Below, in pieces: positions 1 through 64,000 of a DNA stretch of 64,000 bases. A program made the translations under genes and the position numbers. The stretch comes from an uncultured archaeon (GTDB taxonomy: Archaea; Aenigmatarchaeota; Aenigmatarchaeia; QMZP01; QMZT01). Positions within the stretch are counted from its first letter, which is position 1, and every line of letters starts with the position of its first letter. The notes beneath the pieces were generated by a model. The model saw only the letters and a program-made list of their open reading frames with translations, made no database searches and was not told the DNA's origin. The stretch covers positions 1 through 64,000 of the forward strand of contig CAYYKJ010000007.1 of assembly GCA_964441265.1 (NCBI GenBank). The letters run 5' to 3'.

Positions 1-150
1 GTTTGGCTACAAGTGCTGAAGGTTGTTGGGCCAGAAGTCCACGATTTCACTTAACAACTATTAAACGAACTTTTTCCTGTCAATGCGGTGCGGATGCTTC
101 TTGGTCAGGATCATGTGTGAATAAAAGAGACCCGGGGCAATAATATAAAA

Positions 151-1191
151 ATGATCGGAAAAATCGTCCAGGTGGCGGCCTTTTTTGTATGCCTGATCTC
201 AGGATTTCTTCTTTACGGTTCTCCGGTCGGCTTTTCTCTGCTCTTCGTTTCGGGGATCATAGTCCTGGTGAACGGGGCGGATTACCTGATAGACGGGGCC
301 TCCGGGGCTGCTTCCAGACTCCGGGTGTCCCCCCTCCTCATCGGGCTCACCATAGTGGCGTTCGGGACCTCCTTCTCGGAGGTGGTGGTAAGCGCCATGG
401 CCTCCTTCTTCGGCAACAGCGGCATATCAATAGGCAACGTGGTGGGCAGCAACATACTCAACATAGCCCTAGTGCTGGGAATAACCGCGATCATATATCC
501 GCTGGCAGTAAGGAAATCTACCATCAGGATAGAGACTCCCTTCATGATAATCTCCGGTCTGGTGATGATATTCCTCTGCTTCAATTTCCTGGACTTCTCC
601 CCGCTCCCCTTCGTTCTGGGAAGGATCGACGGGATCATAATGCTGCTGATGTTCACCGGGTTTATCTATTATGTCGTGAAAAAAGCGAAGGAGGGAAGGG
701 AGACCTTCGTACCGGTCCCGGGCGTGAAGAAGGGAAAAACCTGGAAGCTGGCGGCCATGCTGGTTCTGGGGCTGGCCGGAATATTCATAGGGGCCCAGCT
801 AATCATAGACAGTTCGGTCGGCCTGGCCGGGGCGTTCGGGATCAGCGAGACGATAATAGGTCTGACCATAGTGGCCCTGGGGACCTCCCTCCCGGAGCTG
901 GCCACCAACACGGCGGCCGCCCTGAAGAGGCGCGCGGACATAGCGGTGGGAAACATAGTGGGATCCAACATCTCCAACACCCTTCTGGTCCTCGGCATCG
1001 CCTCCCTGATAAGGCCCATACCGGTTAACCTGTCCTTCGTCATTTTCGACATGGCGGCGATGATGATGCTCTTCTTCATACTCATGGTTTTCATAGCCAC
1101 CGGGAAGAAACTGAGCAGAAGGGAGGGCATCGCCCTGATCGTCTTTTATGCCATCTATGCGGCGTATCTGGTGTTCAGCCTGCTGAGTTAG
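151..1191 (+). CDS. Ca2+/Na+ antiporter, CaCA family (YrbG-like)
   Basis: Multi-TM protein. Two internal alpha-repeats (GTSFSEVVVSA / GTSLPELATNT) and two GNxVGSN motifs. Confidence 0.8.
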   Translation: MIGKIVQVAAFFVCLISGFLLYGSPVGFSLLFVSGIIVLVNGADYLIDGASGAASRLRVSPLLIGLTIVAFGTSFSEVVVSAMASFFGNSGISIGNVVGSNILNIALVLGITAIIYPLAVRKSTIRIETPFMIISGLVMIFLCFNFLDFSPLPFVLGRIDGIIMLLMFTGFIYYVVKKAKEGRETFVPVPGVKKGKTWKLAAMLVLGLAGIFIGAQLIIDSSVGLAGAFGISETIIGLTIVALGTSLPELATNTAAALKRRADIAVGNIVGSNISNTLLVLGIASLIRPIPVNLSFVIFDMAAMMMLFFILMVFIATGKKLSRREGIALIVFYAIYAAYLVFSLLS

Positions 1192-2452
1192 TCCCATATT
1201 TCATGGAACTTGAATAAGCGGTCTTTGTGACGTAATGATTTTTTGATGAATAGATGTTGTCATTCTTGTCCACGTTTATTTCTGTCCTGCTGATTTCCTC
1301 GAAATCCTCGGTGATTAAGCTTTCTATCTTTCCGGTGAAGCTGTAGTTGACCCTGAGGATGTGGAGAGCTTGGTTTTTTGTTGAAGTGGCGAATCTCCAT
1401 TTTTCTTTGCCCGTCTTCCAGTCCAGAGCGTAAAGGTAACAGTCCCATCCACCGAACATTACCTCCCCTTCAAAAAATACTGCCGTGGACCATATGGTTC
1501 CGCTCGTCTGGAAGGACCACAACTCCTTCCCTGTATCTGCATTTAAGGCATAAAAATTCTTGTCTATCGATCCGAAATAAATTGTCCCTTCATGCATGAG
1601 CGGCTTGAAATTCTCCAGGATGTCTTTTGCCCTGAACCTCCAGAGCTCCTTCCCGTAAATGTCGATGCAGTAGAAGTTTTTGTCCCACGATCCGAGATAT
1701 ATCCTGTCCCCGTGAACCAATGGAGTTACGCCTGTCCCCTTACTCATCTTGAATTTCCACACCTCCCTCCCGGTCCTCGTGTCCAGTGCGTAAAGATAAC
1801 CGTCCCAGTTGGTGAAATACATGATACCGTCCCTGATCGGCTGCTGGTGATAATTGAACATGGAACCCCCTGTCTTGAACCTCCATAATTCTCTCCCCGT
1901 TTTCGCTTCCAGCGCATATACGTAGCCGTCGAATGATCCGATGTAAACGTTCTTCCCATCATACGTCGGTGTGCACCCCACCCTGTCGCCGGTTTTGAAT
2001 CTCCATTTCTCTTCACCGCTCTTCTTGTCCACCGCATATATGAACTCGTCCCACGATCCGAATATCACGAGGTCATCGCATACGGTCGGTGTTCCGGTCA
2101 CTCTTTTGCCAGTTTTAAATTTCCATATGAGATTCCCGTCACTTTCATCAACCGCGTAAAGATACCCGTCGAAAAAACCGGAATACACGATGCCATCGTC
2201 GATGACCGGATAAGAAGTGTCATTGACGTCGCCTGCCCGGAACCTCCAGATCTCTTTCCCCGTTCTCGCGTCCACGCAGTAAAGATGATAATCAGCACAC
2301 CCGAAGAAGAGCTTTCCGTTGTGGAGGGTCACGCCGGCGGATATGCTCCCGCCGTATCCCACGTCCCAGTCGTCCTTCTTGTTGAAACCGTATTCCGGCT
2401 CATCCACCACGAAATCGGCCATCTCCGTCTCGAAACCAGGCTTTATTATCAT
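1175..2452 (-). CDS. PQQ-like beta-propeller repeat protein (paralog family; C-terminal TKTAY tail)
   Basis: About seven repeats of the 'G.LYA(L/V)D..TG.E.WRF.TG' blade pattern. No signal peptide. 3' end overlaps the antiporter by 17 nt (convergent). Confidence 0.7.
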   Translation of the reverse strand: MIIKPGFETEMADFVVDEPEYGFNKKDDWDVGYGGSISAGVTLHNGKLFFGCADYHLYCVDARTGKEIWRFRAGDVNDTSYPVIDDGIVYSGFFDGYLYAVDESDGNLIWKFKTGKRVTGTPTVCDDLVIFGSWDEFIYAVDKKSGEEKWRFKTGDRVGCTPTYDGKNVYIGSFDGYVYALEAKTGRELWRFKTGGSMFNYHQQPIRDGIMYFTNWDGYLYALDTRTGREVWKFKMSKGTGVTPLVHGDRIYLGSWDKNFYCIDIYGKELWRFRAKDILENFKPLMHEGTIYFGSIDKNFYALNADTGKELWSFQTSGTIWSTAVFFEGEVMFGGWDCYLYALDWKTGKEKWRFATSTKNQALHILRVNYSFTGKIESLITEDFEEISRTEINVDKNDNIYSSKNHYVTKTAYSSSMKYGTNSAG

Positions 2453-2774
2453 CCTTTGACCTCTTTTGAAAATTGAATGTTGAATTTATTAATTTGAATT
2501 ACCGCTTTCCGCATCATTTTTTAAGCTATCCCCACTACTATTTCTTATTGTACGCGGAGGTAACAAAACGGCTATGTGGCCGGCTGCAGTGATCATGTCA
2601 CTGAGGCCATTCGGTATTATGAGACCTGAGGTCTATGACTTGCGGATACCGGCATAAGTGGGTTCGACCGACCCTTTCCTGGTAGCCGAAGGAAAGGGTC
2701 CGAATATCCCACCCTCCGCTTAATACTCCTCAGAATACAGTCTCTATTTAATCGGGCTAACCGATAATATAAAC

Positions 2775-3110
2775 ATGATGGGCATCATACTGTCCCTGGC
2801 GGCAGCGGTATGCTACGGGCTTTCCGCGTCCATACAAAAACATTCCATGGGCGACATCACCACCTTCGATATAAGGAAGATACTCAGGAACGGCACCTGG
2901 CTATTTTCGATACTTCTCGGGGCGGTAGGGATTCTTTTTTATCTCATGGCGCTGGCCGGCGCGGCTCTCACCACGGTGCAGCCCATTCTTTCCATATCGC
3001 TGGTCATACCTATAATTTTCGGTGTCTGCATGTTCAGGGAAAAACTGGGGAGGGTTCAATGGATAGCGGTGTTCTTGGTCTTTTCAGGCATCGTCCTGGT
3101 TTCAATCTAG
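2775..3110 (+). CDS. EamA/DMT-family transporter, N-terminal 4-TM half
   Basis: Hydrophobic 111-aa ORF, DMT-like. Confidence 0.5.
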   Translation: MMGIILSLAAAVCYGLSASIQKHSMGDITTFDIRKILRNGTWLFSILLGAVGILFYLMALAGAALTTVQPILSISLVIPIIFGVCMFREKLGRVQWIAVFLVFSGIVLVSI

Positions 3111-3454
3111 TGAACGGGTTCGAGGGGGCGATAGGAGGGGTACTCGTAGGTTTCGCTTCTTTCCTTATCAAATCGGTCCTCATGGATTTCACCTTCGGGA
3201 TATCGTCCATCCTGGGTCTGGTATTCAATTTCACAACATGGATAGCTCTCGTCCTCGGCGGGGCAGGTTTCCTTTTCTTCCAGAAGGCGCTCCATTCGGG
3301 GGACGTCTCGGTGGAGACCCCGATCATGGCGGGGTTCGGGATCATCGTCCCGGTTGTCATGGCCGTTCTCTTCCTTGGCGAATCCATTGACCCCACGAAG
3401 GCGGCAGGAATAGTTGTCGTGCTGGCGGGGGTCTTCCTCTTGGCGAAGAAGTGA
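3059..3454 (+). CDS. EamA/DMT-family transporter, C-terminal half (overlapping frame; possibly one frameshifted gene)
   Basis: Met at 3059 in a different frame; the hydrophobic 4-TM sequence continues to 3454. Confidence 0.45.
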   Translation: MDSGVLGLFRHRPGFNLVNGFEGAIGGVLVGFASFLIKSVLMDFTFGISSILGLVFNFTTWIALVLGGAGFLFFQKALHSGDVSVETPIMAGFGIIVPVVMAVLFLGESIDPTKAAGIVVVLAGVFLLAKK

Positions 3455-3457
3455 GGA

Positions 3458-4222
3458 TCAGAAATGCTTTACGCCGTCCTGGCTGGCGAGTATGACTTTG
3501 TTGGGTCTCGACTGATCATCTGCGAAAAGACCGAATGACTCCACTCCCTGGATTTTGTTGACTTCCCGCTCTATTTCGGAGAGATCACTTTGGCCGGCTT
3601 TGAACGGAGAGATGTCAGCGATCAGCATGTTCTCGTTCGTGTAGAATGTCTCACCATTGCTCTTTTTCCTGATGTCAATCTCGGATCCTCCGAACATGGA
3701 CTCCAGTTCTTCCAGCACCAGCTTTTCGTTGTTTTTACGGAAAACCACCCCCACGGGGTAATTGTTTTCTCCCAGGCTTTTCACCCTCTTGCTCTCGTCC
3801 ACGACCACGATGAAATATTTTGCTCCCCCTGCCAGCTTCTTTTCCCAATAAGTGCATCCTGAGAGGAGGGGATTGTCTCCGGCGGGAGGTTTTTTGGGCC
3901 CGCCTTTTATTACCGCCCTGAATTGGGGGCTTTCGTGGTTAATAACGACCTGGTCTGCCCCGTCTATGTAAACGTAATTCTTGCCCCTTAGTACACCCCT
4001 GTCAAAGGTTTTTATCCCGTATTTTTTTGCCTCCCTGGCGCTGCCTGGAAGGCCCGGGACTATCCCCTTTTTTTGGTCATATCCCTCTTCACTGATAAAC
4101 TGTATTACCTTGCATGCATTTCTTCCGGTTCCTATGCACCAGAAATCAAAACCAGAGTCATAGGCGGACCTTATGGATTCCTTCGCTGAGAATTCCATCA
4201 GTTTTCCCTGGTCGTATCCCAT
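3458..4222 (-). CDS. rpiA: ribose-5-phosphate isomerase A
   Basis: Motifs GIGTGRNA, YIDGADQV, IKGGP, GLFA and DGVK match RpiA. Confidence 0.8.
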   Translation of the reverse strand: MGYDQGKLMEFSAKESIRSAYDSGFDFWCIGTGRNACKVIQFISEEGYDQKKGIVPGLPGSAREAKKYGIKTFDRGVLRGKNYVYIDGADQVVINHESPQFRAVIKGGPKKPPAGDNPLLSGCTYWEKKLAGGAKYFIVVVDESKRVKSLGENNYPVGVVFRKNNEKLVLEELESMFGGSEIDIRKKSNGETFYTNENMLIADISPFKAGQSDLSEIEREVNKIQGVESFGLFADDQSRPNKVILASQDGVKHF

Positions 4223-4260
4223 GGTGAATGTTTGTATAATTAGTTTTATATTCGCCGCCT

Positions 4261-5706
4261 TCAGTAGGCCTTCGCGAAATAAACCATATGTTTAGATTGC
4301 TTCTTGCAGTGGATGCACTGTCCCTTCCTGATGTCGCCCTCGATGAGCCTTATGGTTGCCGAGGTGTCTTCCTTTATCTTCTCCTCGCAGGACTCGTTCC
4401 CGCACCAGTGCGCCTTAACCAGCCTGCCTTCCCTGATCTGCCTTTTCAGGTCCTCGTAGTTCCCGGCTTTGACCGTGCTCGATTCCAGGAAGCTCTTCGC
4501 CTTCGCATAGAGGTTGTTTTGGATGTCTTCCAGAATGGATTTCGCTTTTTTGGTCAGGAGCTTCCTCCTTATCGGTATCTTCTCTCCGGTGTCCCTCCTG
4601 ACCCCCATGACCTGCTTGCTTTCGATGTCCCTCGGGCCGATCTCTATCCTGAGGGGCACACCCTTCATCTCCCATTCGTTGAACTTCCATCCGGGGGAGT
4701 ATTCGTCCCTGTCATCAAGCTTGACGGAGAAATCCCCGGACAGCTCTTTCTCCAGTTTGGAGGCCTCCCTGAGTACGGTCTTCCTGTTGCTCGTCTTGTA
4801 TATGGGGACGATGACCATCTGCAGGGGGGCTATCCTGGGAGGCAGCACCAGACCTTTGTCGTCCCCGTGGGTCATGACGACCGAACCTATCAGCCTGGTG
4901 GATATTCCCCAGGATGTCTGCCAAGCGTGCCTGTCCTCCTTGTCTTTGTCCTTGAACTCTATGTCGAAAACCTTGGCGAAATGCTGGCCGAGATTGTGGG
5001 TGGTTCCCATCTGCAGTGCTTTCCCGTCAGGCATCAACGCCTCGAGCGTCATGGTGTAAAGCGCGCCCGCGAATGCCTCGCTTTTGGATTTCCTGCCCAT
5101 CAGGACGGGGACGGCGAGCTGGCTTTCCATTAGCTCCCTGTACTGCTCCGCCCTGAGCATGGCCTCGTCGCTGGCTTCCCTGTTGGTGGCGTGCGCTGTG
5201 TGGCCCTCCTGCCACAGGAACTCCCTCGTCCGGAGGAAAAGCCTCGTGGCCTTGCATTCCCACCTGACGATGTTGCACCACTGGTTTATCCGGAGGGGGA
5301 GATCTCTCCAGGACCTGATCCATTTTGAAAAGGTATCGTAGATTATGGTTTCCGAGGTCGGCCTGAGGGCATACCTCTCGTCGCTCTGCTCTTTCTTCTC
5401 TATCCAGGCGACCTCAGGGGTGAAGCCCTCGAAGTGTTCGGCTTCCTTCTGAAAGAAGGATTCTGGTATGAACATGGGGAAATAGGCGTTCTCCACACCG
5501 GTCTCCTTGATCTTCCTGTCGAACCATCCCCTGATCTTTTCCCACATGGAATACGCATAAGGCTTGATCACCATGCACCCGCTTATGGGGGCGTAATCGG
5601 CGAGGCCGGACTTCTGGACCACCTCGTTGTACCAGTCCGAAAAATTCTCCTCCCTTGTCGCCCCGATGCCGACCAGCTCTTCCCTGCTCTTGTTGACCAT
5701 GATCAC
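4261..5706 (-). CDS. proS: prolyl-tRNA synthetase (archaeal/eukaryal type)
   Basis: 481 aa with class II synthetase motifs and a C-terminal zinc-binding CxxC...CxxC; archaeal-type ProRS architecture. Confidence 0.9.
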   Translation of the reverse strand: MIMVNKSREELVGIGATREENFSDWYNEVVQKSGLADYAPISGCMVIKPYAYSMWEKIRGWFDRKIKETGVENAYFPMFIPESFFQKEAEHFEGFTPEVAWIEKKEQSDERYALRPTSETIIYDTFSKWIRSWRDLPLRINQWCNIVRWECKATRLFLRTREFLWQEGHTAHATNREASDEAMLRAEQYRELMESQLAVPVLMGRKSKSEAFAGALYTMTLEALMPDGKALQMGTTHNLGQHFAKVFDIEFKDKDKEDRHAWQTSWGISTRLIGSVVMTHGDDKGLVLPPRIAPLQMVIVPIYKTSNRKTVLREASKLEKELSGDFSVKLDDRDEYSPGWKFNEWEMKGVPLRIEIGPRDIESKQVMGVRRDTGEKIPIRRKLLTKKAKSILEDIQNNLYAKAKSFLESSTVKAGNYEDLKRQIREGRLVKAHWCGNESCEEKIKEDTSATIRLIEGDIRKGQCIHCKKQSKHMVYFAKAY

Positions 5707-5925
5707 ACCTTAAGTCCCCCTTTAGGGCATTCTCAGTTCACAATATAATTTTGTATAGAGGTTTAGTAAATAAAATTTTAAAAGGATGATATCCGGTTTT
5801 TCCTGCGTGGCACAATCTGGATAACTGTGGAAAACCATGGATTTTTAAGTCACGGATCGAATTCATGTTTAAACATAAATTTCGAGAGACGACGTTAGAC
5901 AATTGATCAGGTCGTCATTCGATAA

Positions 5926-6393
5926 ATGGGGTGTTGCTGTATGGATTTCAAGCTGGCTACTGTGTTAGGTGTTGTCATGGCCGCTGTGGTCATATCTTCT
6001 GCTTCTTTCGTTTGGGTGTTTTCCGTTTCCATGGTGAGCCCGGTTTCGATGGCTCTCGTTATAATTCTTTCCCTGACCTTCGGATGGATATACTTCGGTA
6101 AGGAGGAATCGACCGCGAAAGAGGCGATGGCCCTGGGCATATTCTGGATCATAATAGCCATAATACTTGAGGCGGCGGCGGCGGTCGGGTTCTTCCAGCA
6201 GTCCGATTACTTCAAGGTCAACCCCTCCATATACGCGGGTTACCTGCTCATGCTGGTTTTTACGGTGGCGGCTTTCTTCCTGAGGAGAAGACTCGGAAAG
6301 TCCTCGGAAGAGCAGGCCGAGCCCGGAAAGGACAAGGAAAAAGAGATGGCAATGAGGGGCGAGGCATTGCTGGAGCCCTCAATCGCCTCCTGA
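5926..6393 (+). CDS. hypothetical membrane protein
   Basis: Hydrophobic segments with a charged C-terminus; start uncertain. Confidence 0.4.
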   Translation: MGCCCMDFKLATVLGVVMAAVVISSASFVWVFSVSMVSPVSMALVIILSLTFGWIYFGKEESTAKEAMALGIFWIIIAIILEAAAAVGFFQQSDYFKVNPSIYAGYLLMLVFTVAAFFLRRRLGKSSEEQAEPGKDKEKEMAMRGEALLEPSIAS

Positions 6394-6410
6394 ACGACCT
6401 TTTAAAGGCA

Positions 6411-6430
6411 TATTTTTATATATATTACTT
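6411..6430 (+). promoter_or_regulatory. TATA-like element upstream of the rRNA operon
   Basis: 'tttttatatatatt' lies about 130 nt upstream of the 16S 5' end. Confidence 0.35.
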
Positions 6431-7455
6431 GCTATAGATATAATTCGTGCGTATAGATGAGAGCTTGACACCGGCTCCCGGCGACGGGAGCGTTAAGTTT
6501 GAGGTAGGAGAATGCAAAACCCTTGTTGAAGCTCATATGAGGAGCTTTATGCGTAACGCCAATCCCAATTCCGGCTGATCCTGCCGGAGGCCACTGCTAT
6601 TCGGATTTGGCTAAGCCATGCTCGTTCTGGGTTAAACCAGAGCAAAGAGCTCAGTAACACGTAGTCAACCTGCCCTTGGGTCCGGACGAATCTCGGGAAA
6701 CTGAGGATAATGCCGGATAGGCAAAAAGATCTGGAAACGTGTGACAACTTGGATTTCAATCACGAGTTGTCCTTCGCCGGTTTGACTTTTTGTCCAACCA
6801 AGGATGGGACTGCGGCTGATTAGGTTGTTGCCAGGCTAAAATGGACTGACGTTCATTTCGAATGTCTTTCTTTAGATTCCTGGCAAGCCGATAATCAGTA
6901 CGGGCCTTGAGAGAGGAAGCCCGGAGATGGATTCTGAGACAAGAATCCAGGCCCTACGGGGTGCAGCAGGCGCGAAACTTTCCCAATGTGCGCAAGCATG
7001 AGGAAGAGATCCGGAGTGTTCTCCTTTTGGGGGAACTTTTGTCAAGTCCAAAAAAGATTGACGGCTGATTCTGTGAATCCATGCCGTCGCTCTGTGGTTA
7101 GCTTGGCGAATAAGTGGTGGGTAATACGGGTGCCAGCCGCCGCGGTAATACCCGAGCCACAAGTGGTGGCCACGTTTATTGGGCTTAAAGTGTTCGTAGC
7201 CGGTTCTGCCAGTCCTTGGTGAAATCATCTGGTAAACCAGGTGGCTTGCTGAGGATACTACAGGACTTGGGACCGGGAGAGGTCAAGGGTACTGACGGGG
7301 TAGGGGTAAAAAGCGATTGTTGACCCGGATTTTTCTGATCAGGTCAACCTTCCTTACATTCCTATAATCCTGTCAGGACCACCAGTGGCGAAGGCGCTTG
7401 ACTAGAACGGATCCGACGGTGAGGGACGAAAGCCAGGGGATCGAATGGGATTAGA

Positions 7456-7799
7456 TATGGGTTCAGGAAAAGGTATTTATTTCCAGTAATTAACTATAAA
7501 TAGATTAGAATGCCCAGTATTTCAAGTGATATTTGTAGGATGACTCTGAAGGACATATCAGTAAAAGGCAAGCGGAAATTGATTTCACAACAACTTCGAA
7601 GGAGATTTGCCAATATATACTTGAATATTTTAAAATAATTGGACTAAAAACAAGTGGCAGAGTCAGAAGCCGAAGAAAGAACAGGGAGTACGAAATAAGG
7701 ATATACGGCAAGGAAAATTTAATACTTTTTTCAAAACATGTCAAGATAAAACATCCTGATAAAATTGCCAGAATGAAGAAATTCCTGTCCCACTAAAAA
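7456..7799 (+). mobile_element. 16S intron 1 with decayed LAGLIDADG endonuclease remnant
   Basis: Inserted after GGATTAGATA and AT-rich. Two short out-of-frame reading frames resemble homing-endonuclease fragments (…EICQYILEYFKIIGLKTSGRV…EYEIRIYGKENLILF…). Confidence 0.45.
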
Positions 7800-8061
7800 C
7801 CCCAGTAGTCCTGGCTGTAAACGATACCCACTAGACATTAGGGATCTTACGTGGGTTCCTGGTGTCGCAGGAAAACCGCTAAGTGGGTCGCCTGGGAAGT
7901 ACGGTCGCAAGGCTGAAACTTAAGGGAATTGGCGGGGGAGCACACAAGGGGTGGAGGCTGCGGTTCAATTCGATTCAACGCGGGGAACCTTACCAGAGGC
8001 GAGGCAGGCACTCACTGTCACTAATGGTAAGGTTTATTAGCACCGTAATCAACAATTAAAC

Positions 8062-8640
8062 ATGAGGAACATAGCAGACCTCTCAAAAATAACACCGAAA
8101 GAAAGGGGATACCTGATTGGATTTTACATCGGAGACGGTAACATATTTGAACAAAATTCTTCAGGGATTTACAGGCTCAGATATTTTCTCGGCCTTAAAG
8201 AAAAACCAATACAGGAATCCCTTGTTGAAATATTGTCCAAGTTATTTGCGAATATAAGGACCTACGATGGACAGGGAAATACAATTGTAATTGAAATTCA
8301 TTCAAAACAGTTCATAACTTGGGTGAAAAACAACTGTACAAAGGATGGGATTAAAAACAAAAGCTCATCTAAAAGATTCAAAATTGGTGTTATAGAGGGT
8401 CTGATAGACAGCGATGGATATGTTCAAAGAAACTATGTTGAGATAACAACTGTCAATGAGAAACTGCGAAAAAATATTATTGAAATTTTGAGCGGTTTCA
8501 AAACAAAACCAAATGTTAGAAGTTATTCTTCTCCAATTTCCGGAAGAACCGGATGGAGAGTTGGTTTTTCTTTAAAAAACGGTGCTTTTAAACCTACCAA
8601 GTGGGTTCTTGCCCCTCAAACAGCAGAAAATGCTGCGTAA
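8062..8640 (+). CDS. LAGLIDADG homing endonuclease (double-motif) in 16S intron 2
   Basis: LIGFYIGDGNI and IEGLIDSDGYV motifs. Lies inside a 16S insertion (~8013-8679). Confidence 0.8.
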   Translation: MRNIADLSKITPKERGYLIGFYIGDGNIFEQNSSGIYRLRYFLGLKEKPIQESLVEILSKLFANIRTYDGQGNTIVIEIHSKQFITWVKNNCTKDGIKNKSSSKRFKIGVIEGLIDSDGYVQRNYVEITTVNEKLRKNIIEILSGFKTKPNVRSYSSPISGRTGWRVGFSLKNGAFKPTKWVLAPQTAENAA

Positions 8641-8795
8641 GGTTTACCATGAAGACATACCGTGCGCGCATCTGCAATGAAGGTCAGGTTGAAGGCCTTA
8701 CCAGACAAGCTGAGAAGTAGTGCATGGCCGTCGTCATTCCACGAGGGCAAAACCGGCATCTGATATTCTTCTTTTCGTCCGAAAAGCAGATAAGG

Positions 8796-9368
8796 ATGCC
8801 TCCCGAATTAAGAATCATGAAAACTGTTGGTTTTCAGAAAAAACAAATCAAATGCTCCGAAAATGATGCCTATATTTTAGGATTGTTTAGGGCAGACGGG
8901 TATACTTGGACAGGAACATTCGGAATAACTAATAGAAATCAGAAAATATTAGAAAAAGCTGCAAAAATCCTTTCAAAATTCGGCCAAAACAAATGGAGAA
9001 ATGATGAGAAAGGATTTTTCAGGGTTTGCATAACAAGTAGGCCCAGAAAAAGGGAATTTCTGAAGGCAATGGAAAATACAGAAAAATCATTAATTGATAA
9101 CAAATTAATGATTGCATCATATTTCGCAGGTAAATATGATGGAGATGGTTCTTATTGGAAAAAAACAAGACTGAGGTTCAAAATAACATACGGGAAACCT
9201 GAAAATATAGAATTTGATCAAAAGCTATTGCTCTCCGTTGGTATTTCAAGTAAAATAAGAAAATATAAAAATGCAAATGCATTTGACCTTGAAATATCAA
9301 GTGGTGATGCTTTAGCATTTTTTGACCTGATAAAAAATATTCGATTAAATGTCCTCTTGGAACGATAA
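8796..9368 (+). CDS. LAGLIDADG homing endonuclease (double-motif) in 16S intron 3
   Basis: ILGLFRADGYT and YFAGKYDGDGSY motifs. The ORF track starts at 8724 inside the exon; internal Met 8796 is more likely. Confidence 0.7.
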   Translation: MPPELRIMKTVGFQKKQIKCSENDAYILGLFRADGYTWTGTFGITNRNQKILEKAAKILSKFGQNKWRNDEKGFFRVCITSRPRKREFLKAMENTEKSLIDNKLMIASYFAGKYDGDGSYWKKTRLRFKITYGKPENIEFDQKLLLSVGISSKIRKYKNANAFDLEISSGDALAFFDLIKNIRLNVLLER

Positions 9369-9927
9369 AGTTCGTGCCGTGAGAGCTTGATGCTTTCATG
9401 TCATAAAGTGCCATGTTCCGGTAAAGGTGTCGTCTTAAGTGACGTAACGAACAAGACCCATACCTCATGTTGCTATCCAACTCTGTCGGAGCACTCATGA
9501 GGGACCGCTGGCGATAAGCCAGAGGAAGGTGTGGTCGACGGCAGGTCCGTATGCCCTGAATCCTCTGGGTAACACGCGGCCTACAATGGATGGGACAATG
9601 GGATGCCACTCCGAAAGGAGGAGCTAATCCTTCAAACCCATTCCTGGTCCGGATCGAGGGCTGCAACCCGCCCTCGTGAAGCCGAAATCCCTAGTAGTCG
9701 CTGGTTAGCAAGTGCGAAAGTCGCCGCGAAAGCGGTAGCGCTTTCGGGTCTAAAATCTAGCGTCGAATAAGTTCCTGCTCCTTGCACACACTGCCCGTCA
9801 AGCCATCCGAGTGGAGTTTTGGCGAGGTCTTCCCTTCGGGGAGGATCAAACCACAACTTTGCAAGGAGGGCTAACTCCAATAGTAATATTTTGGAGAACA
9901 ATTATTATTGGGGGCCTAAAGTCGTAA

Positions 9928-10067
9928 AATGGCTAGATGGGCAATTTGAGAAGTCGCAAAACGATTTCTATGACATCTATAACGTGTGTATAAACGGATG
10001 AAGCCTAGCTTGTAGCGCTTCATCAGACTCATGTATAGTTAGGAATATCATCTAGCTGTTCGATAAA
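9928..10067 (+). mobile_element. small ORF-less intron near 16S 3' end
   Basis: A ~140 nt insertion separates AAGTCGTAA from CAAGGTAGCCGTA. Confidence 0.4.
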
Positions 10068-10196
10068 CAAGGTAGCCGTACGGGAACGTGCGGCTGGATC
10101 ACCTCCTTATATATTTCGAATGACAACTTATTTCGAAAATTTAGGTTGTCTCTCGAAACATTCAACAGGGTGCATACTTCTCCTACCGCAAAAATC

Positions 10197-10402
10197 GGGC
10201 CGGTAGATCAACGGTGCGTTTCAAAAGGGAGCTGACATTTCACCCCACAACGAAACGTTTCGGGGTGTTGTGGGTCAATCGCTCCCGCTGCGTTAAAGAT
10301 CGCTGCCCTTGCAAGGCAGAGGCTTCGGGTTCAAAGCGACCCTTTTGCTCAAAGAAGAAACAGCTGATGCTTGCGGGGGTCGGGAAAATCCCGACCGGTC
10401 CA
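10197..10402 (+). tRNA. tRNA-Ala(TGC) in the 16S-23S spacer with two non-canonical introns (D-loop and T-loop)
   Basis: Acceptor GGGCCGG/CCGGTCC with G3:U70 and A73. D-stem GATC/GATC. Anticodon arm CTGCC-CTTGCAA-GGCAG. T-stem TCGGG/CCCGA with the T-loop TTCAAA...T split by an insertion. Confidence 0.6.
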
Positions 10403-12005
10403 TGAGAAATTGCATGGCGGGTCCGCCGGAGAGCAAATCCGGGCCGGGCTGGCCGCATTCGCGCACGTAAATATTTAAATATATAGTAACATATAATACA
10501 TGCTCTCTGCAGCCGTGCAGGGCTGGGAGGGCCAAATCGAATGCATTGGTTGACTATCAGACTGTTCAGAGTCGGTCACGCCCCGGTGACAGCGGGCTTG
10601 GTTGGCAGGCAGATAGTCGAGGCGACTCGGTATCTATTTTCTGGACAGTTTCGGGAATACCATGCTTGTAATGTTGAAATGAGGCTCGTTACTGCAAATA
10701 ACGGGCTGATTTGAGAAGGATGATGACCACTTTGACGGTCACGTGAGCACCGGCATAGCAGGGCGCGCCTCGGCGGGCCGTGTTACCGGCTGCGATGAAA
10801 GAGTGAACACCATTAGAGTCCTTTGATGATTCCATAGGCGAGTTGTCCCGACCACAAGGGTCTGTTACGCTGCATGGTGGCTGACTTGGCTCGGAAAACG
10901 AAGAGGGACGTGGCAAGCTGCGAAAAGCCCGGGGTAGGTGCAAGCAGCCTTTGAACCCGGGATTTCCTAATGGGACTTCCCAGCATTTGCTATTCGCAAT
11001 AGCGAAGGTTGACGGCCTGGATTGAAACATCTTATTAGGGCCAGGAAGAGAAAGCAATCGCGATTCCCTGAGTAAAGGCGATCGAAAGGGGAACAGGACA
11101 AACCGAATCCCCTATTGAGAGATAGGGGACATGTGGGGTTTGGACCTGCGCTCGGCCCAACTTCCCAACCCGAAGTGACCTGGAACGGTTCACGACAAAG
11201 GGTGAGAGTCCCGTAGGGATAAGGAAGAGGGTTGATATCAGGTATCCGGAGTACCGTTGGTTGGAAATCCAGCGGGAATGCGGGAGACACTAACTCCCAA
11301 TCCTAAACATAATCCGAGTCCGATAGCGTACTAGTACGGTGACGGAAAGTCGAAAAGCATCCTTAACAGGAGCTGAAAAGAGCCTAAAGCCATGTAGTTA
11401 TAGGTTGGTAAGGCACATGCTTGCATGTGTTTTGCCGTCCGTTTTGAAACACGCGGCAAGGAGTTTATCTCCGTGGCGAGGATAACGTGATGGTATCCAT
11501 AGCGAAAGCGAGAACCCCGCAGCTTGCGAGGGGGTCAGGTGTGAAAGCGCCTACAGTCACGGGGATAATACCTGAAGCCGGTCGATCTAGCCCTGGGCAG
11601 GGTGAAGTCTAGCGAAAGCTGGATGGAGGCCCGTTACCGTTGCTGAGATTCAAATCGCTCAGGTGACCTGGGGCTAGGAGTGAAAATGGGGTGACGGCCA
11701 GAATTCATCTGTTTAGGCCGTCGTTCCTTCAACGCTAATCGAGATCGGCAATAGCTGGTTCCTCTCTAAATGTATCTGAGTACAGCCTGGCCGGAGGTAG
11801 AATATGGGGTAAAGATACTGATTGCGTAACCAAGGATCGAAAGGTCCAGTTGTGCTGTCAAACTCAGAATCCATGTTCGCCGTAGAAGGCTGGAGTGGGG
11901 GTGCCGGGGTAAGCTCGGTATCCGAAAGGGAAAGAACCCAGACTGAAGTTAAGGTCCCTAAATGTTGTCTAATCGAAGAAAAGCGTCATCAACCATAAAC
12001 AATAG

Positions 12006-12037
<32 letters not shown>

Positions 12038-12404
12038 CGAGCGAAGGCTTGGATTTATCGGATTAAGCCTTCATTCGAAAGAGAGAGTGTGTAATAACTC
12101 ACCTATCTAGGTTGATGGCCTTGAAAATGGACGGGACTAAGGCAACTACCGATACTTTGGATCACGAAAGTGATAGCGTAGGGAGGTGTCCTGCTGGGGC
12201 AGAAGTTCTTCCGTAAGGGGGAATGGACCTTGCAGGAATAAGAATCTTGCTGATAGTAGCAGCACTAGTGGAGTGAGAATCTCCACCACCTAAAGGGCTA
12301 GGGTTCCTCAGCAACGATTAAAAGCTTGACGCTGAATGGTCAGCGTCGGTTTGTCGAATCAGCTGAGGGTTAGTCGGTCCTAAGGCGTCTCCTAACCGGA
12401 GGAT

Positions 12405-12436
<32 letters not shown>

Positions 12437-13090
12437 CATGGAAGTACGTGCGGCGACGCAAGCCCGGTTCCAGACTTTTCGGGATAGGCTGACCATTTCG
12501 ATGGTTAACCCGTTAAGCCTGCGGAGTACCGTAATGGTGAGAAGCAGGTGAAGCGGGGAATAGCCCGTGTATTCGGGTTTGGCTGAATCCTGGAAACCGT
12601 GAAAATGGAAACGGGAAGGATCTTTCATGTCCGTACCGAGAACCGTTACTGGTGACCCTTGCTGAAAAGGTTAAGGTGTATTAGGTTAAATTACCCTAGG
12701 GAATTCGGCAAATTAGCCCCGAATCTTTGGTATGAGGGGTGCCTAGTCCCTTGGCTCAGCCAAGAAGACTAGGTCGCAGTGACAAGGGGGGTCCGACTGT
12801 TTAACAAATGGGAAGCGCAGATTTAATGATTATCTGTTCTTTTCGTGCTTCAGTCGGAAATCGAACCCTCGGACAGGCCAAGTTAGTATGAAAGGACGTT
12901 TTTACAAATTTCAAACTTTCCGTTCTTCCCAGTTAAAAAACATAGGGGGCTGCTAGTCGGAAACGATTTGTATAGCTCCTGAGGCCTGCCCAGTGCGAGT
13001 GTGTCAAGCTGGACTTCAATCCAGTGAAGCCCTCGTAAACGGCGGCGGTAACTCTGACCGTTGACTTAGGCGGTCACAAAATTTGGCTAT

Positions 13091-13738
13091 ATGCGGGAAC
13101 TCCATAGTATTCCGGGTCCTGAGAAAGGAAAAATCCCGGAAACGATGACGGATAATCCGCAGGAAACTGTTTGCTTCATGGGGGTGGTTACCATGAAGAA
13201 AGTCGAACAAGGGTTTAGTAAACTCTTGAGAAAAAAGCGTTACCTGAGATTTTATATCTTGGGTTTCGTTGATGCCGAAGGTTGTTTTAGTGTGTCATTG
13301 AAGCAACAGAAAACGACGAGATTCGGCTGGGTATTGGATCCGTTATTCCAGGTAACTCAACACAAAAATAACAGGATTGTACTCGAAAAGATAAAAGGAG
13401 AATTGGGTTGCGGAAGGATAATTGATAAACCCGGTCAAAAAGATACACTGATATATTTGGTTGATAACCGAAGACAACTGAACGAGAAAATAATTCCCTT
13501 CTTTGAAAAGTACAGGCTTGTTTCGAAGGACAGTGATTTCCAGAAATTCAAGAGAATCGTCAGAGGACTTGAAAAAAAGGAACACGGCGAATTGGAATCT
13601 TTCTTGAAACTGATCAAAAAAGCCTTCGAAATGAATCTGGGAGGGAAACAAAGAAGATACAAACTCGAAGAAGTCTTGAAAAAATTGGGAAGCAGACAGA
13701 ATCCCCAGAGGCCATACGCCAGACACTCAAGTGAGTGA
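13091..13738 (+). CDS. LAGLIDADG homing endonuclease (single-motif) in 23S intron
   Basis: ILGFVDAEGCF motif; the ORF lies inside a 23S insertion. The true start may be an internal Met. Confidence 0.75.
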   Translation: MRELHSIPGPEKGKIPETMTDNPQETVCFMGVVTMKKVEQGFSKLLRKKRYLRFYILGFVDAEGCFSVSLKQQKTTRFGWVLDPLFQVTQHKNNRIVLEKIKGELGCGRIIDKPGQKDTLIYLVDNRRQLNEKIIPFFEKYRLVSKDSDFQKFKRIVRGLEKKEHGELESFLKLIKKAFEMNLGGKQRRYKLEEVLKKLGSRQNPQRPYARHSSE

Positions 13739-14398
13739 AGATATGGTCCGACTCTTACAGTAATGTAAGTAAGTTGCTTAAGGTAGCGTAGTCCCTTGCC
13801 GATTAATTGTCGGCCTGCATCAAGGGCTTAACGAGATCCCCGCTGTCCTGGGGTAATGCCTAGTGAAATTAATTGTCCAGTGCATATTCTGGAGACCTTC
13901 AGTGGGACGAGAAGACCCCATTGAGCTTTACTGCAGTCTACTGCTGTGATATGATAATGGTTGCACAGTGTAGGTGGGAGCGTCGAACCCGCGTCTTTGG
14001 GTGCGGGGAATGCGACAATGTAACACCACCCTACCGTTCTCATATTGCTTATCCTTCGGGAGACACCAGTTGATGGGCAGTTTGGCTGGGGCGGTACGCC
14101 TCTGATAAGGGATCAGAGGTGCCCTAAGTTCGGCTCATTCCGGTCAGAAATCGGAATTAGAGTGCAAGAGCAAAAGCCGGACTGATAGGATTCTGCAAAG
14201 TGAGGAATCCTAACGCGAAAGCGTGGTCTAGCGATCCGCTGTGTCTTTATTAGATGAAAGCCAGCTCTGACAGAAAAGTTACCATGGGGATAATCAACCA
14301 GAGAGTTGATAGGTTTTGAAAGCCATGTCAGGGGATATCTTTTCCTTTCTGTATTTTGAGACGAAAGTAAGATAAATCCCATTAATGAAATAATAAGC

Positions 14399-14953
14399 AT
14401 GGATTTGATTGAAAAGGGATTCGTTTTCGGTGCCAGCGAAGACGGAACTGTTTACCATAGACCTTCAAGAAATCAATATAACATAGAAATCGAGCAGAAA
14501 GTTCAAAAATGGCTTGAGATTGTGAAGAAAGCAGTGCAGAAAACATATAACAAAAACGTGAGGATAGCAAGGACTTCTAAAGGTTATTTCAGGTTGCTTG
14601 TTTATTCCAAAAAACTGCATAATGATCTCAAATCTTTCAGAAAGGATTATTCGAAAATCCTAACCGAAAACAAAGACTTCCAGACCGGCTTCCTTCGCGG
14701 ATTTTTTGATGCGGAGGGAACGGTCCACAACAAAAGATATTCGATTAGGGTGGCATCGAAGAATAAGCAAACAATCCTTGTAATCAAGAAAATGCTTAAT
14801 AAATTCAATATTAAAACCGGTAAAATTCATGCCGATAAGACGGCATATGTTTTGCCTCTGTACGGAAAAGATAATCTAGAAAGATTCGATTCCGTTGTCA
14901 GTTTTAGACATGAAGAAAAGAAAGAAAGACTTTCAAAACTTCTCTCTGGTTGA
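14399..14953 (+). CDS. LAGLIDADG homing endonuclease (single-motif) in 23S intron
   Basis: LRGFFDAEGTV motif; inserted after GGGGATAA in 23S domain V. Confidence 0.75.
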   Translation: MDLIEKGFVFGASEDGTVYHRPSRNQYNIEIEQKVQKWLEIVKKAVQKTYNKNVRIARTSKGYFRLLVYSKKLHNDLKSFRKDYSKILTENKDFQTGFLRGFFDAEGTVHNKRYSIRVASKNKQTILVIKKMLNKFNIKTGKIHADKTAYVLPLYGKDNLERFDSVVSFRHEEKKERLSKLLSG

Positions 14954-15525
14954 TCCCGAAAATGGAGTCGTGACGCGTGAGAGTCCATAGCGTCATAACT
15001 TGGTTAACTTTCTAAAAGGTCTTTGATTTCCAAGTTAGACATGGATATATCGACCGCGTTCGTTGCTTCTCCGCCGTCGGCTCGGCTCTTCCTGGACGTG
15101 CAGCAGCGTCCAAGGGTGGGGGTGTTCACCCATCAAAGAGCCACGTTAGCTGGGTTAAATACGGTGCGAGCCAGTATGGTCTATATCTACTGAAGGTGTC
15201 GGGAACCTGAGGGGAAGAAGCACTCAGTACGAAAGGAACAGTGCATCGTGGCCTCTGGTGTACCAGTTGTGTATACATCGCTGGGTAGCTATGCCATTGT
15301 GGATAAGGGCTGAAAGCATCTAAGCTCGAAGCCGCTCCCGAAAATAGGTTCCCACTCCTCAAACTGATTGGCAACAACCGGTGCGAGGGAAAGGATCCGG
15401 TATACGACCGGGTTGATAGAATCGGGGTGTAAGTACCGAGGCAACGAGGTATTCAGCCTACGATCACTAATACTCCAAATGGCCCTGGTTAAAGGGACAA
15501 CTCGCCGCTATTATTTTTTTATCAT

Positions 15526-15786
15526 TTGCCCCGCTTAGCCACAGCTTTAATCTATTTAAGTTTCCGGCAAGAAATATTCATCATGATAGAGCTAAAAAAG
15601 AACCAGTGGTTCTCGATCGTTCTGTTCCTGATGGTGATATACGAGGTGATCTTCGGGTTCACCATGAACATGACCGGTTCCACCTACTTCCAGATGAACC
15701 AGCTGTACATATGGGTATTGTTCCTCATAGTGGTGACCCTCACCCTCTCGTTCTACTTCTGGAGCAGGGAATCGAGACTTTACTAG
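15526..15786 (+). CDS. hypothetical small membrane protein
   Basis: Two hydrophobic helices; weak support. Confidence 0.3.
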   Translation: MPRLATALIYLSFRQEIFIMIELKKNQWFSIVLFLMVIYEVIFGFTMNMTGSTYFQMNQLYIWVLFLIVVTLTLSFYFWSRESRLY

Positions 15787-15857
15787 ATCCCTTCTTTTCT
15801 CTTTTATTTCACTGGCAAAGGTAGTTCTGACTATGCCCCTTTGTATTTTTGTGGAAT

Positions 15858-16115
15858 TCAACAATTACTGTAGGAAAAAATATCTGAATGACCGCATTCA
15901 GGGCATTTCAATTTTTTGATCTTTTCAAATCCCCCGTGGAGACGGAATAATTTCTCTTTGTATTTCGCACCACATTCGCCGCAATTGACAACGGCTACCG
16001 GTTTTCCTATATCTAATGGATTATAAGAGTGCCTTATTATGATATTTGATTTACTTTTAGTTGTGCTGATATCATCTATGTGTATATTTTTCATCTTTGT
16101 TTTTATGTCAGACAT
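15858..16115 (-). CDS. zinc-ribbon protein
   Basis: CGECG…CPECG pair of CxxC motifs. Confidence 0.45.
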   Translation of the reverse strand: MSDIKTKMKNIHIDDISTTKSKSNIIIRHSYNPLDIGKPVAVVNCGECGAKYKEKLFRLHGGFEKIKKLKCPECGHSDIFSYSNC

Positions 16116-16149
16116 GTTTTATGATAAAATTTGTTGTCATTTAAGTCTT

Positions 16150-16440
16150 TATCCTAGAAAAATTCAGTTTGCCCGCTGACCGAAAAACAGTCATGGGAAG
16201 GCGCGGATGCCCGGTTTAGGGGGTTGCTTATGGGGTGAACATGCCAGCAATCTTCAGGCGGACCTCGAAAGTCCGTTGCCGGGCATCCGCTAACCCCGGA
16301 GGTTCGTTGTGACCCCCGGAGCTTCCAAGTGATGATTGTATGGAGTTTAAATATGTATTGCGAAGCCCTGGTATGGACGAGTGATTCATAAGGTATTTAA
16401 ACCCCTTCCCGGAGGCCGGTTTTTTCCAGAACCGCAGGTT
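16150..16440. ncRNA. candidate structured RNA (GC-rich, long complementary arms; identity unresolved)
   Basis: GCGGATGCCCGG…CCGGGCATCCGC inverted repeat; GGGGG/CCCC pairings; GAAA-loop hairpin GGACCUCGAAAGUCC. The overlapping minus-strand ORF looks non-coding. Confidence 0.3.
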
Positions 16441-16458
16441 CATAAGATTTAAAAGAAT

Positions 16459-17133
16459 TTGGAGTTTAGAGTAATTATGCACGTGATATTTTCCCCCATG
16501 TGGTTCATGGGCATAGATTCGATATTCGAAATCATGTCAGCGATAATCGCCATACTGGTGGGGTTCTATTCGTTCAAGATATACAGAGCCACCCGCAGGA
16601 AGGAATTCAAGTTCCTTTTCCTCGCCTTTGCGCTGCTGTTCTTCGCCTTCATAGCGAGATCGGTGACCGACCTGGCGGCGTATAATCTTTTCCTGGAGAG
16701 GATTCCGACCATATCCAGGATAGTCAGCGTCCAGTACGTGTATTTCGTCGGAATATACTTCTACCAGATGCTCACTCTTTTCGCCTATCTTACCCTGGCG
16801 GTGCTTTCTCTGAAGGTGAGGAGCAGGAGGACGATCTCGCTCCTTATCCTGTTTGTGGTCTTCTCGTCATTCACCACGCTGATAAACTATTCAATGTTCC
16901 ACCTGGTCTCGGCGGTGCTCTTGTCCTACGTGGTGCTGCATTTCTATGAGAACTGCAGGGAGAGGTCATGCACGAATTCACATCTTGTGTTCGTCTCCTT
17001 CCTGCTGATACTCTGCTCCCAGGTGGTTTTCATAATGATATTCCATTCGTTGTTCTACGTCTTCGGGCACTTCCTGCAGTTCGCGGGATATCTCGTGCTT
17101 CTGATAAATCTTTTGCTGGTGCATAGGTCATGA
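16459..17133 (+). CDS. polytopic membrane protein, unknown function
   Basis: About 6-7 hydrophobic helices. Its stop overlaps the start of the next gene. Confidence 0.5.
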   Translation: MEFRVIMHVIFSPMWFMGIDSIFEIMSAIIAILVGFYSFKIYRATRRKEFKFLFLAFALLFFAFIARSVTDLAAYNLFLERIPTISRIVSVQYVYFVGIYFYQMLTLFAYLTLAVLSLKVRSRRTISLLILFVVFSSFTTLINYSMFHLVSAVLLSYVVLHFYENCRERSCTNSHLVFVSFLLILCSQVVFIMIFHSLFYVFGHFLQFAGYLVLLINLLLVHRS

Positions 17134-17405
17134 AAAAGAGGAGGGACAAGGGGGAGATAGTTTACGACATGCTGTCTGCCTTGTGGGAGAGCAGGAGAGG
17201 CCTCAAGCCGACCCACCTCATATACAAGTCCAACATATCCTACGTCCGTCTCAAGAGGCACGTTAAGGAACTACTGGAAAAGGGAATGGTCAAAGAGGGG
17301 ACCGGAGAGGGCGGACACAAGGTCTATAAGATCACAGATAAGGGAATCAAATTCATCAGGGAATACGACAGGATGAAGAGGTTCATGGATTCGTTCGGAC
17401 TTTGA
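17130..17405 (+). CDS. small winged-helix DNA-binding protein
   Basis: 91 aa and basic, with a wHTH-like pattern. Translationally coupled to the upstream membrane protein (ATGA overlap). Confidence 0.5.
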   Translation: MKKRRDKGEIVYDMLSALWESRRGLKPTHLIYKSNISYVRLKRHVKELLEKGMVKEGTGEGGHKVYKITDKGIKFIREYDRMKRFMDSFGL

Positions 17406-17744
17406 TCTATTAATGCTTTTTGATGAATTGAGTTTGCGGGAAGAACTAAATGCGCGGCTGGAATTTATTGCATGTGGGATTCTCGCGCGTTTTTAAGCGA
17501 TTGCGATACATTTCCGATGTTAAAAAATCATGGCCAATCTGTATAGTCAAGTTATTTGGAACGTTTAAGCTGATGTACACCTCATTCGGGCCAAGGCCAT
17601 GTTCTTCCCCTCCTGGCGACTTGAAGAAATATTCACCCATTTTCGTCATTGTATGTTATTGGTTGTTTGGTTTTTTATTCGCTTCATATTAACTCGCCTT
17701 TTGGATACAGATACTTTTATAAATCTTTTTATAGAAGGGATAAT

Positions 17745-18115
17745 CAAGTTGAGCTGGGTAGATAGCTCCCCGGCCGTTCAGAGGGCTGTTCAGCCCCGAA
17801 CAGAGGCCGGGAGGAAGCTCCATTCACCCATACAAGGTAATGCCGGAAGGCATGGGCCGGGAGGCCCCCACAGGACACAGAAAAGACCGGCGCGGCAGAG
17901 CCATGATGCTTACGGTAGAACGGTTAAACCTGTTCTGATCCGGGCTGAGCGGGGAGGCCGATGCCGGGTGAAATAATCCGTGGTGCCGGGTGCAAGCCGG
18001 CTAAAAGCGGGCCGGACAGCAGGTCGTTCAACCGTCTAGACCGACTGGCCAGAGGCGCTCAGAAAAATGCTATCACCCCGTCCAGGGTTAGATGTTTGGT
18101 CCCTGCGGGATGACA
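17745..18115. ncRNA. candidate structured RNA (GC-rich island in AT-rich intergenic; RNase P RNA- or SRP RNA-like motifs but not assignable)
   Basis: Nested stems (GAGCT…AGCTC, CCGGCC…GGCCGG, CTGTTC…GAACAG) and an AUGCC-GGAA-GGCAU tetraloop hairpin. Motifs GGAAGCUCCAU, ACAGAAAAGACCGGC and GGGUGAAAU are present. No plausible ORF. Confidence 0.35.
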
Positions 18116-18176
18116 AAAAATGGGCTATTCCCAGCACAACTATTTCCTTTTTAAGATTTGATTTCGAGTTTTTATC

Positions 18177-19430
18177 ATGCAGCCGGAATACGGTTTCCAG
18201 GACTTCGAGATTGAACTGGAGGACATCCAGATAACCAAGACCAAGACCTTCGTCAGGGGTTTTGAGCCCACGGAAGGGGGATCGATCGCGTCCTCCCCGA
18301 AATTCTGGAAGGGTCTTGTTCATTTCGGGTCTTTCGACACGAACTGCTATGCCCTGACCCCTGACGGGGAGGAGGTTTGGAGGACCAAGCTGGGAGGCAT
18401 GGTCACCTGGGTGAATCCGGCTTTCTGGAACGGTTTCGTGATGTACGGGGCGTACGACAACAAATTCTACGCCCTCGACTCCATGACGGGGAAGATAATC
18501 TGGGAATTCCAGACAGGCGGTAAGATCGCCATGCAGGGATACGTTTCCGGCGACGTCGTTTACGTGGGGAGTTCGGACGGTTATGTCTATGCTCTGAGGA
18601 CATCTGACGGAAAGGAGCTCTGGAGGTTCAGGACAGGCGGGAAGGTGGCCACTCCACCGAGCGTCTACGGAGGCAGGGTATATTTCGGATCCTTCGACCA
18701 TAACATGTACTGCCTCTCCGAGGAGGGGAAGGAACTATGGCGGTTCAAGACCGGGGACGAGCTCCTGGCCGACAATCCCTATGAGGTTTACGACGGTGTC
18801 CTTTATTTCTCTTCCCTGGACTCCTACCTGTACGCGGTGGATGCGGAGACCGGCCGGCTCAAGTGGAAGTTCAAGACGGGGAAATACGGAAACACCTGCG
18901 CTCCCGTGCTCCACAGGGACAGGATATATCACGGCTGCAGGGACGGTATAGTCTACTGCCTTACCAGGGATGGGAAGGAGCTCTGGAGGTTCCAGGCGGA
19001 GAACCTGGTCGTCCAGGTGGGTATACACCGCGACAGGCTCTATTTCGGCGACGAGAGCGGGAACTTCTACTGCCTTTCCCTGGAAGGCAAGGAATTATGG
19101 AGATTCAAGACATCCGGGGCCGTGTTCACCGATCCATTATTCCACGAAGACCGGGTATGCATAGGATCTTTCGACTGCCACCTCTACTGCCTCTCCCTGG
19201 AAGGAAAGGAGCTCTGGAGGTTCCAGACCAGTTCGACGACCATGTCGGACATAGGGGAGCCCTACGAGATGTACGAGGCCGTGGTCTCCCAGGAGTCCGT
19301 GGACGAGGAAGGGTCCGGTGAAGAGGATAGCTATTCCGTCAACCTCTCCGGCGGAGGAATGGACGAATACGACGTGAAGAGCCAGTACGTGACCAAATCG
19401 GAATACGCCACCAAGAGCGAATACGCCTGA
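18177..19430 (+). CDS. PQQ-like beta-propeller repeat protein (paralog family; C-terminal YVTKSEYATKSEYA tail)
   Basis: Repeated 'YCL/YAL(D)..G.ELWRF.T' blades, an acidic N-terminus QPEYGFQDFEIE and a TKSEY-repeat C-terminus. Confidence 0.75.
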   Translation: MQPEYGFQDFEIELEDIQITKTKTFVRGFEPTEGGSIASSPKFWKGLVHFGSFDTNCYALTPDGEEVWRTKLGGMVTWVNPAFWNGFVMYGAYDNKFYALDSMTGKIIWEFQTGGKIAMQGYVSGDVVYVGSSDGYVYALRTSDGKELWRFRTGGKVATPPSVYGGRVYFGSFDHNMYCLSEEGKELWRFKTGDELLADNPYEVYDGVLYFSSLDSYLYAVDAETGRLKWKFKTGKYGNTCAPVLHRDRIYHGCRDGIVYCLTRDGKELWRFQAENLVVQVGIHRDRLYFGDESGNFYCLSLEGKELWRFKTSGAVFTDPLFHEDRVCIGSFDCHLYCLSLEGKELWRFQTSSTTMSDIGEPYEMYEAVVSQESVDEEGSGEEDSYSVNLSGGGMDEYDVKSQYVTKSEYATKSEYA

Positions 19431-19479
19431 AAAACGCTTTTAAACCTTCCCTGTTCTAAATATTATACGAGTGATCACG

Positions 19480-19641
19480 ATGGCCAAGAAGAACAAGACA
19501 TTCATGCCCCAGAGCACGGCGGGGCTCATCAGGTATTTCGAGCAGTCAGAGGAATCGATCAAGCTCAGGCCGGAGCACATCGTGGGCATATGCGTCGTGA
19601 TAATAATCGTTGAGATTATGCTCAAGTTCGTGTTCATTTGA
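19480..19641 (+). CDS. secG: preprotein translocase subunit Sec61beta/SecG (53 aa; absent from ORF track)
   Basis: MAKKNKTFMPQSTAGLIRYFEQSEESIKLRPEHIVGICVVIIIVEIMLKFVFI; the GLxRYF(E/D) motif plus a C-terminal TM. Confidence 0.7.
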   Translation: MAKKNKTFMPQSTAGLIRYFEQSEESIKLRPEHIVGICVVIIIVEIMLKFVFI

Positions 19642-19732
19642 TATTCACTATCTTTGAGTCATTTCTATAAAAAATATTTTTTTATAAGGACGTTCATATC
19701 TTTTTAAATCCTTTTGCGGCCAAGATATTATC

Positions 19733-20386
19733 ATGAGTTTGCCCGGATTCCGTAAGATAGAAGACGGGATAACCATGGTGAGCCTTTCCGGCATTGATTC
19801 CAACATCTATCTGATCGGGAAGGACACCCTGGTCGACACGGGCACTGGTTTCAACTTCGTCCGGCTTTATGATCTCTTCAAGAAGATGGGAGAGGATTTC
19901 GACAACATAAAGACCATAATAAACACCCACATGCATTTCGATCACGTGGGCGGCAACAAGTTCTTCGACAATGCGAAGGTGCTCATACACAGCCTTGATT
20001 CCGCCCCTCTGGAGAAGGGGGACGACGAGCACACCTGCGCGGGATTTTTCAACGGGGAGATGAAGCCTGTGGAGGTGCATCAGAAGCTCAAGGACGGGGA
20101 AAGGGTCGCCGGATTACGGGTGATCCATACTCCCGGGCACACCCCGGGCTCCGTATGCCTCTACGACGAGAAGAAGAAGATACTGTTCTCTGGGGACACC
20201 ATCTTCGCGGAGGGCGTGGGCAGGACGGATCTCCCGGGCGGCAGCGAGCAGGACCTTGAGAAGTCGCTTGAAAAACTCTCGGAACTGAAGACAGAGAAGA
20301 TACTCTGCGGGCATGGGGAGCCCATACTAAAAGACGGCAAGGACGTTCTCAAGAAGGTATTCGAGAACGTCTCGGACATACATTAG
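19733..20386 (+). CDS. metallo-beta-lactamase fold hydrolase
   Basis: HMHFDHVGG motif, downstream His/Asp ligands, IHTPGHTPGS. Confidence 0.8.
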   Translation: MSLPGFRKIEDGITMVSLSGIDSNIYLIGKDTLVDTGTGFNFVRLYDLFKKMGEDFDNIKTIINTHMHFDHVGGNKFFDNAKVLIHSLDSAPLEKGDDEHTCAGFFNGEMKPVEVHQKLKDGERVAGLRVIHTPGHTPGSVCLYDEKKKILFSGDTIFAEGVGRTDLPGGSEQDLEKSLEKLSELKTEKILCGHGEPILKDGKDVLKKVFENVSDIH

Positions 20387-20856
20387 ACTTCCCTGAACCC
20401 GAGGACCTTTCCGTCCTTCTGCCTGATCTCCAGATGGCTTATGGTTATGGGCGGGTTCTCGAGGAATTTCTCCACCATCCACACGTCCTGGGGGACCACT
20501 TTTTCATCCTTCAGTTCGTTTATCCAGAACCATTTTAGCTGCCCTTCTTTCGTTCCCCTCACTCTATTCTCTTCGGTTTCCGCGTGGGCGAGGAACACCA
20601 CCCCGGAAAAGACCACGCTCTTGTCCTCCTTCAGCCTCTCGTGTATTACGGACCTTATACCTTCTATCTTGGTTTTCAGTCCGGTTTCCTCCCTGATCTC
20701 CCTGGCCGCCGCCTCCTCCACGCTCTCGTCAGACTCCATCTTTCCCCCTATTAATGCCCAGTATCCCTTGTAGGGAGGGGAATTCCTATTTACGAGCAGG
20801 ATCTGGTCACCGCAGGTCACCATGCATATGACCATGGGAACCGGTCTTTTTTCCAT
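20383..20856 (-). CDS. NUDIX hydrolase
   Basis: Nudix box GGKMESDESVEEAAAREIREETGL. Confidence 0.8.
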   Translation of the reverse strand: MEKRPVPMVICMVTCGDQILLVNRNSPPYKGYWALIGGKMESDESVEEAAAREIREETGLKTKIEGIRSVIHERLKEDKSVVFSGVVFLAHAETEENRVRGTKEGQLKWFWINELKDEKVVPQDVWMVEKFLENPPITISHLEIRQKDGKVLGFREV

Positions 20857-20907
20857 GATAATTCATTGTCACTTTCCCTTAAAAAATGGGATTAGAAAAA
20901 GAATGAA

Positions 20908-21147
20908 TGGGCCCGACGGGAATTCCACGTTGCCTTTTTGGCAGGCGTAGGTTTTGTGACCTGCGCCAGCGTCCGTAAAAGCTACGCTTCGAACCCGCGA
21001 CACCCGGATATCTCCAGCGAAAGAAGCGCCGTTGCGCCTCTTGCCTTGTCATCCCCGTTAAGGTCATCATATCCGATAAGAGTCCGGTGCTCTAAATGTC
21101 CGGAAGTCCGCTTATGCGGAAAACCCGCCAGACTGAGCTACGGGCCC
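20908..21147 (-). tRNA. tRNA-Lys(CTT) with three introns (D-loop, anticodon loop 37/38, T-loop)
   Basis: Minus strand: GGGCCCG-TA-GCTC-AGTCTGG[intron]TAGAGC-A-CCGGA-CTCTTA[intron]A-TCCGG-GTGTC-GCGGG-TTCGAA[intron]T-CCCGT-CGGGCCC-A. The seven acceptor pairs are complementary. Confidence 0.55.
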
Positions 21148-21256
21148 ATTATTAGGGAGACAGCTTGTTTCAATGGGTTGGAGCTGTCATGCTCTGTGAG
21201 TTATTAATATAGATAAGGGAATTTATTTAAATTTGCAAAATCAGGAAAAACGGATT

Positions 21257-21454
21257 TTATTTCGTCCTTTTGTCCCGTGTGACGGTCTTCCACTGCCATT
21301 TGGCCTTCTTCATCCTGGCAGATTTGCCGAATCCGCAGGCTGCGCACACGCCCTTCGTGGCGTGGAATGCATGGCGGCCGCACCTACGGCAGAGTACGTG
21401 GGTCTTCCCCTGATGTTTGCCGAAGCTGGGTGTTCCTTTTGACATGAGAATCAT
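21257..21454 (-). CDS. rpl37e: ribosomal protein L37e
   Basis: [25 protein letters not shown]…CAACG zinc ribbon. Confidence 0.85.
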
Positions 21455-21462
21455 TCCTCATA

Positions 21463-21696
21463 TTATTTTGCGGGCGAAATCAGAACTATGTTGTCTCCTC
21501 TCACGAGGACGGTTCCTAGCTTGACGTTGCTCTCCCCGTCGTTAGACTGGACCTCTGCCTCCTCGAGCCATATGTTCAGGTGCGAATCAAAGGCCTTCAG
21601 GATGCCCGTGATTTTGTCCCTGTTCTTGACCTGTATTATTATCCTCTTGTTTTCGGAGCTTCCAAGAACGTCCAATGGTCTTTGCTGCATTTTCAA
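21463..21696 (-). CDS. Sm-like archaeal protein (LSm)
   Basis: Sm1/Sm2 pattern (PLDVL…GILKAFDSHLNIWL…VRGDNIVLI), adjacent to L37e as in many archaea. Confidence 0.8.
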   Translation of the reverse strand: MKMQQRPLDVLGSSENKRIIIQVKNRDKITGILKAFDSHLNIWLEEAEVQSNDGESNVKLGTVLVRGDNIVLISPAK

Positions 21697-21809
21697 ACCT
21701 CCTGTAAATCAGCTAACAGTGAATACACTCTATTTGATTCATTTATTTAAAAGCATATATTTATAAGTATTTACGGTTTTATAGTGTAATAATACCAATA
21801 TTCAGCGGT

Positions 21810-22205
21810 GTGAAAATGACCAAGTGGCACAGGAAATCCAAGAGATCCCTGACCGGGAGAAGGGTGAGGCATTCCAGGAAGAAGAAGAAATTCGAGAAGG
21901 GAAACGTGTTTCTGGAGACCAGGATAGGCAAGAGAAGCGTGAAGGTCCAGAAGACAATAGGCGGAAACAAAAAATTAAAGGTCCTGTCCGTTGAGAGGAT
22001 CAACGTGGCGGACCCCAAGAAGGGGACGATAAAGAGCGTAAAGGTCGAGTCCGTCGAGAAGAACCCCGCCAATCCGCATTACGTCCGAAGGAACGTGATC
22101 ACCAAGGGAGCGGTGGTCAAGACCGAACTGGGATCGGCCAGAGTGACCTCCAAGCCCGGACAGCACGGAATCGTGAACGCCGTACTAGCCGAGGAAAAGA
22201 AGTGA
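21810..22205 (+). CDS. rps8e: ribosomal protein S8e
   Basis: HRKSKRSLTGRR…TKGAVVKTELGSARVTSKPGQHGIVNAVLAE. Confidence 0.85.
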   Translation: MKMTKWHRKSKRSLTGRRVRHSRKKKKFEKGNVFLETRIGKRSVKVQKTIGGNKKLKVLSVERINVADPKKGTIKSVKVESVEKNPANPHYVRRNVITKGAVVKTELGSARVTSKPGQHGIVNAVLAEEKK

Positions 22206-22236
22206 ATCCCGTTACACGTTCCGTTTTAGAATCTTA

Positions 22237-22611
22237 TTGTCATATTCAACTTCTATGGGAAATTTATACGGAGAAATAGCGGATAAGCTTAGTGTTTGCG
22301 TGGGTGATTGGAATGAATATCCGTTACTTGAAGGGGATTCCCCTCAGGAGGGAGGCGTTAATGGGATTTTCCAGGAAATCGACGGTCCTTATTCGGAGAA
22401 GATGCCTGTCGTAGCAGCGGCAGCGGATAAGTTCGGTCTGGGATCGGGAGAAGTTCACGAACTCATTAAAATGACTATGAATGATCATTTCAGTAAGAAC
22501 AAAACCAGCAAGAAATCGATAGAACTTTCTTATCTCACCTGGTGCGAGATTTTTCGGATGGAGCCCGGTAAGGGTTACCTGAATGAATTGCTGAAATTGT
22601 CCAAAAAATAG
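22237..22611 (+). CDS. hypothetical protein
   Basis: ORF only; codon usage is plausible. Confidence 0.35.
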   Translation: MSYSTSMGNLYGEIADKLSVCVGDWNEYPLLEGDSPQEGGVNGIFQEIDGPYSEKMPVVAAAADKFGLGSGEVHELIKMTMNDHFSKNKTSKKSIELSYLTWCEIFRMEPGKGYLNELLKLSKK

Positions 22612-22612
22612 C

Positions 22613-22930
22613 CTATTTCAGCTCGATGTCGATCTTGACGCCCTCGGGGATCGGTATCCTGACCACCTGTCTGAGGGCGCGCTCGTTGGCCCCGATGTCC
22701 ACGATCCTCTTGTGTATGCGCATCTCGTACCTGTCGTAAGTGGCGTTTCCGTGCCCCGTCCCGTCGCCGCAGGGGGTCTTCATGGTGGTGACCTTGAGCT
22801 TCTTTGTCGGGAGGGGTATCGGTCCCCGGGTGGACACGCCGTATTTCTTGGCGATCTCCCTGATATCTTCGCATATCTGCTCGAGTTCCTTTATGTCCCT
22901 TCCGGCAATCTTGATGCGGGCATATTCCAT
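22613..22930 (-). CDS. rps10: ribosomal protein S10 (uS10)
   Basis: KIAGRDIKELEQ…GVSTRGPIPLPTK…YEMRIHKRIVDI. Confidence 0.85.
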   Translation of the reverse strand: MEYARIKIAGRDIKELEQICEDIREIAKKYGVSTRGPIPLPTKKLKVTTMKTPCGDGTGHGNATYDRYEMRIHKRIVDIGANERALRQVVRIPIPEGVKIDIELK

Positions 22931-22959
22931 ATTATCACGTTGACTCCGTTCTTAAATAA

Positions 22960-23442
22960 CTACCTCTTTGACCTCTGCTTGTATCTTCTTGCTCCCTGGG
23001 ATGATCTGGGGGGCTTGTGGGGCTCGGTCCTGCGGGGATCGTACGCGAGCATGTTGCGGTCGTAATCCATCAACTTTTCCCTGATACCCGATCCGAATAT
23101 CTCCACCAGGGCCTTGCCTATTGCCTGCCTGGCAGCGGATGCCTGGCCCATCACTCCTCCTCCCTTGACGTTTATGATGAAATCGTATTTCTTCCAGTCC
23201 GCACCGGACACTATGAGGGGCTCCATCACCCTCAGCCTGTATACCTCATTGGTCTCGTTTTCGATGAGATTGTAATTTATCTTTATCTTTCCGGAGCCCT
23301 TCCTGACCACCGCACGGGCTACGGATCTCTTCCTCTTCCCCGTGCTGTGGAGGGGCAGCTTCTTCGCTTTTGGGGTCTCCTTTTTCTTCCCTGCCTTCTC
23401 TTCCTTTGAAGCCTTTTTCTTTTCTGTCATGATATCACTCAA
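22960..23442 (-). CDS. rps9: ribosomal protein S9 (uS9)
   Basis: GKRKRSVARAVV…VKGGGVMGQASAARQAIGKAL…RYKQRSKR C-terminus. Confidence 0.85.
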   Translation of the reverse strand: MSDIMTEKKKASKEEKAGKKKETPKAKKLPLHSTGKRKRSVARAVVRKGSGKIKINYNLIENETNEVYRLRVMEPLIVSGADWKKYDFIINVKGGGVMGQASAARQAIGKALVEIFGSGIREKLMDYDRNMLAYDPRRTEPHKPPRSSQGARRYKQRSKR

Positions 23443-23899
23443 GTTTCGCCCCCAGCCCCCTGCTTATCTTTTCCAGTGTGACATATTTGTGGACGAGTTT
23501 GTTCTTGGTCTTTTCTATGGTCTCGAAATCACTGTCTTTGAATTCTTCGGGGACGGACATAAATACCCTCAGGCGCCTCATGGCGTTCCTGCCCTTCGGC
23601 TCCCTGCGGGGAACCATGCCTCTGACGATCCTTCTCAGGATGTCCTCGGGCCTTTTGGGGTAGAATGGCCCGTGATAAGGATCTCCTCTTCTCCTCTTCT
23701 TCTTGTAGGTCTCGAGTATGACTTCCGGTTTCCCGGATATTACCGCCTTCTCGGCGTTTGCTATGTATACCCTCTTTCCCCCCATCAGCATCTTGGCGGC
23801 GCAGGAGGCGACCCTGCCGGCTATACAGTTATCGGCGTTTATGAACATCTCCCCGGAATTCCCTGTCTTCTTCTCCCTTTCAGCGCTCTTTCCTGGCAT
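23435..23899 (-). CDS. rpl13: ribosomal protein L13 (uL13)
   Basis: INADNCIAGRVAS…GPFYPKRPEDILRRIVRGMVP. Confidence 0.85.
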   Translation of the reverse strand: MPGKSAEREKKTGNSGEMFINADNCIAGRVASCAAKMLMGGKRVYIANAEKAVISGKPEVILETYKKKRRRGDPYHGPFYPKRPEDILRRIVRGMVPRREPKGRNAMRRLRVFMSVPEEFKDSDFETIEKTKNKLVHKYVTLEKISRGLGAKLE

Positions 23900-23900
23900 T

Positions 23901-24251
23901 TTATCCCATTATCCTTGCCTTCGGCGTCTTTTCGGCGAATTCCTCTATGCTCATGCATTTTCCCCCGGCCTTTCCGATTTTCTCCCTCGCGGAACCGGAG
24001 AATTTCAGGGCATACACGTTGACTGCCTTGGATATGTCCCCGTTCCCCAGTACGGTTCCCGGGACCACTATGTTCTCCTTGGGCATGGAGAACCTCTCGA
24101 TCCTGTCCAGGTTCACCTCGTATCCGACCCTGGATGGCCTGTTTATCCCCCTGGCTATGGCCATGAATATGGGCTTCTTCTCCTTCCTAGACCTTTGCCT
24201 GAGGTTTTCTATCATTTCCTTCGTTGCCGGGTTTTTGTCCCTCGCTTTCAT
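23901..24251 (-). CDS. rpl18e: ribosomal protein L18e
   Basis: VNLDRIERF…VVPGTVLGNG…ALKFSGSAREKIGKAGG. Confidence 0.8.
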   Translation of the reverse strand: MKARDKNPATKEMIENLRQRSRKEKKPIFMAIARGINRPSRVGYEVNLDRIERFSMPKENIVVPGTVLGNGDISKAVNVYALKFSGSAREKIGKAGGKCMSIEEFAEKTPKARIMG

Positions 24252-24375
24252 GTTTTCACCATGAATCGGTATAAAGTGTATAGTCTATTAAGTTTATAAA
24301 TATTTAAATAAGAGCACACGGAGCGGGTATCGGTCGCTGCGGAGGGCCTTGCTTTTGGGGGACAGAGCCGTTTCC

Positions 24376-25155
24376 TTATATTTTCCCCCTCTCAGGCGCC
24401 TCCGGGCAGTCGCAGCCCCTCTTTTCGGGTATATTGGGAATCAGAACCTTCAGGAGCCTTTCCAGGTTGTCCGAATTCCCCTTCATGGTCTCCAGAACGT
24501 CGGAGACCTCCACCGCCTTCTCTTTGTAAACGTCATAATCCGTTATCATGGCGATGACGGAGTAGCAGATTCCCCTTTCCCTGGCCAGAACCGCCTCGGG
24601 TATGCAGGTCATCCCTATTATGTCGGCGAATTTCCTGAACATGCGCGATTCCGCCCTGGTGGAGAATCTGGGGCCCGGGACCCGGAGATACGTCCCCTTA
24701 TCGTGGGATTTTATTCCCACCTCTTCCGCCGACCTGATCATGGATTCCCTGATTTCAGGACAGAAAGGGTCTGCAAAGGCTATGTGGCGCACGTCCGGCC
24801 CGTCGTAGAAGGTGGTCACTTCCCTCCCCATGTCTATCAGCTGGTCGGGGAAAACGAAATCCCCCGGGTGGAGGTCATCCCTGAGCGAGCCGACCGCAGC
24901 GGTGCCTATGATCCTTTCGACGCCCATGTCCTCCATGGCCCGGACGTTCGCCCGGAAATTGATCGCGTGAGGGGGTATGGTATGCCCGCTCCCGTGCCTG
25001 AACAGGAATGCGACCCTTTTCCCGTGAAATTTTCCCACGATTATTTCGCTGGAGGGCTTCCCGTACCTGTTTTCGGGGCTCGTTTTCTCCGGTTTTTCCA
25101 GCATCCCTTCGGAATAAATGCCGGTTCCCCCTATGATTCCGATATCAGCTTTCAT
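24376..25155 (-). CDS. mtnP: S-methyl-5'-thioadenosine phosphorylase (PNP family)
   Basis: IGIIGGTG…FLFRHGSGH…GMTCIPEAVLARERGICYSVIAMITDYD. Confidence 0.8.
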   Translation of the reverse strand: MKADIGIIGGTGIYSEGMLEKPEKTSPENRYGKPSSEIIVGKFHGKRVAFLFRHGSGHTIPPHAINFRANVRAMEDMGVERIIGTAAVGSLRDDLHPGDFVFPDQLIDMGREVTTFYDGPDVRHIAFADPFCPEIRESMIRSAEEVGIKSHDKGTYLRVPGPRFSTRAESRMFRKFADIIGMTCIPEAVLARERGICYSVIAMITDYDVYKEKAVEVSDVLETMKGNSDNLERLLKVLIPNIPEKRGCDCPEAPERGKI

Positions 25156-25233
25156 GTCGGCCGCACCGCCCTTAAATAGATTATTATATTTATAAATTAT
25201 ATATTAACTGAATCGTTAAGCAGGAGGGCCGGA

Positions 25234-26274
25234 ATGGTAAAGGAAAAACCAAAAGAGAACCTGATGGTACTGTGCGTAGACAGGGACAATGACATAGGCG
25301 AAAAACTGGGCATCTCCGGACCCGTGACGGGCAGGAACAGCATAGTCAAGGTGGCCACAGACCTCAGCATGAAGGATCCTGAGGAGAGCGATGCAAACGC
25401 CCTTTTCGGGGCGGTGAAGCTTCTGGACGAACTCAAGGACAAATACAGCACCGAGGTATCGGTGATTACCGGTTCTAAGAGCAGGGGCGTGGATTCCGAC
25501 AGGGAGGTCGCCAGGCAGCTTGACCATGTCCTCTCCAAGAGACCCAGCGATTTCGTTATACTCGTTTCAGACGGCAAGGACGACGAGTACGTGATACCCA
25601 TAATACAGTCCAAGGTCCCGATACTCTCGGTAAAGAGGATAATAGTCAGGCAGTCGGAGCAGCTCGAATCATCCTACTACAAGATAAAGGACTTTCTGAA
25701 CGAGACCATGGAAAACCCCAAGTTTTCCAGGATGCTTTTCGGCATACCCGCGGTGGTCCTGCTGGTCTGGGCCCTTTTCGGATACGAGGGATGGCGCCTG
25801 ATACTGGGCATAGTCGGTGCTTACCTCTTCATAAAGGGCTTCAAGCTGGAGGATTACGTAGTGGGCATTTTCGACGAGCTGAAAAACTCATTCACCAAGC
25901 GTAGATTCGCATTCTTCGTGTATATAGTTTCATTCGCAATAGTCGCACTTGCCCTTTACAGGGGTTACGTATCGGTAATGGAATTCGCGAACATAGGGCT
26001 TTTCGAGAGCATGGCTGCCTTCCTGATAGCTTCGGTATATTTTTTCTGGATAGCCGGGACAATAGCCTGGCTGGGCAACAACATCTCCCTGGGAACTAAA
26101 TCCTCTTCCAGAATGGCCTCGGTTCCGATTTTCGGGCTCGCGGTTGCCATAGTGCTCTACAACGTTTCGGAGATAATACTCAATCCGGAGATATCATCCT
26201 TCAATTTCATAATCTCCATAGCGTTGGGCTTCGTGATAGCCTTCATAGCGCTTTCCCTGGAAGCCGTGGACTGA
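25234..26274 (+). CDS. DUF373-family archaeal membrane protein
   Basis: N-terminal LCVDRDNDIG motif plus a C-terminal polytopic region. Confidence 0.6.
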   Translation: MVKEKPKENLMVLCVDRDNDIGEKLGISGPVTGRNSIVKVATDLSMKDPEESDANALFGAVKLLDELKDKYSTEVSVITGSKSRGVDSDREVARQLDHVLSKRPSDFVILVSDGKDDEYVIPIIQSKVPILSVKRIIVRQSEQLESSYYKIKDFLNETMENPKFSRMLFGIPAVVLLVWALFGYEGWRLILGIVGAYLFIKGFKLEDYVVGIFDELKNSFTKRRFAFFVYIVSFAIVALALYRGYVSVMEFANIGLFESMAAFLIASVYFFWIAGTIAWLGNNISLGTKSSSRMASVPIFGLAVAIVLYNVSEIILNPEISSFNFIISIALGFVIAFIALSLEAVD

Positions 26275-26275
26275 T

Positions 26276-27283
26276 TCATTCCAGGACCTTTTCCGCGGTC
26301 TTATCTTTGTCAGGTTCCTTTTTCTCCGGGGGCTTTTCCTGCTTTGCATTCCCCTTTTCATACCCTTCCTTCCCTTGCAGCTTCCCCTGGAGAAGGACAA
26401 TGTTCCTGTTGCATTCGTCTTTTATCTTCCTGAACGCCTCCCTGCTCATCTGCTTTTTCTCATGTTTCTCGGCCGCTATCTCCTTCGCCCTTGACAGTTC
26501 CCCTATCTTCTTCTTTATCTCTTCCTCGCTCATGTCCTGCTTTATCTTCTTGAGCTCCATTGCCTCCAGGGCGTCCTCCATGTCCCTCTGGGTCTTCTCC
26601 TTTTCCAGCTGCATCTCTGCTTCCTTTTCTGCCCTCTCTTTTTCCAGCTTCGCGAACTCCTCTTCCCTGCTTTCCTCCACTTTATCATCTCCCCTTTCAG
26701 ATGGCTTCGGTATGTCCTTCGGGAAATCCCATTCAACCGAAAACGAAACCATTTCAATGCCGAACCCGGTGAGTATCCCCCCCGTTTTCTCTTCCATCTC
26801 CTTTCCGATTTTCTCCCTCAGTGATCCGTTCCTGCTGACTTCGAGCAGGCCGAGACCGCTCAGATGGGGCGCTATCACGCCTGAAATCAGCTCCATGTAT
26901 ATCTCATTCCAGAGATCGTCCTCGTAGAGCATTTCCTTGGATTTCATCAGGTTTTCCCTGAATTCATCCACGTCCTGAACCCTGAATACTATTTCGACAT
27001 CCAGGGAGAGCTTCTGGACATCCCTGGTCCTTATTTTCCTTATCTTCTTCTCCAGCTTCCTTTCTGAGGCGTCTACGAAGAGCGCATGGGTGAAATCCGA
27101 GTTTATCGGACCGAAGGAATATGTTTTCCCTCCATCCAGTATGTTCTGGAGTATGCCGTTCTTCTCCAGAACGACCGATATGCCTTCGGCCACCTTTATA
27201 TCCTTCCTCAGAAAGCCCGGAAATTCCTCCTTGTGGAACTTCTGGGCGAGAACGTTCCCTTTACGTTTCCATTCCCTGAACAT
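26276..27283 (-). CDS. SPFH/band-7-like domain protein with long E/K-rich coiled-coil tail
   Basis: The N-terminal ~180 aa fit the SPFH pattern (VDASERKLE…VEIVFRVQDVDEF). The C-terminal ~150 aa are a charged heptad-like repeat. Confidence 0.5.
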   Translation of the reverse strand: MFREWKRKGNVLAQKFHKEEFPGFLRKDIKVAEGISVVLEKNGILQNILDGGKTYSFGPINSDFTHALFVDASERKLEKKIRKIRTRDVQKLSLDVEIVFRVQDVDEFRENLMKSKEMLYEDDLWNEIYMELISGVIAPHLSGLGLLEVSRNGSLREKIGKEMEEKTGGILTGFGIEMVSFSVEWDFPKDIPKPSERGDDKVEESREEEFAKLEKERAEKEAEMQLEKEKTQRDMEDALEAMELKKIKQDMSEEEIKKKIGELSRAKEIAAEKHEKKQMSREAFRKIKDECNRNIVLLQGKLQGKEGYEKGNAKQEKPPEKKEPDKDKTAEKVLE

Positions 27284-27371
27284 GCGCTCACCGGATTACC
27301 CTGTTTTTAAAGTATGACGAAAAAGCATAAAAATAAAGTATTTAAATTGTAAAGACCCATATTAGAGAATT

Positions 27372-27800
27372 GTGAGTGGTACTATGGCATCAATAGGAGA
27401 GGCACATGCCGAAAAACTGATAGAAGCGATGGCCAAAGAAATGGAGAAAATGGACCAGATAACCCCCCCGGAATGGGCTTCCGTAGTCAAGACGGGAGTG
27501 TCCAAGGAGAGGGCGCCCGCCCAGAAGAACTGGTGGTATGTCCGCTCCGCCTCCGTGCTGAGGAAGATTGCCAGGGGAGATGCCCTGGGGGTATCCAGGC
27601 TGAGGAGGATATACGGCTCGAGGAAGCGCAGCGGCCACAGGCCTGAACACAAGCACGTGGCTTCGGGGGCGGTCATAAGAAAGATACTCCAGCAGCTCGA
27701 GGCTGCGGAACTCGTGAAAACCGCGAAACCCCGGGGCAGGATAACCACCCCCAAGGGAAAGAAATTCATTAATGATGTTTCGAAGAAGATCGCGGGCTGA
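27372..27800 (+). CDS. rps19e: ribosomal protein S19e
   Basis: WASVVKTGVSKERAPAQKNWWYVRSASVLRKIA…GVSRLRRIYGSRKRSGHRPEH. Confidence 0.8.
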   Translation: MSGTMASIGEAHAEKLIEAMAKEMEKMDQITPPEWASVVKTGVSKERAPAQKNWWYVRSASVLRKIARGDALGVSRLRRIYGSRKRSGHRPEHKHVASGAVIRKILQQLEAAELVKTAKPRGRITTPKGKKFINDVSKKIAG

Positions 27801-27805
27801 TTGAA

Positions 27806-28087
27806 ATGAACACAATGGATCCCAACGATCTCGCCAAAGCAAGGCAGATGGAACAGATAGAGAAGACGAAGAAGAAGCTCCTTGCAAAGATACTTAGCAA
27901 GGAGGCCTACGAGAGACTCGGAAGGGTGAGATTCGCCAATCCCGAGCTTGCCTCGCAGGCGGAGCTGTACATACTTCAGGTTTACCAGGCCGGTAAGCTG
28001 GGCGGCTCCGTGAGCGACGGTCAGATGAGGGAGGTTCTGAAGGCCCTCTCGGAAGGCAAAAAGGACTTCAAGATAAAGAGGCAGTGA
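27806..28087 (+). CDS. PDCD5/TFAR19-like dsDNA-binding protein
   Basis: KILSKEAYERLGRVRFANPELASQAELYILQ pattern, in the conserved position after S19e. Confidence 0.6.
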   Translation: MNTMDPNDLAKARQMEQIEKTKKKLLAKILSKEAYERLGRVRFANPELASQAELYILQVYQAGKLGGSVSDGQMREVLKALSEGKKDFKIKRQ

Positions 28088-28091
28088 TTAC

Positions 28092-28262
28092 ATGTCGAGA
28101 AACAAGACAGCAGGAAAGAAGAAGAGGCTTTCGTCCAAAGGTAACCTCAGGCCCGCCCCCAGATGGGCCGACATAAAGAAGTTCTCCCTGAAGAGGGCCA
28201 GAACCAGGAGAATAAGGGTAAGGACGAGGAACTGGAGAAGGGGATCGGGGCTGGACGTATAG
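28092..28262 (+). CDS. rpl39e: ribosomal protein L39e (56 aa; absent from ORF track)
   Basis: MSRNKTAGKKKRLSSKGNLRPAPRWADIKKFSLKRARTRRIRVRTRNWRRGSGLDV. Confidence 0.75.
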   Translation: MSRNKTAGKKKRLSSKGNLRPAPRWADIKKFSLKRARTRRIRVRTRNWRRGSGLDV

Positions 28263-28263
28263 A

Positions 28264-28884
28264 GTGATTCTTATGGCGGAGAAAGGGAAAACCAATGACA
28301 TCGAGCGCGTGTACAGGATAAACCTCAGGAGGGCATGGCTGAACCACCCCAGGTCCAGAAGGACCAAAAAATCGATTTCTGCCATCAGGGAATTCGTCCT
28401 CAGGCACACCAAATCCGCCGACGTCAAGATATCCGGGGGCATAAACGAGTATGTTATGTCCAGGGGATTCAAGAAGCCCCCCGGGAAGATAAGCATAGAG
28501 GTCAGCGGGGATTTCGCCTCCGTGCAGGCAAAGCTTCCAGGCGAGGTCATAACGAAGAGGGAAGTCAAGAAGTCAGGCATGGGTGGCCTGAAGGAAAGGC
28601 TCATGACGAAGCGGGGCGTTACTCCTAAGAAGAAAGAGGAGATCGAGGAAAAGGCGAAGGAGGCGACCTCGGATGAGAAGATAAAGGAAGCCACCGAAAG
28701 GGTCGCCAAAGAGGAGAAGACCGAAAAGCCGTCCGGGAAGCTGGCGGAAAAGGGAAAAAAGGATACCAAAAAGAAAAAGCCGGAGAAGCCCCCCGGGAAG
28801 AAAAAGCAGAAAAAGCCAGAGACAAAGAAGGCATCAAAAAAGCCGAAAAATCAGGATAAATCTTCTAAACAGGGGAAGAAATGA
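28264..28884 (+). CDS. rpl31e: ribosomal protein L31e with ~110-aa Lys/Glu-rich C-terminal extension
   Basis: The N-terminal 90 aa match L31e (YRINLRRAW…RRTKKSISAIREFVLRHTK…DVKISGGINEYVMSRG); the remainder is a KKPE-rich tail. Confidence 0.75.
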   Translation: MILMAEKGKTNDIERVYRINLRRAWLNHPRSRRTKKSISAIREFVLRHTKSADVKISGGINEYVMSRGFKKPPGKISIEVSGDFASVQAKLPGEVITKREVKKSGMGGLKERLMTKRGVTPKKKEEIEEKAKEATSDEKIKEATERVAKEEKTEKPSGKLAEKGKKDTKKKKPEKPPGKKKQKKPETKKASKKPKNQDKSSKQGKK

Positions 28885-28888
28885 TAAA

Positions 28889-29548
28889 ATGGGTGTTGAA
28901 AGGCTCCGCTTCCGGAGAAACCCCAACATAGGGCTGTACGGGTTCTCGAACGAAAAATCATGCTTTCTGGGCAGGGTTCTCAAGAAGACCATGAGAGACA
29001 AGATCTCGGAGGCCCTGGGAACCCCCGTGATCAGCGGAACCATGATGGGCACCTCCCTGGCCGGGATATTCTCCGCCGGCAACTCCAAAGGTATAATAGT
29101 TTCTGACAAGCTTTTCGAGAACGAGATCAAGGCCCTCGAAAAGCAGACCAGCGTGCTGACCCTGAAGACCAGCTTCACCGCCCTGGGGAATCTCATTCTC
29201 TGCAACGATCACGGCTGTATCATTTCTGAGGAGATCAAAAAACATTCCGGGAAGATCAGCGATTTCCTCGGCGTCCCGGTGAAGACCGGAACGATAGCGG
29301 GTATGGATCTCGTGGGTTCCCTTGCCCTGGCCACCAACAAGGGGTGCCTCGCCTACAAGATGATCGAGACCAGCGAGGCCAAAGCGATAGGCAAGGTTCT
29401 GAAGGTGGGCGTGGACGTGGGGTCGGTAAACTTCGGGAACTACTGGGTCAGATCAGGCATCATAGCCAACTCCAGGGGCGCGGTCGTGGGAGAGCAGACC
29501 AGCGGGCCGGAACTGGGGATAATCGCGGAGACGCTGGGGTTCGTGTAA
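28889..29548 (+). CDS. eif6: translation initiation factor 6 (aIF6)
   Basis: NPNIGLYGFSNEKSCFLG…ALGNLILCNDHGCIIS, with pseudo-5-fold repeats. Confidence 0.8.
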   Translation: MGVERLRFRRNPNIGLYGFSNEKSCFLGRVLKKTMRDKISEALGTPVISGTMMGTSLAGIFSAGNSKGIIVSDKLFENEIKALEKQTSVLTLKTSFTALGNLILCNDHGCIISEEIKKHSGKISDFLGVPVKTGTIAGMDLVGSLALATNKGCLAYKMIETSEAKAIGKVLKVGVDVGSVNFGNYWVRSGIIANSRGAVVGEQTSGPELGIIAETLGFV

Positions 29549-29582
29549 GTAATAATATAAGCCACAAACGGAAATCTTTTCC

Positions 29583-29900
29583 ATGAAAGATGGATTTTAC
29601 AGGGTTCTGATAAGTGCGACCACTAAACAGGAAGCAGAGCGGGTACTCAAGATCCTCCTGAGCAACAGACTGATAGCAGGAGGACTGATCACTCAGGGCC
29701 TCTCCAACCACTGGTGGAAGGGAAAGATCGAAGAGGAAACTTATTATAATCTGTCTGCTTTCACGATCAATCAGCACAAAGACGAAATAATCTCCGAGGT
29801 CGAAAAAATCCATCGTGATGAAACGCCAATAGTTGCCTTCTTCCATATCGATTATGCCAATGAAGGGTTTTTCGAATGGGTCAAGAAAAATGCGAAATAG
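29583..29900 (+). CDS. cutA: CutA-like divalent-cation tolerance protein
   Basis: ISATTKQEAERVLKILLSNRLIAGG…HWWKGKIEEETYYNLSAFT…. Confidence 0.6.
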   Translation: MKDGFYRVLISATTKQEAERVLKILLSNRLIAGGLITQGLSNHWWKGKIEEETYYNLSAFTINQHKDEIISEVEKIHRDETPIVAFFHIDYANEGFFEWVKKNAK

Positions 29901-29949
29901 GCTGCAGAAACCAAAACACTTAAATATTATTGTTTACTTATATATTCAT

Positions 29950-30537
29950 ATGGTTATTAAAGTAAACGACACTGATTTGAATGTGCTTAGTTTGTTCACG
30001 AAGGGATACGACAAGGGATATTACATCCGGGAGGTCGAAAAGCTTCTGAGCGTGAGTTCAAGAACTGCTCTTGTGACATTGGACAAGCTCGAAAAGAGGG
30101 GCATTCTTGACTCGAAAAGAAAAGGCAATATCAAGATTTACTCAATAAAAAAATCAAGTGTATCGAGGGAGTTTTTCCTTCTGACCGAACAATACAAAAA
30201 AATACAGTTCCTTGAAGGTAACCATCTGATCAAGGAAATCCTGGAAAAAGCAGACGATTTCATGCGAGGAATAGTCATCGTTTTTGGGAGTTATGCCAAA
30301 GGGACGCAAAAAGAAGATTCTGATCTGGACCTGTTTGTTGTAGGTGAATACGAAGAGGATAAAATAAAGGCGGTGGGGAAGAAATACGGGACTAATGTGA
30401 ATATCAAGAGTTATCCCGTGGAGGTCTTCAATGAAGAAATACATGATGATATTTTACTCAAAGAGGTCACAGAAAATCACATTTTAATAAAGGGTACAGA
30501 GGCATTTGTAAGGGGGGTTTTGAAATGGATCAGATAG
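29950..30537 (+). CDS. minimal nucleotidyltransferase (MNT) with N-terminal wHTH; antitoxin-like
   Basis: GSYAKGTQKEDSDLDLFVV pol-beta NTase signature. The ORF track starts at 29833; Met 29950 is more likely. Confidence 0.65.
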   Translation: MVIKVNDTDLNVLSLFTKGYDKGYYIREVEKLLSVSSRTALVTLDKLEKRGILDSKRKGNIKIYSIKKSSVSREFFLLTEQYKKIQFLEGNHLIKEILEKADDFMRGIVIVFGSYAKGTQKEDSDLDLFVVGEYEEDKIKAVGKKYGTNVNIKSYPVEVFNEEIHDDILLKEVTENHILIKGTEAFVRGVLKWIR

Positions 30538-30989
30538 AATGGTGCTTGCGCCAAAGGAAAGGGATTGAACTTGTAGATCCAAACGATAATCTCAGAGATG
30601 CTTACTTGGTCAAAGCCGAGGAAGCTTTGGGCACGTTGAGAACATCAGAAAGCAGGGACTGGCAATTGATCGCCGCGTATTATACAATTTACCATGGAAT
30701 CTATTCCCTGCTCATGGAAATTGGTGTGAAATGCGAGATCCATTCATGCACCATTGAATTTGCCAAAAGATTTCTGAGCGATTATTTTTCCCCTGGGGAT
30801 TTTGAACTGATCAACAAGGCATTCTCCGCCAGGATCGATTCTCAATATTATGTGAACAGGGAGGTTCCCAACCGGAATTATGATGTCATTGTCAAGAAGA
30901 CCCCGGGGTTTCTGGTCAAGTGCAAGAACATTGTAATTGATCAAAGAGAGATTGAGGGCATAAGAGACAAGATTTCTTCGGCGGAATAG
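30525..30989 (+). CDS. HEPN-domain protein (toxin-like partner of MNT)
   Basis: All alpha-helical, ~150 aa, 13-nt overlap with the MNT gene, R…H-containing helix. Confidence 0.5.
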   Translation: MDQIEWCLRQRKGIELVDPNDNLRDAYLVKAEEALGTLRTSESRDWQLIAAYYTIYHGIYSLLMEIGVKCEIHSCTIEFAKRFLSDYFSPGDFELINKAFSARIDSQYYVNREVPNRNYDVIVKKTPGFLVKCKNIVIDQREIEGIRDKISSAE

Positions 30990-31066
30990 TCTTCGTTTGC
31001 ATTCGGGGCGTAGTAAGACAAATTCCGCGTGGCCAATATAATAAAAATGAACAGGCGAAGTTTTTT

Positions 31067-31492
31067 TTATCTGTACTCGCTCCCTCCTGATCTGTATCCA
31101 CTCCCTCCGGAGGAGTACTCGCTCTTCGTCGTGTATTCGTTCTCGATGATCTGGATTTCGGGGTTTGGCCCGTAGTCTATGGGCTTTTCGTCCTCTACCG
31201 TCACCCCTTCTCCCGTTATGATCGTTACAAGCGCGACCTCGCTGTGGTCGATCACCTTCTCCTTCGAAGGGCTTCCTCCGGTCCTGAACTTCCATATCTC
31301 TTTTCCCGTTTTCGCGTCGAGGGCGTAGAAATAATAGTTGTCGCACCCGAAGTAAACGATGCCTTCGGATTCGCAGGGACGGCATGCAATGGTCCCGCCG
31401 TATTCATGCCTCCACCTGAGTCCGTAATTCTTCTGGAAAGCCGAATCGGTGATCTCTATGTCGAAATCCTCCGTGAAGTCGAATCCGTCCAT
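31067..31492 (-). CDS. truncated paralog of the PQQ-propeller family (N-terminal motif + one blade + TKSEY tail)
   Basis: DGFDFTEDFDIE N-terminus, a single YALDAKTGKEIWKFRTGG blade, and an ENEYTTKSEYSSGGSGYRSGGSEYR tail. Confidence 0.5.
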   Translation of the reverse strand: MDGFDFTEDFDIEITDSAFQKNYGLRWRHEYGGTIACRPCESEGIVYFGCDNYYFYALDAKTGKEIWKFRTGGSPSKEKVIDHSEVALVTIITGEGVTVEDEKPIDYGPNPEIQIIENEYTTKSEYSSGGSGYRSGGSEYR

Positions 31493-31525
31493 CTTTAGAA
31501 GATGGATGAAAGAAATAAATTTGGA

Positions 31526-31798
31526 TCAAAGAGGCATGTCCGGGAGGGTCCTGCATTCGACCCCGAAGGTCCTCTTAACGGAGAAATCGCTCAAATCTAT
31601 CACCTCAAATTCGACCGGCCCCTTCCCGGAGAAGACGGAAGTGTATGAGGATGCGTATTTGACGTGGCAGGGAACTTCTCCTGAAACGGCATCGCACGGA
31701 CATATATATCTCCCTTTGTACCTAAGGGCAGTTCCGTATATGCTCTTCCCACACTGGCTGCAGGACACTGACATCGATGCCATGAATAGGAATGGCAA
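31526..31798 (-). CDS. hypothetical Cys-rich protein
   Basis: CSQCG…CPC…C pattern; weak support. Confidence 0.3.
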   Translation of the reverse strand: MPFLFMASMSVSCSQCGKSIYGTALRYKGRYICPCDAVSGEVPCHVKYASSYTSVFSGKGPVEFEVIDLSDFSVKRTFGVECRTLPDMPL

Positions 31799-33790
31799 CT
31801 AATTTTTAAAAACGGATTGTGCGCCCCCTTGGGTTTCCATGTACCCTCCATTCTCCCTCGCGTACGCGATCAGCTCCCGGTATGTCCCGTGATGCTCAAG
31901 GGTTTTGGAATCGCCCGTCATGATCAGCTTCTTCCTCGCCCTGGTTATGGAGACGTTCAGCCTCCTGAGATCCTCCAGGAAGCCTATCGATCCCTTCCCG
32001 TTCGATCTCACGAAAGAGACAAGGATGACGTCCTTCTCCCTGCCCTGGAAGCCGTCCACGGTCTTGGTCTCGACGTCCTCCGGGAGTTCCCTTTTCATGA
32101 GGTCTGTCTGGTCGTCGTAGGGGGATATGACCCCGATGCCTCTCGGCTTCACGCCCAGTTCCAGGAGCTGTTTTACCAGCTTCCTGATGATCGCGGCCTC
32201 CCAGGGGTTCTCCCTGGACTTTGACCCCGGCCTCTTCCTCTCCGGACATGATCCCAGTGTGTCGAGGAACACGAGCGGTCTCTCCGGATCGAGAGGGCCC
32301 TTGACCTTTATGTTCAGCTTATGGTTTCTGACGCTCTCCGCCGCGCGGAGGCCGTCGCTGTAGAATTGTTTACTGGGGAAGTCCATTATCACGCCGTTCA
32401 TCCGGTACTGGGTCTCCAGCATCTCCTTTATTCCCTCCCCGTGGACCTCGATCATCCTCTCGAACAGGGTCTCCTCCAGACCTCCTTTTTTCGCCTTCTG
32501 GTTCATTATGGTGGGTGGAAGTTGTTTGTGGTCCCCTGCCATCACGACCTTGCTTCCCCGGTTCATGGGTATGAGGCAGGACGGCTCGGTCGACTGCGTT
32601 GCCTCGTCTATGAATATGACGTCGAATTTCCTCTCCTCCATGATCTCGCTTCCGGCGGTGGAATTTGTGGTACACACCACATCCGCACTGTCCAGTATCT
32701 CGTTCACGGCCCCGTCCTCCAGCTTTTTGGCCTTTTCGATGAGACCGCTCATCCTTTCCTGGAGTCTGGCCCATTCCGCCATCTTCTTTATCTTCCCCGG
32801 CGGGACCCCTCTGGACCCCTCTCCCTTGCCGGCCAGCTCCAGTATCTTCTCGTTGCTCATGCCCCTCCTCCACCTCTGGGATGGGTATTCGTGCTCTTCC
32901 TTCTTCTCACTTATCCTGTCCGCCTCCTCCCTCAGCTTCCTGGCCTCCCCGTATTTCTCCACGTCCTGTACCAGGAAATCGAGGGAATGCTGCCTTAGGG
33001 ATTTGGTTATCCTGGCCGGGTGGCCAACCCTGACGGCCTTCCTCCCCTTCCCGGTTATGAAATCTACCATGTTGTCGACCGCTACGTTGGAAGCTGCAGT
33101 AGCCAGGACCTTCTTCCCCATTTTCACGTGCTGGATTATTATCTCTATCAGGGTGGTGGTCTTTCCCGTCCCCGGGGGGCCGTGGACCAGGAACATGTCC
33201 TTCGCTGCCACGGACATTTTCACCGCCCTCCTCTGGGAGGGGTCCAGTGTTTCGTCCTCTATCCTTATTCCCGGGGACTCCGAGAAGCCGGGCTTCCGCT
33301 TCCCCAGAAGGATGTCCCTCATCTCGGCCTTCCTGCCTTCCGCCTTCTCCATCCTGCCCAGGACGTCTTTCATCCTCTGGAAAGTTATGTCGTTGACGTA
33401 GAGGTCCATCCTCAGGCCCCTGCCGTATGCAAGGCGAGGGGGCTTCCTTTCGAAAGAAACGGTGACGGAATAACTGGTCTTGCCGCAGACCGTTCCCGTG
33501 GGATTCTCCTTGAGGAGGGGGTTCCCCCTGCTGATCAGGACGAGGTCTCCGACGGATATCTCCGTTTCCGGGAGCGGCCCTCCCCTCACGTACTTTATGA
33601 TGTGGCTTCCCCCCAGGCCGGTCCCCTGGTCCCTTCCCTTCAGGCCAAGAAGCGCCCTGCCCTTAGATTCCCTTTCCCGGGGGCTCATGTTCCTTATCTC
33701 GTTCTCGTGGGCCCGCATCTCCTCCTGCCTTTCCAGCTCCACCAGCCTCCCGTACCTCTTCCTGTATCTCCCGTAATCCCTGAAAATCAT
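31799..33790 (-). CDS. SF1B helicase, Upf1/Sen1/Dna2-like
   Basis: Walker A LVHGPPGTGKTTT, DEATQ-like IDEATQ, VDGFQGREKDVIL, ITRARKKLI. Confidence 0.8.
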   Translation of the reverse strand: MIFRDYGRYRKRYGRLVELERQEEMRAHENEIRNMSPRERESKGRALLGLKGRDQGTGLGGSHIIKYVRGGPLPETEISVGDLVLISRGNPLLKENPTGTVCGKTSYSVTVSFERKPPRLAYGRGLRMDLYVNDITFQRMKDVLGRMEKAEGRKAEMRDILLGKRKPGFSESPGIRIEDETLDPSQRRAVKMSVAAKDMFLVHGPPGTGKTTTLIEIIIQHVKMGKKVLATAASNVAVDNMVDFITGKGRKAVRVGHPARITKSLRQHSLDFLVQDVEKYGEARKLREEADRISEKKEEHEYPSQRWRRGMSNEKILELAGKGEGSRGVPPGKIKKMAEWARLQERMSGLIEKAKKLEDGAVNEILDSADVVCTTNSTAGSEIMEERKFDVIFIDEATQSTEPSCLIPMNRGSKVVMAGDHKQLPPTIMNQKAKKGGLEETLFERMIEVHGEGIKEMLETQYRMNGVIMDFPSKQFYSDGLRAAESVRNHKLNIKVKGPLDPERPLVFLDTLGSCPERKRPGSKSRENPWEAAIIRKLVKQLLELGVKPRGIGVISPYDDQTDLMKRELPEDVETKTVDGFQGREKDVILVSFVRSNGKGSIGFLEDLRRLNVSITRARKKLIMTGDSKTLEHHGTYRELIAYARENGGYMETQGGAQSVFKN

Positions 33791-33873
33791 ATAAACAACT
33801 GGACGGGGAGTGCTTTAAATGTTTTTGTCCGGTCCGGGGCCTGCTCTTAAATTAGCGTCACCAATCTGATAAT

Positions 33874-34965
33874 ATGCCTGAGATAAAGCAGATCCCGGAG
33901 GACTTCGTGGTCAGGGAGATCTTCCGGAAGAAGGAACCCGGGGAAGGAGGGAAGACCGAGGACAGCCACTACGTATGGTTCACGCTCAAGAAGACCAACT
34001 GGAGCCTTTTCCGGGCGGTCAAAATGATCTCAAGGAAGCTGGGGGTCTCCGTGAAGAGATTCGGATATGCCGGCACCAAGGACAAGAGGGCGGTGACATA
34101 CCAGAAGGTTTCTGTGTGGAACGTCCCGATGGAGCGGCTGGAGTCGGTCAGGATAAAGGACATCGAGCTATCCGGTTTCGAGGAGAGGAGGGAGAGGATA
34201 AATCTGGGGGACCTGAAAGGCAACCGCTTCGAGATAACGGTAAGGGACATCGGGAAAGGGAAAAGGAAGGGTATGGAGAAGAACCTGGAGAGGATAAAAA
34301 GGGAGGGCATGATCAATTTTTACGGAAAGCAGAGGTTCGGGGTGAGGGGCAACACACACCTGGTCGGAAAGGAGATAATAAGGGACCGTCTGAAGGAGGC
34401 GGTCTGGACGTACCTGACTCATGGGAGAGAAAGGGAAAGGAACGAAGACGCCAGGTCGTTCAGGGAGAACCTGGAAAAGGGCGGGGATTTCATGGCCGCC
34501 ATTAAGGAGTGCCCGGGTTTCCTGGGGACCGAGAAGACACTTTTGCAGCACCTCGCCCGGGAACCGAACGATTACGCGGGAGCGCTGAGGAGGATACCGA
34601 AAAAGCTCCGGAGGATATTCGTCCATGCCTACCAGTCATACCTGTGGAACGAGATCGCGAAGGTTACGGAAGAGAAAACAATACCTATTATAGGTTTCGA
34701 TACCGATCTCTCGAAATACGAGTCGGGAAAAGAAATGAAGAGAATCCTCGGAGGGGAGGGGATAAAACCGGGCGATTTCAGGCTCAAGTCAATGCCCGAG
34801 CTCTCCGCCGAGGGGAGCGAGAGGAAAAGGATAGTTAGACCGAAGAAACTCGAATGGTCCTTCGGGGAGGATGAAATCAACGAGGGAAAGCTGAAATGCC
34901 TGCTGAAGTTCGGGATACCCCCGGGCTCCTACGCAACGGTCCTCGTGGACGGGGTGCTGAAATGA
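33874..34965 (+). CDS. truD: tRNA pseudouridine synthase TruD/Pus7
   Basis: FGYAGTKDKRAVTYQ catalytic-Asp motif; N-terminal IPEDFVVREI. Confidence 0.8.
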   Translation: MPEIKQIPEDFVVREIFRKKEPGEGGKTEDSHYVWFTLKKTNWSLFRAVKMISRKLGVSVKRFGYAGTKDKRAVTYQKVSVWNVPMERLESVRIKDIELSGFEERRERINLGDLKGNRFEITVRDIGKGKRKGMEKNLERIKREGMINFYGKQRFGVRGNTHLVGKEIIRDRLKEAVWTYLTHGRERERNEDARSFRENLEKGGDFMAAIKECPGFLGTEKTLLQHLAREPNDYAGALRRIPKKLRRIFVHAYQSYLWNEIAKVTEEKTIPIIGFDTDLSKYESGKEMKRILGGEGIKPGDFRLKSMPELSAEGSERKRIVRPKKLEWSFGEDEINEGKLKCLLKFGIPPGSYATVLVDGVLK

Positions 34966-36059
34966 GGATAGGCAAATTCGCTCTGGTGGGGGGAAGCGGG
35001 ATACTGGTGAACGAGTTCTTCCTGTGGTTCTTCACGGAGATTTTCGGTTTCTATTATCTCGTTTCCTCTGCGATAGCCATAGAGCTGTCCATAATCTCCA
35101 ATTTCGTCCTGAACAATTACTGGACCTTCGGGGACAGGAAGAAAGACGTGGGATTTTTCAGGAGGCTGATCAAGTTCAATTCCGTCTCCCTGATCGGGAT
35201 GGTTTTCACCATATTGATACTGCACCTGTTGACGGAATATTTCGGGATTTACTACCTTATATCCAACCTCATCGCCATATCCATCGTCTTCGTATGGAAT
35301 TACTTCGCCAACAAGAGATGGACCTGGTCCCCGGGAATAAGGAGAATCCCCCCGGTGGCAAAGAATCCCATGGTTTCCATAGTGATCCCAACCTACAACG
35401 AGAGGGAGAACCTGGAACTGCTGATACCCGAGATATTCATGTCCCTCTCCGAGGGGGGCGTGAAGGGGGAGGTGATCGTCGTGGATGACGATTCCCCTGA
35501 CGGGACCGGGGAGACCGCGGAAAGGATGAAGAAGAGGTTCAGGATGAAGGTCATTCGCAGGGAGGGGAAGAAGGGTCTTTCCTCCGCGGTTCTGGAAGGT
35601 TTCGGGAAGGCGGAGGGGGAGATACTGGGGGTGATGGATGCCGATTTCTCTCACCCCCCGGGGGACATTCCGAGGCTGGTGAATCCAATAATCAGGAACC
35701 GGGCGGACATGACGGTGGGCAGCCGCAAGGTCCGCGGCGGAGGAACCGAAGGCTGGCCGCTGAAGAGGAAGATCATATCATGGGGGGCCGGCCTCCTGGC
35801 CAGGCCGCTGACCAGCGTGAGGGATCCCATGTCCGGTTTCTTCTTCCTCAAGAAGGGGGTCATCAGGGGATTGGACCTGAACCCCACCGGATACAAGATA
35901 GGTCTGGAGGTAATGGTCAAGGGAAGTAACGCGAGGATACTTGAGGTCCCCTTCGTTTTCCGGGAAAGGAAGTCCGGAGAGAGCAAGCTTACTTTCAGGG
36001 AGGATCTCCGGTATCTCTTCCATTTGATTAAATTATATTGGTACAAAGCGAATAGATAA
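34962..36059 (+). CDS. GtrA-domain + GT2 glycosyltransferase (dolichyl-phosphate hexose synthase-like)
   Basis: N-terminal GtrA-like 4-TM region. Then VSIVIPTYNERENL…VVDDDSPDGT…DADFSHPP…QEG-less DPM1-like GT2. Start overlaps the truD stop. Confidence 0.75.
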   Translation: MRIGKFALVGGSGILVNEFFLWFFTEIFGFYYLVSSAIAIELSIISNFVLNNYWTFGDRKKDVGFFRRLIKFNSVSLIGMVFTILILHLLTEYFGIYYLISNLIAISIVFVWNYFANKRWTWSPGIRRIPPVAKNPMVSIVIPTYNERENLELLIPEIFMSLSEGGVKGEVIVVDDDSPDGTGETAERMKKRFRMKVIRREGKKGLSSAVLEGFGKAEGEILGVMDADFSHPPGDIPRLVNPIIRNRADMTVGSRKVRGGGTEGWPLKRKIISWGAGLLARPLTSVRDPMSGFFFLKKGVIRGLDLNPTGYKIGLEVMVKGSNARILEVPFVFRERKSGESKLTFREDLRYLFHLIKLYWYKANR

Positions 36060-36061
36060 AC

Positions 36062-37414
36062 ATGAACGGAATCCTGAAGAGAAGGGAGCTGGCGGTTTTC
36101 GTTTTGTTCCTGATATGCTATTCGTATTTCTACCTGCCGGCCGGATGGAACGAGAACAGCAGATACGACCTTACCTATTCCATGGTGGAAAACGGGACCT
36201 TCCGGATAGGCAGTTACCATGAGAACACACATGACAAATCATTCCTTGACGGACATTACTATTCGGACAAGGCACCGGGCTCCTCCTTCTTCGGTGCTGT
36301 GGCCTATTCGATGCTCGCCCCTTTCTCGGGGCCGGGCCCGGTTGCGGAGTATTTCATCAGGTTCCTGGTGGTCTCCCTCCCCTCCGCCTTCCTCTGCGTG
36401 CTTATTTACAGGCTTTCCGGCGAGTTCACGAAAAGGGAGAGGTACAGGGTGCTCGTGACCCTCGCTTACGGTCTGGGTACGATGGCTTTCCCTTATTCTC
36501 TCATGTTCTACGGTCACCAGATAGCCAGCGTTCTCCTGTTCTCCTGCTTCTATCTCCTTTTCACCAGGAGGGGTAGGATAGGTGATTACGGTCTCTTCGC
36601 CTGCGGTCTGATGATGGGAGCCGCTTTCATGACCGAATTCCCCGCCGCAATCATTTCGGTCTTCTTGTTCTTCTATGCATTCGCGGTTCTTGAGAATAAG
36701 GAGAAGATTTCCTTCCTGATACTGGGGATCATACCTCCCCTCATAATCCTCGCGGCCTACAATTTCCTCTGTTTTGGGGGGATGTTTTCCACCGGATATT
36801 CGTACCTCGCCTACCAGGAGTCCGCTGAATTCCAGTCCGCGGGATTCCTGGGGGTGTCACTCCCCGATCCCCTCGTCCTGTTGGGCATACTGTTCTCCCC
36901 GTACAGAGGGCTGTTCTTCTTTTCCCCATTCCTGCTCCTCTGCATACCCGGATTCCACCGCTTCTACAGGAACAACCGCCTCAGGAAGGAGTTCTGGCTG
37001 TTCCTCCTCTCCGTTCTTTCGTTCATTCTGTGGAATGCCGGTTATTCGGTGTGGTGGGGAGGATGGTCTCCCGGCCCCAGGCACCTAGTGCCCGTGATAC
37101 CTTTCATGGTCGTTACAATAATGCTATATTCCAGGGAATTCTCCGGCTGGAAGGAAAAGTTCGCGGTTCTGCTGGCGGCGGCTTCCATCGTCCTTACCTT
37201 TTCGGTCACCGTTACCGATCCCTTCCTGCCGGAGGGGGCATACAATCCCCTCGTCCAGCACACGATTCCCCTTCTCGCCAGGGGCGATTTCGCGTTCAAC
37301 GCGGGCAACCTGCTCGGTCTGGGGGGATTGCTTTCCCTGGTCCCCCTGCTGGCTGCCTTGGCGGTAATCCTGTGGATTCTTTCAGGAAGGAGGTTCCTGC
37401 AATGGATATCATAA
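36062..37414 (+). CDS. GT-C fold membrane glycosyltransferase (ArnT/PMT-like)
   Basis: ~11 TM, an N-terminal luminal loop with YSDKAPG, and an aromatic-rich architecture. Confidence 0.55.
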   Translation: MNGILKRRELAVFVLFLICYSYFYLPAGWNENSRYDLTYSMVENGTFRIGSYHENTHDKSFLDGHYYSDKAPGSSFFGAVAYSMLAPFSGPGPVAEYFIRFLVVSLPSAFLCVLIYRLSGEFTKRERYRVLVTLAYGLGTMAFPYSLMFYGHQIASVLLFSCFYLLFTRRGRIGDYGLFACGLMMGAAFMTEFPAAIISVFLFFYAFAVLENKEKISFLILGIIPPLIILAAYNFLCFGGMFSTGYSYLAYQESAEFQSAGFLGVSLPDPLVLLGILFSPYRGLFFFSPFLLLCIPGFHRFYRNNRLRKEFWLFLLSVLSFILWNAGYSVWWGGWSPGPRHLVPVIPFMVVTIMLYSREFSGWKEKFAVLLAAASIVLTFSVTVTDPFLPEGAYNPLVQHTIPLLARGDFAFNAGNLLGLGGLLSLVPLLAALAVILWILSGRRFLQWIS

Positions 37415-38805
37415 GAAGGATAGGCCCCGTGCGCATCCTTCTACTGGCCATACTGGGGGTCGGGATATTGCACATGATCCTGAAGTTCCACTTCATACTG
37501 TGGGACGAGGCGGTGTACATAGGCATAGGCAAGTACCTCTTTTCCCTTGGTTCGGTGGGGCTTTTCGAGGTCATCCGCCCGCCCGCCCTGCCGGTGATGC
37601 TCGGGTTCCTGTGGTTCCTGGGGGAGAGGGCGACCCTGTCTTACGACCTGCTCATCCTCCTCTTCTCCATGGGAAACGTGTACATGGCCTATCTCCTTGG
37701 GAAGAGAATTTCCGGGGAAAATGCCGGCCTTCTGGCGGGAGCATTACTCGCCATCACCCCCGTCTTCCTTTACAATTCCTTCAGGATAATGACCGGCATA
37801 CCATCCGCCTTCTTCGTTCTGATCTCCGTTTATCTGTATCTTGAGAAGAGGCCCCTTCTGGCCGGCCTTTTCTCGGGGCTGGCAGTTATGTTCAGATTCA
37901 CCAACGGGATACTTTTGCCGGTGCTCTTTTTGCTTCTCGTTCTGGACCATCACGGGGACCCCAAAAGACTGCTGAGGAAATCCCTTCTCATAGTCTTGGG
38001 ATTCTTGGTGGTCGTTTCTCCCTACCTCTTTGCCAGCCATCTCGCGTACGGAGATCCCCTCCATCCCCTGGTGCTCGCCGGCCAGCACCAGTACAATCCC
38101 GTCCACATCGTGGGTAATCCCGCGGAGAACCTCTTTTATTACCCCTCCCTCCTTTTCTGGGACAATATGCTGCTTTCCTTCTCCTTGTTTTCACTCCTGT
38201 ACATATCGGAAAACAAATGGGTGAGATATCTGTTGTTGATTTCGCTCGTATACTTGGTGGTGTTCACCTGGATGCCCAACAAGCAGCTCCGGTTCTCTCT
38301 CCCCTTTCTCCCGCTCCTTGCCGTGCTCTCCTCCTTCGGAATGCTGAGGATGAAGGACTACCTCCTGGAACAGAGGAGGAGGGTGATACTTTTCATCGCC
38401 TTCTCGCTGCTTATACTCCTATCAACCTCCGTCTCCCTTTGCAAGGATTTCCACAGGTTCGATTCCTTCCCGTCGGAGGAGCCGGGGATAGTCGGGGAAT
38501 ACTACCGCTATTTCGAGGACTCGGAGGGAACCATACTCACCAGCGACCCGGTCCCGGCCGCCTATTCAGACGTGTACATGGTCCCCTATTACAACAACAT
38601 AACCGATGCACACAGGATCTATGACCGGCATGTCGACCGGAGCGATTATGTGATCTTCAGCTTCAATCCGTTCCCCTGCTTTGACAGAGAATGCGAAGAA
38701 TTAAGAGAAGAACTGTTCGGGAAGATAAGCAGGAACGAGCTCTGCTTCAGCGAGACCTACGAGGAAACCAAGTACATCTTCAGGGTCAGTAAAACTCGGG
38801 ATTGA
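37403..38805 (+). CDS. GT-C fold membrane glycosyltransferase (ArnT/PMT-like), second copy
   Basis: A polytopic N-terminal half with WDEAVYIGIGKY (DE..Y-like) and a C-terminal soluble domain. Likely start at Met 37403; 12-nt overlap with the upstream gene. Confidence 0.55.
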
Positions 38806-40351
38806 TGTCGTCGAAGGTGGTCTGGCCGGGGAATTCCTTTAGGAGTTTGTATCCGTAAGGGTAGGAGACCGTGTGGAAGAGTATGGCCCTGTTTTCCGGG
38901 TCCTCCTCCAGCCATTCTCTGACCTCGCGGTAATCTCCAGAGCTGAATACTCTGACGGCTATGGCTTTTGCCCCTGTTTCCCTGGCCCTTTCGGTAACCC
39001 TTCCCATCTGCCCGAAATCGTCTATGAGGACGTATTCCACGTCCAGTTCTATGTCACCTGTCAGCTGATCGAAATACATCCTTGGGGTGTCGTAATAGCT
39101 GAGGGCGAACTTGTCACCGGATACCCCCATGACCACGAATTTCTCTTCCGTGCCGAATTCAACGGGCCTGTCTCCTATCACCATTATGTTGCCTTCCCTC
39201 CTGATGGGAGGGGAGCCCAGTATCTCTAATCCGCTCCCGAGAATGAGGGGCAGGTACTTGTCCGTGAAGCATATGGTCTTTATGCCCTTGCTCCCGAGAT
39301 ACATGGCCGCCTTGATCTTGCCGGGATTGTCGCAGCAACCCACCACCACCGTGGCGTTTTTCCGGACGGCCTGCTCCACCAGCATGTTTATGCCGTGGGT
39401 GTCTATTATGACCGCGATGTCTTCCCTGAAGAAGCGGGTGGTTGGGTAGAGGACCTTGTCCCTTGGGACCTCGAACCGGAAGACTCCATTCTCATCCGGA
39501 GCGTACCACTTCCCCTCCCGGTTTATGACGACGGTCCCACTGGCCGTCATGTGGGTGAGTCCCACCTCCCGTATTTCCCGGATGCGTGCCCCTTCGTGCC
39601 ATCCTATTTCCGGGAGGAGTTCGGTCTTGTTGTAACTCAGCCTTTCGGAGAAGGTGGTGAGGAGCTTCGGCCTCTGGAGTTCGTATTCGGTAAGCAATTC
39701 GTCCCTTCCGGCCCTGTAGAGAGGACCATAAAATATCTGGTAGCTCAGCCAATCCCTGGTGACCCTGTCGACCTGAGAAACCAGGATATCATGTTTGCCG
39801 AGATTTATTGAGGATTTCCCTGTTACGAACCCCTCCGGGTTCTCGGGGACGGAAAGGTTGAAGTCGGGGAGCCCCGCGGTATCCGTTTCGAAGTCGAGTG
39901 TTTCATTCAAGGCCAGAGCCTCGTCAAGTTCAGAGCGGAATTCGTTCCCCGCCGACTTCCAGAGTTCCGATGCCTTCAGCAGATCCCCTTCCGCATCCCT
40001 CCCGCAGTCCAGGGAGGCGAGCGTCTCGTATATTATCGCATCCCGCTCCGGTTCCCCTGAGAGCGAATGCTCGTAATGTGGGACCGATTCGCATATCAGG
40101 GAGGAGTCGTTTTTCAGTCTCCCCAGTATCAGGAGGATATCCCCCCTGGCGAAATCGCTTATGTCCTCCTCCAGAAGGTTCGTGAGGTTTCCTGTGAATG
40201 ACCTTTCATCCGAGCCCGTTGCCCTCAGGACGAAATGGAAGTCATGATTCTTCCCATGAGGGTCCGCATCCTGGTTCAATGTATCGGGGGCTAATAGCAT
40301 TGCTCCTAAAAAAATCATTATTATCACGAGAAGTGTTATTTCCATCTTCAT
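38786..40351 (-). CDS. secreted/membrane-anchored protein of unknown function
   Basis: N-terminal signal/anchor MKMEITLLVIIMIFLGAMLLA. ~500 aa with no recognisable motif. Confidence 0.5.
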   Translation of the reverse strand: MKMEITLLVIIMIFLGAMLLAPDTLNQDADPHGKNHDFHFVLRATGSDERSFTGNLTNLLEEDISDFARGDILLILGRLKNDSSLICESVPHYEHSLSGEPERDAIIYETLASLDCGRDAEGDLLKASELWKSAGNEFRSELDEALALNETLDFETDTAGLPDFNLSVPENPEGFVTGKSSINLGKHDILVSQVDRVTRDWLSYQIFYGPLYRAGRDELLTEYELQRPKLLTTFSERLSYNKTELLPEIGWHEGARIREIREVGLTHMTASGTVVINREGKWYAPDENGVFRFEVPRDKVLYPTTRFFREDIAVIIDTHGINMLVEQAVRKNATVVVGCCDNPGKIKAAMYLGSKGIKTICFTDKYLPLILGSGLEILGSPPIRREGNIMVIGDRPVEFGTEEKFVVMGVSGDKFALSYYDTPRMYFDQLTGDIELDVEYVLIDDFGQMGRVTERARETGAKAIAVRVFSSGDYREVREWLEEDPENRAILFHTVSYPYGYKLLKEFPGQTTFDDINPEFY

Positions 40352-40400
40352 GTTGAAATAGTTCCGGCAGTATTTAAATTCAGGTATTCCTATTATAAAA

Positions 40401-41807
40401 ATGGGCGAAATGGGGAAGGCCGTTGGGGCTTTTTATGACATGGTGAAGGAAAACAGACTGATTGCGGTCCTTTTCGTTTTTTCAACTCTTTTCTTCCTTT
40501 TCCAGCACACGACGGGAATATCCTGGGACTTCGCTTCCTACGTCCTTAACGCGAAATACCTTTTCGGAGACGGGTTCTATTTCGAGCTTCTCCGGCCCCC
40601 GGTGACTCCTTTTCTTCTGGGGATTTTCAGCGTTTTCGGATGGGCCGCTTCTGAGTATGTGTACATAATATTCGTTTCTTCTCTGTATCTTTTTTCCTGC
40701 GTCAGGGTTTCTGAGGCCCTCGGGATCGACAGGAGGATTTTTTACGCTCTCTCCCTCAACCCCTTCGTTCTTTTTTACGGGCTTTCAGTAGGTACCGAGC
40801 TCCTTTCCCTGGCCCTCCTCCAGCTCTTCGCTTACTACGCGCTCAGGAGCGACGGTTTTAGATCGGGTGTCTGTTCCGGCCTATGTTCCCTCGTCAGGTA
40901 CACCAATCTGATTTATGCCCCTCTCATACTCCTTTCGAAGAGTCTCAGGAAGATTCTTGTATTCGCTCTGGTGGTTGCGCTTGTATTCTCGCCCTGGCTC
41001 CTTTTCAATTACCTGAATTACGGACACCCCCTGATGAGCATGCTGGATTCCTTCATACTGACCGTAACGACGAGGGCGGACATCGTAATGGGTTTTGATA
41101 TCTCTCATGTGTTTATTGCCGGGAATTATCTCATCCCTCTCTTCCTTTTAGGAGTTTTTCTGAAATACAGGGAGGGATCATTCGGAAAGAAAGAATGGGC
41201 CATGTTACTGGTCCTTTTCCTCACCCTATTCTCTTATTACAGGATACCCCTGAAGCACCCCAGGTTCCTTTTCAATCTGGCGCTCCCGTTAGCCTATTTT
41301 TCTTCATTGTCGCTGGAAAAATACAGGATCAGGCCCCTTTTTGTAGCCCTGTTCAGCATTGTGCTGGGTCTGGTTTTGCTGTTTCTGGTGGCGACCTCCA
41401 GCCCGATAGTCCCCCGCATGGGGCCTTCCGACCCTTCCGTGTATCTGGCGCACGGGGGGGGATGCATGGTGAGCAGCAACAGGTGGGTTTATTTCAATTA
41501 CCTCGGAATCCCTGCCGTTCCCAATCCGAGGGATTTCAGGCTGGAAGAGTACGTGAACGAGGGATACAGGATAATAATTTTCAGGGATCCCGAACCCGAT
41601 TATGCCCGCAATCTCAGCTTTCTGAGGCAGTTTCCGGTGATAGAGGAGGGAAACAATTACGTTGTGATCGGGAATGAGAGCCTGTGCCTTGATCCTTACG
41701 TGATTAACAGCACATACCACCAGCAGCTGAACGAGTCCATATACATCGGATACGGCTATCCGGTGGAGAAAGACCCCCTGAAAATCGTGATTTCGGGAGA
41801 ATACTAG
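40401..41807 (+). CDS. polytopic membrane protein, GT-C/DUF2029-like putative glycosyltransferase
   Basis: >10 TM, with a C-terminal soluble domain. Confidence 0.4.
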   Translation: MGEMGKAVGAFYDMVKENRLIAVLFVFSTLFFLFQHTTGISWDFASYVLNAKYLFGDGFYFELLRPPVTPFLLGIFSVFGWAASEYVYIIFVSSLYLFSCVRVSEALGIDRRIFYALSLNPFVLFYGLSVGTELLSLALLQLFAYYALRSDGFRSGVCSGLCSLVRYTNLIYAPLILLSKSLRKILVFALVVALVFSPWLLFNYLNYGHPLMSMLDSFILTVTTRADIVMGFDISHVFIAGNYLIPLFLLGVFLKYREGSFGKKEWAMLLVLFLTLFSYYRIPLKHPRFLFNLALPLAYFSSLSLEKYRIRPLFVALFSIVLGLVLLFLVATSSPIVPRMGPSDPSVYLAHGGGCMVSSNRWVYFNYLGIPAVPNPRDFRLEEYVNEGYRIIIFRDPEPDYARNLSFLRQFPVIEEGNNYVVIGNESLCLDPYVINSTYHQQLNESIYIGYGYPVEKDPLKIVISGEY

Positions 41808-41846
41808 CTTTTTAAGAATTTAATCCTTAAAATCCAAAGAATAAAC

Positions 41847-43085
41847 ATGCTTGAGGATATTTTGTTCAACGGACTGTATTACATCCTGATATACGTGACT
41901 CTGTTCATATCCGTTTTCTGGTTCATGATATTCTTCGAGAAAAAGGACAGTATGACCAGAGACCCGGCGAAGCTCAAAAGGACACCCGGCCTGACCATGA
42001 TAGTCCCGGCTTACAACGAGGAAAAGAACCTGGGCAGGACCGTGGACTCCGTCCTGGGACAACATTATCCGAAAAACAAGCTGAAGGTCATAATAGTCGA
42101 CGACGCCTCCACCGACGGGACTGCCGCCGTGGGAAGGGAATACGCGGAAAAGTATCCCAACGTCAGGTTCTTCAGGCACAGGAAAAACAGGAGGAAGGCC
42201 GCTGCCACCAACACCGGACTCAGGCACGTGGATACGGAACTGGTCGGGTTCATAGACGCGGACACCGTTCTTGAGGAAAGGGACGCCCTCGTCCGCTCGA
42301 TATCCTATTTCGGAAACAAGAAAACGGGAAGCGTCATAGCTACTATAAAGCCCATGGACACCAGGACGTTCTCCCAGAAGCTCCAGAAGATAGAGTACAC
42401 CTTCACCGCCCTCGTGAGGAAGCTCCTGACCTTTCTGGGGGCGCTCTACATGACTCCCGCCTTCGCCCTTTACAGGACAAATCTCGTGAGGGAACTGGGG
42501 GGATGGGACGAGGAGAATTTCACCGAGGACCTGGAGATGGGCCTCAGGCTGCAGAACGAGGGCTATAAGATAGAGATGTCGATGAACGCGGCCGTCAAAA
42601 CGGACACCCCTGCCTCATTCAGCAAGTTCTGGAACCAGCGCATAAGGTGGGCCAGGGGATTCGTGCACAATTCCAGAAAATACACCCATATCTTCTTCGG
42701 GAGGAGCTTTGGTCACCTCGGATGGTTCGTTCTTCCCACCCAGTATCTGGTAGTGCTGCTGGCCATACCGGTTTTCCTTTATGGATTTTTTGACGCTCTC
42801 GATTCAGCGTACAGGACCGTGGTCAATTACTCTCTCATAGGTTTCGATGTACCTTACATACTTTCCCACCCCCTCAGCATTAATTTCAATTTCTTCAACC
42901 TTTCGCTGTTCCTCGTCACCCTGGTGGCCCTGGCAGCCCTTATAAGAATCGGCAGCAAACAAATCAACGAAAGCATAAACAAGCTCGAATACATACTTTA
43001 CATACCCCTCTATCCCCTGGTGAACATGCTGGTGTGGATGTGCGTGTTTTACCACGAGATCCGGAGAAGTGAGTACAAATGGTGA
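41847..43085 (+). CDS. processive family-2 glycosyltransferase (cellulose/chitin/NodC-synthase-like)
   Basis: The four GT2 synthase signatures are present in order: DDASTDGT, DAD, TED, QRIRWARG (QxxRW). Flanking TM helices. Confidence 0.8.
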   Translation: MLEDILFNGLYYILIYVTLFISVFWFMIFFEKKDSMTRDPAKLKRTPGLTMIVPAYNEEKNLGRTVDSVLGQHYPKNKLKVIIVDDASTDGTAAVGREYAEKYPNVRFFRHRKNRRKAAATNTGLRHVDTELVGFIDADTVLEERDALVRSISYFGNKKTGSVIATIKPMDTRTFSQKLQKIEYTFTALVRKLLTFLGALYMTPAFALYRTNLVRELGGWDEENFTEDLEMGLRLQNEGYKIEMSMNAAVKTDTPASFSKFWNQRIRWARGFVHNSRKYTHIFFGRSFGHLGWFVLPTQYLVVLLAIPVFLYGFFDALDSAYRTVVNYSLIGFDVPYILSHPLSINFNFFNLSLFLVTLVALAALIRIGSKQINESINKLEYILYIPLYPLVNMLVWMCVFYHEIRRSEYKW

Positions 43086-43756
43086 AGAAGAAGAAAAGCC
43101 CTTATATCGTGGCAGGCGTGGTTTCCTTCGTGATATTCATAGTGGGGTTCCTCGTCGGCTTCGCCATGCTTGATTTCCAGCTGGAGAACATCAGGCTGGA
43201 GATGGACAGGAACGAGCTGGAACTGAAGAACATAAATCTGGAACTCATGCTTCTCGACAAACTGGGGGATGGGGAAAAGCTGTGCTCCTACCTCAACAGG
43301 AGGATAGAATACATAGACAGGAAGACCTGGGAGCTGGGCAACAAGATAGTCAACCCAGAAGAAATAAACCAGCAGTATTTCGACATGCTTTCCAGGAGGT
43401 ATTCCGTCTCGCTCATAGAGGACTGGCTTTTCTCCGAGGAGCTTTCCGAGAGATGCGAGACGAAGAGGGTGAACGTGCTTTATTTCTTCGAGAAGAATTC
43501 CGACCTGTGCCAGTCCCAGGGGTATGTGCTGGATTATCTGGTCGAGAAGGACAAGGAGAACTACCTACGCATATTCTCACTTGACAAGGACCTCGACGAG
43601 CCCGCCATACAGATACTGGTGGAGGCGTACGACATAGAGAAGGCCCCCACCGTGGTGGTGGAGGGCAACAAGTTCGAGGGATTCCGGACGAAAGAGGAAC
43701 TGATGAACATATTCTGTGCGATAAACAGCGATTTCTCTTTCTGCGTACCATCCTGA
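43079..43756 (+). CDS. single-TM membrane-anchored protein coupled to the processive GT2
   Basis: 7-nt overlap with the upstream gene; an N-terminal TM, then coiled-coil and a soluble domain. Confidence 0.5.
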   Translation: MVKKKKSPYIVAGVVSFVIFIVGFLVGFAMLDFQLENIRLEMDRNELELKNINLELMLLDKLGDGEKLCSYLNRRIEYIDRKTWELGNKIVNPEEINQQYFDMLSRRYSVSLIEDWLFSEELSERCETKRVNVLYFFEKNSDLCQSQGYVLDYLVEKDKENYLRIFSLDKDLDEPAIQILVEAYDIEKAPTVVVEGNKFEGFRTKEELMNIFCAINSDFSFCVPS

Positions 43757-43864
43757 ATCCGTTTCCTGCGGAGTTCTGATATACGTACCCCTGTCTGGGC
43801 ATCGAAAATAAAAAGAAAAAGGGGTAACGTAGGCGCAATGCCTACGTTTTATTATTCAACGGAT

Positions 43865-46228
43865 TTATACGACTGCGCCTTTGTACTGGTCGCCTGACAG
43901 TGTAGCCATCTTGCTCGGCTTTATCACGTAGTTACCGATGAGGTCCCTAGTGTCAGCCGCCTGGTTACCTGCCACGATGAGCGCTTTCTGACCAGAACCG
44001 AACACGTCCTCTACGACCTCTATAAGGCCATTGCCCGACGTCTTGAGCGTGTCGTCCTCGAACCATGCTGTGCATGCGTCGGAGACGTTCCACTCGGTGT
44101 TGAGCAATTCCTTTACCAGAGTGTTTGCGCAGGGTCCGCCAACAAGGATAAGGTCCTTGTTAAGGGTGCTGGTCTGAGTTATCTCGCTCGGGAATTTGGC
44201 AACCGGGTTGGTTATTGGAACAGCTTCGCTGTATGTTCCTCCTGACGTTCCGCCAGTCGTGGATATCACCGGATCCGTCCCTATGGCTACGTTCGCGTAT
44301 GCCGGCCTTGTTCCTGGGTAGTACAGAGTCATCTTGTCGGAGTCGGTGTCTCTCTCTATGAAGGTACCGTAGTTGGATACGGCCCTGTAGAGCTTCTCTG
44401 TCCCGACCTGGTTCTCTGTCGGACCTGATGCCATTGTTACTGTGGCGATTTCCTGTGTGCTTCCGTCCCAGTTAGCAAGGAACTTCAGGGCCTGCCCTGA
44501 AGGCTCGTTTCCGCTGATGGAATACAACGGGCTCTCCGTGAAGGTCATGTTACCTACCTGGCTGAGGTCGATCTTTCCCTGTTCTTTCGTGTAAAGGTAC
44601 ACGTTCTCGTTGTCCACGATCGAACCGTTGCCGTTGAGGTCAACAGCTACCTCGTGAGAGGTGTCGTTGTATTTCAATACGAACTGGTTCGCACCCACTA
44701 TCAGGTTACCGTCATACAGGTTTGATGAACCGGTGTATGCGACCTCGTATTCGTCACCGCTTCCAAGATCCGTGAAAGTGAGGATCTTGTTGGTGTCGTC
44801 GTACGAGGAGTACCTGAGCAGGTACGATTTCTTGTCCTTGTCGAGTCCGAAGTACTCGTATCTGGCTATCCAGTCAGCGTCTGCCGGGACCGATATGTTG
44901 GGCTCCTGAACGTGGAACGCTTTTGAACCGTCCCCGTACTTCCAGCCCGAGCTGTAATAGAACACGTCTTTTGCGTATTCCGTGCTGTCGTCGTTCGTGA
45001 AGGTCAGTTTCACCTTGGTCGTACCGTCCTTCGCGAAGACAACCTTGTCCCTGTCGCTGCCTGTAAGTGCTGGTGTCATGCCTTCGAGCGCATACTTGAA
45101 GTTACCGAACAGCGGGTCCGTGTGGGAAGTCCCATCCGTGAGGTAGACTGTGTCTTCCGGAGCGACAGAGAATGTTAGCGAGTTTATCTCTGCGTTCTGC
45201 GTGCCGCCCTGTACGAAGTCTACGCTGGAACTCGTCATAAGGTCGTCGTTCTTTTTGACGGAGTTGTCAGTATCTGACAGCTCGATCTTGTCGCTCCCTA
45301 TGAAAAGCTCCACCGAACCGCTTGACTGGTCGGCTCCGGTGTACACAAGGCTTACCTGGCTGACGTATACGTTTGTGCTAATGCCAGATGCCAGTGTGTA
45401 TGAATTACCGGAAGCCCATCCGTACGTCGGCGGATTGGCTCCGTTTACCTGCACGTATGCCGTTGTTCCTGCACTGTCCCAACCGACAAGGCTGAGCGTG
45501 TAGTCGGTACCTCCGACCGTGACCGTTTCCTCATCTCCTGAGCCCGAAAGCGTAACGGTCTGAGCGCCGCTGGCCGCGTAAAGGGTCAGGGATGTGTTCG
45601 TCGGGTTCGGACCTATCTTGTATTCAGTGCCGAACATTTCTACTGACTTATCTTCGGCATCCGAAGGGTTCAGTCCGCCGAGGAAGATCACTTTCAGATC
45701 GTATGTGGTCGAGGTGTCGAACTTCACGTTGAGCACCGGCTCATCCCAGTCGTCCGGACTCTCGTCATAAAGGACCTTGTGGGTTCCGAGGTTAACCAAC
45801 TGAAGGTAGTTGACGCTCGGGTTCGTCTGAACGCTGCCCTTTGCAAGCATGTCGGGCATTTCAGAGTCCGTAAGGCTTGTCTTTATGGTCGAGAAGGCCA
45901 GATTAAGGTACGGGTAGTCGCTGGCGCTCTTCAACAGTATTCCGTTGGTAACTGATGTCTCCCCTGATGTCGAAGGGATCGATTTCTCTTCGACTGCGTA
46001 GTTTGAAACCAGGCTTGCCGCGATGTCTGCTGCACCCACCACATCTGTGGTGTCAACACCGGAACCAACCACTATGGCTGGTGATGTAAGTGTGCTTGTG
46101 GCAGAATCGGCCACCACGTATGGTGAAAGACCCTGGTCCAGGGTAGTTGCTGCAAAGGCTCCGAAAGCCAGTGTTGCTCCTGCTGCTATTGTTGCCAAAC
46201 CTCCTGCGATTAATTGCTTGATTTTCAT
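43865..46228 (-). CDS. putative S-layer / major surface glycoprotein
   Basis: Signal peptide MKIKQLIAGGLATIAAGATLAFGAFA. 787 aa, rich in T/S/N/G/Y/V/D with many N-x-S/T sequons. Strong AT-rich promoter region upstream (46229-46437). Confidence 0.5.
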   Translation of the reverse strand: MKIKQLIAGGLATIAAGATLAFGAFAATTLDQGLSPYVVADSATSTLTSPAIVVGSGVDTTDVVGAADIAASLVSNYAVEEKSIPSTSGETSVTNGILLKSASDYPYLNLAFSTIKTSLTDSEMPDMLAKGSVQTNPSVNYLQLVNLGTHKVLYDESPDDWDEPVLNVKFDTSTTYDLKVIFLGGLNPSDAEDKSVEMFGTEYKIGPNPTNTSLTLYAASGAQTVTLSGSGDEETVTVGGTDYTLSLVGWDSAGTTAYVQVNGANPPTYGWASGNSYTLASGISTNVYVSQVSLVYTGADQSSGSVELFIGSDKIELSDTDNSVKKNDDLMTSSSVDFVQGGTQNAEINSLTFSVAPEDTVYLTDGTSHTDPLFGNFKYALEGMTPALTGSDRDKVVFAKDGTTKVKLTFTNDDSTEYAKDVFYYSSGWKYGDGSKAFHVQEPNISVPADADWIARYEYFGLDKDKKSYLLRYSSYDDTNKILTFTDLGSGDEYEVAYTGSSNLYDGNLIVGANQFVLKYNDTSHEVAVDLNGNGSIVDNENVYLYTKEQGKIDLSQVGNMTFTESPLYSISGNEPSGQALKFLANWDGSTQEIATVTMASGPTENQVGTEKLYRAVSNYGTFIERDTDSDKMTLYYPGTRPAYANVAIGTDPVISTTGGTSGGTYSEAVPITNPVAKFPSEITQTSTLNKDLILVGGPCANTLVKELLNTEWNVSDACTAWFEDDTLKTSGNGLIEVVEDVFGSGQKALIVAGNQAADTRDLIGNYVIKPSKMATLSGDQYKGAVV

Positions 46229-46437
46229 ATCATATCTCCTCCTATGTTATATTTTGAGCCCTATGGGCTCTTCGTGATAAATTGTTTGTTCGATGGGGTA
46301 TATATAACTTCATTGAAACAGTTATATGGACCGTTCCATCTGGATTTAATAATATTTATATGGACTCATAATAGTTTTTTTGATGTTTTAATTGTTCCAA
46401 AAAGATTTAAAATCCTTTTTTGGCTATTTAATAGATT

Positions 46438-47292
46438 TTAAACTATTATTAGTATTATATCTCCGATTAAAAACGTTATTATCGTGGTGAGCAGGAAAAC
46501 AGGAGCGAACCGGACACCCTCTTTTATACACACGAACTTCCTGTTCTTTCGTATCTTTTCCACCTCCTCCTTTTCGAGTCCTCTCCACTTGTCATCGAGG
46601 ACAACGTCCCCCTCCCTGAGTTCTGAGACGGGAATCCTCTTCTTGAACATGTCCTTCTCTATCAACCTGGCGTAACTCGTGAAAATGAGTATGAAAGAAA
46701 GCAGGAAGGGAAGCATTAGCATGGTGGGCATTGAGGCGGGGGGTATGCCGAAAGTAATCGAAAGGTACATCACGGAAAGATAGCTGCCCAGGAAAAATAC
46801 CGCCACGAAAAATCCGTATCTCTTTGAATCATTTCTGATTTCCCTGAGGAAGGATTTCCTGAGCTTTCTGCTTCTGTATCCCAGTAAGAGGGAATAGCAT
46901 ATCAGGTAGAAGAGCGAAACGAAGAGGAAGTTCAGGAGGAGGGCCAGCGGAAGGTTGAACGTCACCGGGACCTCGAATCCCGTCATGTCAGGGAAGAGGA
47001 ATCCCATCGCTCCGAGGAGCCACGCATCTCCGTCTCCCCACTGCTTGAGGAAATACATGACCAGACCAAGCCCCAGGAACAGGCAGCCCACCATCACAGA
47101 ATTCGCCAGCAGGGAGAAGTCGGAGTAGAGGAAAGAGAATACCGCCCTCGCCGCCAGGGCCGAGATTATCATGGAATACGGGAGCCAGTCGGGGAATTCC
47201 GTATACCTGAGATCCCAGTAGCTCCCAGCCGAAAACCCGGCCAAACCGATTATCAAGGACACTATCCAGAGCATAATAATATATGACTGCAT
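46438..47292 (-). CDS. A24-family prepilin/preflagellin peptidase (PibD/FlaK-like)
   Basis: Polytopic, with WGDGDAWLLGAMG (the GDxxLL aspartyl motif). Confidence 0.6.
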   Translation of the reverse strand: MQSYIIMLWIVSLIIGLAGFSAGSYWDLRYTEFPDWLPYSMIISALAARAVFSFLYSDFSLLANSVMVGCLFLGLGLVMYFLKQWGDGDAWLLGAMGFLFPDMTGFEVPVTFNLPLALLLNFLFVSLFYLICYSLLLGYRSRKLRKSFLREIRNDSKRYGFFVAVFFLGSYLSVMYLSITFGIPPASMPTMLMLPFLLSFILIFTSYARLIEKDMFKKRIPVSELREGDVVLDDKWRGLEKEEVEKIRKNRKFVCIKEGVRFAPVFLLTTIITFLIGDIILIIV

Positions 47293-47310
47293 CTGAATAA
47301 ATGTTTTAGA

Positions 47311-48156
47311 TCATTCGAGACGTTTTTCGTATTCTTCTATAAACGTATCGAATTCTTTTTGATCGAATGTTTCCTTCCATGGCGGTTTCAAATTATCTTT
47401 ATAATTTACAAATCTTTCCAGTTCTTTCATTCTAGATTCCCAGTTCAATTTACTTGGTTTAAGGTGCCTGTCCACAAGCTCCCAGTCCAGTATCATAATG
47501 CCGAAGGGATTATTTTTTTCGGGCCTCATGAGGTAAACATTTCCGGGGTGGAAATCCCTTTGAAGAATTCCCTTTTCATCCATGGTACCGTGCATCTTTA
47601 TCATTGTCTCAGAAAGAGGTTCGATTACAATCCTTTTCATTTCTTCGGATGAGAGATTCACATGACCCTTTGTTTTAAGGAAATCGTCTAGGAACGATCC
47701 CGGTGGGTATTGTCTCATGACAATGTAAAAATTTGGAGATTCGTGTAAATTTAGTCCTGATAATATCACTTCAGAAGAAGTTCTTATCAATCTCAAATTG
47801 TGTACGTTAGAGGAAGAATATATTTCATTGAGTCCCCTTTCCTCTACCATCTTCTCTTTGTCTTTTCTTGTAATATCGTGCATCAAGTCAATGTTCTTGG
47901 CGGGTTCCATTCTCTTGATATATAAGTTCCTGTTACCTTTCCTCCATTCTAGTATGGTCGACCTGTCACCTTCATAGACAGTCCGTTTTATTTCCCCTGT
48001 TTTTATTTTTTCTTCCAAAAACCCTCTCGGGTTCCTTTTGAAATCAATCGGTAACTTGAAATCAATTATTGGATTATATATTTCTCTGCCCAATTTCAGA
48101 TGTCCATAACTTTCTAGTACATCTTTTTTGTGAAATTTTGTTTTTTCCATAACCAA
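47311..48156 (-). CDS. atypical protein kinase-like protein
   Basis: ILQRDFHPGNVYL resembles the HRDLKPxN catalytic loop, and ILDWELVD the DFG-like site. The gene is markedly AT-rich relative to its neighbours. Confidence 0.5.
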   Translation of the reverse strand: MVMEKTKFHKKDVLESYGHLKLGREIYNPIIDFKLPIDFKRNPRGFLEEKIKTGEIKRTVYEGDRSTILEWRKGNRNLYIKRMEPAKNIDLMHDITRKDKEKMVEERGLNEIYSSSNVHNLRLIRTSSEVILSGLNLHESPNFYIVMRQYPPGSFLDDFLKTKGHVNLSSEEMKRIVIEPLSETMIKMHGTMDEKGILQRDFHPGNVYLMRPEKNNPFGIMILDWELVDRHLKPSKLNWESRMKELERFVNYKDNLKPPWKETFDQKEFDTFIEEYEKRLE

Positions 48157-48253
48157 ATAAGCAAAAGTTTATTTATAAATGGTTACTATTTAGTAGTTAT
48201 TTTTTATAATTCGCATATAAATTTAAAGATTAGAATAAAGAAATTGATAACAC

Positions 48254-48447
48254 GGGGTTATGGTGTAGCTTGGTCTAGCTGATCCCTGGTGGGACAGGCG
48301 CCAAAAGCATCGGAGCTTCGGGCCAATTCCGCTCTAACGGGCGGGATAGCGAAACGGCTTCAGACCTGGGTTCAAAAGCGCGGTAATCGAAACAACTGTT
48401 TCCGCGGGGAATATTCCCGCCTGCGCGGACATTCCCAGTAACCCCAT
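48254..48447 (+). tRNA. tRNA-like gene with T-loop intron (and further insertions); anticodon unresolved
   Basis: Acceptor GGGGTTA/TAACCCC. T-arm CTGGG-TTCAAA[intron]T-CCCAG. D-loop-like AGCTTGGTCTAGC. ~118 nt of extra sequence. Confidence 0.4.
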
Positions 48448-48667
48448 TAGAAAGCATTTATTCACGGTGATTTAGAACAGGCCCTTGATGAAGAGCACCG
48501 TGGTCACCAGGACGGTGAAGCATATGAGGAAGAAAGCCCCCTGAATGAATGCCATCCTCATGAATTCGTTTTCGGTTTTTATTTTTTCCATAGAAACCAT
48601 TCCTGTAGGATTATGGTATTGTATCCCAAGAATATATGATGCTCCTAAAAAAATATTTTTTTTAAAA

Positions 48668-50842
48668 TTATTCTATTCCCTTCCGGGACTTTATCTGGTT
48701 TATCACCTTCTGCTCCAGGTCCTTGGTGAGCGGCTCGTGTATGACGTCTATCAGCCAGTAGAATCCGAGTCCGGAAGTAGAGGACTTCAGAGATGAGTTG
48801 AAACCGAACATGTCCGCCACCGGAAGCTTGGCCTTTATGGTGGTGGTCCCCCTCTCGTCCTTCATTTCGAGTATCTGTCCCCTCCTGTTCTGGACCTCCT
48901 TCATGGCCCCGCTGACCTGCTCCGTGGGGACGTCTATCCTTATTATCTGTTTCGGCTCGAGTATGTACGCCCCGGCCTTTATCATGGCGTTCCTCATTGC
49001 CGACCTGGTGGCGGGTATCACCTGGGCGGGACCCCTGTGTATGGCATCCTCGTGGAGCTTCGCGTCCACGATCTTGATTTTGACGCCGGTGCAGGGCTCC
49101 CTTGCCAGAGGACCCTCGCTCATGGCCTCGGTGAAGGACTGCTTGAGCATCTCCATCACCTCGAGTATGGCCTGAACCCCCCTGGTCATGTCTATGAATA
49201 TGCATTTGTTGTGAATGAGCTTGATCTTCTTGGACTCGTCCCTGTCGAATCCCAGCTCAACCAGCTGGTCCTGAAGTTCGACCATCTTCTTTTTCACTTC
49301 CATGTCCTGGATTTCCCCTCTCATCATCGCCTGGTAGACCTTCGGTTCGAGCGGCTCCGCGACCATGTAGAACCTGTTGTGCTTGTTGGGCGATTTCCCC
49401 TCCACGGGGGACGGGGTCATGGATTTCACGGATTCCCTGTATATGACTATGGGAGAGGAAACGTCGACGTCTATGTTCTCTTCCTTCAGCGGCCTCTCTA
49501 TCTTTGCGTTTATGTGTAGCTCTCCCAGGCCGGAGACCAGGTATTCGCCTGTCTCCTCGTTTATCTTGACTTCAAGGGTAGGGTCTTCCTTTCCGGTCCT
49601 TCTGAGGAACTCGATGAGCTTGGAGAGCTGCTTGGGGCTCTTGGGCTCTATGGCCTTGGTCACCACGGGCTCGAATATGTGCCTTATGGACTCGAAACTG
49701 GGCATTTCGTTGTCCGGATCGCTTATGGTTTCCCCGGAGTATGCCTCCTTCAGTCCCACTATACCGACTATGTTGCCCGCATCCACTTCCTCCATGTTGA
49801 CCCTCTGCTGGCCCTTGTAAACGGAAACCTGCTGGAGCTTTTGCGTCTGTTTGCTCCCGACAAGCAGGACCTCTTGGCCGGTCTTCATCTTCCCGGAGAA
49901 TATCCTCACCGTGGCCACGTAACCGGCATGCGGGTCGGGGTAAAGTTTGGTCACGACTCCCGCCAGCTTACCGTCAGGATCGCATTTCATCATGTCCTTG
50001 GCAACTTCTGATTCGTTGCTCCCGGGCCATATCTTCGGGATCCTGTAGGCCTGGGATTCGAGAGGATCGGGGAGGTGCTTGATGACCATGTTGAGGACTA
50101 TCTCGTGAAGGGGGGCTTTCTCTGCCAGCTCCTTCTCCCCCTCCGCCCCCTTCTCGGTCATCTCTATTATGTCCTTGAAGCTCATCCCCGTCTTCTTCAT
50201 GAAGGGTATTGAGATGGCCCAGTTCTTCACGGCGGATCCGAATGCAACGCCGCCGTCGTTGACGCTGACCATCCATTTGTTCTTGTATTCCTTCTCGGCG
50301 TATTTCTGTATGAGCATGTTGACTTCGGTTATTATCTTCTTGAACTTTTCCTGCATATCCTCGGGTGTCAGCTTTAGCTCCTTTATCAGCCTGTCCACCT
50401 TGTTTATGAAAAGTATCGGCTTCACCCGCTCCTTGAGGGCCTGCCTGATGACCGTTTCGGTCTGGGGCATGCACCCCTCCACGGCGTCTGTGACCACCAC
50501 AACGCCGTCGACGGCCCTCATTGCCCTGGTGACATCTCCCCCGAAGTCCACGTGGCCTGGGGTGTCTATGAGGTTGATGAGATACTTTTGTCCCTCCCAG
50601 TCGTGCACCATTGATACGTTTGCAGAATAAATCGTTATTCCCCTTTCCTGTTCCTGCTCCACGAAATCCATCGCCAGCTGCTGGCCGGCAAGTTCGCTGG
50701 ATATCATGCCGGCTCCCGCTAGCAGGTTGTCGGAAAGGGTGGTTTTTCCGTGATCTATATGGGCCACTATTCCTATGTTTCTGATCTGCTCGGGCTTCCT
50801 CATCAGTTCCTTGACGAGAAGATTCATGTTTTCCTTGGTCAT
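48668..50842 (-). CDS. fusA: elongation factor 2 (aEF-2)
   Basis: IRNIGIVAHIDHGKTTLSD G-domain; 724 aa; a diphthamide-region His is present. Confidence 0.95.
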   Translation of the reverse strand: MTKENMNLLVKELMRKPEQIRNIGIVAHIDHGKTTLSDNLLAGAGMISSELAGQQLAMDFVEQEQERGITIYSANVSMVHDWEGQKYLINLIDTPGHVDFGGDVTRAMRAVDGVVVVTDAVEGCMPQTETVIRQALKERVKPILFINKVDRLIKELKLTPEDMQEKFKKIITEVNMLIQKYAEKEYKNKWMVSVNDGGVAFGSAVKNWAISIPFMKKTGMSFKDIIEMTEKGAEGEKELAEKAPLHEIVLNMVIKHLPDPLESQAYRIPKIWPGSNESEVAKDMMKCDPDGKLAGVVTKLYPDPHAGYVATVRIFSGKMKTGQEVLLVGSKQTQKLQQVSVYKGQQRVNMEEVDAGNIVGIVGLKEAYSGETISDPDNEMPSFESIRHIFEPVVTKAIEPKSPKQLSKLIEFLRRTGKEDPTLEVKINEETGEYLVSGLGELHINAKIERPLKEENIDVDVSSPIVIYRESVKSMTPSPVEGKSPNKHNRFYMVAEPLEPKVYQAMMRGEIQDMEVKKKMVELQDQLVELGFDRDESKKIKLIHNKCIFIDMTRGVQAILEVMEMLKQSFTEAMSEGPLAREPCTGVKIKIVDAKLHEDAIHRGPAQVIPATRSAMRNAMIKAGAYILEPKQIIRIDVPTEQVSGAMKEVQNRRGQILEMKDERGTTTIKAKLPVADMFGFNSSLKSSTSGLGFYWLIDVIHEPLTKDLEQKVINQIKSRKGIE

Positions 50843-50920
50843 TTCAAATCACAATTTCTTTAATTTGTAGATAATATATATAAATGTTAGCAGCGAGAAT
50901 CAGCAGGCGTCCGGGAAGGA

Positions 50921-51520
50921 TTATCTTGCCCCTTCTGCTTCCCTCTCTATGCGGCTCCTCTCCCTCACCACCGGATTTTTCTGGTCGTTGTTGGCAATCG
51001 CTATCAGCTCGTCAGCGATGACCTCAGGGAACTTCTTCTTTTTCTGGAAAGAGGAAGCGAAAATGTTCTGCGCTATCAGGCGGAGCGAGATGTCCAGCCT
51101 TCTCTGGGGCGTGGTTATTACGGCCTTCCTGGCTATTATACCCCCGAGACGGTAGCCCATTACCTCCTCGAGCAGCGCCCCGTTCTCGACTGCCTCCACC
51201 AGGACCTGCACCGGATTTTTTTTCGTTTTCTTGTATATTGTCTCAAAGGCTTCCTTGACCGCGAGGTAGACGTTCTGGTACCCTCCGGTTACATGCCTGG
51301 AGGTGATCTTGTGCCTTTTTCCCCTGTGGCCGGGGACCCTCAGCTTGTTTATCAGCCTCTCCACTATGCTCATCTGTTTCTTGTGTATGGAGGGGGTTAT
51401 CAGTTTTCCCGATGATTTTGGCACTATGAAAGGCCTGACGTTGACGTATCTTTTCAGTCCCGGGTCATTTACCTTGACGCCGGAGACGTCCCACCGGTTG
51501 AAAAGCAGAATCTTGTCCAT
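50921..51520 (-). CDS. rps7: ribosomal protein S7 (uS7)
   Basis: S7 pattern …LINKLRVPGHRGKRH…AIENGALLEE…. Confidence 0.9.
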   Translation of the reverse strand: MDKILLFNRWDVSGVKVNDPGLKRYVNVRPFIVPKSSGKLITPSIHKKQMSIVERLINKLRVPGHRGKRHKITSRHVTGGYQNVYLAVKEAFETIYKKTKKNPVQVLVEAVENGALLEEVMGYRLGGIIARKAVITTPQRRLDISLRLIAQNIFASSFQKKKKFPEVIADELIAIANNDQKNPVVRERSRIEREAEGAR

Positions 51521-51521
51521 T

Positions 51522-51953
51522 TTATCCTTCCTTCTTCTCCTTCTTCCCCTTCCTTATTTCGTCGAGTGATACGCCGTTGACGGCTATGACCTTGTATTTT
51601 ATGCCGTGCATGGAACCCACAGCTCCTCCCTGGGACCCGCCCAGACCCGCTATAAGAACCTCGTCGTGCTCGTCTATGTGCTTTATGGCGCCGGTCTTGG
51701 GGACGAAAGCGGTGACGTGTATGCCGTTCTTGATTATCTGGCACCTCACGGTCTTTATTATACCCGAGTGGGGCTGCTTCTGCTCGACTCCCTTCTTCTT
51801 GAGCACCAGCGCCCTGGCCAGAGGTGATCCCTTCATGGGCCTCTCCTGCCACAGTTTCAGCTTCTTTCTCTTGTACTGGTCGGAGTTCCATCTGAACTTC
51901 TTCCTCTTCTTCTTCAGGTTCCTTGCGGAAAATTGTCCTGTCATTTTGATCAC
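51522..51953 (-). CDS. rps12: ribosomal protein S12 (uS12)
   Basis: KKPHSGIIKTVRCQIIKNGIHVTAFVP…GGAVGSMHGIKYKV. Confidence 0.85.
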   Translation of the reverse strand: MIKMTGQFSARNLKKKRKKFRWNSDQYKRKKLKLWQERPMKGSPLARALVLKKKGVEQKQPHSGIIKTVRCQIIKNGIHVTAFVPKTGAIKHIDEHDEVLIAGLGGSQGGAVGSMHGIKYKVIAVNGVSLDEIRKGKKEKKEG

Positions 51954-52354
51954 TTGAGCTTGAGGTTGTTTATCTTGAAATGCCTCTTGAGGAATTCCCT
52001 CACTATCTTTATGTTCCTGCCGTTCCTGCCTATCACGGTTGATCTTTCGCTGGCAGGTATGGTTATCACGACCGAATCTCCCTTGATATCAAGGGTCTTG
52101 ATGCTCGGTATCATGCTCCTGAGCAGTCCCTCGGGCGTTTCGGCGTACTCGAATATCTTTATGGATTTTCCGAGCGTCCTTTCCACGATCTTTATGGTCG
52201 AGCCGTTCTTTCCTATCGCCAGTCCCATCTTTCCCGGCTCTATGAGGAAATAGGCGCAGTTTTCGTCGATGAGACAGTCCCTCACATGCACGCCGGTTAT
52301 CTCCTCGAAGGTTCCGACAGCCCTTATGTGCTCGGTGTTCAGTTTAACTCCCAT
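51950..52354 (-). CDS. nusA: archaeal NusA-like termination factor (two KH domains)
   Basis: IGKNGSTIKIVERTLGKSI and IGRNGRNIKIVREFL KH GxxG motifs. Confidence 0.8.
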   Translation of the reverse strand: MGVKLNTEHIRAVGTFEEITGVHVRDCLIDENCAYFLIEPGKMGLAIGKNGSTIKIVERTLGKSIKIFEYAETPEGLLRSMIPSIKTLDIKGDSVVITIPASERSTVIGRNGRNIKIVREFLKRHFKINNLKLK

Positions 52355-52358
52355 GATT

Positions 52359-52622
52359 TCACTTTTTTATTCCTAGTATTGTCACGTTGAAAGGTTTTCC
52401 GCAGAACTCGCCAAGCTGCCGCGAGTTCCCCTTGAACGTTTCCGATCCGATACCAAAGTTTTTATTATAGTAATTTAAATTCCTTTTCACGCTTTCCGGT
52501 GCGTTCGAAGCGTATATTATCAGCTTCAGACCCGACTGTTTCGCTGTCCTCTCAACAGCCCGGCTTCCCATCACTGTTTTTCCCTCTTTCATCGCTTCCT
52601 TTATGGTTTCCTTTACTTCCAT
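52359..52622 (-). CDS. rpl30e: ribosomal protein L30e
   Basis: KTVMGSRAVERTAKQSGLKLIIYASNAPE…GNSRQLGEFCGKPFNVTILGI. Confidence 0.85.
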   Translation of the reverse strand: MEVKETIKEAMKEGKTVMGSRAVERTAKQSGLKLIIYASNAPESVKRNLNYYNKNFGIGSETFKGNSRQLGEFCGKPFNVTILGIKK

Positions 52623-52632
52623 GAAATTTCAC

Positions 52633-53025
52633 CTAATAAATATAACCCAGCAGGACGCCTCCGATCCCGTCCTTCCCGGCCTGTCCGTGCTCCATGACTC
52701 CCTTGGATGTGGAGAGGAACATGAGCCCTATGTTGACGGCGGGAAGATATCTCTTCTCCCACTTTATCATTTCGTCCTTCTTTATCTCGAAACGGGGCCT
52801 TATCACCCTGCAGTCGTTTATCCTTCCCACGAGCTCTATCTTGAACTTTCCGCTCTTCCCGTCATCTATGAATTCGAAGTTGCCTATGTATTTCTTTTCC
52901 TTCATTATTCCGAGTATCTTCTTTATGAGCTTGGTGGCCGGAACCATGCACATCCTTTTCCCTATCGTTTCCGCGTTCTTTATCGTGCAGAACATGTCCC
53001 CGAGTATATCATGTCTCATAATCAC
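52633..53025 (-). CDS. rps8: ribosomal protein S8 (uS8)
   Basis: DILGDMFCTIKNAE…KILGIMKEKKYIGNFEFIDD. Confidence 0.85.
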   Translation of the reverse strand: MIMRHDILGDMFCTIKNAETIGKRMCMVPATKLIKKILGIMKEKKYIGNFEFIDDGKSGKFKIELVGRINDCRVIRPRFEIKKDEMIKWEKRYLPAVNIGLMFLSTSKGVMEHGQAGKDGIGGVLLGYIY

Positions 53026-53028
53026 ACC

Positions 53029-53259
53029 TCATCTGAATTTCCTGAATCCGAGTTTCTCGGCAATCTCCCTGAAGCATTGCCTGCAGTAGCGGAGACCGTA
53101 CTTGTTTATCACGCCTTCGGTCTTTCCGCATCTCCTGCAGGGGGTGACGTTCCTCCCGAACTTCCTGTCTTTGGGCTTGTTGAACTTCATGAACCTGTCC
53201 ATCTTCACTTTCTTCCCCTTCAGCTGCTTTTTCGCGTTTTCGAAAGTCATGCCAATCAC
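53029..53259 (-). CDS. rps14: ribosomal protein S14 (zinc-binding type)
   Basis: [25 protein letters not shown]. Confidence 0.85.
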
Positions 53260-53774
53260 TCAGCCCCCTTTTCGGCTATATCAACATCAAATTCCTTTTT
53301 TACCCAATCCATTGCTTCATCGGGCTTTATCCTGTGGGATTTCCCGACTTTTTTCGGCATTATGCGCCTTTTCTTGATCCTGTAGCCCTTCCTCTCAAGG
53401 GTGGCGCATACGTCCATTCCCATTATGTCTATCTCCGGGTCGTATTTTATTCCCGGGAGGTGTATGTATTCCTTCACCCCCACGGAGAAGTTCCCGTTCC
53501 TGTCGAAGCTGGATGCCGGCAGCCTGTTCTCGATGCTTTTCAGGGCGTCCTCTAGGAATGCCCTCGCTTCCTTTCCCCGGAGGGTGACCTTCACTCCTAT
53601 GGGCCTTCCTTTACCTCCTCCGAAACTGGTCCTTTTTTTTCTCTTCGTGACGGTCATTTTCCCGCCCGACAGCTTTGACATGAGCTTTTTGGCGGTTTCC
53701 AGTTTGGGACCGGCCTCTCCTGCCCCTATGTTGATCGTGACCTTCTCCAGCATTATATTTTTCATCGGATTCAT
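53256..53774 (-). CDS. rpl5: ribosomal protein L5 (uL5)
   Basis: [12 protein letters not shown]…[15 protein letters not shown]…[15 protein letters not shown]. Confidence 0.9.
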
Positions 53775-54448
53775 TTGAATTCACCTACGAGAATGTAATC
53801 CTTAACCGTCTCTATGTCCCCTTCATTCGTCTCTATTATGGTCCTGTTGACCTCGAGCATGTGCTTCTTCTCCTGGATTTCCTTTATCTTTCCCTTCAAT
53901 CCGAGGTTCCTTCCGGAAACGATCATCACCTTCGCCCCCTTCTCGAATTTGAAGTGCTTCATGATCTTCTGCTCCGGCAGCTTGATCAGCAGGGAATCGC
54001 TGGTCTTGTAGGAGCTCTTGCCGACCAGTATGTTCCTCCCGTCATGAAGACTGAGCTGGATCTTGCCTCCGTTGACCAGCTTCTTGTTCTTTATCCTGCA
54101 GAGCTTCTGCCCGGAGTCAGAGGATTTGATTTCCTGGAGGGCAAGCCCTTTCCTGTCCACGGTGACCCTGAAAGACTTCTTCATGGCCGGGAACTCCAGC
54201 ACGTCCATCAGACCAACCGGGAAATTGGGGTCTTTCCTTTCCTTCTTGTCCACCAGGACTCCGCCGGATTTTATTATCCTGCCGGCTTCCCCCGCATTCT
54301 GGGCCATACCCATGACGTTCCTGATGATCACGGTCAGCGGTATGCAGCTGCCGATGGGATGCGGTCCCGCCCTCGGCCTGACCGCGAACTTGTTTCCCTT
54401 TTTTGCAACCTTCCAGTATGAAGGAATCACGTATCTCTTCAGATGCAT
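53771..54448 (-). CDS. rps4e: ribosomal protein S4e
   Basis: MHLKRYVIPSYWKVAKKGNKFAVRPRAGPH… with S4/KOW domains. Confidence 0.9.
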   Translation of the reverse strand: MHLKRYVIPSYWKVAKKGNKFAVRPRAGPHPIGSCIPLTVIIRNVMGMAQNAGEAGRIIKSGGVLVDKKERKDPNFPVGLMDVLEFPAMKKSFRVTVDRKGLALQEIKSSDSGQKLCRIKNKKLVNGGKIQLSLHDGRNILVGKSSYKTSDSLLIKLPEQKIMKHFKFEKGAKVMIVSGRNLGLKGKIKEIQEKKHMLEVNRTIIETNEGDIETVKDYILVGEFK

Positions 54449-54449
54449 A

Positions 54450-54857
54450 TCAGCTCTTTACCTCCGGTTTCTTTGATCTTGATCTTTCCACAACCATCTG
54501 CCTTCTCTTGTCGTCCATGTCCGGCTCCACTATTATCAGATTGGACGGGTTAACCGGCCTCAGGACCTCGGACCCGTCGACCTTCTTGACATTCACGCCC
54601 TCTATGTATACCTTCGAATTCTTCAGGTCGATCCTGTCAATCTTTCCCTTGGTTCCCTTGGACGATCCCCTGATAAGCTTCACCTCGTCTCCCTTCCTCA
54701 GGGGGAGCGATCTCCTTTCGAACCGGTTCCTGAGCGCGTCGGATAGGTGGGCGCTCAAGAATTTGTGCCTGGTGTGGGTGGGAGCGTTGTGCCTGAACTT
54801 CCTCTGCTTCCTCGGCTGGACGCTCGAATTCCATTTGTTTGACCATTCCTTCTTCAT
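54450..54857 (-). CDS. rpl24: ribosomal protein L24 (uL24)
   Basis: KOW motif LRKGDEVKLIRGSSKGTKGKI. Confidence 0.85.
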   Translation of the reverse strand: MKKEWSNKWNSSVQPRKQRKFRHNAPTHTRHKFLSAHLSDALRNRFERRSLPLRKGDEVKLIRGSSKGTKGKIDRIDLKNSKVYIEGVNVKKVDGSEVLRPVNPSNLIIVEPDMDDKRRQMVVERSRSKKPEVKS

Positions 54858-55256
54858 TCAGATCACCATGCTCGCTATCTTGCCTATGGCAGGGAACCTT
54901 TCCACTGCTTCTCTCGCTATGGGGCCCTTTATCTGGGTCCCCTTGGGATCGCCGTTCTCGTCGACCGCCACGGCCGCATTGTCCTCGAAATAAACGTAAA
55001 TTCCCTCGCCCCTCCTGTATTCCCTTTTCTGCCTGACTATAACGGCCCTGTGCACCTCGTGCCTGACCTTTTCAGTACCGACCCTGACCTTGCAGAAGAC
55101 CAGCGATCCCACGCCCGCCCTTGGCTTTGCCCTCCGGTTGGTCTTGTAGCCCTTGACTGAGATTATTTCCAGCATCTTGGCTCCGGAGTTGTCTATGCAT
55201 TTGAGCTTTGTTCTGGGTGTGAAGCTTTTCTGTACCCTGGATGACATTCCCTTCAT
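54858..55256 (-). CDS. rpl14: ribosomal protein L14 (uL14)
   Basis: KLKCIDNSGAKMLEIISVKGY…. Confidence 0.9.
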   Translation of the reverse strand: MKGMSSRVQKSFTPRTKLKCIDNSGAKMLEIISVKGYKTNRRAKPRAGVGSLVFCKVRVGTEKVRHEVHRAVIVRQKREYRRGEGIYVYFEDNAAVAVDENGDPKGTQIKGPIAREAVERFPAIGKIASMVI

Positions 55257-55624
55257 TTCTTTTCACCCTTCTTTTGGACGACCACGAAATGCTTGGTCTT
55301 AGAAAAAGGCCTGCACTCGGCTATAACGACTCTTTCCCCTTCCCTGGCGTGTATGCAGGGGGGGTTGTGCGCGGAAACCCTGGATTTCTTCTTCTCGTAC
55401 CTCTGGTATTTGGGGATGAATTCGTGGTATCCCCAGGATACCCGTACGGTGTTGTGGGACTTGGCCGACTTCACAATACCCTCGAAGACCCTTCCCCTGA
55501 CTGGCATTTCCCCGTGCCATGGGCACCTGGGATCCTCGCACTTCGCTTCAGGCGGCTTGATGCCGAGCCCTATGTCATTTTTCATACTAATTCCATTATC
55601 CAACTTATTTAAATACATTAACAT
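55253..55624 (-). CDS. rps17: ribosomal protein S17 (uS17)
   Basis: RGRVFEGIVKSAKSHNTVRVSW…HAREGERVVIAECRPFSKTKHF; probably starts at an internal Met. Confidence 0.85.
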   Translation of the reverse strand: MLMYLNKLDNGISMKNDIGLGIKPPEAKCEDPRCPWHGEMPVRGRVFEGIVKSAKSHNTVRVSWGYHEFIPKYQRYEKKKSRVSAHNPPCIHAREGERVVIAECRPFSKTKHFVVVQKKGEKK

Positions 55625-55695
55625 TACAGACGATTAACGGATTATATATTAAGAGGGTTAAATATTTAAGTAGTTTTGCGGTTTTCAGGTGAAAC

Positions 55696-56292
55696 ATGAT
55701 AAGGGCGGTAATATTCGACATGGGTGGAGTGATGGTCAAAAACAAATCAGAGGCGGTTTTCAGCAGACTCGCAGAGAAACTGGGCGTCGATCCCGCTTCT
55801 TTGGACGATTTGCGAAAGGAAAATTACCGGGAGATGCTGATAGGGGAAAAATCTTCGAGGCAGTTTGCAGAGATGATCAGCCGGCGTTTTAATCTCAGTG
55901 CCGATGTTATCGGGGAATGGAAGAAATCCTATTTAGAAGTGATGCCGGTAAACGAAGATCTTGCCGAGATGACTGGGAGCTTAAAGAGAATATATAAAGT
56001 GGCGATTATTTCGAACGTCCCTGATCTGCATGCTGACATTAATAAAAAGAGAGGCGTTTTTTCTCATTTCGAGCCGGCATTGATATCCTGCGACGTAGGT
56101 ATGGCCAAGCCCGATAGGGGAATATTCGAACTCGCCCTGGAAAAACTGGACATGAAAGCTGAAGAATGCATTTTCATCGACGATCGCGAGAAGTTTCTGA
56201 AGACTCCGGAAGAGATGGGCTTCCGCACGATACACTTCCGGAGCAACGGGCAATTGAAGAAAGATCTTGTGAAACTCGGGGTTCAGATTTAA
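55696..56292 (+). CDS. HAD-superfamily hydrolase, subfamily IA
   Basis: Motif I FDMGGV, motif II S/T (ISN), motif III K…, motif IV DD. Confidence 0.75.
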   Translation: MIRAVIFDMGGVMVKNKSEAVFSRLAEKLGVDPASLDDLRKENYREMLIGEKSSRQFAEMISRRFNLSADVIGEWKKSYLEVMPVNEDLAEMTGSLKRIYKVAIISNVPDLHADINKKRGVFSHFEPALISCDVGMAKPDRGIFELALEKLDMKAEECIFIDDREKFLKTPEEMGFRTIHFRSNGQLKKDLVKLGVQI

Positions 56293-56333
56293 AAGAATTC
56301 ATTCCCATTCTATACCACCGGGAGAGGGGTGAC

Positions 56334-57830
56334 ATGTTTTCTGAGGAAGACCGGAAGATTCTGGAGAATCACGTGACCAGTATAGACGGGGATATATACG
56401 CGATTTACAACCTCCCTCCCGAAGTGGTCGCCGTTCTTTTCGCCTACGTCTCCCGCTCGCCGGCGAGCTTCAGGGAGAACCTGCTCAAGCTGATAAAGAG
56501 CAGGGACCTCGACATGGGGGAACTGATCACCAGTTTCCGGAGGAAGGGGATGGATTACGGGGAGGCGAAGGAGAAGGCCAGGAAATTCCACGAGAAATGG
56601 GTCGTTGGATACGGCCACTCCTCCGTGGCCGAGCACGCCTTCGCAAGCATAGCCATAGAGAACGTGTCCATTCTCGCCACCAAGGTGATCGAGGACAACC
56701 GCCTGGCCTCCTACACCGAGAAGTCCACCAGATACCAGGTTTTCGACAGGGACAGGTACTACAAACCCGGAAGGATCATGGATTCGGAATTCTCCGGGGA
56801 GTATGAAGACTTCTGCAATTCACTTTTCGGTTTCTACACGGAAAACATGCCAAAGGTGATCGGCCATTTCAAGAAGGCCCATCCGAAACCGGAGGACATG
56901 AGCGAAAGGTTGTACGAATCCGTCTCCAAGGCGAGGGCCTGCGACGTCATGAGGTATGCCCTCCCGGCGGCCACCCTGACGAACCTGGGCATGACCATAA
57001 ACGCCCGCTCTCTGGAGCACGCCATCCGGAAACTGCTCTCCCATCCCCTGCGGGAGATGAACGAGACGGGGAAGGGAATCAGGGGGGAGGTCACCAAGAT
57101 CATCCCCACACTGGTGAAATACGCGGACAGGAACGAGTATATCGCTGAAACGAACAATGCGATGAAATCCTTCGGGATGGGCGGGGATCGGGAAGAGGGG
57201 AAGGCGGTCTCGCTGGTGGAATACGACAGGGAAGCGGAAGAAAAGCTCGTCTCGGCTATCCTGTACAGATATTCAAAAAGGTCCTATGGTCAGATAAAAG
57301 AATCGGTTAAAAAAATGCCTGCGGGAGAGAAGGAGGAAGTGATCGATGAGTTCCTGAAGAGGATGGAGAAGCACGACATTCCCATGCGTGAGCTGGAGCA
57401 CGTTTACTACACCTTCGACATCCTGTTGGACTACGGGGCATTCAGGGACATACAGCGCCACAGGATGTGCACCCAGACAAACCAGGAGCTGGGCACGGGT
57501 CATGGATATTCGGTACCCAAGGAGATGGAAGAGGTCGGGATAAAGGAAGGATTCACGGATCTCATGGAAAGGGCCAAGGAGCTGTTCGGTAAGATTTCAA
57601 GGAAGTTCCCCAAGGAGGCGCAGTATCTGGTCCCTCTCGCCTTCCGCAAGCGCGTTCTGATCACCTGGAACCTCAGGGAGCTGTTCTATTTCGTGCGCCT
57701 GCGCTCCGGCAAGGGGGGCCACGAATCCTACAGAAAAATCGCCTGCCGGGTATATGATGAGCTCGAAAAGGTTCATCCCCTTATGGCGAAGTACATCACG
57801 GTAGAAAGAATTAATGGTCCTGCAAGGTAG
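56334..57830 (+). CDS. tandem ThyX-like (flavin-dependent thymidylate synthase family) protein
   Basis: Half 1 has GHSSVAEHAFASIAIENVS…DNRLASYTEKSTRY (RHR replaced by DNR). Half 2 has FRDIQRHRMCTQTNQ (RHR present, SxRY missing). The ORF track starts at 56166, overlapping the HAD gene; Met 56334 is more likely. Confidence 0.5.
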   Translation: MFSEEDRKILENHVTSIDGDIYAIYNLPPEVVAVLFAYVSRSPASFRENLLKLIKSRDLDMGELITSFRRKGMDYGEAKEKARKFHEKWVVGYGHSSVAEHAFASIAIENVSILATKVIEDNRLASYTEKSTRYQVFDRDRYYKPGRIMDSEFSGEYEDFCNSLFGFYTENMPKVIGHFKKAHPKPEDMSERLYESVSKARACDVMRYALPAATLTNLGMTINARSLEHAIRKLLSHPLREMNETGKGIRGEVTKIIPTLVKYADRNEYIAETNNAMKSFGMGGDREEGKAVSLVEYDREAEEKLVSAILYRYSKRSYGQIKESVKKMPAGEKEEVIDEFLKRMEKHDIPMRELEHVYYTFDILLDYGAFRDIQRHRMCTQTNQELGTGHGYSVPKEMEEVGIKEGFTDLMERAKELFGKISRKFPKEAQYLVPLAFRKRVLITWNLRELFYFVRLRSGKGGHESYRKIACRVYDELEKVHPLMAKYITVERINGPAR

Positions 57831-57928
57831 TTATTCCTCTATTCTTTCGATGATCTCTTTTGGATTGTCTGCGAAGTGGATAAATTCTCTCTCACTTTTC
57901 CCTGTCATTTCTTTAACACTTCCCTGTT

Positions 57929-58210
57929 TTACCACTTCTTGAACTTCTTCTTTATCCTGTCCTCGGGCCGGGATATCATGACCTCGCCCCTGACCGATAC
58001 CCTCCTCCCGCCGGGAAGGATGAAAACGAATGTGCATTCCCCCTTCGCCAGCGTGGCTTCCTTCCCGTTGTCTTTCTCTATTTTCAGGGTGTTCCTGGTC
58101 TCGTCGATTACCCTGCCCCTTATCCCCACGGATTTTGGGTTTCTGGCCTCCTTGACCTCTATTTTCAGGCCGATCAGCTCGTGGCGGACCAGATTTTCAG
58201 GGGTGATCAT
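57929..58210 (-). CDS. rnp1: RNase P protein subunit Rpp29/Pop4
   Basis: LIGLKIEVKEARNPKSVGIRGRVIDETRNTLKIE…. Confidence 0.75.
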   Translation of the reverse strand: MITPENLVRHELIGLKIEVKEARNPKSVGIRGRVIDETRNTLKIEKDNGKEATLAKGECTFVFILPGGRRVSVRGEVMISRPEDRIKKKFKKW

Positions 58211-58262
58211 AGGAATATCTTGATCACCATACTAAAAAATGCATTCTTCCCCGGGTGTATAC

Positions 58263-58568
58263 TTATCTCACTTCAACATTCTTCTCCGGAAATCCGAGCT
58301 TGGCGAGAACCTTCTTTATCTGCCTGCGGTGGTCGCCCTGGAGTTCTATGGTGTCCCCCTTCATGGTCCCCCCGCACGCCAGCTTTGTCTTCAGCTGCTT
58401 GAGGAGGAATTTTACGTCGACATCCCTGCTTATTCCGGATATCAGCGTTATCCGCTTTCCGTATCTCTTTCTGTCGGAGGTTACCCATATCTTTTCCTCT
58501 TCCTTTGCCACCACGTCGCAGACGCATATGCTCTTGTCAAGTCCGCATTTCTTGCAGATTTCACTCAT
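58263..58568 (-). CDS. sui1: translation initiation factor aSUI1 (eIF1)
   Basis: KRYGKRITLISGI…KLACGGTMKGDTIELQGDHR. Confidence 0.85.
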   Translation of the reverse strand: MSEICKKCGLDKSICVCDVVAKEEEKIWVTSDRKRYGKRITLISGISRDVDVKFLLKQLKTKLACGGTMKGDTIELQGDHRRQIKKVLAKLGFPEKNVEVR

Positions 58569-58629
58569 CTTTTTGTTTCACCTTCCGTTCTAAAAAAAGA
58601 TTTTCCCGAACCTTGGAATCTGGAGCTGG

Positions 58630-58839
58630 TCATTTTCTCTTCTCTTTCTCCCTTCTGATAGTAAGAATGCGGGCTATGGTCTTCCGTATCTCGTTCAGTT
58701 TGCCGGGCGAGGTGACCGATGCCCCTATATGGATGTTCGCCCTTTCCTTGCTCAGTTCGAGCCTGAGTTCTTTCAACTGCTCATCCAGCTTCTTGTCGTT
58801 CATCTTTCTGATTTCCTTGGTTCTCAGGATAGCCATCAT
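58630..58839 (-). CDS. rpl29: ribosomal protein L29 (uL29)
   Basis: ILRTKEIRKMNDKKLDEQLKELRLEL. Confidence 0.8.
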   Translation of the reverse strand: MMAILRTKEIRKMNDKKLDEQLKELRLELSKERANIHIGASVTSPGKLNEIRKTIARILTIRREKEKRK

Positions 58840-59486
58840 TTATCACCCTTTCCGGTTTCCTTGTTTTTCTTTTTATTCTTTTTAACGCCTTTTTTTTCCT
58901 CTTCGGGTATGTCCTCGGCAAGAACGGGCGCATGGGTCATTATTTTCACCTTCACCCCTATCTTGCCGGGCCTGGTGTTGGCCTCCTTGAATCCGTAGTC
59001 AACCATCTCCCGGGCGGGCTCACCGCAGTGTTTGAGGTATCCGTCGGTGAATTTTCCCATCCTGCCTTTGGATCCGCCCAGTTTACCTGATATGATTATT
59101 TCAGCCCCTATGGCCCCGGCCTTCATGGTTCTTTTGATGCTTATGTTCCCTATCTTCTTGTAGTTGTATCCGCTTTCGAGGGCAGTCGCGATTTTCCTGG
59201 CGACTATGCTGGCGTCGAGGTCCGCGGAGGGTATGCTCCTCACGTCTATCTGGGGGTTCTCGAGTTTGAAATGATTCTTTAGGTCCTCGGTCATGCCGTT
59301 GATTTTCTTCCCCCCGGCGCCGATTATCCTCCCCGGCCTGTCGGTGTATATGATTATCTTGACCCCGAGGGGGGTCCTCTCCATCTCGATTTTCGAATAG
59401 TTTTCGTCCGGGAAGTTATCTCGTATGAAATTCTCTATCTGCATCTTTCTCGTGCTGTAATCGACGAAGAAATTTTTCAGTAACAT
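58836..59486 (-). CDS. rps3: ribosomal protein S3 (uS3)
   Basis: KH domain IGAGGKKINGMTEDL; K-rich C-terminus. Confidence 0.9.
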   Translation of the reverse strand: MLLKNFFVDYSTRKMQIENFIRDNFPDENYSKIEMERTPLGVKIIIYTDRPGRIIGAGGKKINGMTEDLKNHFKLENPQIDVRSIPSADLDASIVARKIATALESGYNYKKIGNISIKRTMKAGAIGAEIIISGKLGGSKGRMGKFTDGYLKHCGEPAREMVDYGFKEANTRPGKIGVKVKIMTHAPVLAEDIPEEEKKGVKKNKKKNKETGKGDK

Positions 59487-59488
59487 GA

Positions 59489-59878
59489 TCAGTTCTGGGA
59501 GAGGACTATCTGTATGTTGGTCATCTTCCTCTTCGTCCCCCTTAGTTTTAAACGCCTGGGTCTCATGAACCCGAAGCCCTGATGGGCCGAGGCGTGTATT
59601 ATCATCCTTCCGGTGTCCAGCCCCTTGAATTCGGCATTCGCCTCTGCCGAATTGAGTATAGAGAGTATCTCCTTCGCGGAGTTGGTGTAATATTTGCCTT
59701 TTATATCTCTCTTCTTCTGGAGGAGGTCCTCCAGCATCCTCCTTCCCTTCTGGAGGTTCTTCCTGTTTATCTCCCTGCAGAGGATCACTGAGTCCTTGGT
59801 GGATATTCTGAGGGCTCTCCCGTACGCCTTTGCGGATTTCTTGGGGCTCATTTTCGTAGCGTAACTGTCAGCCATCAT
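59489..59878 (-). CDS. rpl22: ribosomal protein L22 (uL22)
   Basis: AKAYGRALRISTKDSVILCREI…. Confidence 0.85.
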   Translation of the reverse strand: MMADSYATKMSPKKSAKAYGRALRISTKDSVILCREINRKNLQKGRRMLEDLLQKKRDIKGKYYTNSAKEILSILNSAEANAEFKGLDTGRMIIHASAHQGFGFMRPRRLKLRGTKRKMTNIQIVLSQN

Positions 59879-59886
59879 ATATCACC

Positions 59887-60267
59887 TTACTTCAGGGGCA
59901 CGAACTTGCTCGAGCGCGTGGCACCGAATCCTGGGGCGGAGTGCTGCACCTTCTTCCTGGTCTGGGAAAATTCTCCCAGCCGGTGCCCGAGCATTTCGGG
60001 TGTGACCTCAACGGTTACATACTCCTTTCCGTTGTGCACCCCGATCTTCTCGCCTGTCATCTCAGGAAGTATTATCATTTCCCGGCAGGTGGTCCTGTGA
60101 AATTTTCCGGGCTTTTTCTTTATTTTCTCCAGAAGTTTCTTCTGGTTCTCTGTCATTCCCCTCTTCAGGGACCTCCTCATCCTTGAGGGGAGCATCTCGC
60201 TGAATTCAGCCGTGCTCATCTTCCTTATCTCCTCCATGTCCCTTCCGCGGTAGCTTTCCTTTGGCAT
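59887..60267 (-). CDS. rps19: ribosomal protein S19 (uS19)
   Basis: MPKESYRGRDMEEI…GVHNGKEYVTVEVTPEMLGHRLGEF. The ORF track extends the N-terminus spuriously to 60582. Confidence 0.85.
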   Translation of the reverse strand: MPKESYRGRDMEEIRKMSTAEFSEMLPSRMRRSLKRGMTENQKKLLEKIKKKPGKFHRTTCREMIILPEMTGEKIGVHNGKEYVTVEVTPEMLGHRLGEFSQTRKKVQHSAPGFGATRSSKFVPLK

Positions 60268-60272
60268 AACCA

Positions 60273-60941
60273 TCACTTTCCTGCCCTCTTCCCTGTTCTC
60301 CTGGCTCCCCATGAACCCACCTTTGCGCCCGGAGGCGCATGCCTGCTGGTGGTAGTCGGCTTTCCGGGCCCGGTCGGCCCTCCGAACGGGTGGTCTATGG
60401 CGTTCATGGCGACGCCGGACGTCCTCGGATAAAGCTTGCCCTTCCTGTGCATTATGATCCATTTCTTGCCTGCTTTGACCAGGGGCTTTTCGATGTGGCC
60501 TCCGCCTGCAGGCACCCCCGTGCTTGCCCTGCAATCGGTGTGGAAGGTCTTCTTTTTTTTCGATGACAGCTGGACAACGCATTTCTTCCCGCTCTTCGAA
60601 ACTATGGTCCCGAAAGATCCCGCGGTCCTGCAGAATTTCGGTCCCGAATTGGGGGATGATTCTATGGCAAAGATCGAAGCCCCTATTGGAGCATCTCCAA
60701 GGGTCGAGATGAATCCGGTGTCATCGCCGGTCTTGATTCCCAGGGGGGCCAGCAGATAGTTGCTGCTGCCGTCCTGATATTTCACCCTGGCGAGGGGGGT
60801 CCTTCTCGAGGGGTCGTTCACTATATCGACCACCTTTCCCTTTTCTTTCCTGTAGGACAGTCTGGTGTCTAACCTTCTCTTGCGGGCCCTGTATGTGGGG
60901 GTCCCTCTTCCTCTCCTCTGGGGTATCAGTCTCCTGCCCAT
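60273..60941 (-). CDS. rpl2: ribosomal protein L2 (uL2)
   Basis: GRRLIPQRRGRG…HRKGKLYPRTSGVAMNAIDHPFGG. Confidence 0.85.
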   Translation of the reverse strand: MGRRLIPQRRGRGTPTYRARKRRLDTRLSYRKEKGKVVDIVNDPSRRTPLARVKYQDGSSNYLLAPLGIKTGDDTGFISTLGDAPIGASIFAIESSPNSGPKFCRTAGSFGTIVSKSGKKCVVQLSSKKKKTFHTDCRASTGVPAGGGHIEKPLVKAGKKWIIMHRKGKLYPRTSGVAMNAIDHPFGGPTGPGKPTTTSRHAPPGAKVGSWGARRTGKRAGK

Positions 60942-60959
60942 TTTTTTACCTTGTATGTA

Positions 60960-61286
60960 TTATATCATACCGAGTTTCGAGGCCACGTCCGATGCTGAAA
61001 ACTCTGGGTTTATTTTAACGTAGGCCTTTTTATATCCCTTCCTGTTTACTTCGCTTTTCACCCATTCAACCTTTACCTCGAACTCCTTTTCTATGGCCTC
61101 CTTTACCTGTCTTTTGGTGGCCTTGCGGTCGACTATGAAAACGAGCTTGTTCTCCATCTCCACCATGTTCATTGATTTCTCCGTGAGGTGGGGGTAAACC
61201 AGTATGTCCCAGGGACGGAGCTCCTTCTTTTTGGTGTCTCCTTTCCCTTTCGTCTCCTTTTTCTCACTTTGCTTCTTTTTTGGCAT
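60960..61286 (-). CDS. rpl23: ribosomal protein L23 (uL23)
   Basis: ILVYPHLTEKSMNMVEMENKLVFIVDRKATKRQVKEAIEKEFEVKV. Confidence 0.85.
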   Translation of the reverse strand: MPKKKQSEKKETKGKGDTKKKELRPWDILVYPHLTEKSMNMVEMENKLVFIVDRKATKRQVKEAIEKEFEVKVEWVKSEVNRKGYKKAYVKINPEFSASDVASKLGMI

Positions 61287-62079
61287 TTCCCTTCACCTTC
61301 CTGCCCAGTTCCTTCACGGCCGACTCAGACCAGATGGTCATCCTCCCGGGATGTGTCCCGGGCGCGACCAACTCTGCGGTGAGCCCGCTGACATTAGAAA
61401 CGTCCAGTCCCGGTATGCCCTTGGCGGCTTTCATTATTCCCTTGTCGTCGCTGATTATGATCAGGGGCCCTTTTTTTTTCTTGAATTTCCTCCCCCTTGT
61501 CTTCCCCCTTCCGGACCTTATCTTTTTCTCCGAGCACCTCTCGAGTTCCTCTCCCAGTCCGATCGAGAGCAGGAGGTTCCTCACGTCCCCGGTCTTTTTG
61601 ATAGCCTCGAACCCGTCCTCGAACACCACGGGCAAATTCATGTCCTTTATTCTGTGCCTTTTGGAAACCATTTTCCCGTCAGCGGAGGCGGCCAGTGCGG
61701 AATAAATCGCCTTCTTCAGTTCCTTCCTGTTTATTTTTTTCTCCCATTTCTTCTCGGTTTTTGGGGGATGCGCCTTCCTTCCCTTGACCACCTCGGATCC
61801 GACCCTTGCAGTCATGTTCAGAAATCCCTGGTTGTGTATCCTTTTCATCCGGGCCATCTCCCTGTTCATCATGCTGTGCCTGATCTGCCTCCTTCCGTGA
61901 TAGTGCGCAGAGCTCCTCTGTCCGGCCAGAGGATCGGCTCCGTATTTCTGCCTCTTTATGCTCTGCTCCGAAAGCACGGCCCTCTTTATGAGGTCCGGCC
62001 TGACCCTTCCGGAGAAGGGTTCCGGGAGCTCAATTTTTCTCTTCTCTTTTCCCTTCAAATCGTGCACGGTTACCTTCAT
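61264..62079 (-). CDS. rpl4: ribosomal protein L4 (uL4)
   Basis: The ~270-aa L4 pattern …GRRQIRHSMMNREMAR…KKKGPLIIISDDKG…. Confidence 0.85.
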   Translation of the reverse strand: MKVTVHDLKGKEKRKIELPEPFSGRVRPDLIKRAVLSEQSIKRQKYGADPLAGQRSSAHYHGRRQIRHSMMNREMARMKRIHNQGFLNMTARVGSEVVKGRKAHPPKTEKKWEKKINRKELKKAIYSALAASADGKMVSKRHRIKDMNLPVVFEDGFEAIKKTGDVRNLLLSIGLGEELERCSEKKIRSGRGKTRGRKFKKKKGPLIIISDDKGIMKAAKGIPGLDVSNVSGLTAELVAPGTHPGRMTIWSESAVKELGRKVKGNAKKEAK

Positions 62080-62197
62080 TTTCCCACCGGTTACTCTGGT
62101 TAAACGAATTATACTATTAATCTTTTTAATATTTAAGCGTTTTTATAAGAAAGAAATCGCTGCATGGTTTATTAATCCCTTTTCACTAAATCTAAAC

Positions 62198-62437
62198 ATG
62201 ACCAAGCAGGGGGACGAGGAATCCCACAAGACAAAACAGCCGTGGAGATCCAAGATAATGCTGATGGCCGCCCTGGCGGTCGTCTTCGTAATTCTGGTTT
62301 ACTCCATCGTGCACCTCTTCAGGACGGGTGAGAACCCCCTGCTGATGATAGCGCTGATAGTTGTCCTGCTCATAATGATACCGGTTTCCATATTCTCGGT
62401 AGACACGGCTTTCTATCATTATTCATGGAACGGGTAG
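62198..62437 (+). CDS. small 2-TM membrane protein (tandem paralog 1)
   Basis: MTKQGDEESHKTKQPWRSKIMLMAALAVVFVIL…LIVVLLIMIPVSIFSVDTAFY. Confidence 0.4.
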   Translation: MTKQGDEESHKTKQPWRSKIMLMAALAVVFVILVYSIVHLFRTGENPLLMIALIVVLLIMIPVSIFSVDTAFYHYSWNG

Positions 62438-62445
62438 GTGGATAA

Positions 62446-62670
62446 ATGTTTATCTCAAAGATATGGCCCGTCGGAAAGGAGAGATTCGGATGGAAGACCA
62501 GGTTTCTGGTGACCATCGCCATACTTGTCATATTCATCCTTCTCTTTTCCATACTCTTCCTCATCACCCGGGAGGAGATAGGCATACTTCTGGTTGGTCT
62601 GGTGGTGCTTCTCATAATGGTGCTGGTTCCCTTCGCCGCCTTCTCCATGGATGTGGCATACGGACCCTAA
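62446..62670 (+). CDS. small 2-TM membrane protein (tandem paralog 2)
   Basis: WKTRFLVTIAILVIFILL…LVVLLIMVLVPFAAFSMDVAY; similar to paralog 1. Confidence 0.4.
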   Translation: MFISKIWPVGKERFGWKTRFLVTIAILVIFILLFSILFLITREEIGILLVGLVVLLIMVLVPFAAFSMDVAYGP

Positions 62671-62683
62671 AGAGCAGATTTTT

Positions 62684-63418
62684 CTACCCGGTCTCGAAAT
62701 TCCTGAGGTATTCCTCCTCAGAGAAGTGAAGGTCCCCGGGGACTATGATTACAGCGGGGGAGGGCAGCGATTCAGAAACGCTCTCCGCCTTCCCGTATAT
62801 TATTTTTTCGTCTTCTGAGCCCAGCCTGGAACAGAACACGATTTTCTTTTCGCTCGATATCCTTTTCCATCTCCCCTTCCCGGCCTTGAGGAGGATTTCA
62901 GTCGCCTTCGAGGTGTCCAGGTCCCTGTCCAGCAGGAGCAGTGAGTGAAGCCCGGCCTCCAGATTCTTTTCGATCGCCCCGTAAAAAGAATCCGGGCTGT
63001 AATTCTCCTCGGGTGAGGGGATGGTCACCACCCTCCCGAACTTGTAGAGCTGGAGTCCGGTCCTCCCGACCGCTGTCAGGACGGATGATGAGTGCACGAT
63101 GCGGAAGGGTATTCCCTTCTCGCCGGCCTCAGCAAGAAGGTGAAGATGGGTAGTGGCCACCAGGGGATCCCCGGGAACCAGCAGGACCACGTCCTTATTT
63201 CCTGCTTTTTTAATCAGTTTTTCCGATTCCTCCTCCACACCCTTCCTTTCGAGGGGTATAATATCCTTACCAATCATCTTCCCCAATGATTCAAGCGATC
63301 CTCCCCAGGCGGCGGTGTACAGTTCGGCATAGACCTCATCCGCTTTCCCGCAGATATTCATACCCCTGACCGAGATGTCCTTCTCGTCCCAGATGCCCAA
63401 ACCTACCAGGTGAATCAT
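62684..63418 (-). CDS. dph5: diphthine synthase
   Basis: MIHLVGLGIWDEKDISVRG…LLVPGDPLVATTHLHL…IVHSSSVLTAVGRTGLQLYKFG. The ORF track N-terminus to 63985 is spurious. Confidence 0.8.
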   Translation of the reverse strand: MIHLVGLGIWDEKDISVRGMNICGKADEVYAELYTAAWGGSLESLGKMIGKDIIPLERKGVEEESEKLIKKAGNKDVVLLVPGDPLVATTHLHLLAEAGEKGIPFRIVHSSSVLTAVGRTGLQLYKFGRVVTIPSPEENYSPDSFYGAIEKNLEAGLHSLLLLDRDLDTSKATEILLKAGKGRWKRISSEKKIVFCSRLGSEDEKIIYGKAESVSESLPSPAVIIVPGDLHFSEEEYLRNFETG

Positions 63419-63472
63419 GAATAGAATTGACCGGTTTGTTTTAAATTTAAGTTTTCTTTCCAAGACCTGATC

Positions 63473-64000
63473 ATGGACGACATGTTCATGGCCACCGCCG
63501 GGGAAGGAATGGGATTCGAGCTGGGAGACTTCGCCAAAAAGACCAGCGGGAAGAAATCCTTCCTGACCTGGCACATAGAGGAGGGCGGGGGCTCCATAAA
63601 CTCCAGCCCGAGGCTGAGGGGGGATTACATCTACGTCGCCGCAATGGATGGCTGTCTTTACAAGCTCGACAAGGAAACGGGAAAGTTGGTCTGGAAGTTC
63701 AAGGCGGGAGGCCTCTTCTGTGACGCTTATCCTGTATTCATGGACGGTTTCATATACATCGGAAATTACGATCACAATTTTTACGCCATAGAAGAGGAGA
63801 CGGGGAAGGAGCTCTGGCGCTTCCAGACCGGGGACAGGATATACGGCTCCTCCGCCCTCGTAACGGGCGATATGGTGATATTCACCTCCAAGGACTACTA
63901 TGTCTATTCCCTGAACCGCAGAACAGGCGAGATAATCTGGACCTTCCGAACCGGCGGATGGGCCGCCTCCACCCCCACAGAACACGATGGCAGGATACTG
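63473..64000 (+). CDS. PQQ-like beta-propeller repeat protein (paralog; 3'-truncated by window end)
   Basis: GFELGDF N-terminal motif and repeated YKLDKETGKLVWKFKAGG / YAIEEETGKELWRFQTGD blades. Confidence 0.7.
   Translation, partial: MDDMFMATAGEGMGFELGDFAKKTSGKKSFLTWHIEEGGGSINSSPRLRGDYIYVAAMDGCLYKLDKETGKLVWKFKAGGLFCDAYPVFMDGFIYIGNYDHNFYAIEEETGKELWRFQTGDRIYGSSALVTGDMVIFTSKDYYVYSLNRRTGEIIWTFRTGGWAASTPTEHDGRIL

What the first reader, a model, noticed from the sequence alone, without database searches (positions are those of the whole stretch)
48254..48447. Third multi-intron tRNA-like gene whose anticodon could not be resolved, again with a 59/60 T-loop intron
A perfect 7-bp acceptor stem (GGGGTTA/TAACCCC) and a T-arm CTGGG-TTCAAA|57-nt insert|T-CCCAG are clear. 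The D and anticodon regions carry about 60 extra nt (three TGGT-containing D-loop-like repeats). I could not assign an anticodon, and one candidate loop reads CUCUAAC (anticodon CUA). It is either a heavily interrupted tRNA or a tRNA-derived element.
Basis: seen in the sequence. Interest (0 to 1): 0.55.

Follow-up and report, generated by a model that had tools for sequence, protein, structure and literature searches.

The report
Three-intron proline tRNA gene (anticodon CGG)
This stretch is a proline tRNA gene (anticodon CGG) of an uncultured DPANN archaeon, broken by three short protein-spliced introns; that gene type is already known, but standard tRNA finders miss it and relatives carry different intron sets.

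Summary
Window 48254-48446 (+) is a tRNA gene interrupted three times. Removing 48277-48305 (29 nt, D-loop 20b/21), 48323-48355 (33 nt, canonical 37/38) and 48377-48432 (56 nt, T-loop 59/60) gives a 75-nt cloverleaf that ARAGORN calls tRNA-Pro(CGG). The unresolved anticodon is therefore CGG. The 'CUCUAAC/CUA' loop is the tip of the hairpin inside the 37/38 intron.

Orthologues beside the same EF-2 gene in ten Candidatus Aenigmatarchaeota genomes carry other subsets of introns at four sites (17/17a, 20b/21, 37/38, 59/60). One lacks both the D-loop and anticodon introns, and another lacks the anticodon and T-loop introns, so the exon junctions are seen joined in nature. An uninterrupted tRNA-Pro(CGG) also exists in a metagenome.

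The spliced orthologues pair at 100% of cloverleaf positions, with compensatory changes at 8 of 21 pairs. In 19 of 21 introns the 4-bp central helix of the bulge-helix-bulge (BHB) motif is perfect at the predicted register. The window's T-loop intron has only 2 of 4 pairs, a relaxed motif.

Multi-intron tRNAs and 59/60 introns are already known in Thermoproteales, ARMAN-2 and Asgard archaea. This is a new member of a known kind. Expression and splicing were not tested.

The parts
48214..48230 (+). A/T-rich TATA-like box (ATATAAATTTAAAGA) about 25-40 nt upstream of the mature 5' end; putative archaeal promoter.
   Evidence: Sequence. The 5' flank ...AAATTTAAAGAT(T/A)AGAATAAAG(A/G)(A/G)ATTGATAAC... 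is nearly identical upstream of the L001 and L003 orthologues. Promoter function is inferred, not tested.
48254..48276 (+). Exon 1 (23 nt): acceptor 5' strand GGGGUUA, U8, G9, D-stem 5' strand GUGU, and D-loop AGCUUGGUCU (positions 14-20b, with G18G19).
   Evidence: It is identical or near-identical in L001, L003 and 63 metagenome loci.
48277..48305 (+). Intron 1 (29 nt) in the D-loop between 20b and 21. The position could equally be written 21/22, because an A is repeated at the junction. The BHB central helix is UGGU (48271-48274) with GCCA (48300-48303), and the bulges are CU|A and AA|A. There is almost no outer helix (HBh' type).
   Evidence: Central helix 4/4 pairs, inner helix 3 bp, outer helix 1 bp. 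The MFE fold shows this helix and the 3-nt 5' bulge. This intron is absent from the L003, L007 and L017 orthologues, where exons 1 and 2 are contiguous.
48306..48322 (+). Exon 2 (17 nt): A21, D-stem 3' strand GCAU, C26, anticodon-stem 5' strand GGAGC, and U32 U33 C34 G35 G36 G37. The anticodon CGG is at 48319-48321.
   Evidence: ARAGORN assigns tRNA-Pro(cgg). The anticodon loop UUCGGG(G/A) is invariant in 10 orthologues.
48323..48355 (+). Intron 2 (33 nt) at the canonical 37/38 position, a strict hBHBh' motif. The central helix is UUCG (32-35, 48317-48320) with CGAA (48350-48353).
   Evidence: Central helix 4/4 pairs and outer helix 5 bp, which is the anticodon stem. The BHB conformation is -18.3 kcal/mol against an MFE of -20.5. 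The first 12 nt are identical to the 37/38 intron of L017. The intron is absent in L001, L003 and L007.
48356..48376 (+). Exon 3 (21 nt): G38, anticodon-stem 3' strand GCUUC, variable loop AGAC, T-stem 5' strand CUGGG, and T-loop UUCAAA (54-59).
48377..48432 (+). Intron 3 (56 nt) in the T-loop at 59/60, a relaxed BHB. The outer helix is the T stem (5 bp), and the inner helix is GCGCGG/CUGCGC (6 bp) carrying two small hairpins. The central helix UUCA/GGAC forms only 2 of 4 pairs. A register shifted by 1 nt (CGGA) gives 3 pairs with 4-nt bulges, so the 3' cut is uncertain by ±1 nt.
   Evidence: Intron-free orthologues (L001, L005-L007, L036) have the T-loop UUCAAAU, which fixes the expected junction. 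The 59/60 introns of five of the six other intron-bearing orthologues pair U54-A57 with the intron's 3' end at 4/4; L017 pairs at 3/4.
48433..48446 (+). Exon 4 (14 nt): U60, T-stem 3' strand CCCAG, acceptor 3' strand UAACCCC, and discriminator A73. No CCA is encoded (TTA follows).

Best explanation
The region is a functional gene for tRNA-Pro(CGG) of a Candidatus Aenigmatarchaeota (DPANN) archaeon, split into four exons (23, 17, 21 and 14 nt) by three bulge-helix-bulge (BHB) introns in the D-loop (20b/21), at the canonical 37/38 site and in the T-loop (59/60).

Inferred mechanism:
1. The 193-nt precursor is transcribed from an upstream TATA-like box.
2. In the precursor, exon tetranucleotides pair with the last paired tetranucleotide of each intron: UGGU (17a-20) with GCCA, UUCG (32-35) with CGAA, and UUCA (54-57) with GGAC, the last only partly.
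3. Each pairing forms a 4-bp helix flanked by two 3-nt bulges. The archaeal splicing endonuclease EndA cuts after the second bulge nucleotide on each strand.
4. An RtcB-type ligase joins the exons, CCA is added after transcription, and the 75-nt tRNA is charged by the archaeal-type ProRS encoded in the same window.

G18G19 and U54-C56, the partners that form the tRNA elbow, are held in intron helices. The L-shape can therefore form only after introns 1 and 3 are removed.

Shown: the gene structure, the splice junctions (by comparison with relatives) and the BHB geometry. Inferred: transcription, cleavage, ligation and charging.
For: - The spliced product is accepted as tRNA-Pro(cgg), and a blind BHB enumeration gives the same solution.
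- Orthologues lie beside EF-2 in Aenigmatarchaeota MAGs. L003 has exons 1, 2 and 3 contiguous, and L001 has exons 2, 3 and 4 contiguous. L009 and L011 have the same three intron sites.
- L005 and L006 carry only a 37/38 intron and score 46-51 bits on Rfam tRNA RF00005, whose gathering score is 29.
- Metagenome locus L036 holds an uninterrupted tRNA-Pro(cgg) that is 64/75 identical to the spliced product.
- In the cloverleaf, 210 of 210 cells are paired and 8 of 21 pairs show changes on both sides. No shuffle out of 500 reaches the covariation score, and slid registers pair at only 34-49%.
- The BHB central helix is 4/4 in 19 of 21 introns across 10 genes at the register that gives the conserved mature sequence.
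- The 5' flank is conserved.
- ProRS is encoded at 4261-5706 (-).
- A 59/60 intron with a relaxed BHB in another DPANN archaeon, ARMAN-2, is cleaved in vitro by its EndA (PMC3239211).
Against: - There is no expression or splicing evidence.
- The T-loop intron of this particular gene has a degenerate central helix (2/4), unlike its orthologues. Its cleavage needs a broad-specificity enzyme.
- No EndA or RtcB gene was found among the 45 window ORFs scanned, so the enzyme type is unknown.
- C26 and the G10-U25 and U13-G22 pairs make a weak D stem.
- When the acceptor and T arms are kept, ARAGORN accepts some splice combination in about 5% of shuffles.
- The spliced orthologue alignment was partly built by hand.
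Confidence: 0.88

Rival explanations
1. It is a decaying tRNA-Pro(CGG) pseudogene. The gene is recognisable, but the degenerate BHB of the T-loop intron blocks splicing, so no mature tRNA is made.
For: The central helix of intron 3 has only 2 of 4 pairs, against 4/4 in 19 of the 20 other introns examined. The D stem is weak.
Against: All 21 cloverleaf pairs are intact, as are all conserved tRNA nucleotides: U8, A14, G18G19, A21, U33, G53, U54 U55 C56, A58 and C61. The 5' flank is conserved with L001 and L003. The inner and outer helices of intron 3 are strong (6 and 5 bp). Relaxed hBH motifs at 59/60 are cleaved in ARMAN-2 (PMC3239211). No other tRNA-Pro is detectable in the window.
Confidence: 0.07
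2. It is a suppressor-type or unusual tRNA with anticodon CUA, the reader's 'CUCUAAC' loop.
For: The string CUCUAAC is present at 48332-48338.
Against: It forms a 4-nt UAAC loop closing a 9-bp stem, part of the 11-position inner hairpin of the 37/38 intron, not a 7-nt loop on a 5-bp stem. L017 has GAAA there and L009 a different hairpin, and the intron is missing altogether in L001, L003 and L007. The blind enumeration found no CUA solution.
Confidence: 0.01
3. It is a tRNA-derived mobile-element remnant or an integration (att) site rather than a gene.
For: The gene's orientation relative to EF-2 differs between relatives. A 281-aa ORF with no Pfam match lies next to it.
Against: The full-length gene is present at the same locus in 11 genomes, with compensatory substitutions. 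There are no duplicated tRNA 3' halves or integrase nearby. The inserted segments obey BHB geometry.
Confidence: 0.02

Closest known systems
Multi-intron tRNA genes of Thermoproteales (Pyrobaculum, Thermofilum, Caldivirga), as reported by Sugahara et al. 2007/2008 and Chan et al. 2011 (PMC3218864) and reviewed in PMC4033280
   Same: Up to three BHB introns per tRNA gene at canonical and non-canonical sites. The motifs range from strict to relaxed. Similar introns occur in different tRNAs, which has been read as transposition. Standard tRNA finders miss the genes.
   Different: The host here is a DPANN archaeon (Aenigmatarchaeota), not a crenarchaeote. The endonuclease type is unknown; in Thermoproteales it is the (αβ)2 form with the Crenarchaea-specific loop. 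In this lineage the introns cluster at four recurrent sites, and all four tRNA genes in the window carry a 59/60 intron.
ARMAN-2 (Candidatus Micrarchaeum) disrupted tRNAs: pre-tRNA-Cys(GCA) with a 59/60 intron and pre-tRNA-Pro(GGG) with 53/54 and 59/60 introns (PMC3239211)
   Same: DPANN host. A T-loop 59/60 intron with a relaxed BHB, shown there to be cleaved in vitro. A high proportion of disrupted tRNA genes.
   Different: A different phylum. ARMAN-2 uses a three-unit ε2 EndA, and whether Aenigmatarchaeota have it was not tested. The gene here has three introns spread over the D, anticodon and T loops.
[quoted passage not shown]
   Same: The same three-arm layout of introns with BHB motifs. 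Stepwise splicing was shown there by RT-PCR, with the D and T introns removed before the 37/38 intron.
   Different: A eukaryotic red alga. This is an analogy, not homology of the introns.
Atabeyarchaeia/Freyarchaeia (Asgard) tRNA genes, 92-95% of which contain introns and over half of which have multiple introns (PMC11291895)
   Same: A recently recognised lineage-wide proliferation of non-canonical and multiple tRNA introns that is partly invisible to tRNAscan-SE.
   Different: A different superphylum. The part of their table that I read records at most three observed introns per gene.

Membership tests
tRNA (cloverleaf; Rfam RF00005) | 7-bp acceptor stem, 4-bp D stem, 5-bp anticodon stem with a 7-nt loop, 5-bp T stem with a 7-nt loop, and a discriminator base | tested here: met
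   Met after in-silico removal of three segments. ARAGORN draws a standard 75-nt cloverleaf. All 21 pairs are standard in 10 orthologues.
tRNA (cloverleaf; Rfam RF00005) | Direct match of the genomic sequence to the covariance model or to ARAGORN | tested here: not met
   No tRNA hit in the window at the gathering score, or at E ≤ 10 on 48150-48550. ARAGORN finds 0 genes. This is expected, because neither tool models D-loop or T-loop introns. Orthologues with only a 37/38 intron score 46-51 bits.
tRNA (cloverleaf; Rfam RF00005) | Conserved tertiary nucleotides: U8, A14, G18G19, A21, U33, G53, U54 U55 C56, A58, C61 | tested here: met
   All are present in the spliced sequence, and all are invariant across orthologues.
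tRNA (cloverleaf; Rfam RF00005) | Covariation that supports the helices | tested here: met
   8 pairs have changes on both sides. The covariation score is 0.471, against a shuffled mean of 0.173 (0 of 500 shuffles reach it) and 0.008-0.162 for slid registers. Caveat: I assembled the spliced orthologue sequences myself.
tRNA-Pro isoacceptor | Anticodon NGG with G35, G36 and G37, and an A73 discriminator. These identity features come from established knowledge of archaeal tRNA-Pro. | tested here: met
   The anticodon loop is UUCGGGG and the discriminator is A73. The product is 64/75 identical to an uninterrupted gene that ARAGORN calls tRNA-Pro(cgg). An archaeal-type ProRS is encoded in the window.
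tRNA-Pro isoacceptor | Aminoacylation with proline | not testable with these tools
   Needs biochemistry.
Archaeal BHB (bulge-helix-bulge) introns | A 4-bp central helix flanked by two 3-nt bulges on opposite strands, with both cuts after the second bulge nucleotide giving the mature sequence | tested here: met
   Introns 1 and 2 have 4/4 central pairs at exactly the register that yields the conserved mature tRNA.
Archaeal BHB (bulge-helix-bulge) introns | The same BHB geometry for intron 3 (59/60) | tested here: inconclusive
   Only 2 of 4 central pairs form, or 3 of 4 with a 1-nt shift and 4-nt bulges. The outer and inner helices are strong (5 and 6 bp). This counts as a relaxed motif.
Archaeal BHB (bulge-helix-bulge) introns | Flanking outer (h) and inner (h') helices, the strict hBHBh' form | tested here: inconclusive
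   Intron 2 has a 5-bp outer helix and an inner helix with one A·A mismatch, which is strict. Intron 1 has an outer helix of only 1 bp (HBh'), as do all D-loop introns in the orthologues.
Archaeal BHB (bulge-helix-bulge) introns | A splicing endonuclease (EndA) with broad specificity and an RtcB ligase encoded by the organism | not tested
   Neither was found among the 45 window ORFs scanned with Pfam. The rest of the genome is not available here.
Archaeal BHB (bulge-helix-bulge) introns | Excision in vivo or in vitro | not testable with these tools
   Needs RNA-seq, RT-PCR or an enzyme assay.
Suppressor or Pyl-like tRNA(CUA) | CUA at positions 34-36 of a 7-nt loop on the anticodon stem, conserved in relatives | tested here: not met
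   CUCUAAC lies in the hairpin of the 37/38 intron. It is not conserved, or is absent, in the orthologues.
Intron-encoded C/D box sRNA (as in the euryarchaeal tRNA-Trp intron) | A C box (RUGAUGA) and a D box (CUGA) near the intron ends | tested here: not met
   No RUGAUGA or UGAUG occurs anywhere in the 193 nt, and there is a single CUGA in intron 1.

The most novel reading that the evidence does not exclude
Aenigmatarchaeota may be a so far undescribed hot spot of BHB-intron proliferation and fast turnover within DPANN.

- One orthologous tRNA-Pro(CGG) gene carries anything from 0 to 4 introns at four recurrent sites in genomes whose EF-2 proteins are 78-86% identical to the window's.
- One relative (L008) has four introns and a 6-nt micro-exon. 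That would exceed the maximum of three per tRNA stated in the literature I could read.
- All four tRNA genes in this window have a 59/60 T-loop intron.
- Related intron sequences occur in different tRNAs and at different sites, which implies that the introns move.

If this holds, the lineage would be a natural system for watching BHB-intron gain and loss. It would also be a warning that the 'missing tRNAs' of DPANN MAGs are an annotation artefact.
Probability: 0.45. Interest if true: 0.55.

Novelty: new member of a known kind. Interest (0 to 1): 0.35.

Why it matters
ARAGORN and Rfam found none of the four tRNA genes I identified in this 64-kb window. tRNA complements of Aenigmatarchaeota MAGs, and probably of other DPANN MAGs, will therefore be undercounted. 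Apparent tRNA loss could then be misread as genome reduction or as poor bin completeness.

The set of orthologues with different intron subsets gives direct, sequence-level support for the splice junctions. It also shows recent intron gain and loss, which bears on how BHB introns spread and how they co-evolve with the specificity of the splicing endonuclease.

For this single gene, the result is a corrected annotation: tRNA-Pro(CGG), not an unassignable or CUA tRNA.

Tried and rejected
- **Standard finders on the raw sequence.** ARAGORN on the window and on 18 related loci found nothing here. Rfam found no tRNA at the gathering score or at E ≤ 10. These tools cannot see D-loop or T-loop introns.
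- **CUA anticodon.** Rejected; it lies in the intron hairpin.
- **Other splice solutions.** The blind enumeration gave two other ARAGORN-accepted solutions: a 4-nt 'aaac' anticodon, and a 74-nt variant with a different D arm. Both are rejected because they disagree with the contiguous exon junctions seen in L001 and L003.
- **ARAGORN with longer products.** Allowing products up to 90 nt made it accept dozens of solutions for the other window tRNAs, so it is too permissive without comparative data.
- **Source contig.** The exact-sequence look-up of EF-2 was not on record.
- **Metagenome scans.** The exact exon 3 gave 0 hits. A degenerate exon-1 pattern gave 63 loci, mostly tRNA-Pro(UGG) relatives.
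- **Intron-to-intron similarity.** The three introns of this gene resemble none of the other window introns. Only the 37/38 intron matches another intron, that of L017.
- **C/D box sRNA in the introns.** None.
- **EndA or RtcB in the window.** Not among the 45 ORFs scanned.
- **Literature.** I found no paper on tRNA introns in Aenigm(at)archaeota in the held library. That is absence of evidence only.

Full report
**Context.** The window carries an archaeal rRNA operon with large insertions. Its EF-2 gene (48668-50842, minus strand; Pfam) is 74-86% identical to EF-2 of 17 MAGs, ten of them titled Candidatus Aenigmatarchaeota and seven 'uncultured archaeon' (an eighteenth, more distant match is 67% identical). 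The organism is therefore an uncultured DPANN archaeon. The finding lies 220 nt beyond the 3' end of EF-2, on the opposite strand. Next to it on the other side are a 281-aa ORF with no Pfam match, an A24-type prepilin peptidase and an S-layer protein.

**Checking the observation.** The T-loop insert is 56 nt rather than 57. ARAGORN and Rfam find no tRNA here. The whole 194-nt stretch nevertheless folds into a four-armed shape with the acceptor stem closed, at -83.7 kcal/mol and z = -3.96.

**Resolving the gene.** I applied the geometry of archaeal bulge-helix-bulge (BHB) introns, which is established knowledge. A BHB has a 4-bp central helix and two 3-nt bulges, and each strand is cut after the second bulge nucleotide. 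This identifies three introns:

| Intron | Window coordinates | Length | Position |
|---|---|---|---|
| 1 | 48277-48305 | 29 nt | D-loop, 20b/21 |
| 2 | 48323-48355 | 33 nt | anticodon loop, 37/38 |
| 3 | 48377-48432 | 56 nt | T-loop, 59/60 |

- Joining the four exons gives GGGGUUAUGGUGUAGCUUGGUCUAGCAUCGGAGCUUCGGGGGCUUCAGACCUGGGUUCAAAUCCCAGUAACCCCA. ARAGORN draws this as a standard 75-nt tRNA-Pro with anticodon CGG.
- As an unbiased test I listed every BHB-like candidate in the 193 nt (97 candidates). I combined up to four of them (283 combinations) and ran ARAGORN on all the products. The same three-intron tRNA-Pro(CGG) came out, plus two odd alternatives.
- Controls with the same procedure gave a full-length tRNA in 0 of 150 whole-sequence dinucleotide shuffles and in 0 of 200 random window segments. 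With the acceptor and T arms kept and the rest shuffled, the figure was 7 of 150. ARAGORN acceptance alone is thus only moderately specific.

**Comparative evidence, which is decisive.** Ten of the related genomes have an orthologous gene next to EF-2, each with a different set of introns.

| Locus | 17/17a | 20b/21 | 37/38 | 59/60 |
|---|---|---|---|---|
| window | – | 29 | 33 | 56 |
| L001 | – | 32 | – | – |
| L003 | – | – | – | 36 |
| L007 | 30 | – | – | – |
| L017 | 34 | – | 33 | 74 |
| L004 | – | 32 | 69 | 39 |
| L009 / L011 | – | 30 | 31 | 61 |
| L005 | – | – | 63 | – |
| L006 | – | – | 13 | – |
| L008 | 84 | 32 | 65 | 64 |

- The junctions between exons 1 and 2 and between exons 2 and 3 are contiguous DNA in L003. 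The junctions between exons 2 and 3 and between exons 3 and 4 are contiguous in L001. Nature has therefore already 'spliced' each junction in a close relative.
- L005 and L006, which have only the canonical intron, score 46.2 and 50.6 bits on Rfam tRNA, whose gathering score is 29.
- A metagenome locus, L036, holds an uninterrupted gene that ARAGORN calls tRNA-Pro(cgg). It is 64/75 identical to the window's spliced product.
- In the alignment of the ten spliced orthologues, every one of 210 cloverleaf cells is a standard pair. Eight of 21 pairs change on both sides; acceptor pairs 5-68, 6-67 and 7-66 take UA/CG/AU, CG/UA/GC and GC/AU. The covariation score is 0.471 against 0.173 for shuffles (0 of 500 reach it). 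Structures slid by 1-3 columns pair at only 34-49%.
- Across the 21 introns of these ten genes, the 4-bp central BHB helix is perfect in 19, has 3 of 4 pairs in one, and has 2 of 4 in one. This is at the register that yields the conserved mature sequence.
- At any one register, 4 of 4 pairs by chance would occur about 2% of the time. That figure is my own estimate from 6 of the 16 possible base combinations forming a pair.
- Caveat: where a boundary could slide over a repeated base, I chose the placement with the best BHB score.

**Anatomy of the three introns in the window.**

- *Intron 1.* UGGU (17a-20, containing G18G19) pairs with GCCA. The bulges are CU|A and AA|A and the inner helix has 3 bp. 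There is almost no outer helix, so it is an HBh'-type relaxed motif, like all the D-loop introns in the relatives.
- *Intron 2.* This is a textbook hBHBh'. This conformation costs only 2.2 kcal/mol more than the MFE.
- *Intron 3.* The outer helix is the T stem and there is a 6-bp inner helix. U54-A57 pair with the intron's 3' end at only 2 of 4 positions. Five of the six orthologues with a 59/60 intron show 4 of 4 there, and L017 shows 3 of 4. It is therefore a relaxed motif, and the exact 3' cut is uncertain by one nucleotide. The intron-free orthologues all have the T-loop UUCAAAU, which is what the proposed junction gives.

**How it most likely works.** What follows is inferred from established knowledge of archaeal tRNA splicing.

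1. Transcription starts from the conserved A/T-rich box about 30 nt upstream. The flank is nearly identical in L001 and L003.
2. The precursor folds into three BHB motifs.
3. EndA cleaves at the six bulges, and an RtcB-type ligase joins the exons.
4. CCA is added, since none is encoded.
5. The ProRS encoded at 4261-5706 charges the tRNA.

G18G19 and U54-C56 are held in intron helices, so the D-loop/T-loop elbow can form only after introns 1 and 3 are gone. In the red alga C. merolae, a tRNA with the same D, 37/38 and T-loop layout loses the outer introns first (PMC3728597). That is an analogy, not evidence for this gene.

Relaxed motifs need a broad-specificity EndA. Such enzymes are documented in DPANN: ARMAN-2's ε2 enzyme cuts a relaxed 59/60 intron in vitro (PMC3239211), and α4 enzymes with an 'L3' loop accompany disrupted tRNA genes in several DPANN lineages (PMC5829648). 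I found no EndA or RtcB among the 45 window ORFs scanned, so the enzyme type of this organism is untested.

**Rivals.**

- *Pseudogene whose T-loop intron can no longer be cut.* This is the only serious rival (about 0.07). The intact cloverleaf, the conserved tertiary bases and the conserved 5' flank argue against it.
- *tRNA(CUA).* Excluded by structure and by lack of conservation.
- *tRNA-derived element.* Nothing supports it beyond the variable orientation of the gene relative to EF-2.

**Comparison with what is known, and novelty.** Multi-intron tRNA genes with BHB introns at non-canonical sites are well described in several groups:

- Thermoproteales (PMC3218864, PMC4033280)
- ARMAN-2 (PMC3239211)
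- other DPANN and Asgard lineages (PMC5829648, PMC11291895)
- a red alga (PMC3728597)

The 59/60 site itself is documented in DPANN. I found no paper on tRNA introns in Aenigm(at)archaeota in the held library. The gene is thus a new member of a known kind in a lineage not yet described for this trait.

The more interesting material is lineage-level and lies mostly outside the finding:

- Intron sets differ among genomes whose EF-2 proteins are 78-86% identical to the window's.
- The L008 orthologue has four introns. Reviews state a maximum of three (PMC4033280, PMC3218864), and the part of the Asgard table I read records at most three observed.
- All four tRNA genes of this window have a 59/60 intron.
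- Intron sequence is shared between a tRNA-Pro in L009 and the tRNA-Ala of this window.

**Verdict.** Confidence in a functional three-intron tRNA-Pro(CGG) gene is 0.88, and interest is 0.35.

Noticed in passing
window 2554-2719 (+): Another interrupted tRNA gene missed by ARAGORN and Rfam. It has acceptor GCGGAGG/CCTCCGC and discriminator U73. The most plausible splice solution is tRNA-Cys(GCA) with a 58-nt 37/38 intron and a 38-nt 59/60 intron whose central helix UUCG/CGAA is perfect. ARAGORN also accepted other solutions (His).
   Followed up: partly
window 10197-10401 (+): A tRNA-Ala(UGC) gene with G3:U70 lies in the 16S-23S spacer. It is interrupted by an 81-nt D-loop intron and a 53-nt 59/60 T-loop intron. 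The standard finders do not detect it.
   Followed up: partly
window 20909-21147 (-): A tRNA-Lys(CUU) gene with three introns: D-loop 32 nt, 37/38 67 nt and 59/60 66 nt. Its 37/38 intron contains a C-box-like AUGAUGA and a GAUGA, but I saw no clear D box. With the other three, all four tRNA genes I identified in the window carry a 59/60 intron.
   Followed up: partly
L008 (CAZTJN010000001.1) 6284-6603 (+): This orthologue of the tRNA-Pro(CGG) gene appears to have four introns: 17/17a 84 nt, 20b/21 32 nt, 37/38 65 nt and 59/60 64 nt. A 6-nt micro-exon, UGGUCU, lies between the first two. All four have 4/4 central BHB pairs. Reviews I could read give three as the maximum per tRNA.
   Followed up: partly
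L009 6438-6498 and window 10336-10388; also L004 37/38 intron: The T-loop intron of tRNA-Pro in L009 and L011 shares two 16-nt blocks (94% identical) with the T-loop intron of the window's tRNA-Ala. It also shares a 13-nt motif, GCUGACGCUUGCG, with the 37/38 intron of L004. This suggests intron families that move between tRNAs and between sites.
   Followed up: partly
window 6568-9917 and 10853-15490 (+): The 16S and 23S rRNA genes span 3350 and 4638 nt, against model lengths of 1478 and 2987. Both therefore carry large insertions, either introns or expansion segments. I did not examine them.
   Followed up: no
window about 48460-48600 (-): A small ORF of about 47 aa lies between EF-2 and the tRNA. 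It has a hydrophobic C-terminal half (...AFFLICFTVLVTTVLFIKGLF*). A similar C-terminus is readable at the same place in L003. It may be a conserved small membrane protein.
   Followed up: no
window 4261-5706 (-) and 33874-34965 (+): An archaeal-type prolyl-tRNA synthetase, the cognate enzyme of the tRNA studied, and a TruD/Pus7-type tRNA pseudouridine synthase are encoded in the same window.
   Followed up: partly
loci L001-L017 near EF-2: The tRNA-Pro gene is convergent with EF-2 in the window, L001, L003, L005 and L006. It is co-directional in L002, L004, L007-L009, L011 and L017. The window also has an extra 281-aa ORF with no Pfam match (47311-48156) between the tRNA and the prepilin peptidase. 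This points to a local rearrangement around the tRNA.
   Followed up: no
metagenome loci L022, L051, L059, L067, L071, L074, L078, L041, L056: Related tRNA-Pro(UGG) genes with the same acceptor stem GGGGUUA/UAACCCC carry zero, one or two introns (37/38 and/or T-loop) of very different lengths. The T-loop introns reach about 114 nt.
   Followed up: partly

What the first reader, a model, noticed from the sequence alone, without database searches (positions are those of the whole stretch)
56334..57830. Tandem ThyX-like protein with complementary motif degeneration, inserted (with a HAD hydrolase) into the ribosomal-protein superoperon
Both halves resemble flavin-dependent thymidylate synthase. 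The first half keeps GHSSVAEH…S..EKSTRY but has DNR in place of the RHR signature. The second keeps RHR but lacks S..S.RY. ThyX forms active sites at subunit interfaces, so a fused pseudo-dimer with complementary loss is plausible and unusual. The plus-strand HAD and ThyX-like genes split the otherwise minus-strand S17 | Rpp29-SUI1-L29 run.
Basis: partly seen in the sequence, partly recalled or inferred. Interest (0 to 1): 0.55.

Follow-up and report, generated by a model that had tools for sequence, protein, structure and literature searches.

The report
Chlamydia-type tandem ThyX thymidylate synthase
The gene encodes an ordinary member of a large, already annotated class of double-length flavin-dependent thymidylate synthases (the class used by Chlamydia), in which the two fused halves have each kept a different part of the active site.

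Summary
Window 56334..57830 (+) encodes a 498-aa protein with two Thy1/ThyX domains (Pfam E=7.8e-28 and 1.2e-24 for the halves). The N-half has DNR in place of RHR but keeps S..EKSTRY. The C-half keeps RHR but has lost S..S.RY.

It is not unusual. The same architecture and the same complementary losses occur in all 50 diverse full-length relatives I aligned, from DPANN archaea, Patescibacteria, NC10, Armatimonadota, Myxococcota, Actinobacteria and Chlamydia. At least 596 species genomes and 918 clusters at 50% identity carry relatives. Chlamydia uses this class as its only thymidylate synthase, and the C. trachomatis enzyme is active in vitro.

In relatives the gene sits beside SHMT, thymidylate kinase, dCTP deaminase and dCMP deaminase. 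Mapped on canonical ThyX, the C-half supplies the FAD-holding residues and the N-half the dUMP-holding residues. A dimer of chains should therefore have two complete active sites, not four (inferred).

The HAD+ThyX insertion between S17 and Rpp29 is real but found only in two close relatives. No tandem ThyX structure is solved. Verdict: a genuine thymidylate synthase, a new member of a known kind, of low interest.

The parts
56334..57830 (+). Tandem (two-domain) flavin-dependent thymidylate synthase gene thyX, 498 aa plus stop
   Evidence: Translation. Pfam Thy1 E=2.1e-53 with 2 stretches. TIGR02170 103 bits against a cutoff of 87.9. More than 7000 full-length homologues, many named FAD-dependent thymidylate synthase.
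56334..57158 (+). N-terminal ThyX domain (res 1-275), the inferred dUMP-binding half. It keeps S97, K117, R123, E129, S131, R133, Y134 and R207, which align with Tm T55, R74, R80, E86, S88, R90, Y91 and R147. It has lost R78 and H79 (D121, N122).
   Evidence: Pfam Thy1 E=7.8e-28. hhalign to T. maritima ThyX gives 94% probability. Residue table over 50 diverse sequences.
56694..56735 (+). Degenerate ThyX motif of the N-half: D121-N-R-L-A-S-Y-T-E-K-S-T-R-Y134 (canonical RHRxxSxxxxSxRY)
   Evidence: E-[D/W]-x-R ... E-[K/Q]-S-[T/S]-R-Y is present in all 50 aligned family members.
57159..57827 (+). C-terminal ThyX domain (res 276-498), the inferred FAD-binding half. It keeps R371, R375-H376-R377, N446, R448, R457 and H463, which align with Tm R74, RHR, N163, R165, R174 and H178. 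It has lost E86, S88, R90, Y91 and R147.
   Evidence: Pfam Thy1 E=1.2e-24. hhalign to T. maritima ThyX gives 97.7% probability. Residue table.
57456..57464 (+). RHR signature (R375-H376-R377) of the C-half
   Evidence: R is 50/50, H 49/50 and R 50/50.
56320..56333 (+). Shine-Dalgarno-like stretch GGGAGAGGGGTGAC directly upstream of the ATG at 56334
   Evidence: Sequence read. Function is inferred.
55696..56292 (+). HAD-IA family hydrolase gene (198 aa), co-oriented with thyX and 41 nt upstream of it
   Evidence: Pfam Hydrolase E=4.1e-16 and HAD_2 E=6.2e-11. NCBIfam gives only sub-threshold hits to phosphatase and nucleotidase subfamilies. The same position is occupied by a HAD gene in L081 and L045.
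55625..55695 (.). AT-rich divergent intergenic region between S17 (-) and HAD (+). It is the presumed site of the promoters that the insertion makes necessary.
   Evidence: Sequence read. Promoter function is inferred, not tested.
55253..55624 (-). Ribosomal protein S17 gene, first gene of the downstream half of the split r-protein cluster
   Evidence: Pfam Ribosomal_S17 E=9.6e-23.
57929..58210 (-). RNase P/MRP protein p29 gene, last gene of the upstream half of the split cluster. Its 3' end converges on the 3' end of thyX.
   Evidence: Pfam RNase_P-MRP_p29 E=6.5e-26.

Best explanation
The gene encodes a functional flavin-dependent thymidylate synthase (ThyX/FDTS; dUMP + CH2-H4folate + NAD(P)H gives dTMP) of the double-length, Chlamydia-type subclass.

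An ancient internal duplication fused two ThyX subunits into one chain, and the halves then specialised. The C-terminal domain keeps the residues that in canonical ThyX hold FAD and activate dUMP from the flavin-holding subunit: RHR, N163, R165, R174 and H178 in T. maritima numbering. The N-terminal domain keeps the residues of the dUMP-holding subunit: R74 (as Lys), E86, S88, R90, Y91 and R147.

Two chains should assemble into a pseudo-tetramer equivalent to the canonical homotetramer. Only two of its four interface pockets are complete active sites, each formed by RHR/R174 of a C-domain and the S..S.RY loop of an N-domain.

What is shown: domain identity, the complementary residue pattern and its conservation across the family, orthology to Chlamydia ThyX, and pathway neighbours in relatives. 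What is inferred: dimer-of-chains assembly, two active sites per dimer, and that the auxiliary third-subunit contacts also come from the C-domain.

The HAD+thyX pair is a lineage-specific insertion on the opposite strand between Rpp29 and S17. It splits the ribosomal-protein cluster into two transcription units.

The confidence of 0.8 is a blend: about 0.9 that this is a genuine thymidylate synthase of the tandem class, and about 0.7 for the two-site model.
For: 1. Both halves are significant Thy1 domains, and the whole protein passes the TIGR02170 thyX equivalog cutoff.
2. Profile-profile alignment puts each half on T. maritima ThyX at 94% and 97.7% probability, and the halves on each other at 93.6%. 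My recalled TM0449 sequence was verified against PDB 1KQ4/1O26.
3. The AF2 model has pLDDT 89.6 and pTM 0.87. Foldseek hits only ThyX structures, with TM about 0.7 normalised to the target.
4. A review of MtbFDTS and HpFDTS structures assigns RHR and Arg199(Mtb)/R174(Tm) to subunit A (FAD). It assigns Ser71 and Arg190 to subunit B. It assigns Arg87, Ser105, Arg107 and Tyr108 to subunit C (dUMP).
5. The kept and lost residues follow that split in 50/50 diverse sequences (alignments).
6. S88, R90, Y91 and R174 are catalytically important in T. maritima ThyX.
7. Full-length colinear relatives occur in at least 596 species genomes, including Chlamydia crocodili at 35% identity over res 2-482. All Chlamydia-genus homologues are about 530 aa.
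8. Chlamydiae have ThyX and no ThyA, and the isolated C. trachomatis ThyX is active.
9. Relatives lie in dTTP-pathway clusters. One is Tmk-ThyX-DCD-dNK/Tmk-dCMP deaminase, and another has SHMT two genes downstream. Across the loci, SHMT occurs in 8, Tmk in about 10 and dCMP deaminase in 6.
10. The insertion context was confirmed and is shared with L081 and L045.
Against: - No enzymology or structure exists for this protein or for any DPANN member.
- No tandem ThyX has been solved, so the quaternary arrangement and the site count are inferred from alignment only.
- The N-half still keeps several FAD-side residues: S97 50/50, K/R at the R174 position 49/50, and NAR plus GH..EH in the DPANN/CPR clade. 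The 'dead' pockets may therefore not be entirely inert.
- The assignment of R147 to the dUMP-holding subunit rests on my memory of the T. maritima structure paper, not on a text read here.
- The window itself contains no other thymidylate-pathway gene.
- The rest of the genome could not be checked for thyA or tdk.
Confidence: 0.8

Rival explanations
1. It is a ThyX-like paralogue with another job, not the cell's thymidylate synthase. Examples would be a different pyrimidine nucleotide methylase, or a dispensable ThyX like the atypical Corynebacterium glutamicum ThyX.
For: Neither half has an intact ThyX motif. PDB holds an 'atypical ThyX not required for thymidylate biosynthesis' (3GE9/3FNN). 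The window has no other dTMP-pathway genes. The neighbour is an uncharacterised HAD hydrolase.
Against: Every catalytic and ligand-binding residue is present once per chain and is invariant across phyla. Orthologues sit in Tmk, DCD, dCMP-deaminase and SHMT clusters. Chlamydia relies on this class alone, and the C. trachomatis enzyme is active. The protein passes the TIGR02170 equivalog cutoff.
Confidence: 0.06
2. It is a genuine tandem ThyX, but all four interface pockets are used. The degenerate N-domain-centred pockets would keep a function such as a separate NAD(P)H, folate or regulatory nucleotide site, rather than being relics.
For: In the DPANN/CPR/NC10 clade the N-half retains GHSS.AEH, N223-A-R225, K233 and H237. 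S97 is invariant in all 50 sequences. The review reports that NADP+ can occupy the FAD site in Mtb ThyX.
Against: The second pocket type would need RHR from the N-half and S..S.RY plus R147 from the C-half, and all are missing. In the Chlamydia/Actinobacteria clade the N-half also loses H53 (to D), H59 and R165 (to Q). That pattern looks like relaxed constraint rather than a conserved second function.
Confidence: 0.12
3. The double length is an artefact: two adjacent thyX genes joined by an assembly or frame error.
For: None beyond the unusual length relative to the 216-258-aa solved ThyX chains.
Against: There is one uninterrupted frame. Hundreds of independent genomes and metagenomes have colinear proteins of about 500 aa, including complete genomes of Chlamydia and Sorangium and an 846-kb Aenigmatarchaeota chromosome. 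The halves are too diverged for a recent tandem gene pair (BLASTP E=0.71).
Confidence: 0.01

Closest known systems
Chlamydia ThyX (about 530 aa; formerly labelled 'UPF0159 protein', e.g. CPn_0746), with orthologues in Actinobacteria (e.g. Bifidobacterium), Myxococcota and other phyla
   Same: Two Thy1 domains in one chain, colinear over res 2-482 at 35% identity. Same complementary pattern: the N-half has E-D-x-R...EKS(T/S)RY and R147, and the C-half has RDLQRHR, N.R...LRS...GH. Annotated as FAD-dependent thymidylate synthase.
   Different: The Chlamydia/Actinobacteria clade forms the other deep branch of the family in a rough NJ tree. Its N-half has GDDS instead of GHSS. In the actinobacterial members the R165 equivalent is Gln. 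These proteins are also about 30 aa longer.
Canonical homotetrameric ThyX/FDTS (T. maritima TM0449, M. tuberculosis, H. pylori, PBCV-1; 216-258 aa)
   Same: Same fold for each half and the same set of ligand-binding and catalytic residues. The active site is built across subunits.
   Different: Here one gene encodes two non-identical 'subunits', and the contiguous RHRxxSxxxxSxR motif is split between them. The expected result is two complete sites per four domains instead of four. The halves share no BLASTP-detectable similarity with each other.
Archaeal S10/spc-type ribosomal-protein gene cluster (...L22-S3-L29-SUI1-Rpp29-S17-L14-L24-S4e...)
   Same: Gene order and strand on both sides of the insertion match the usual cluster.
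   Different: Two plus-strand genes, HAD and thyX, interrupt the cluster between Rpp29 and S17. This was seen only in the window, L081 (which also has a LOG-family gene) and L045. Other Aenigmarchaeota keep thyX elsewhere.

Membership tests
ThyX / flavin-dependent thymidylate synthase (Pfam PF02511 Thy1; TIGR02170) | Significant match to the family profile above the curated cutoff | tested here: met
   Whole protein: PF02511 181.4 bits and TIGR02170 103 bits against a cutoff of 87.9. Each half alone: 98 and 87.6 bits against a cutoff of 24.8.
ThyX / flavin-dependent thymidylate synthase (Pfam PF02511 Thy1; TIGR02170) | ThyX fold | tested here: met
   AF2 model pLDDT 89.6. All top Foldseek PDB hits are ThyX chains, probability 1.00, TM about 0.6-0.76 normalised to the target.
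ThyX / flavin-dependent thymidylate synthase (Pfam PF02511 Thy1; TIGR02170) | Contiguous ThyX motif RHRxxSxxxxSxR within one domain | tested here: not met
   The N-half reads DNRLASYTEKSTRY and the C-half reads RHRMCTQTNQELGTG. The motif is complete only when the two halves are combined. This holds for all 50 family members examined, including Chlamydia.
ThyX / flavin-dependent thymidylate synthase (Pfam PF02511 Thy1; TIGR02170) | Full set of FAD- and dUMP-contacting residues available to at least one inter-domain pocket | tested here: met
   RHR, N163, R165, R174 and H178 equivalents are in the C-half. R74(K), E86, S88, R90, Y91 and R147 equivalents are in the N-half.
ThyX / flavin-dependent thymidylate synthase (Pfam PF02511 Thy1; TIGR02170) | Four-domain (tetramer-equivalent) assembly with bound FAD, and dUMP methylation activity | not testable with these tools
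   Only single-chain prediction is offered. Activity is known for the C. trachomatis member from the literature, not for this protein.
ThyX / flavin-dependent thymidylate synthase (Pfam PF02511 Thy1; TIGR02170) | Genomic association with dTMP/dTTP and C1 metabolism | tested here: inconclusive
   Not present in the window. Clear in relatives: Tmk, DCD, dCMP deaminase and SHMT neighbours.
Tandem (Chlamydia-type) ThyX subclass | Single chain of about 450-550 aa with two Thy1 domains, colinear with Chlamydia ThyX | tested here: met
   The C. crocodili ORF is 530-534 aa.
Tandem (Chlamydia-type) ThyX subclass | Complementary degeneration: the N-half lacks R78 and H79; the C-half lacks S88, R90, Y91 and R147 | tested here: met
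HAD-IA hydrolase (neighbour gene 55696..56292) | HAD superfamily profile match | tested here: met
   PF00702 60.4 bits and PF13419 43.2 bits. TIGR01509 and TIGR01549 are above cutoff. No equivalog-level NCBIfam model reaches its cutoff, so substrate is unassigned.

The most novel reading that the evidence does not exclude
The whole tandem ThyX class, including the Chlamydia drug target, may be an obligate two-site enzyme with division of labour. A C-domain:C-domain' pair would form both flavin pockets and the N-domains would only deliver the dUMP loops. The two leftover N-domain pockets still carry GHSS.AEH, NAR, K233 and H237 in the DPANN/CPR clade. They may have been repurposed, for example as a dedicated NAD(P)H or effector site. 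I found no structure and no description of this in the searchable literature, so it may be an undescribed structural variant of FDTS.
Probability: 0.15. Interest if true: 0.5.

Novelty: new member of a known kind. Interest (0 to 1): 0.2.

Why it matters
For this genome it matters little. It shows that this Aenigmarchaeota-like DPANN archaeon encodes a thymidylate synthase for making dTMP de novo, and that its ribosomal-protein cluster has been split by a small insertion.

The more general point applies to the class, not to this locus. Tandem ThyX enzymes probably run on two composite active sites per four domains, and no solved structure exists for them. This is relevant to ThyX inhibitor work on Chlamydia and worth a structural study.

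Tried and rejected
- BLASTP of the N-half against the C-half found no significant similarity (E=0.71). Profile-profile comparison was needed.
- Literature searches for a description of the tandem class found none in the held library. The terms were ThyX with tandem/duplicated, two ThyX, DPANN, fused, ThyX motif, UPF0159 and CT632.
- Griffin et al. 2005 (JBC, C. trachomatis FDTS) is not held. I cannot say whether the complementary loss has been published.
- The look-up of encoding contigs for the window's own protein returned nothing on record.
- Foldseek against afdb50 was not available.
- A second thyA or thyX in the window was rejected. tblastn with E. coli ThyA, Tm ThyX and both halves, plus half-specific HMMs on all ORFs, hit only this gene.
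- The idea that HAD-ThyX is a conserved functional pair was rejected. HAD adjacency occurs in only 2 of the 84 other loci fetched (L045 and L081), beside the window itself.
- Recent horizontal acquisition judged by composition was rejected. GC is 0.52 in 56-58 kb, against 0.49-0.53 in the neighbouring 2-kb blocks from 52 to 62 kb.

Full report
**1. What is at the coordinates**

Window 56334..57830 (+) is one open frame of 498 codons ending in TAG. The ATG at 56334 is preceded by GGGAGAGGGGTGA. Homologues align from residue 1-2 with 100% coverage. The longer ORF from 56166, which would overlap the upstream gene, is therefore not the real start.

Pfam gives Thy1 (PF02511) at E=2.1e-53 in two stretches. 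Scanned separately, residues 1-275 score 98 bits (E=7.8e-28) and residues 276-498 score 87.6 bits (E=1.2e-24), against a cutoff of 24.8. The NCBIfam equivalog model TIGR02170 thyX is passed at 103 bits against 87.9.

- GHSSVAEH at residues 94-101
- DNR at 121-123, followed by LASYTEKSTRY
- RHR at 375-377, followed by MCTQTNQELGTG

**2. Alignment to a solved ThyX**

I recalled the T. maritima TM0449 sequence and verified it against PDB 1KQ4/1O26, where 219 of 220 residues matched. Profiles were built from 50 diverse family members. The N-half aligns to TmThyX at 94% probability, the C-half at 97.7%, and the halves to each other at 93.6%. Plain BLASTP between the halves finds nothing (E=0.71), so the duplication is ancient.

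An AlphaFold2 model built from 53 sequences has pLDDT 89.6 and pTM 0.87. By Foldseek it matches only ThyX structures. Every solved ThyX chain is 216-258 aa. No tandem ThyX has an experimental structure.

**3. The complementary pattern, residue by residue**

A review of the M. tuberculosis and H. pylori structures (PMC6514825) describes one active site as built from three subunits. T. maritima (Tm) numbers below are my mapping by alignment, not from the review.
- Subunit A holds FAD through the RHR motif and contacts dUMP through the first Arg of RHR and Arg199(Mtb) = R174(Tm).
- Subunit B adds Ser71 and Arg190(Mtb) = T55 and R165(Tm).
- Subunit C holds dUMP through Arg87, Ser105, Arg107 and Tyr108(Mtb) = R74, S88, R90 and Y91(Tm).

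S88, R90, Y91 and R174 are catalytically important in T. maritima ThyX (PMC8316439).

The table below summarises 50 full-length tandem proteins from about ten phyla (alignment blocks).

| Half | Invariant residues (Tm equivalent) | Lost positions |
|---|---|---|
| N-half | S97 (T55), K117 (R74), R123 (R80), E129 (E86), S131 (S88), R133 (R90), Y134 (Y91), R207 (R147) | R78 becomes D/W; H79 is variable |
| C-half | R371 (R74), R375/H376/R377 (RHR), N446 (N163), R448 (R165), R457 (R174), H463 (about H178) | E86, S88, R90, Y91, R147 (becomes Q/A/P/S) |

The C-half therefore plays the flavin-side role and the N-half the dUMP-side role.

In a D2 pseudo-tetramer of two chains, the pockets that pair a C-half RHR with an N-half S..S.RY loop are complete. 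The symmetry-related pockets would need RHR from an N-half and S..S.RY from a C-half, so they are not. That gives two sites per four domains.

The subunit-B residue R165 is invariant in the C-half. In the N-half it is Q in the actinobacterial branch. I therefore favour an arrangement in which two C-halves face each other and form both flavin pockets.

All of this quaternary reasoning is inference. The placement of R147 on the dUMP-holding subunit rests on my memory of the T. maritima structure paper.

**4. How common is it**

The word-indexed search returned more than 7000 homologues. The best 120 are mostly about 500 aa (range 460-630). Many are named FAD-dependent thymidylate synthase, from Aenigmarchaeota (best 76% identity), Woesearchaeota, Diapherotrites and Methylomirabilales. 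The window protein itself is already in NCBI at 100% identity (P0001).

The 80 best loci cover:
- DPANN archaea
- Patescibacteria
- NC10/Methylomirabilota and Tectomicrobia
- Armatimonadota
- Sorangium and other Polyangiales
- Acidimicrobiia and Bifidobacterium breve
- Chlamydia crocodili, at 35% identity over residues 2-482

An exhaustive phmmer search of 1.84 billion cluster representatives gave 918 clusters at E<=1e-30, mostly 450-700 aa.

A search with the Chlamydia ORF shows that the Chlamydia-genus homologues are about 530 aa. Some carry the old label 'UPF0159 protein'. A rough NJ tree splits the family into an Actinobacteria+Chlamydiae branch and a branch in which DPANN and Patescibacteria sequences cluster together.

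**5. Is it really the thymidylate synthase**

- Chlamydiae have ThyX but no ThyA (COG table in PMC5954106; Table 1 of PMC4913046).
- Isolated C. trachomatis ThyX is active in the NADPH-oxidation assay and is inhibited by ThyX inhibitors (PMC3498832).
- One Aenigmarchaeota genome has the operon thymidylate kinase - ThyX - dCTP deaminase/dUTPase - dNK/Tmk - dCMP deaminase.
- A complete 846-kb Aenigmatarchaeota chromosome has SHMT two genes downstream of ThyX and a thioredoxin-reductase-like flavoprotein gene immediately upstream.
- Across the fetched loci, SHMT is a neighbour in 8, Tmk in about 10 and dCMP deaminase in 6.
- The window contains no thyA, no second thyX and none of these pathway genes. 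The rest of the genome could not be examined.

**6. The operon insertion**

Pfam confirms L22, S3, L29, SUI1 and RNase P p29 on the minus strand upstream, and S17, L14, L24 and S4e on the minus strand downstream. HAD (55696..56292) and thyX lie on the plus strand between them.

The same insertion exists in the closest relative, L081, whose ThyX is 76% identical. There a LOG-family gene has also been added. It also exists in L045, whose ThyX is 78% identical but partial at a contig end. More distant Aenigmarchaeota keep thyX elsewhere.

The insertion is thus a recent, lineage-restricted rearrangement. It obliges S17-L14... to use a promoter in the AT-rich 71-bp divergent spacer; this is inferred. 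GC content is not anomalous.

The HAD protein reaches only generic HAD-IA models, and its weak resemblance to pyrimidine nucleotidases is far below cutoff. HAD adjacency occurs in only 2 of the 84 other loci fetched, L045 and L081. I assign no functional coupling.

**7. Verdict**

It describes the normal state of a large, annotated and partly characterised ThyX subclass, not a peculiarity of this locus.

I could not find a published description of the complementary loss in the held literature, and the key Chlamydia paper was not available. The two-site, division-of-labour model is offered as an inference that a dimer structure or FAD stoichiometry would settle.

Novelty: new member of a known kind. 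Interest: low.

Noticed in passing
L081:7501-8151 (-): In the closest relative, a LOG-family gene (Lysine_decarbox / LDcluster4) sits between thyX and Rpp29. The window has only about 98 bp there. The insertion site seems to accumulate cargo.
   Followed up: partly
window 55696-56292; L081:5365-5952; L045:7352-7948: The HAD gene at the conserved position diverges much faster than its neighbours. It is 30% identical to L081 and 52% to L045, against 76-78% for ThyX and 71-83% for S17. This suggests relaxed constraint or a non-orthologous replacement.
   Followed up: partly
window 55696-56292 (res 8-10): HAD motif I reads D-M-G (FDMGGV) instead of D-x-D, in both the window and L045. From memory, YihX-type HAD-IA phosphatases show the same feature. 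The Asp+2 general acid is absent.
   Followed up: no
L083/L084:5337-9669: An Aenigmarchaeota genome carries a compact dTTP operon: Tmk - tandem ThyX - DCD/dUTPase - dNK/Tmk - dCMP deaminase. It is followed directly by a Ribosomal_L16-family gene.
   Followed up: partly
loci L001-L080 (NJ tree): DPANN archaeal and Patescibacteria (CPR) tandem ThyX sequences cluster together at 50-57% identity to the query. They sit apart from the Actinobacteria+Chlamydiae branch, which suggests cross-domain transfer among small-genome episymbionts.
   Followed up: partly
N-half columns of L040-L078 and L042/L044/L046: In the Chlamydia/Actinobacteria branch the N-half GH..EH motif is GDDS..(Q/E)L, so the His53 equivalent is Asp. 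In the actinobacterial members NAR is TGQ, whereas Chlamydiae have NGR. The C-half has an aromatic, His or Arg residue (H/F/Y/R) at position 347 that may take over the folate-stacking role of His53.
   Followed up: no
P0230, P0234, P0161, P0192: Some cluster representatives of about 290-310 aa match only the N-half or only the C-half. They may be contig-end fragments or genuinely split two-gene versions. A split version would imply a heterotetramer.
   Followed up: no
window 57831-58037 (-) and 56166-56333 (+): A 68-aa minus-strand ORF partly overlaps the Rpp29 gene. The 5' extension of the thyX ORF overlaps the 3' end of the HAD gene. Both look like chance ORFs.
   Followed up: no
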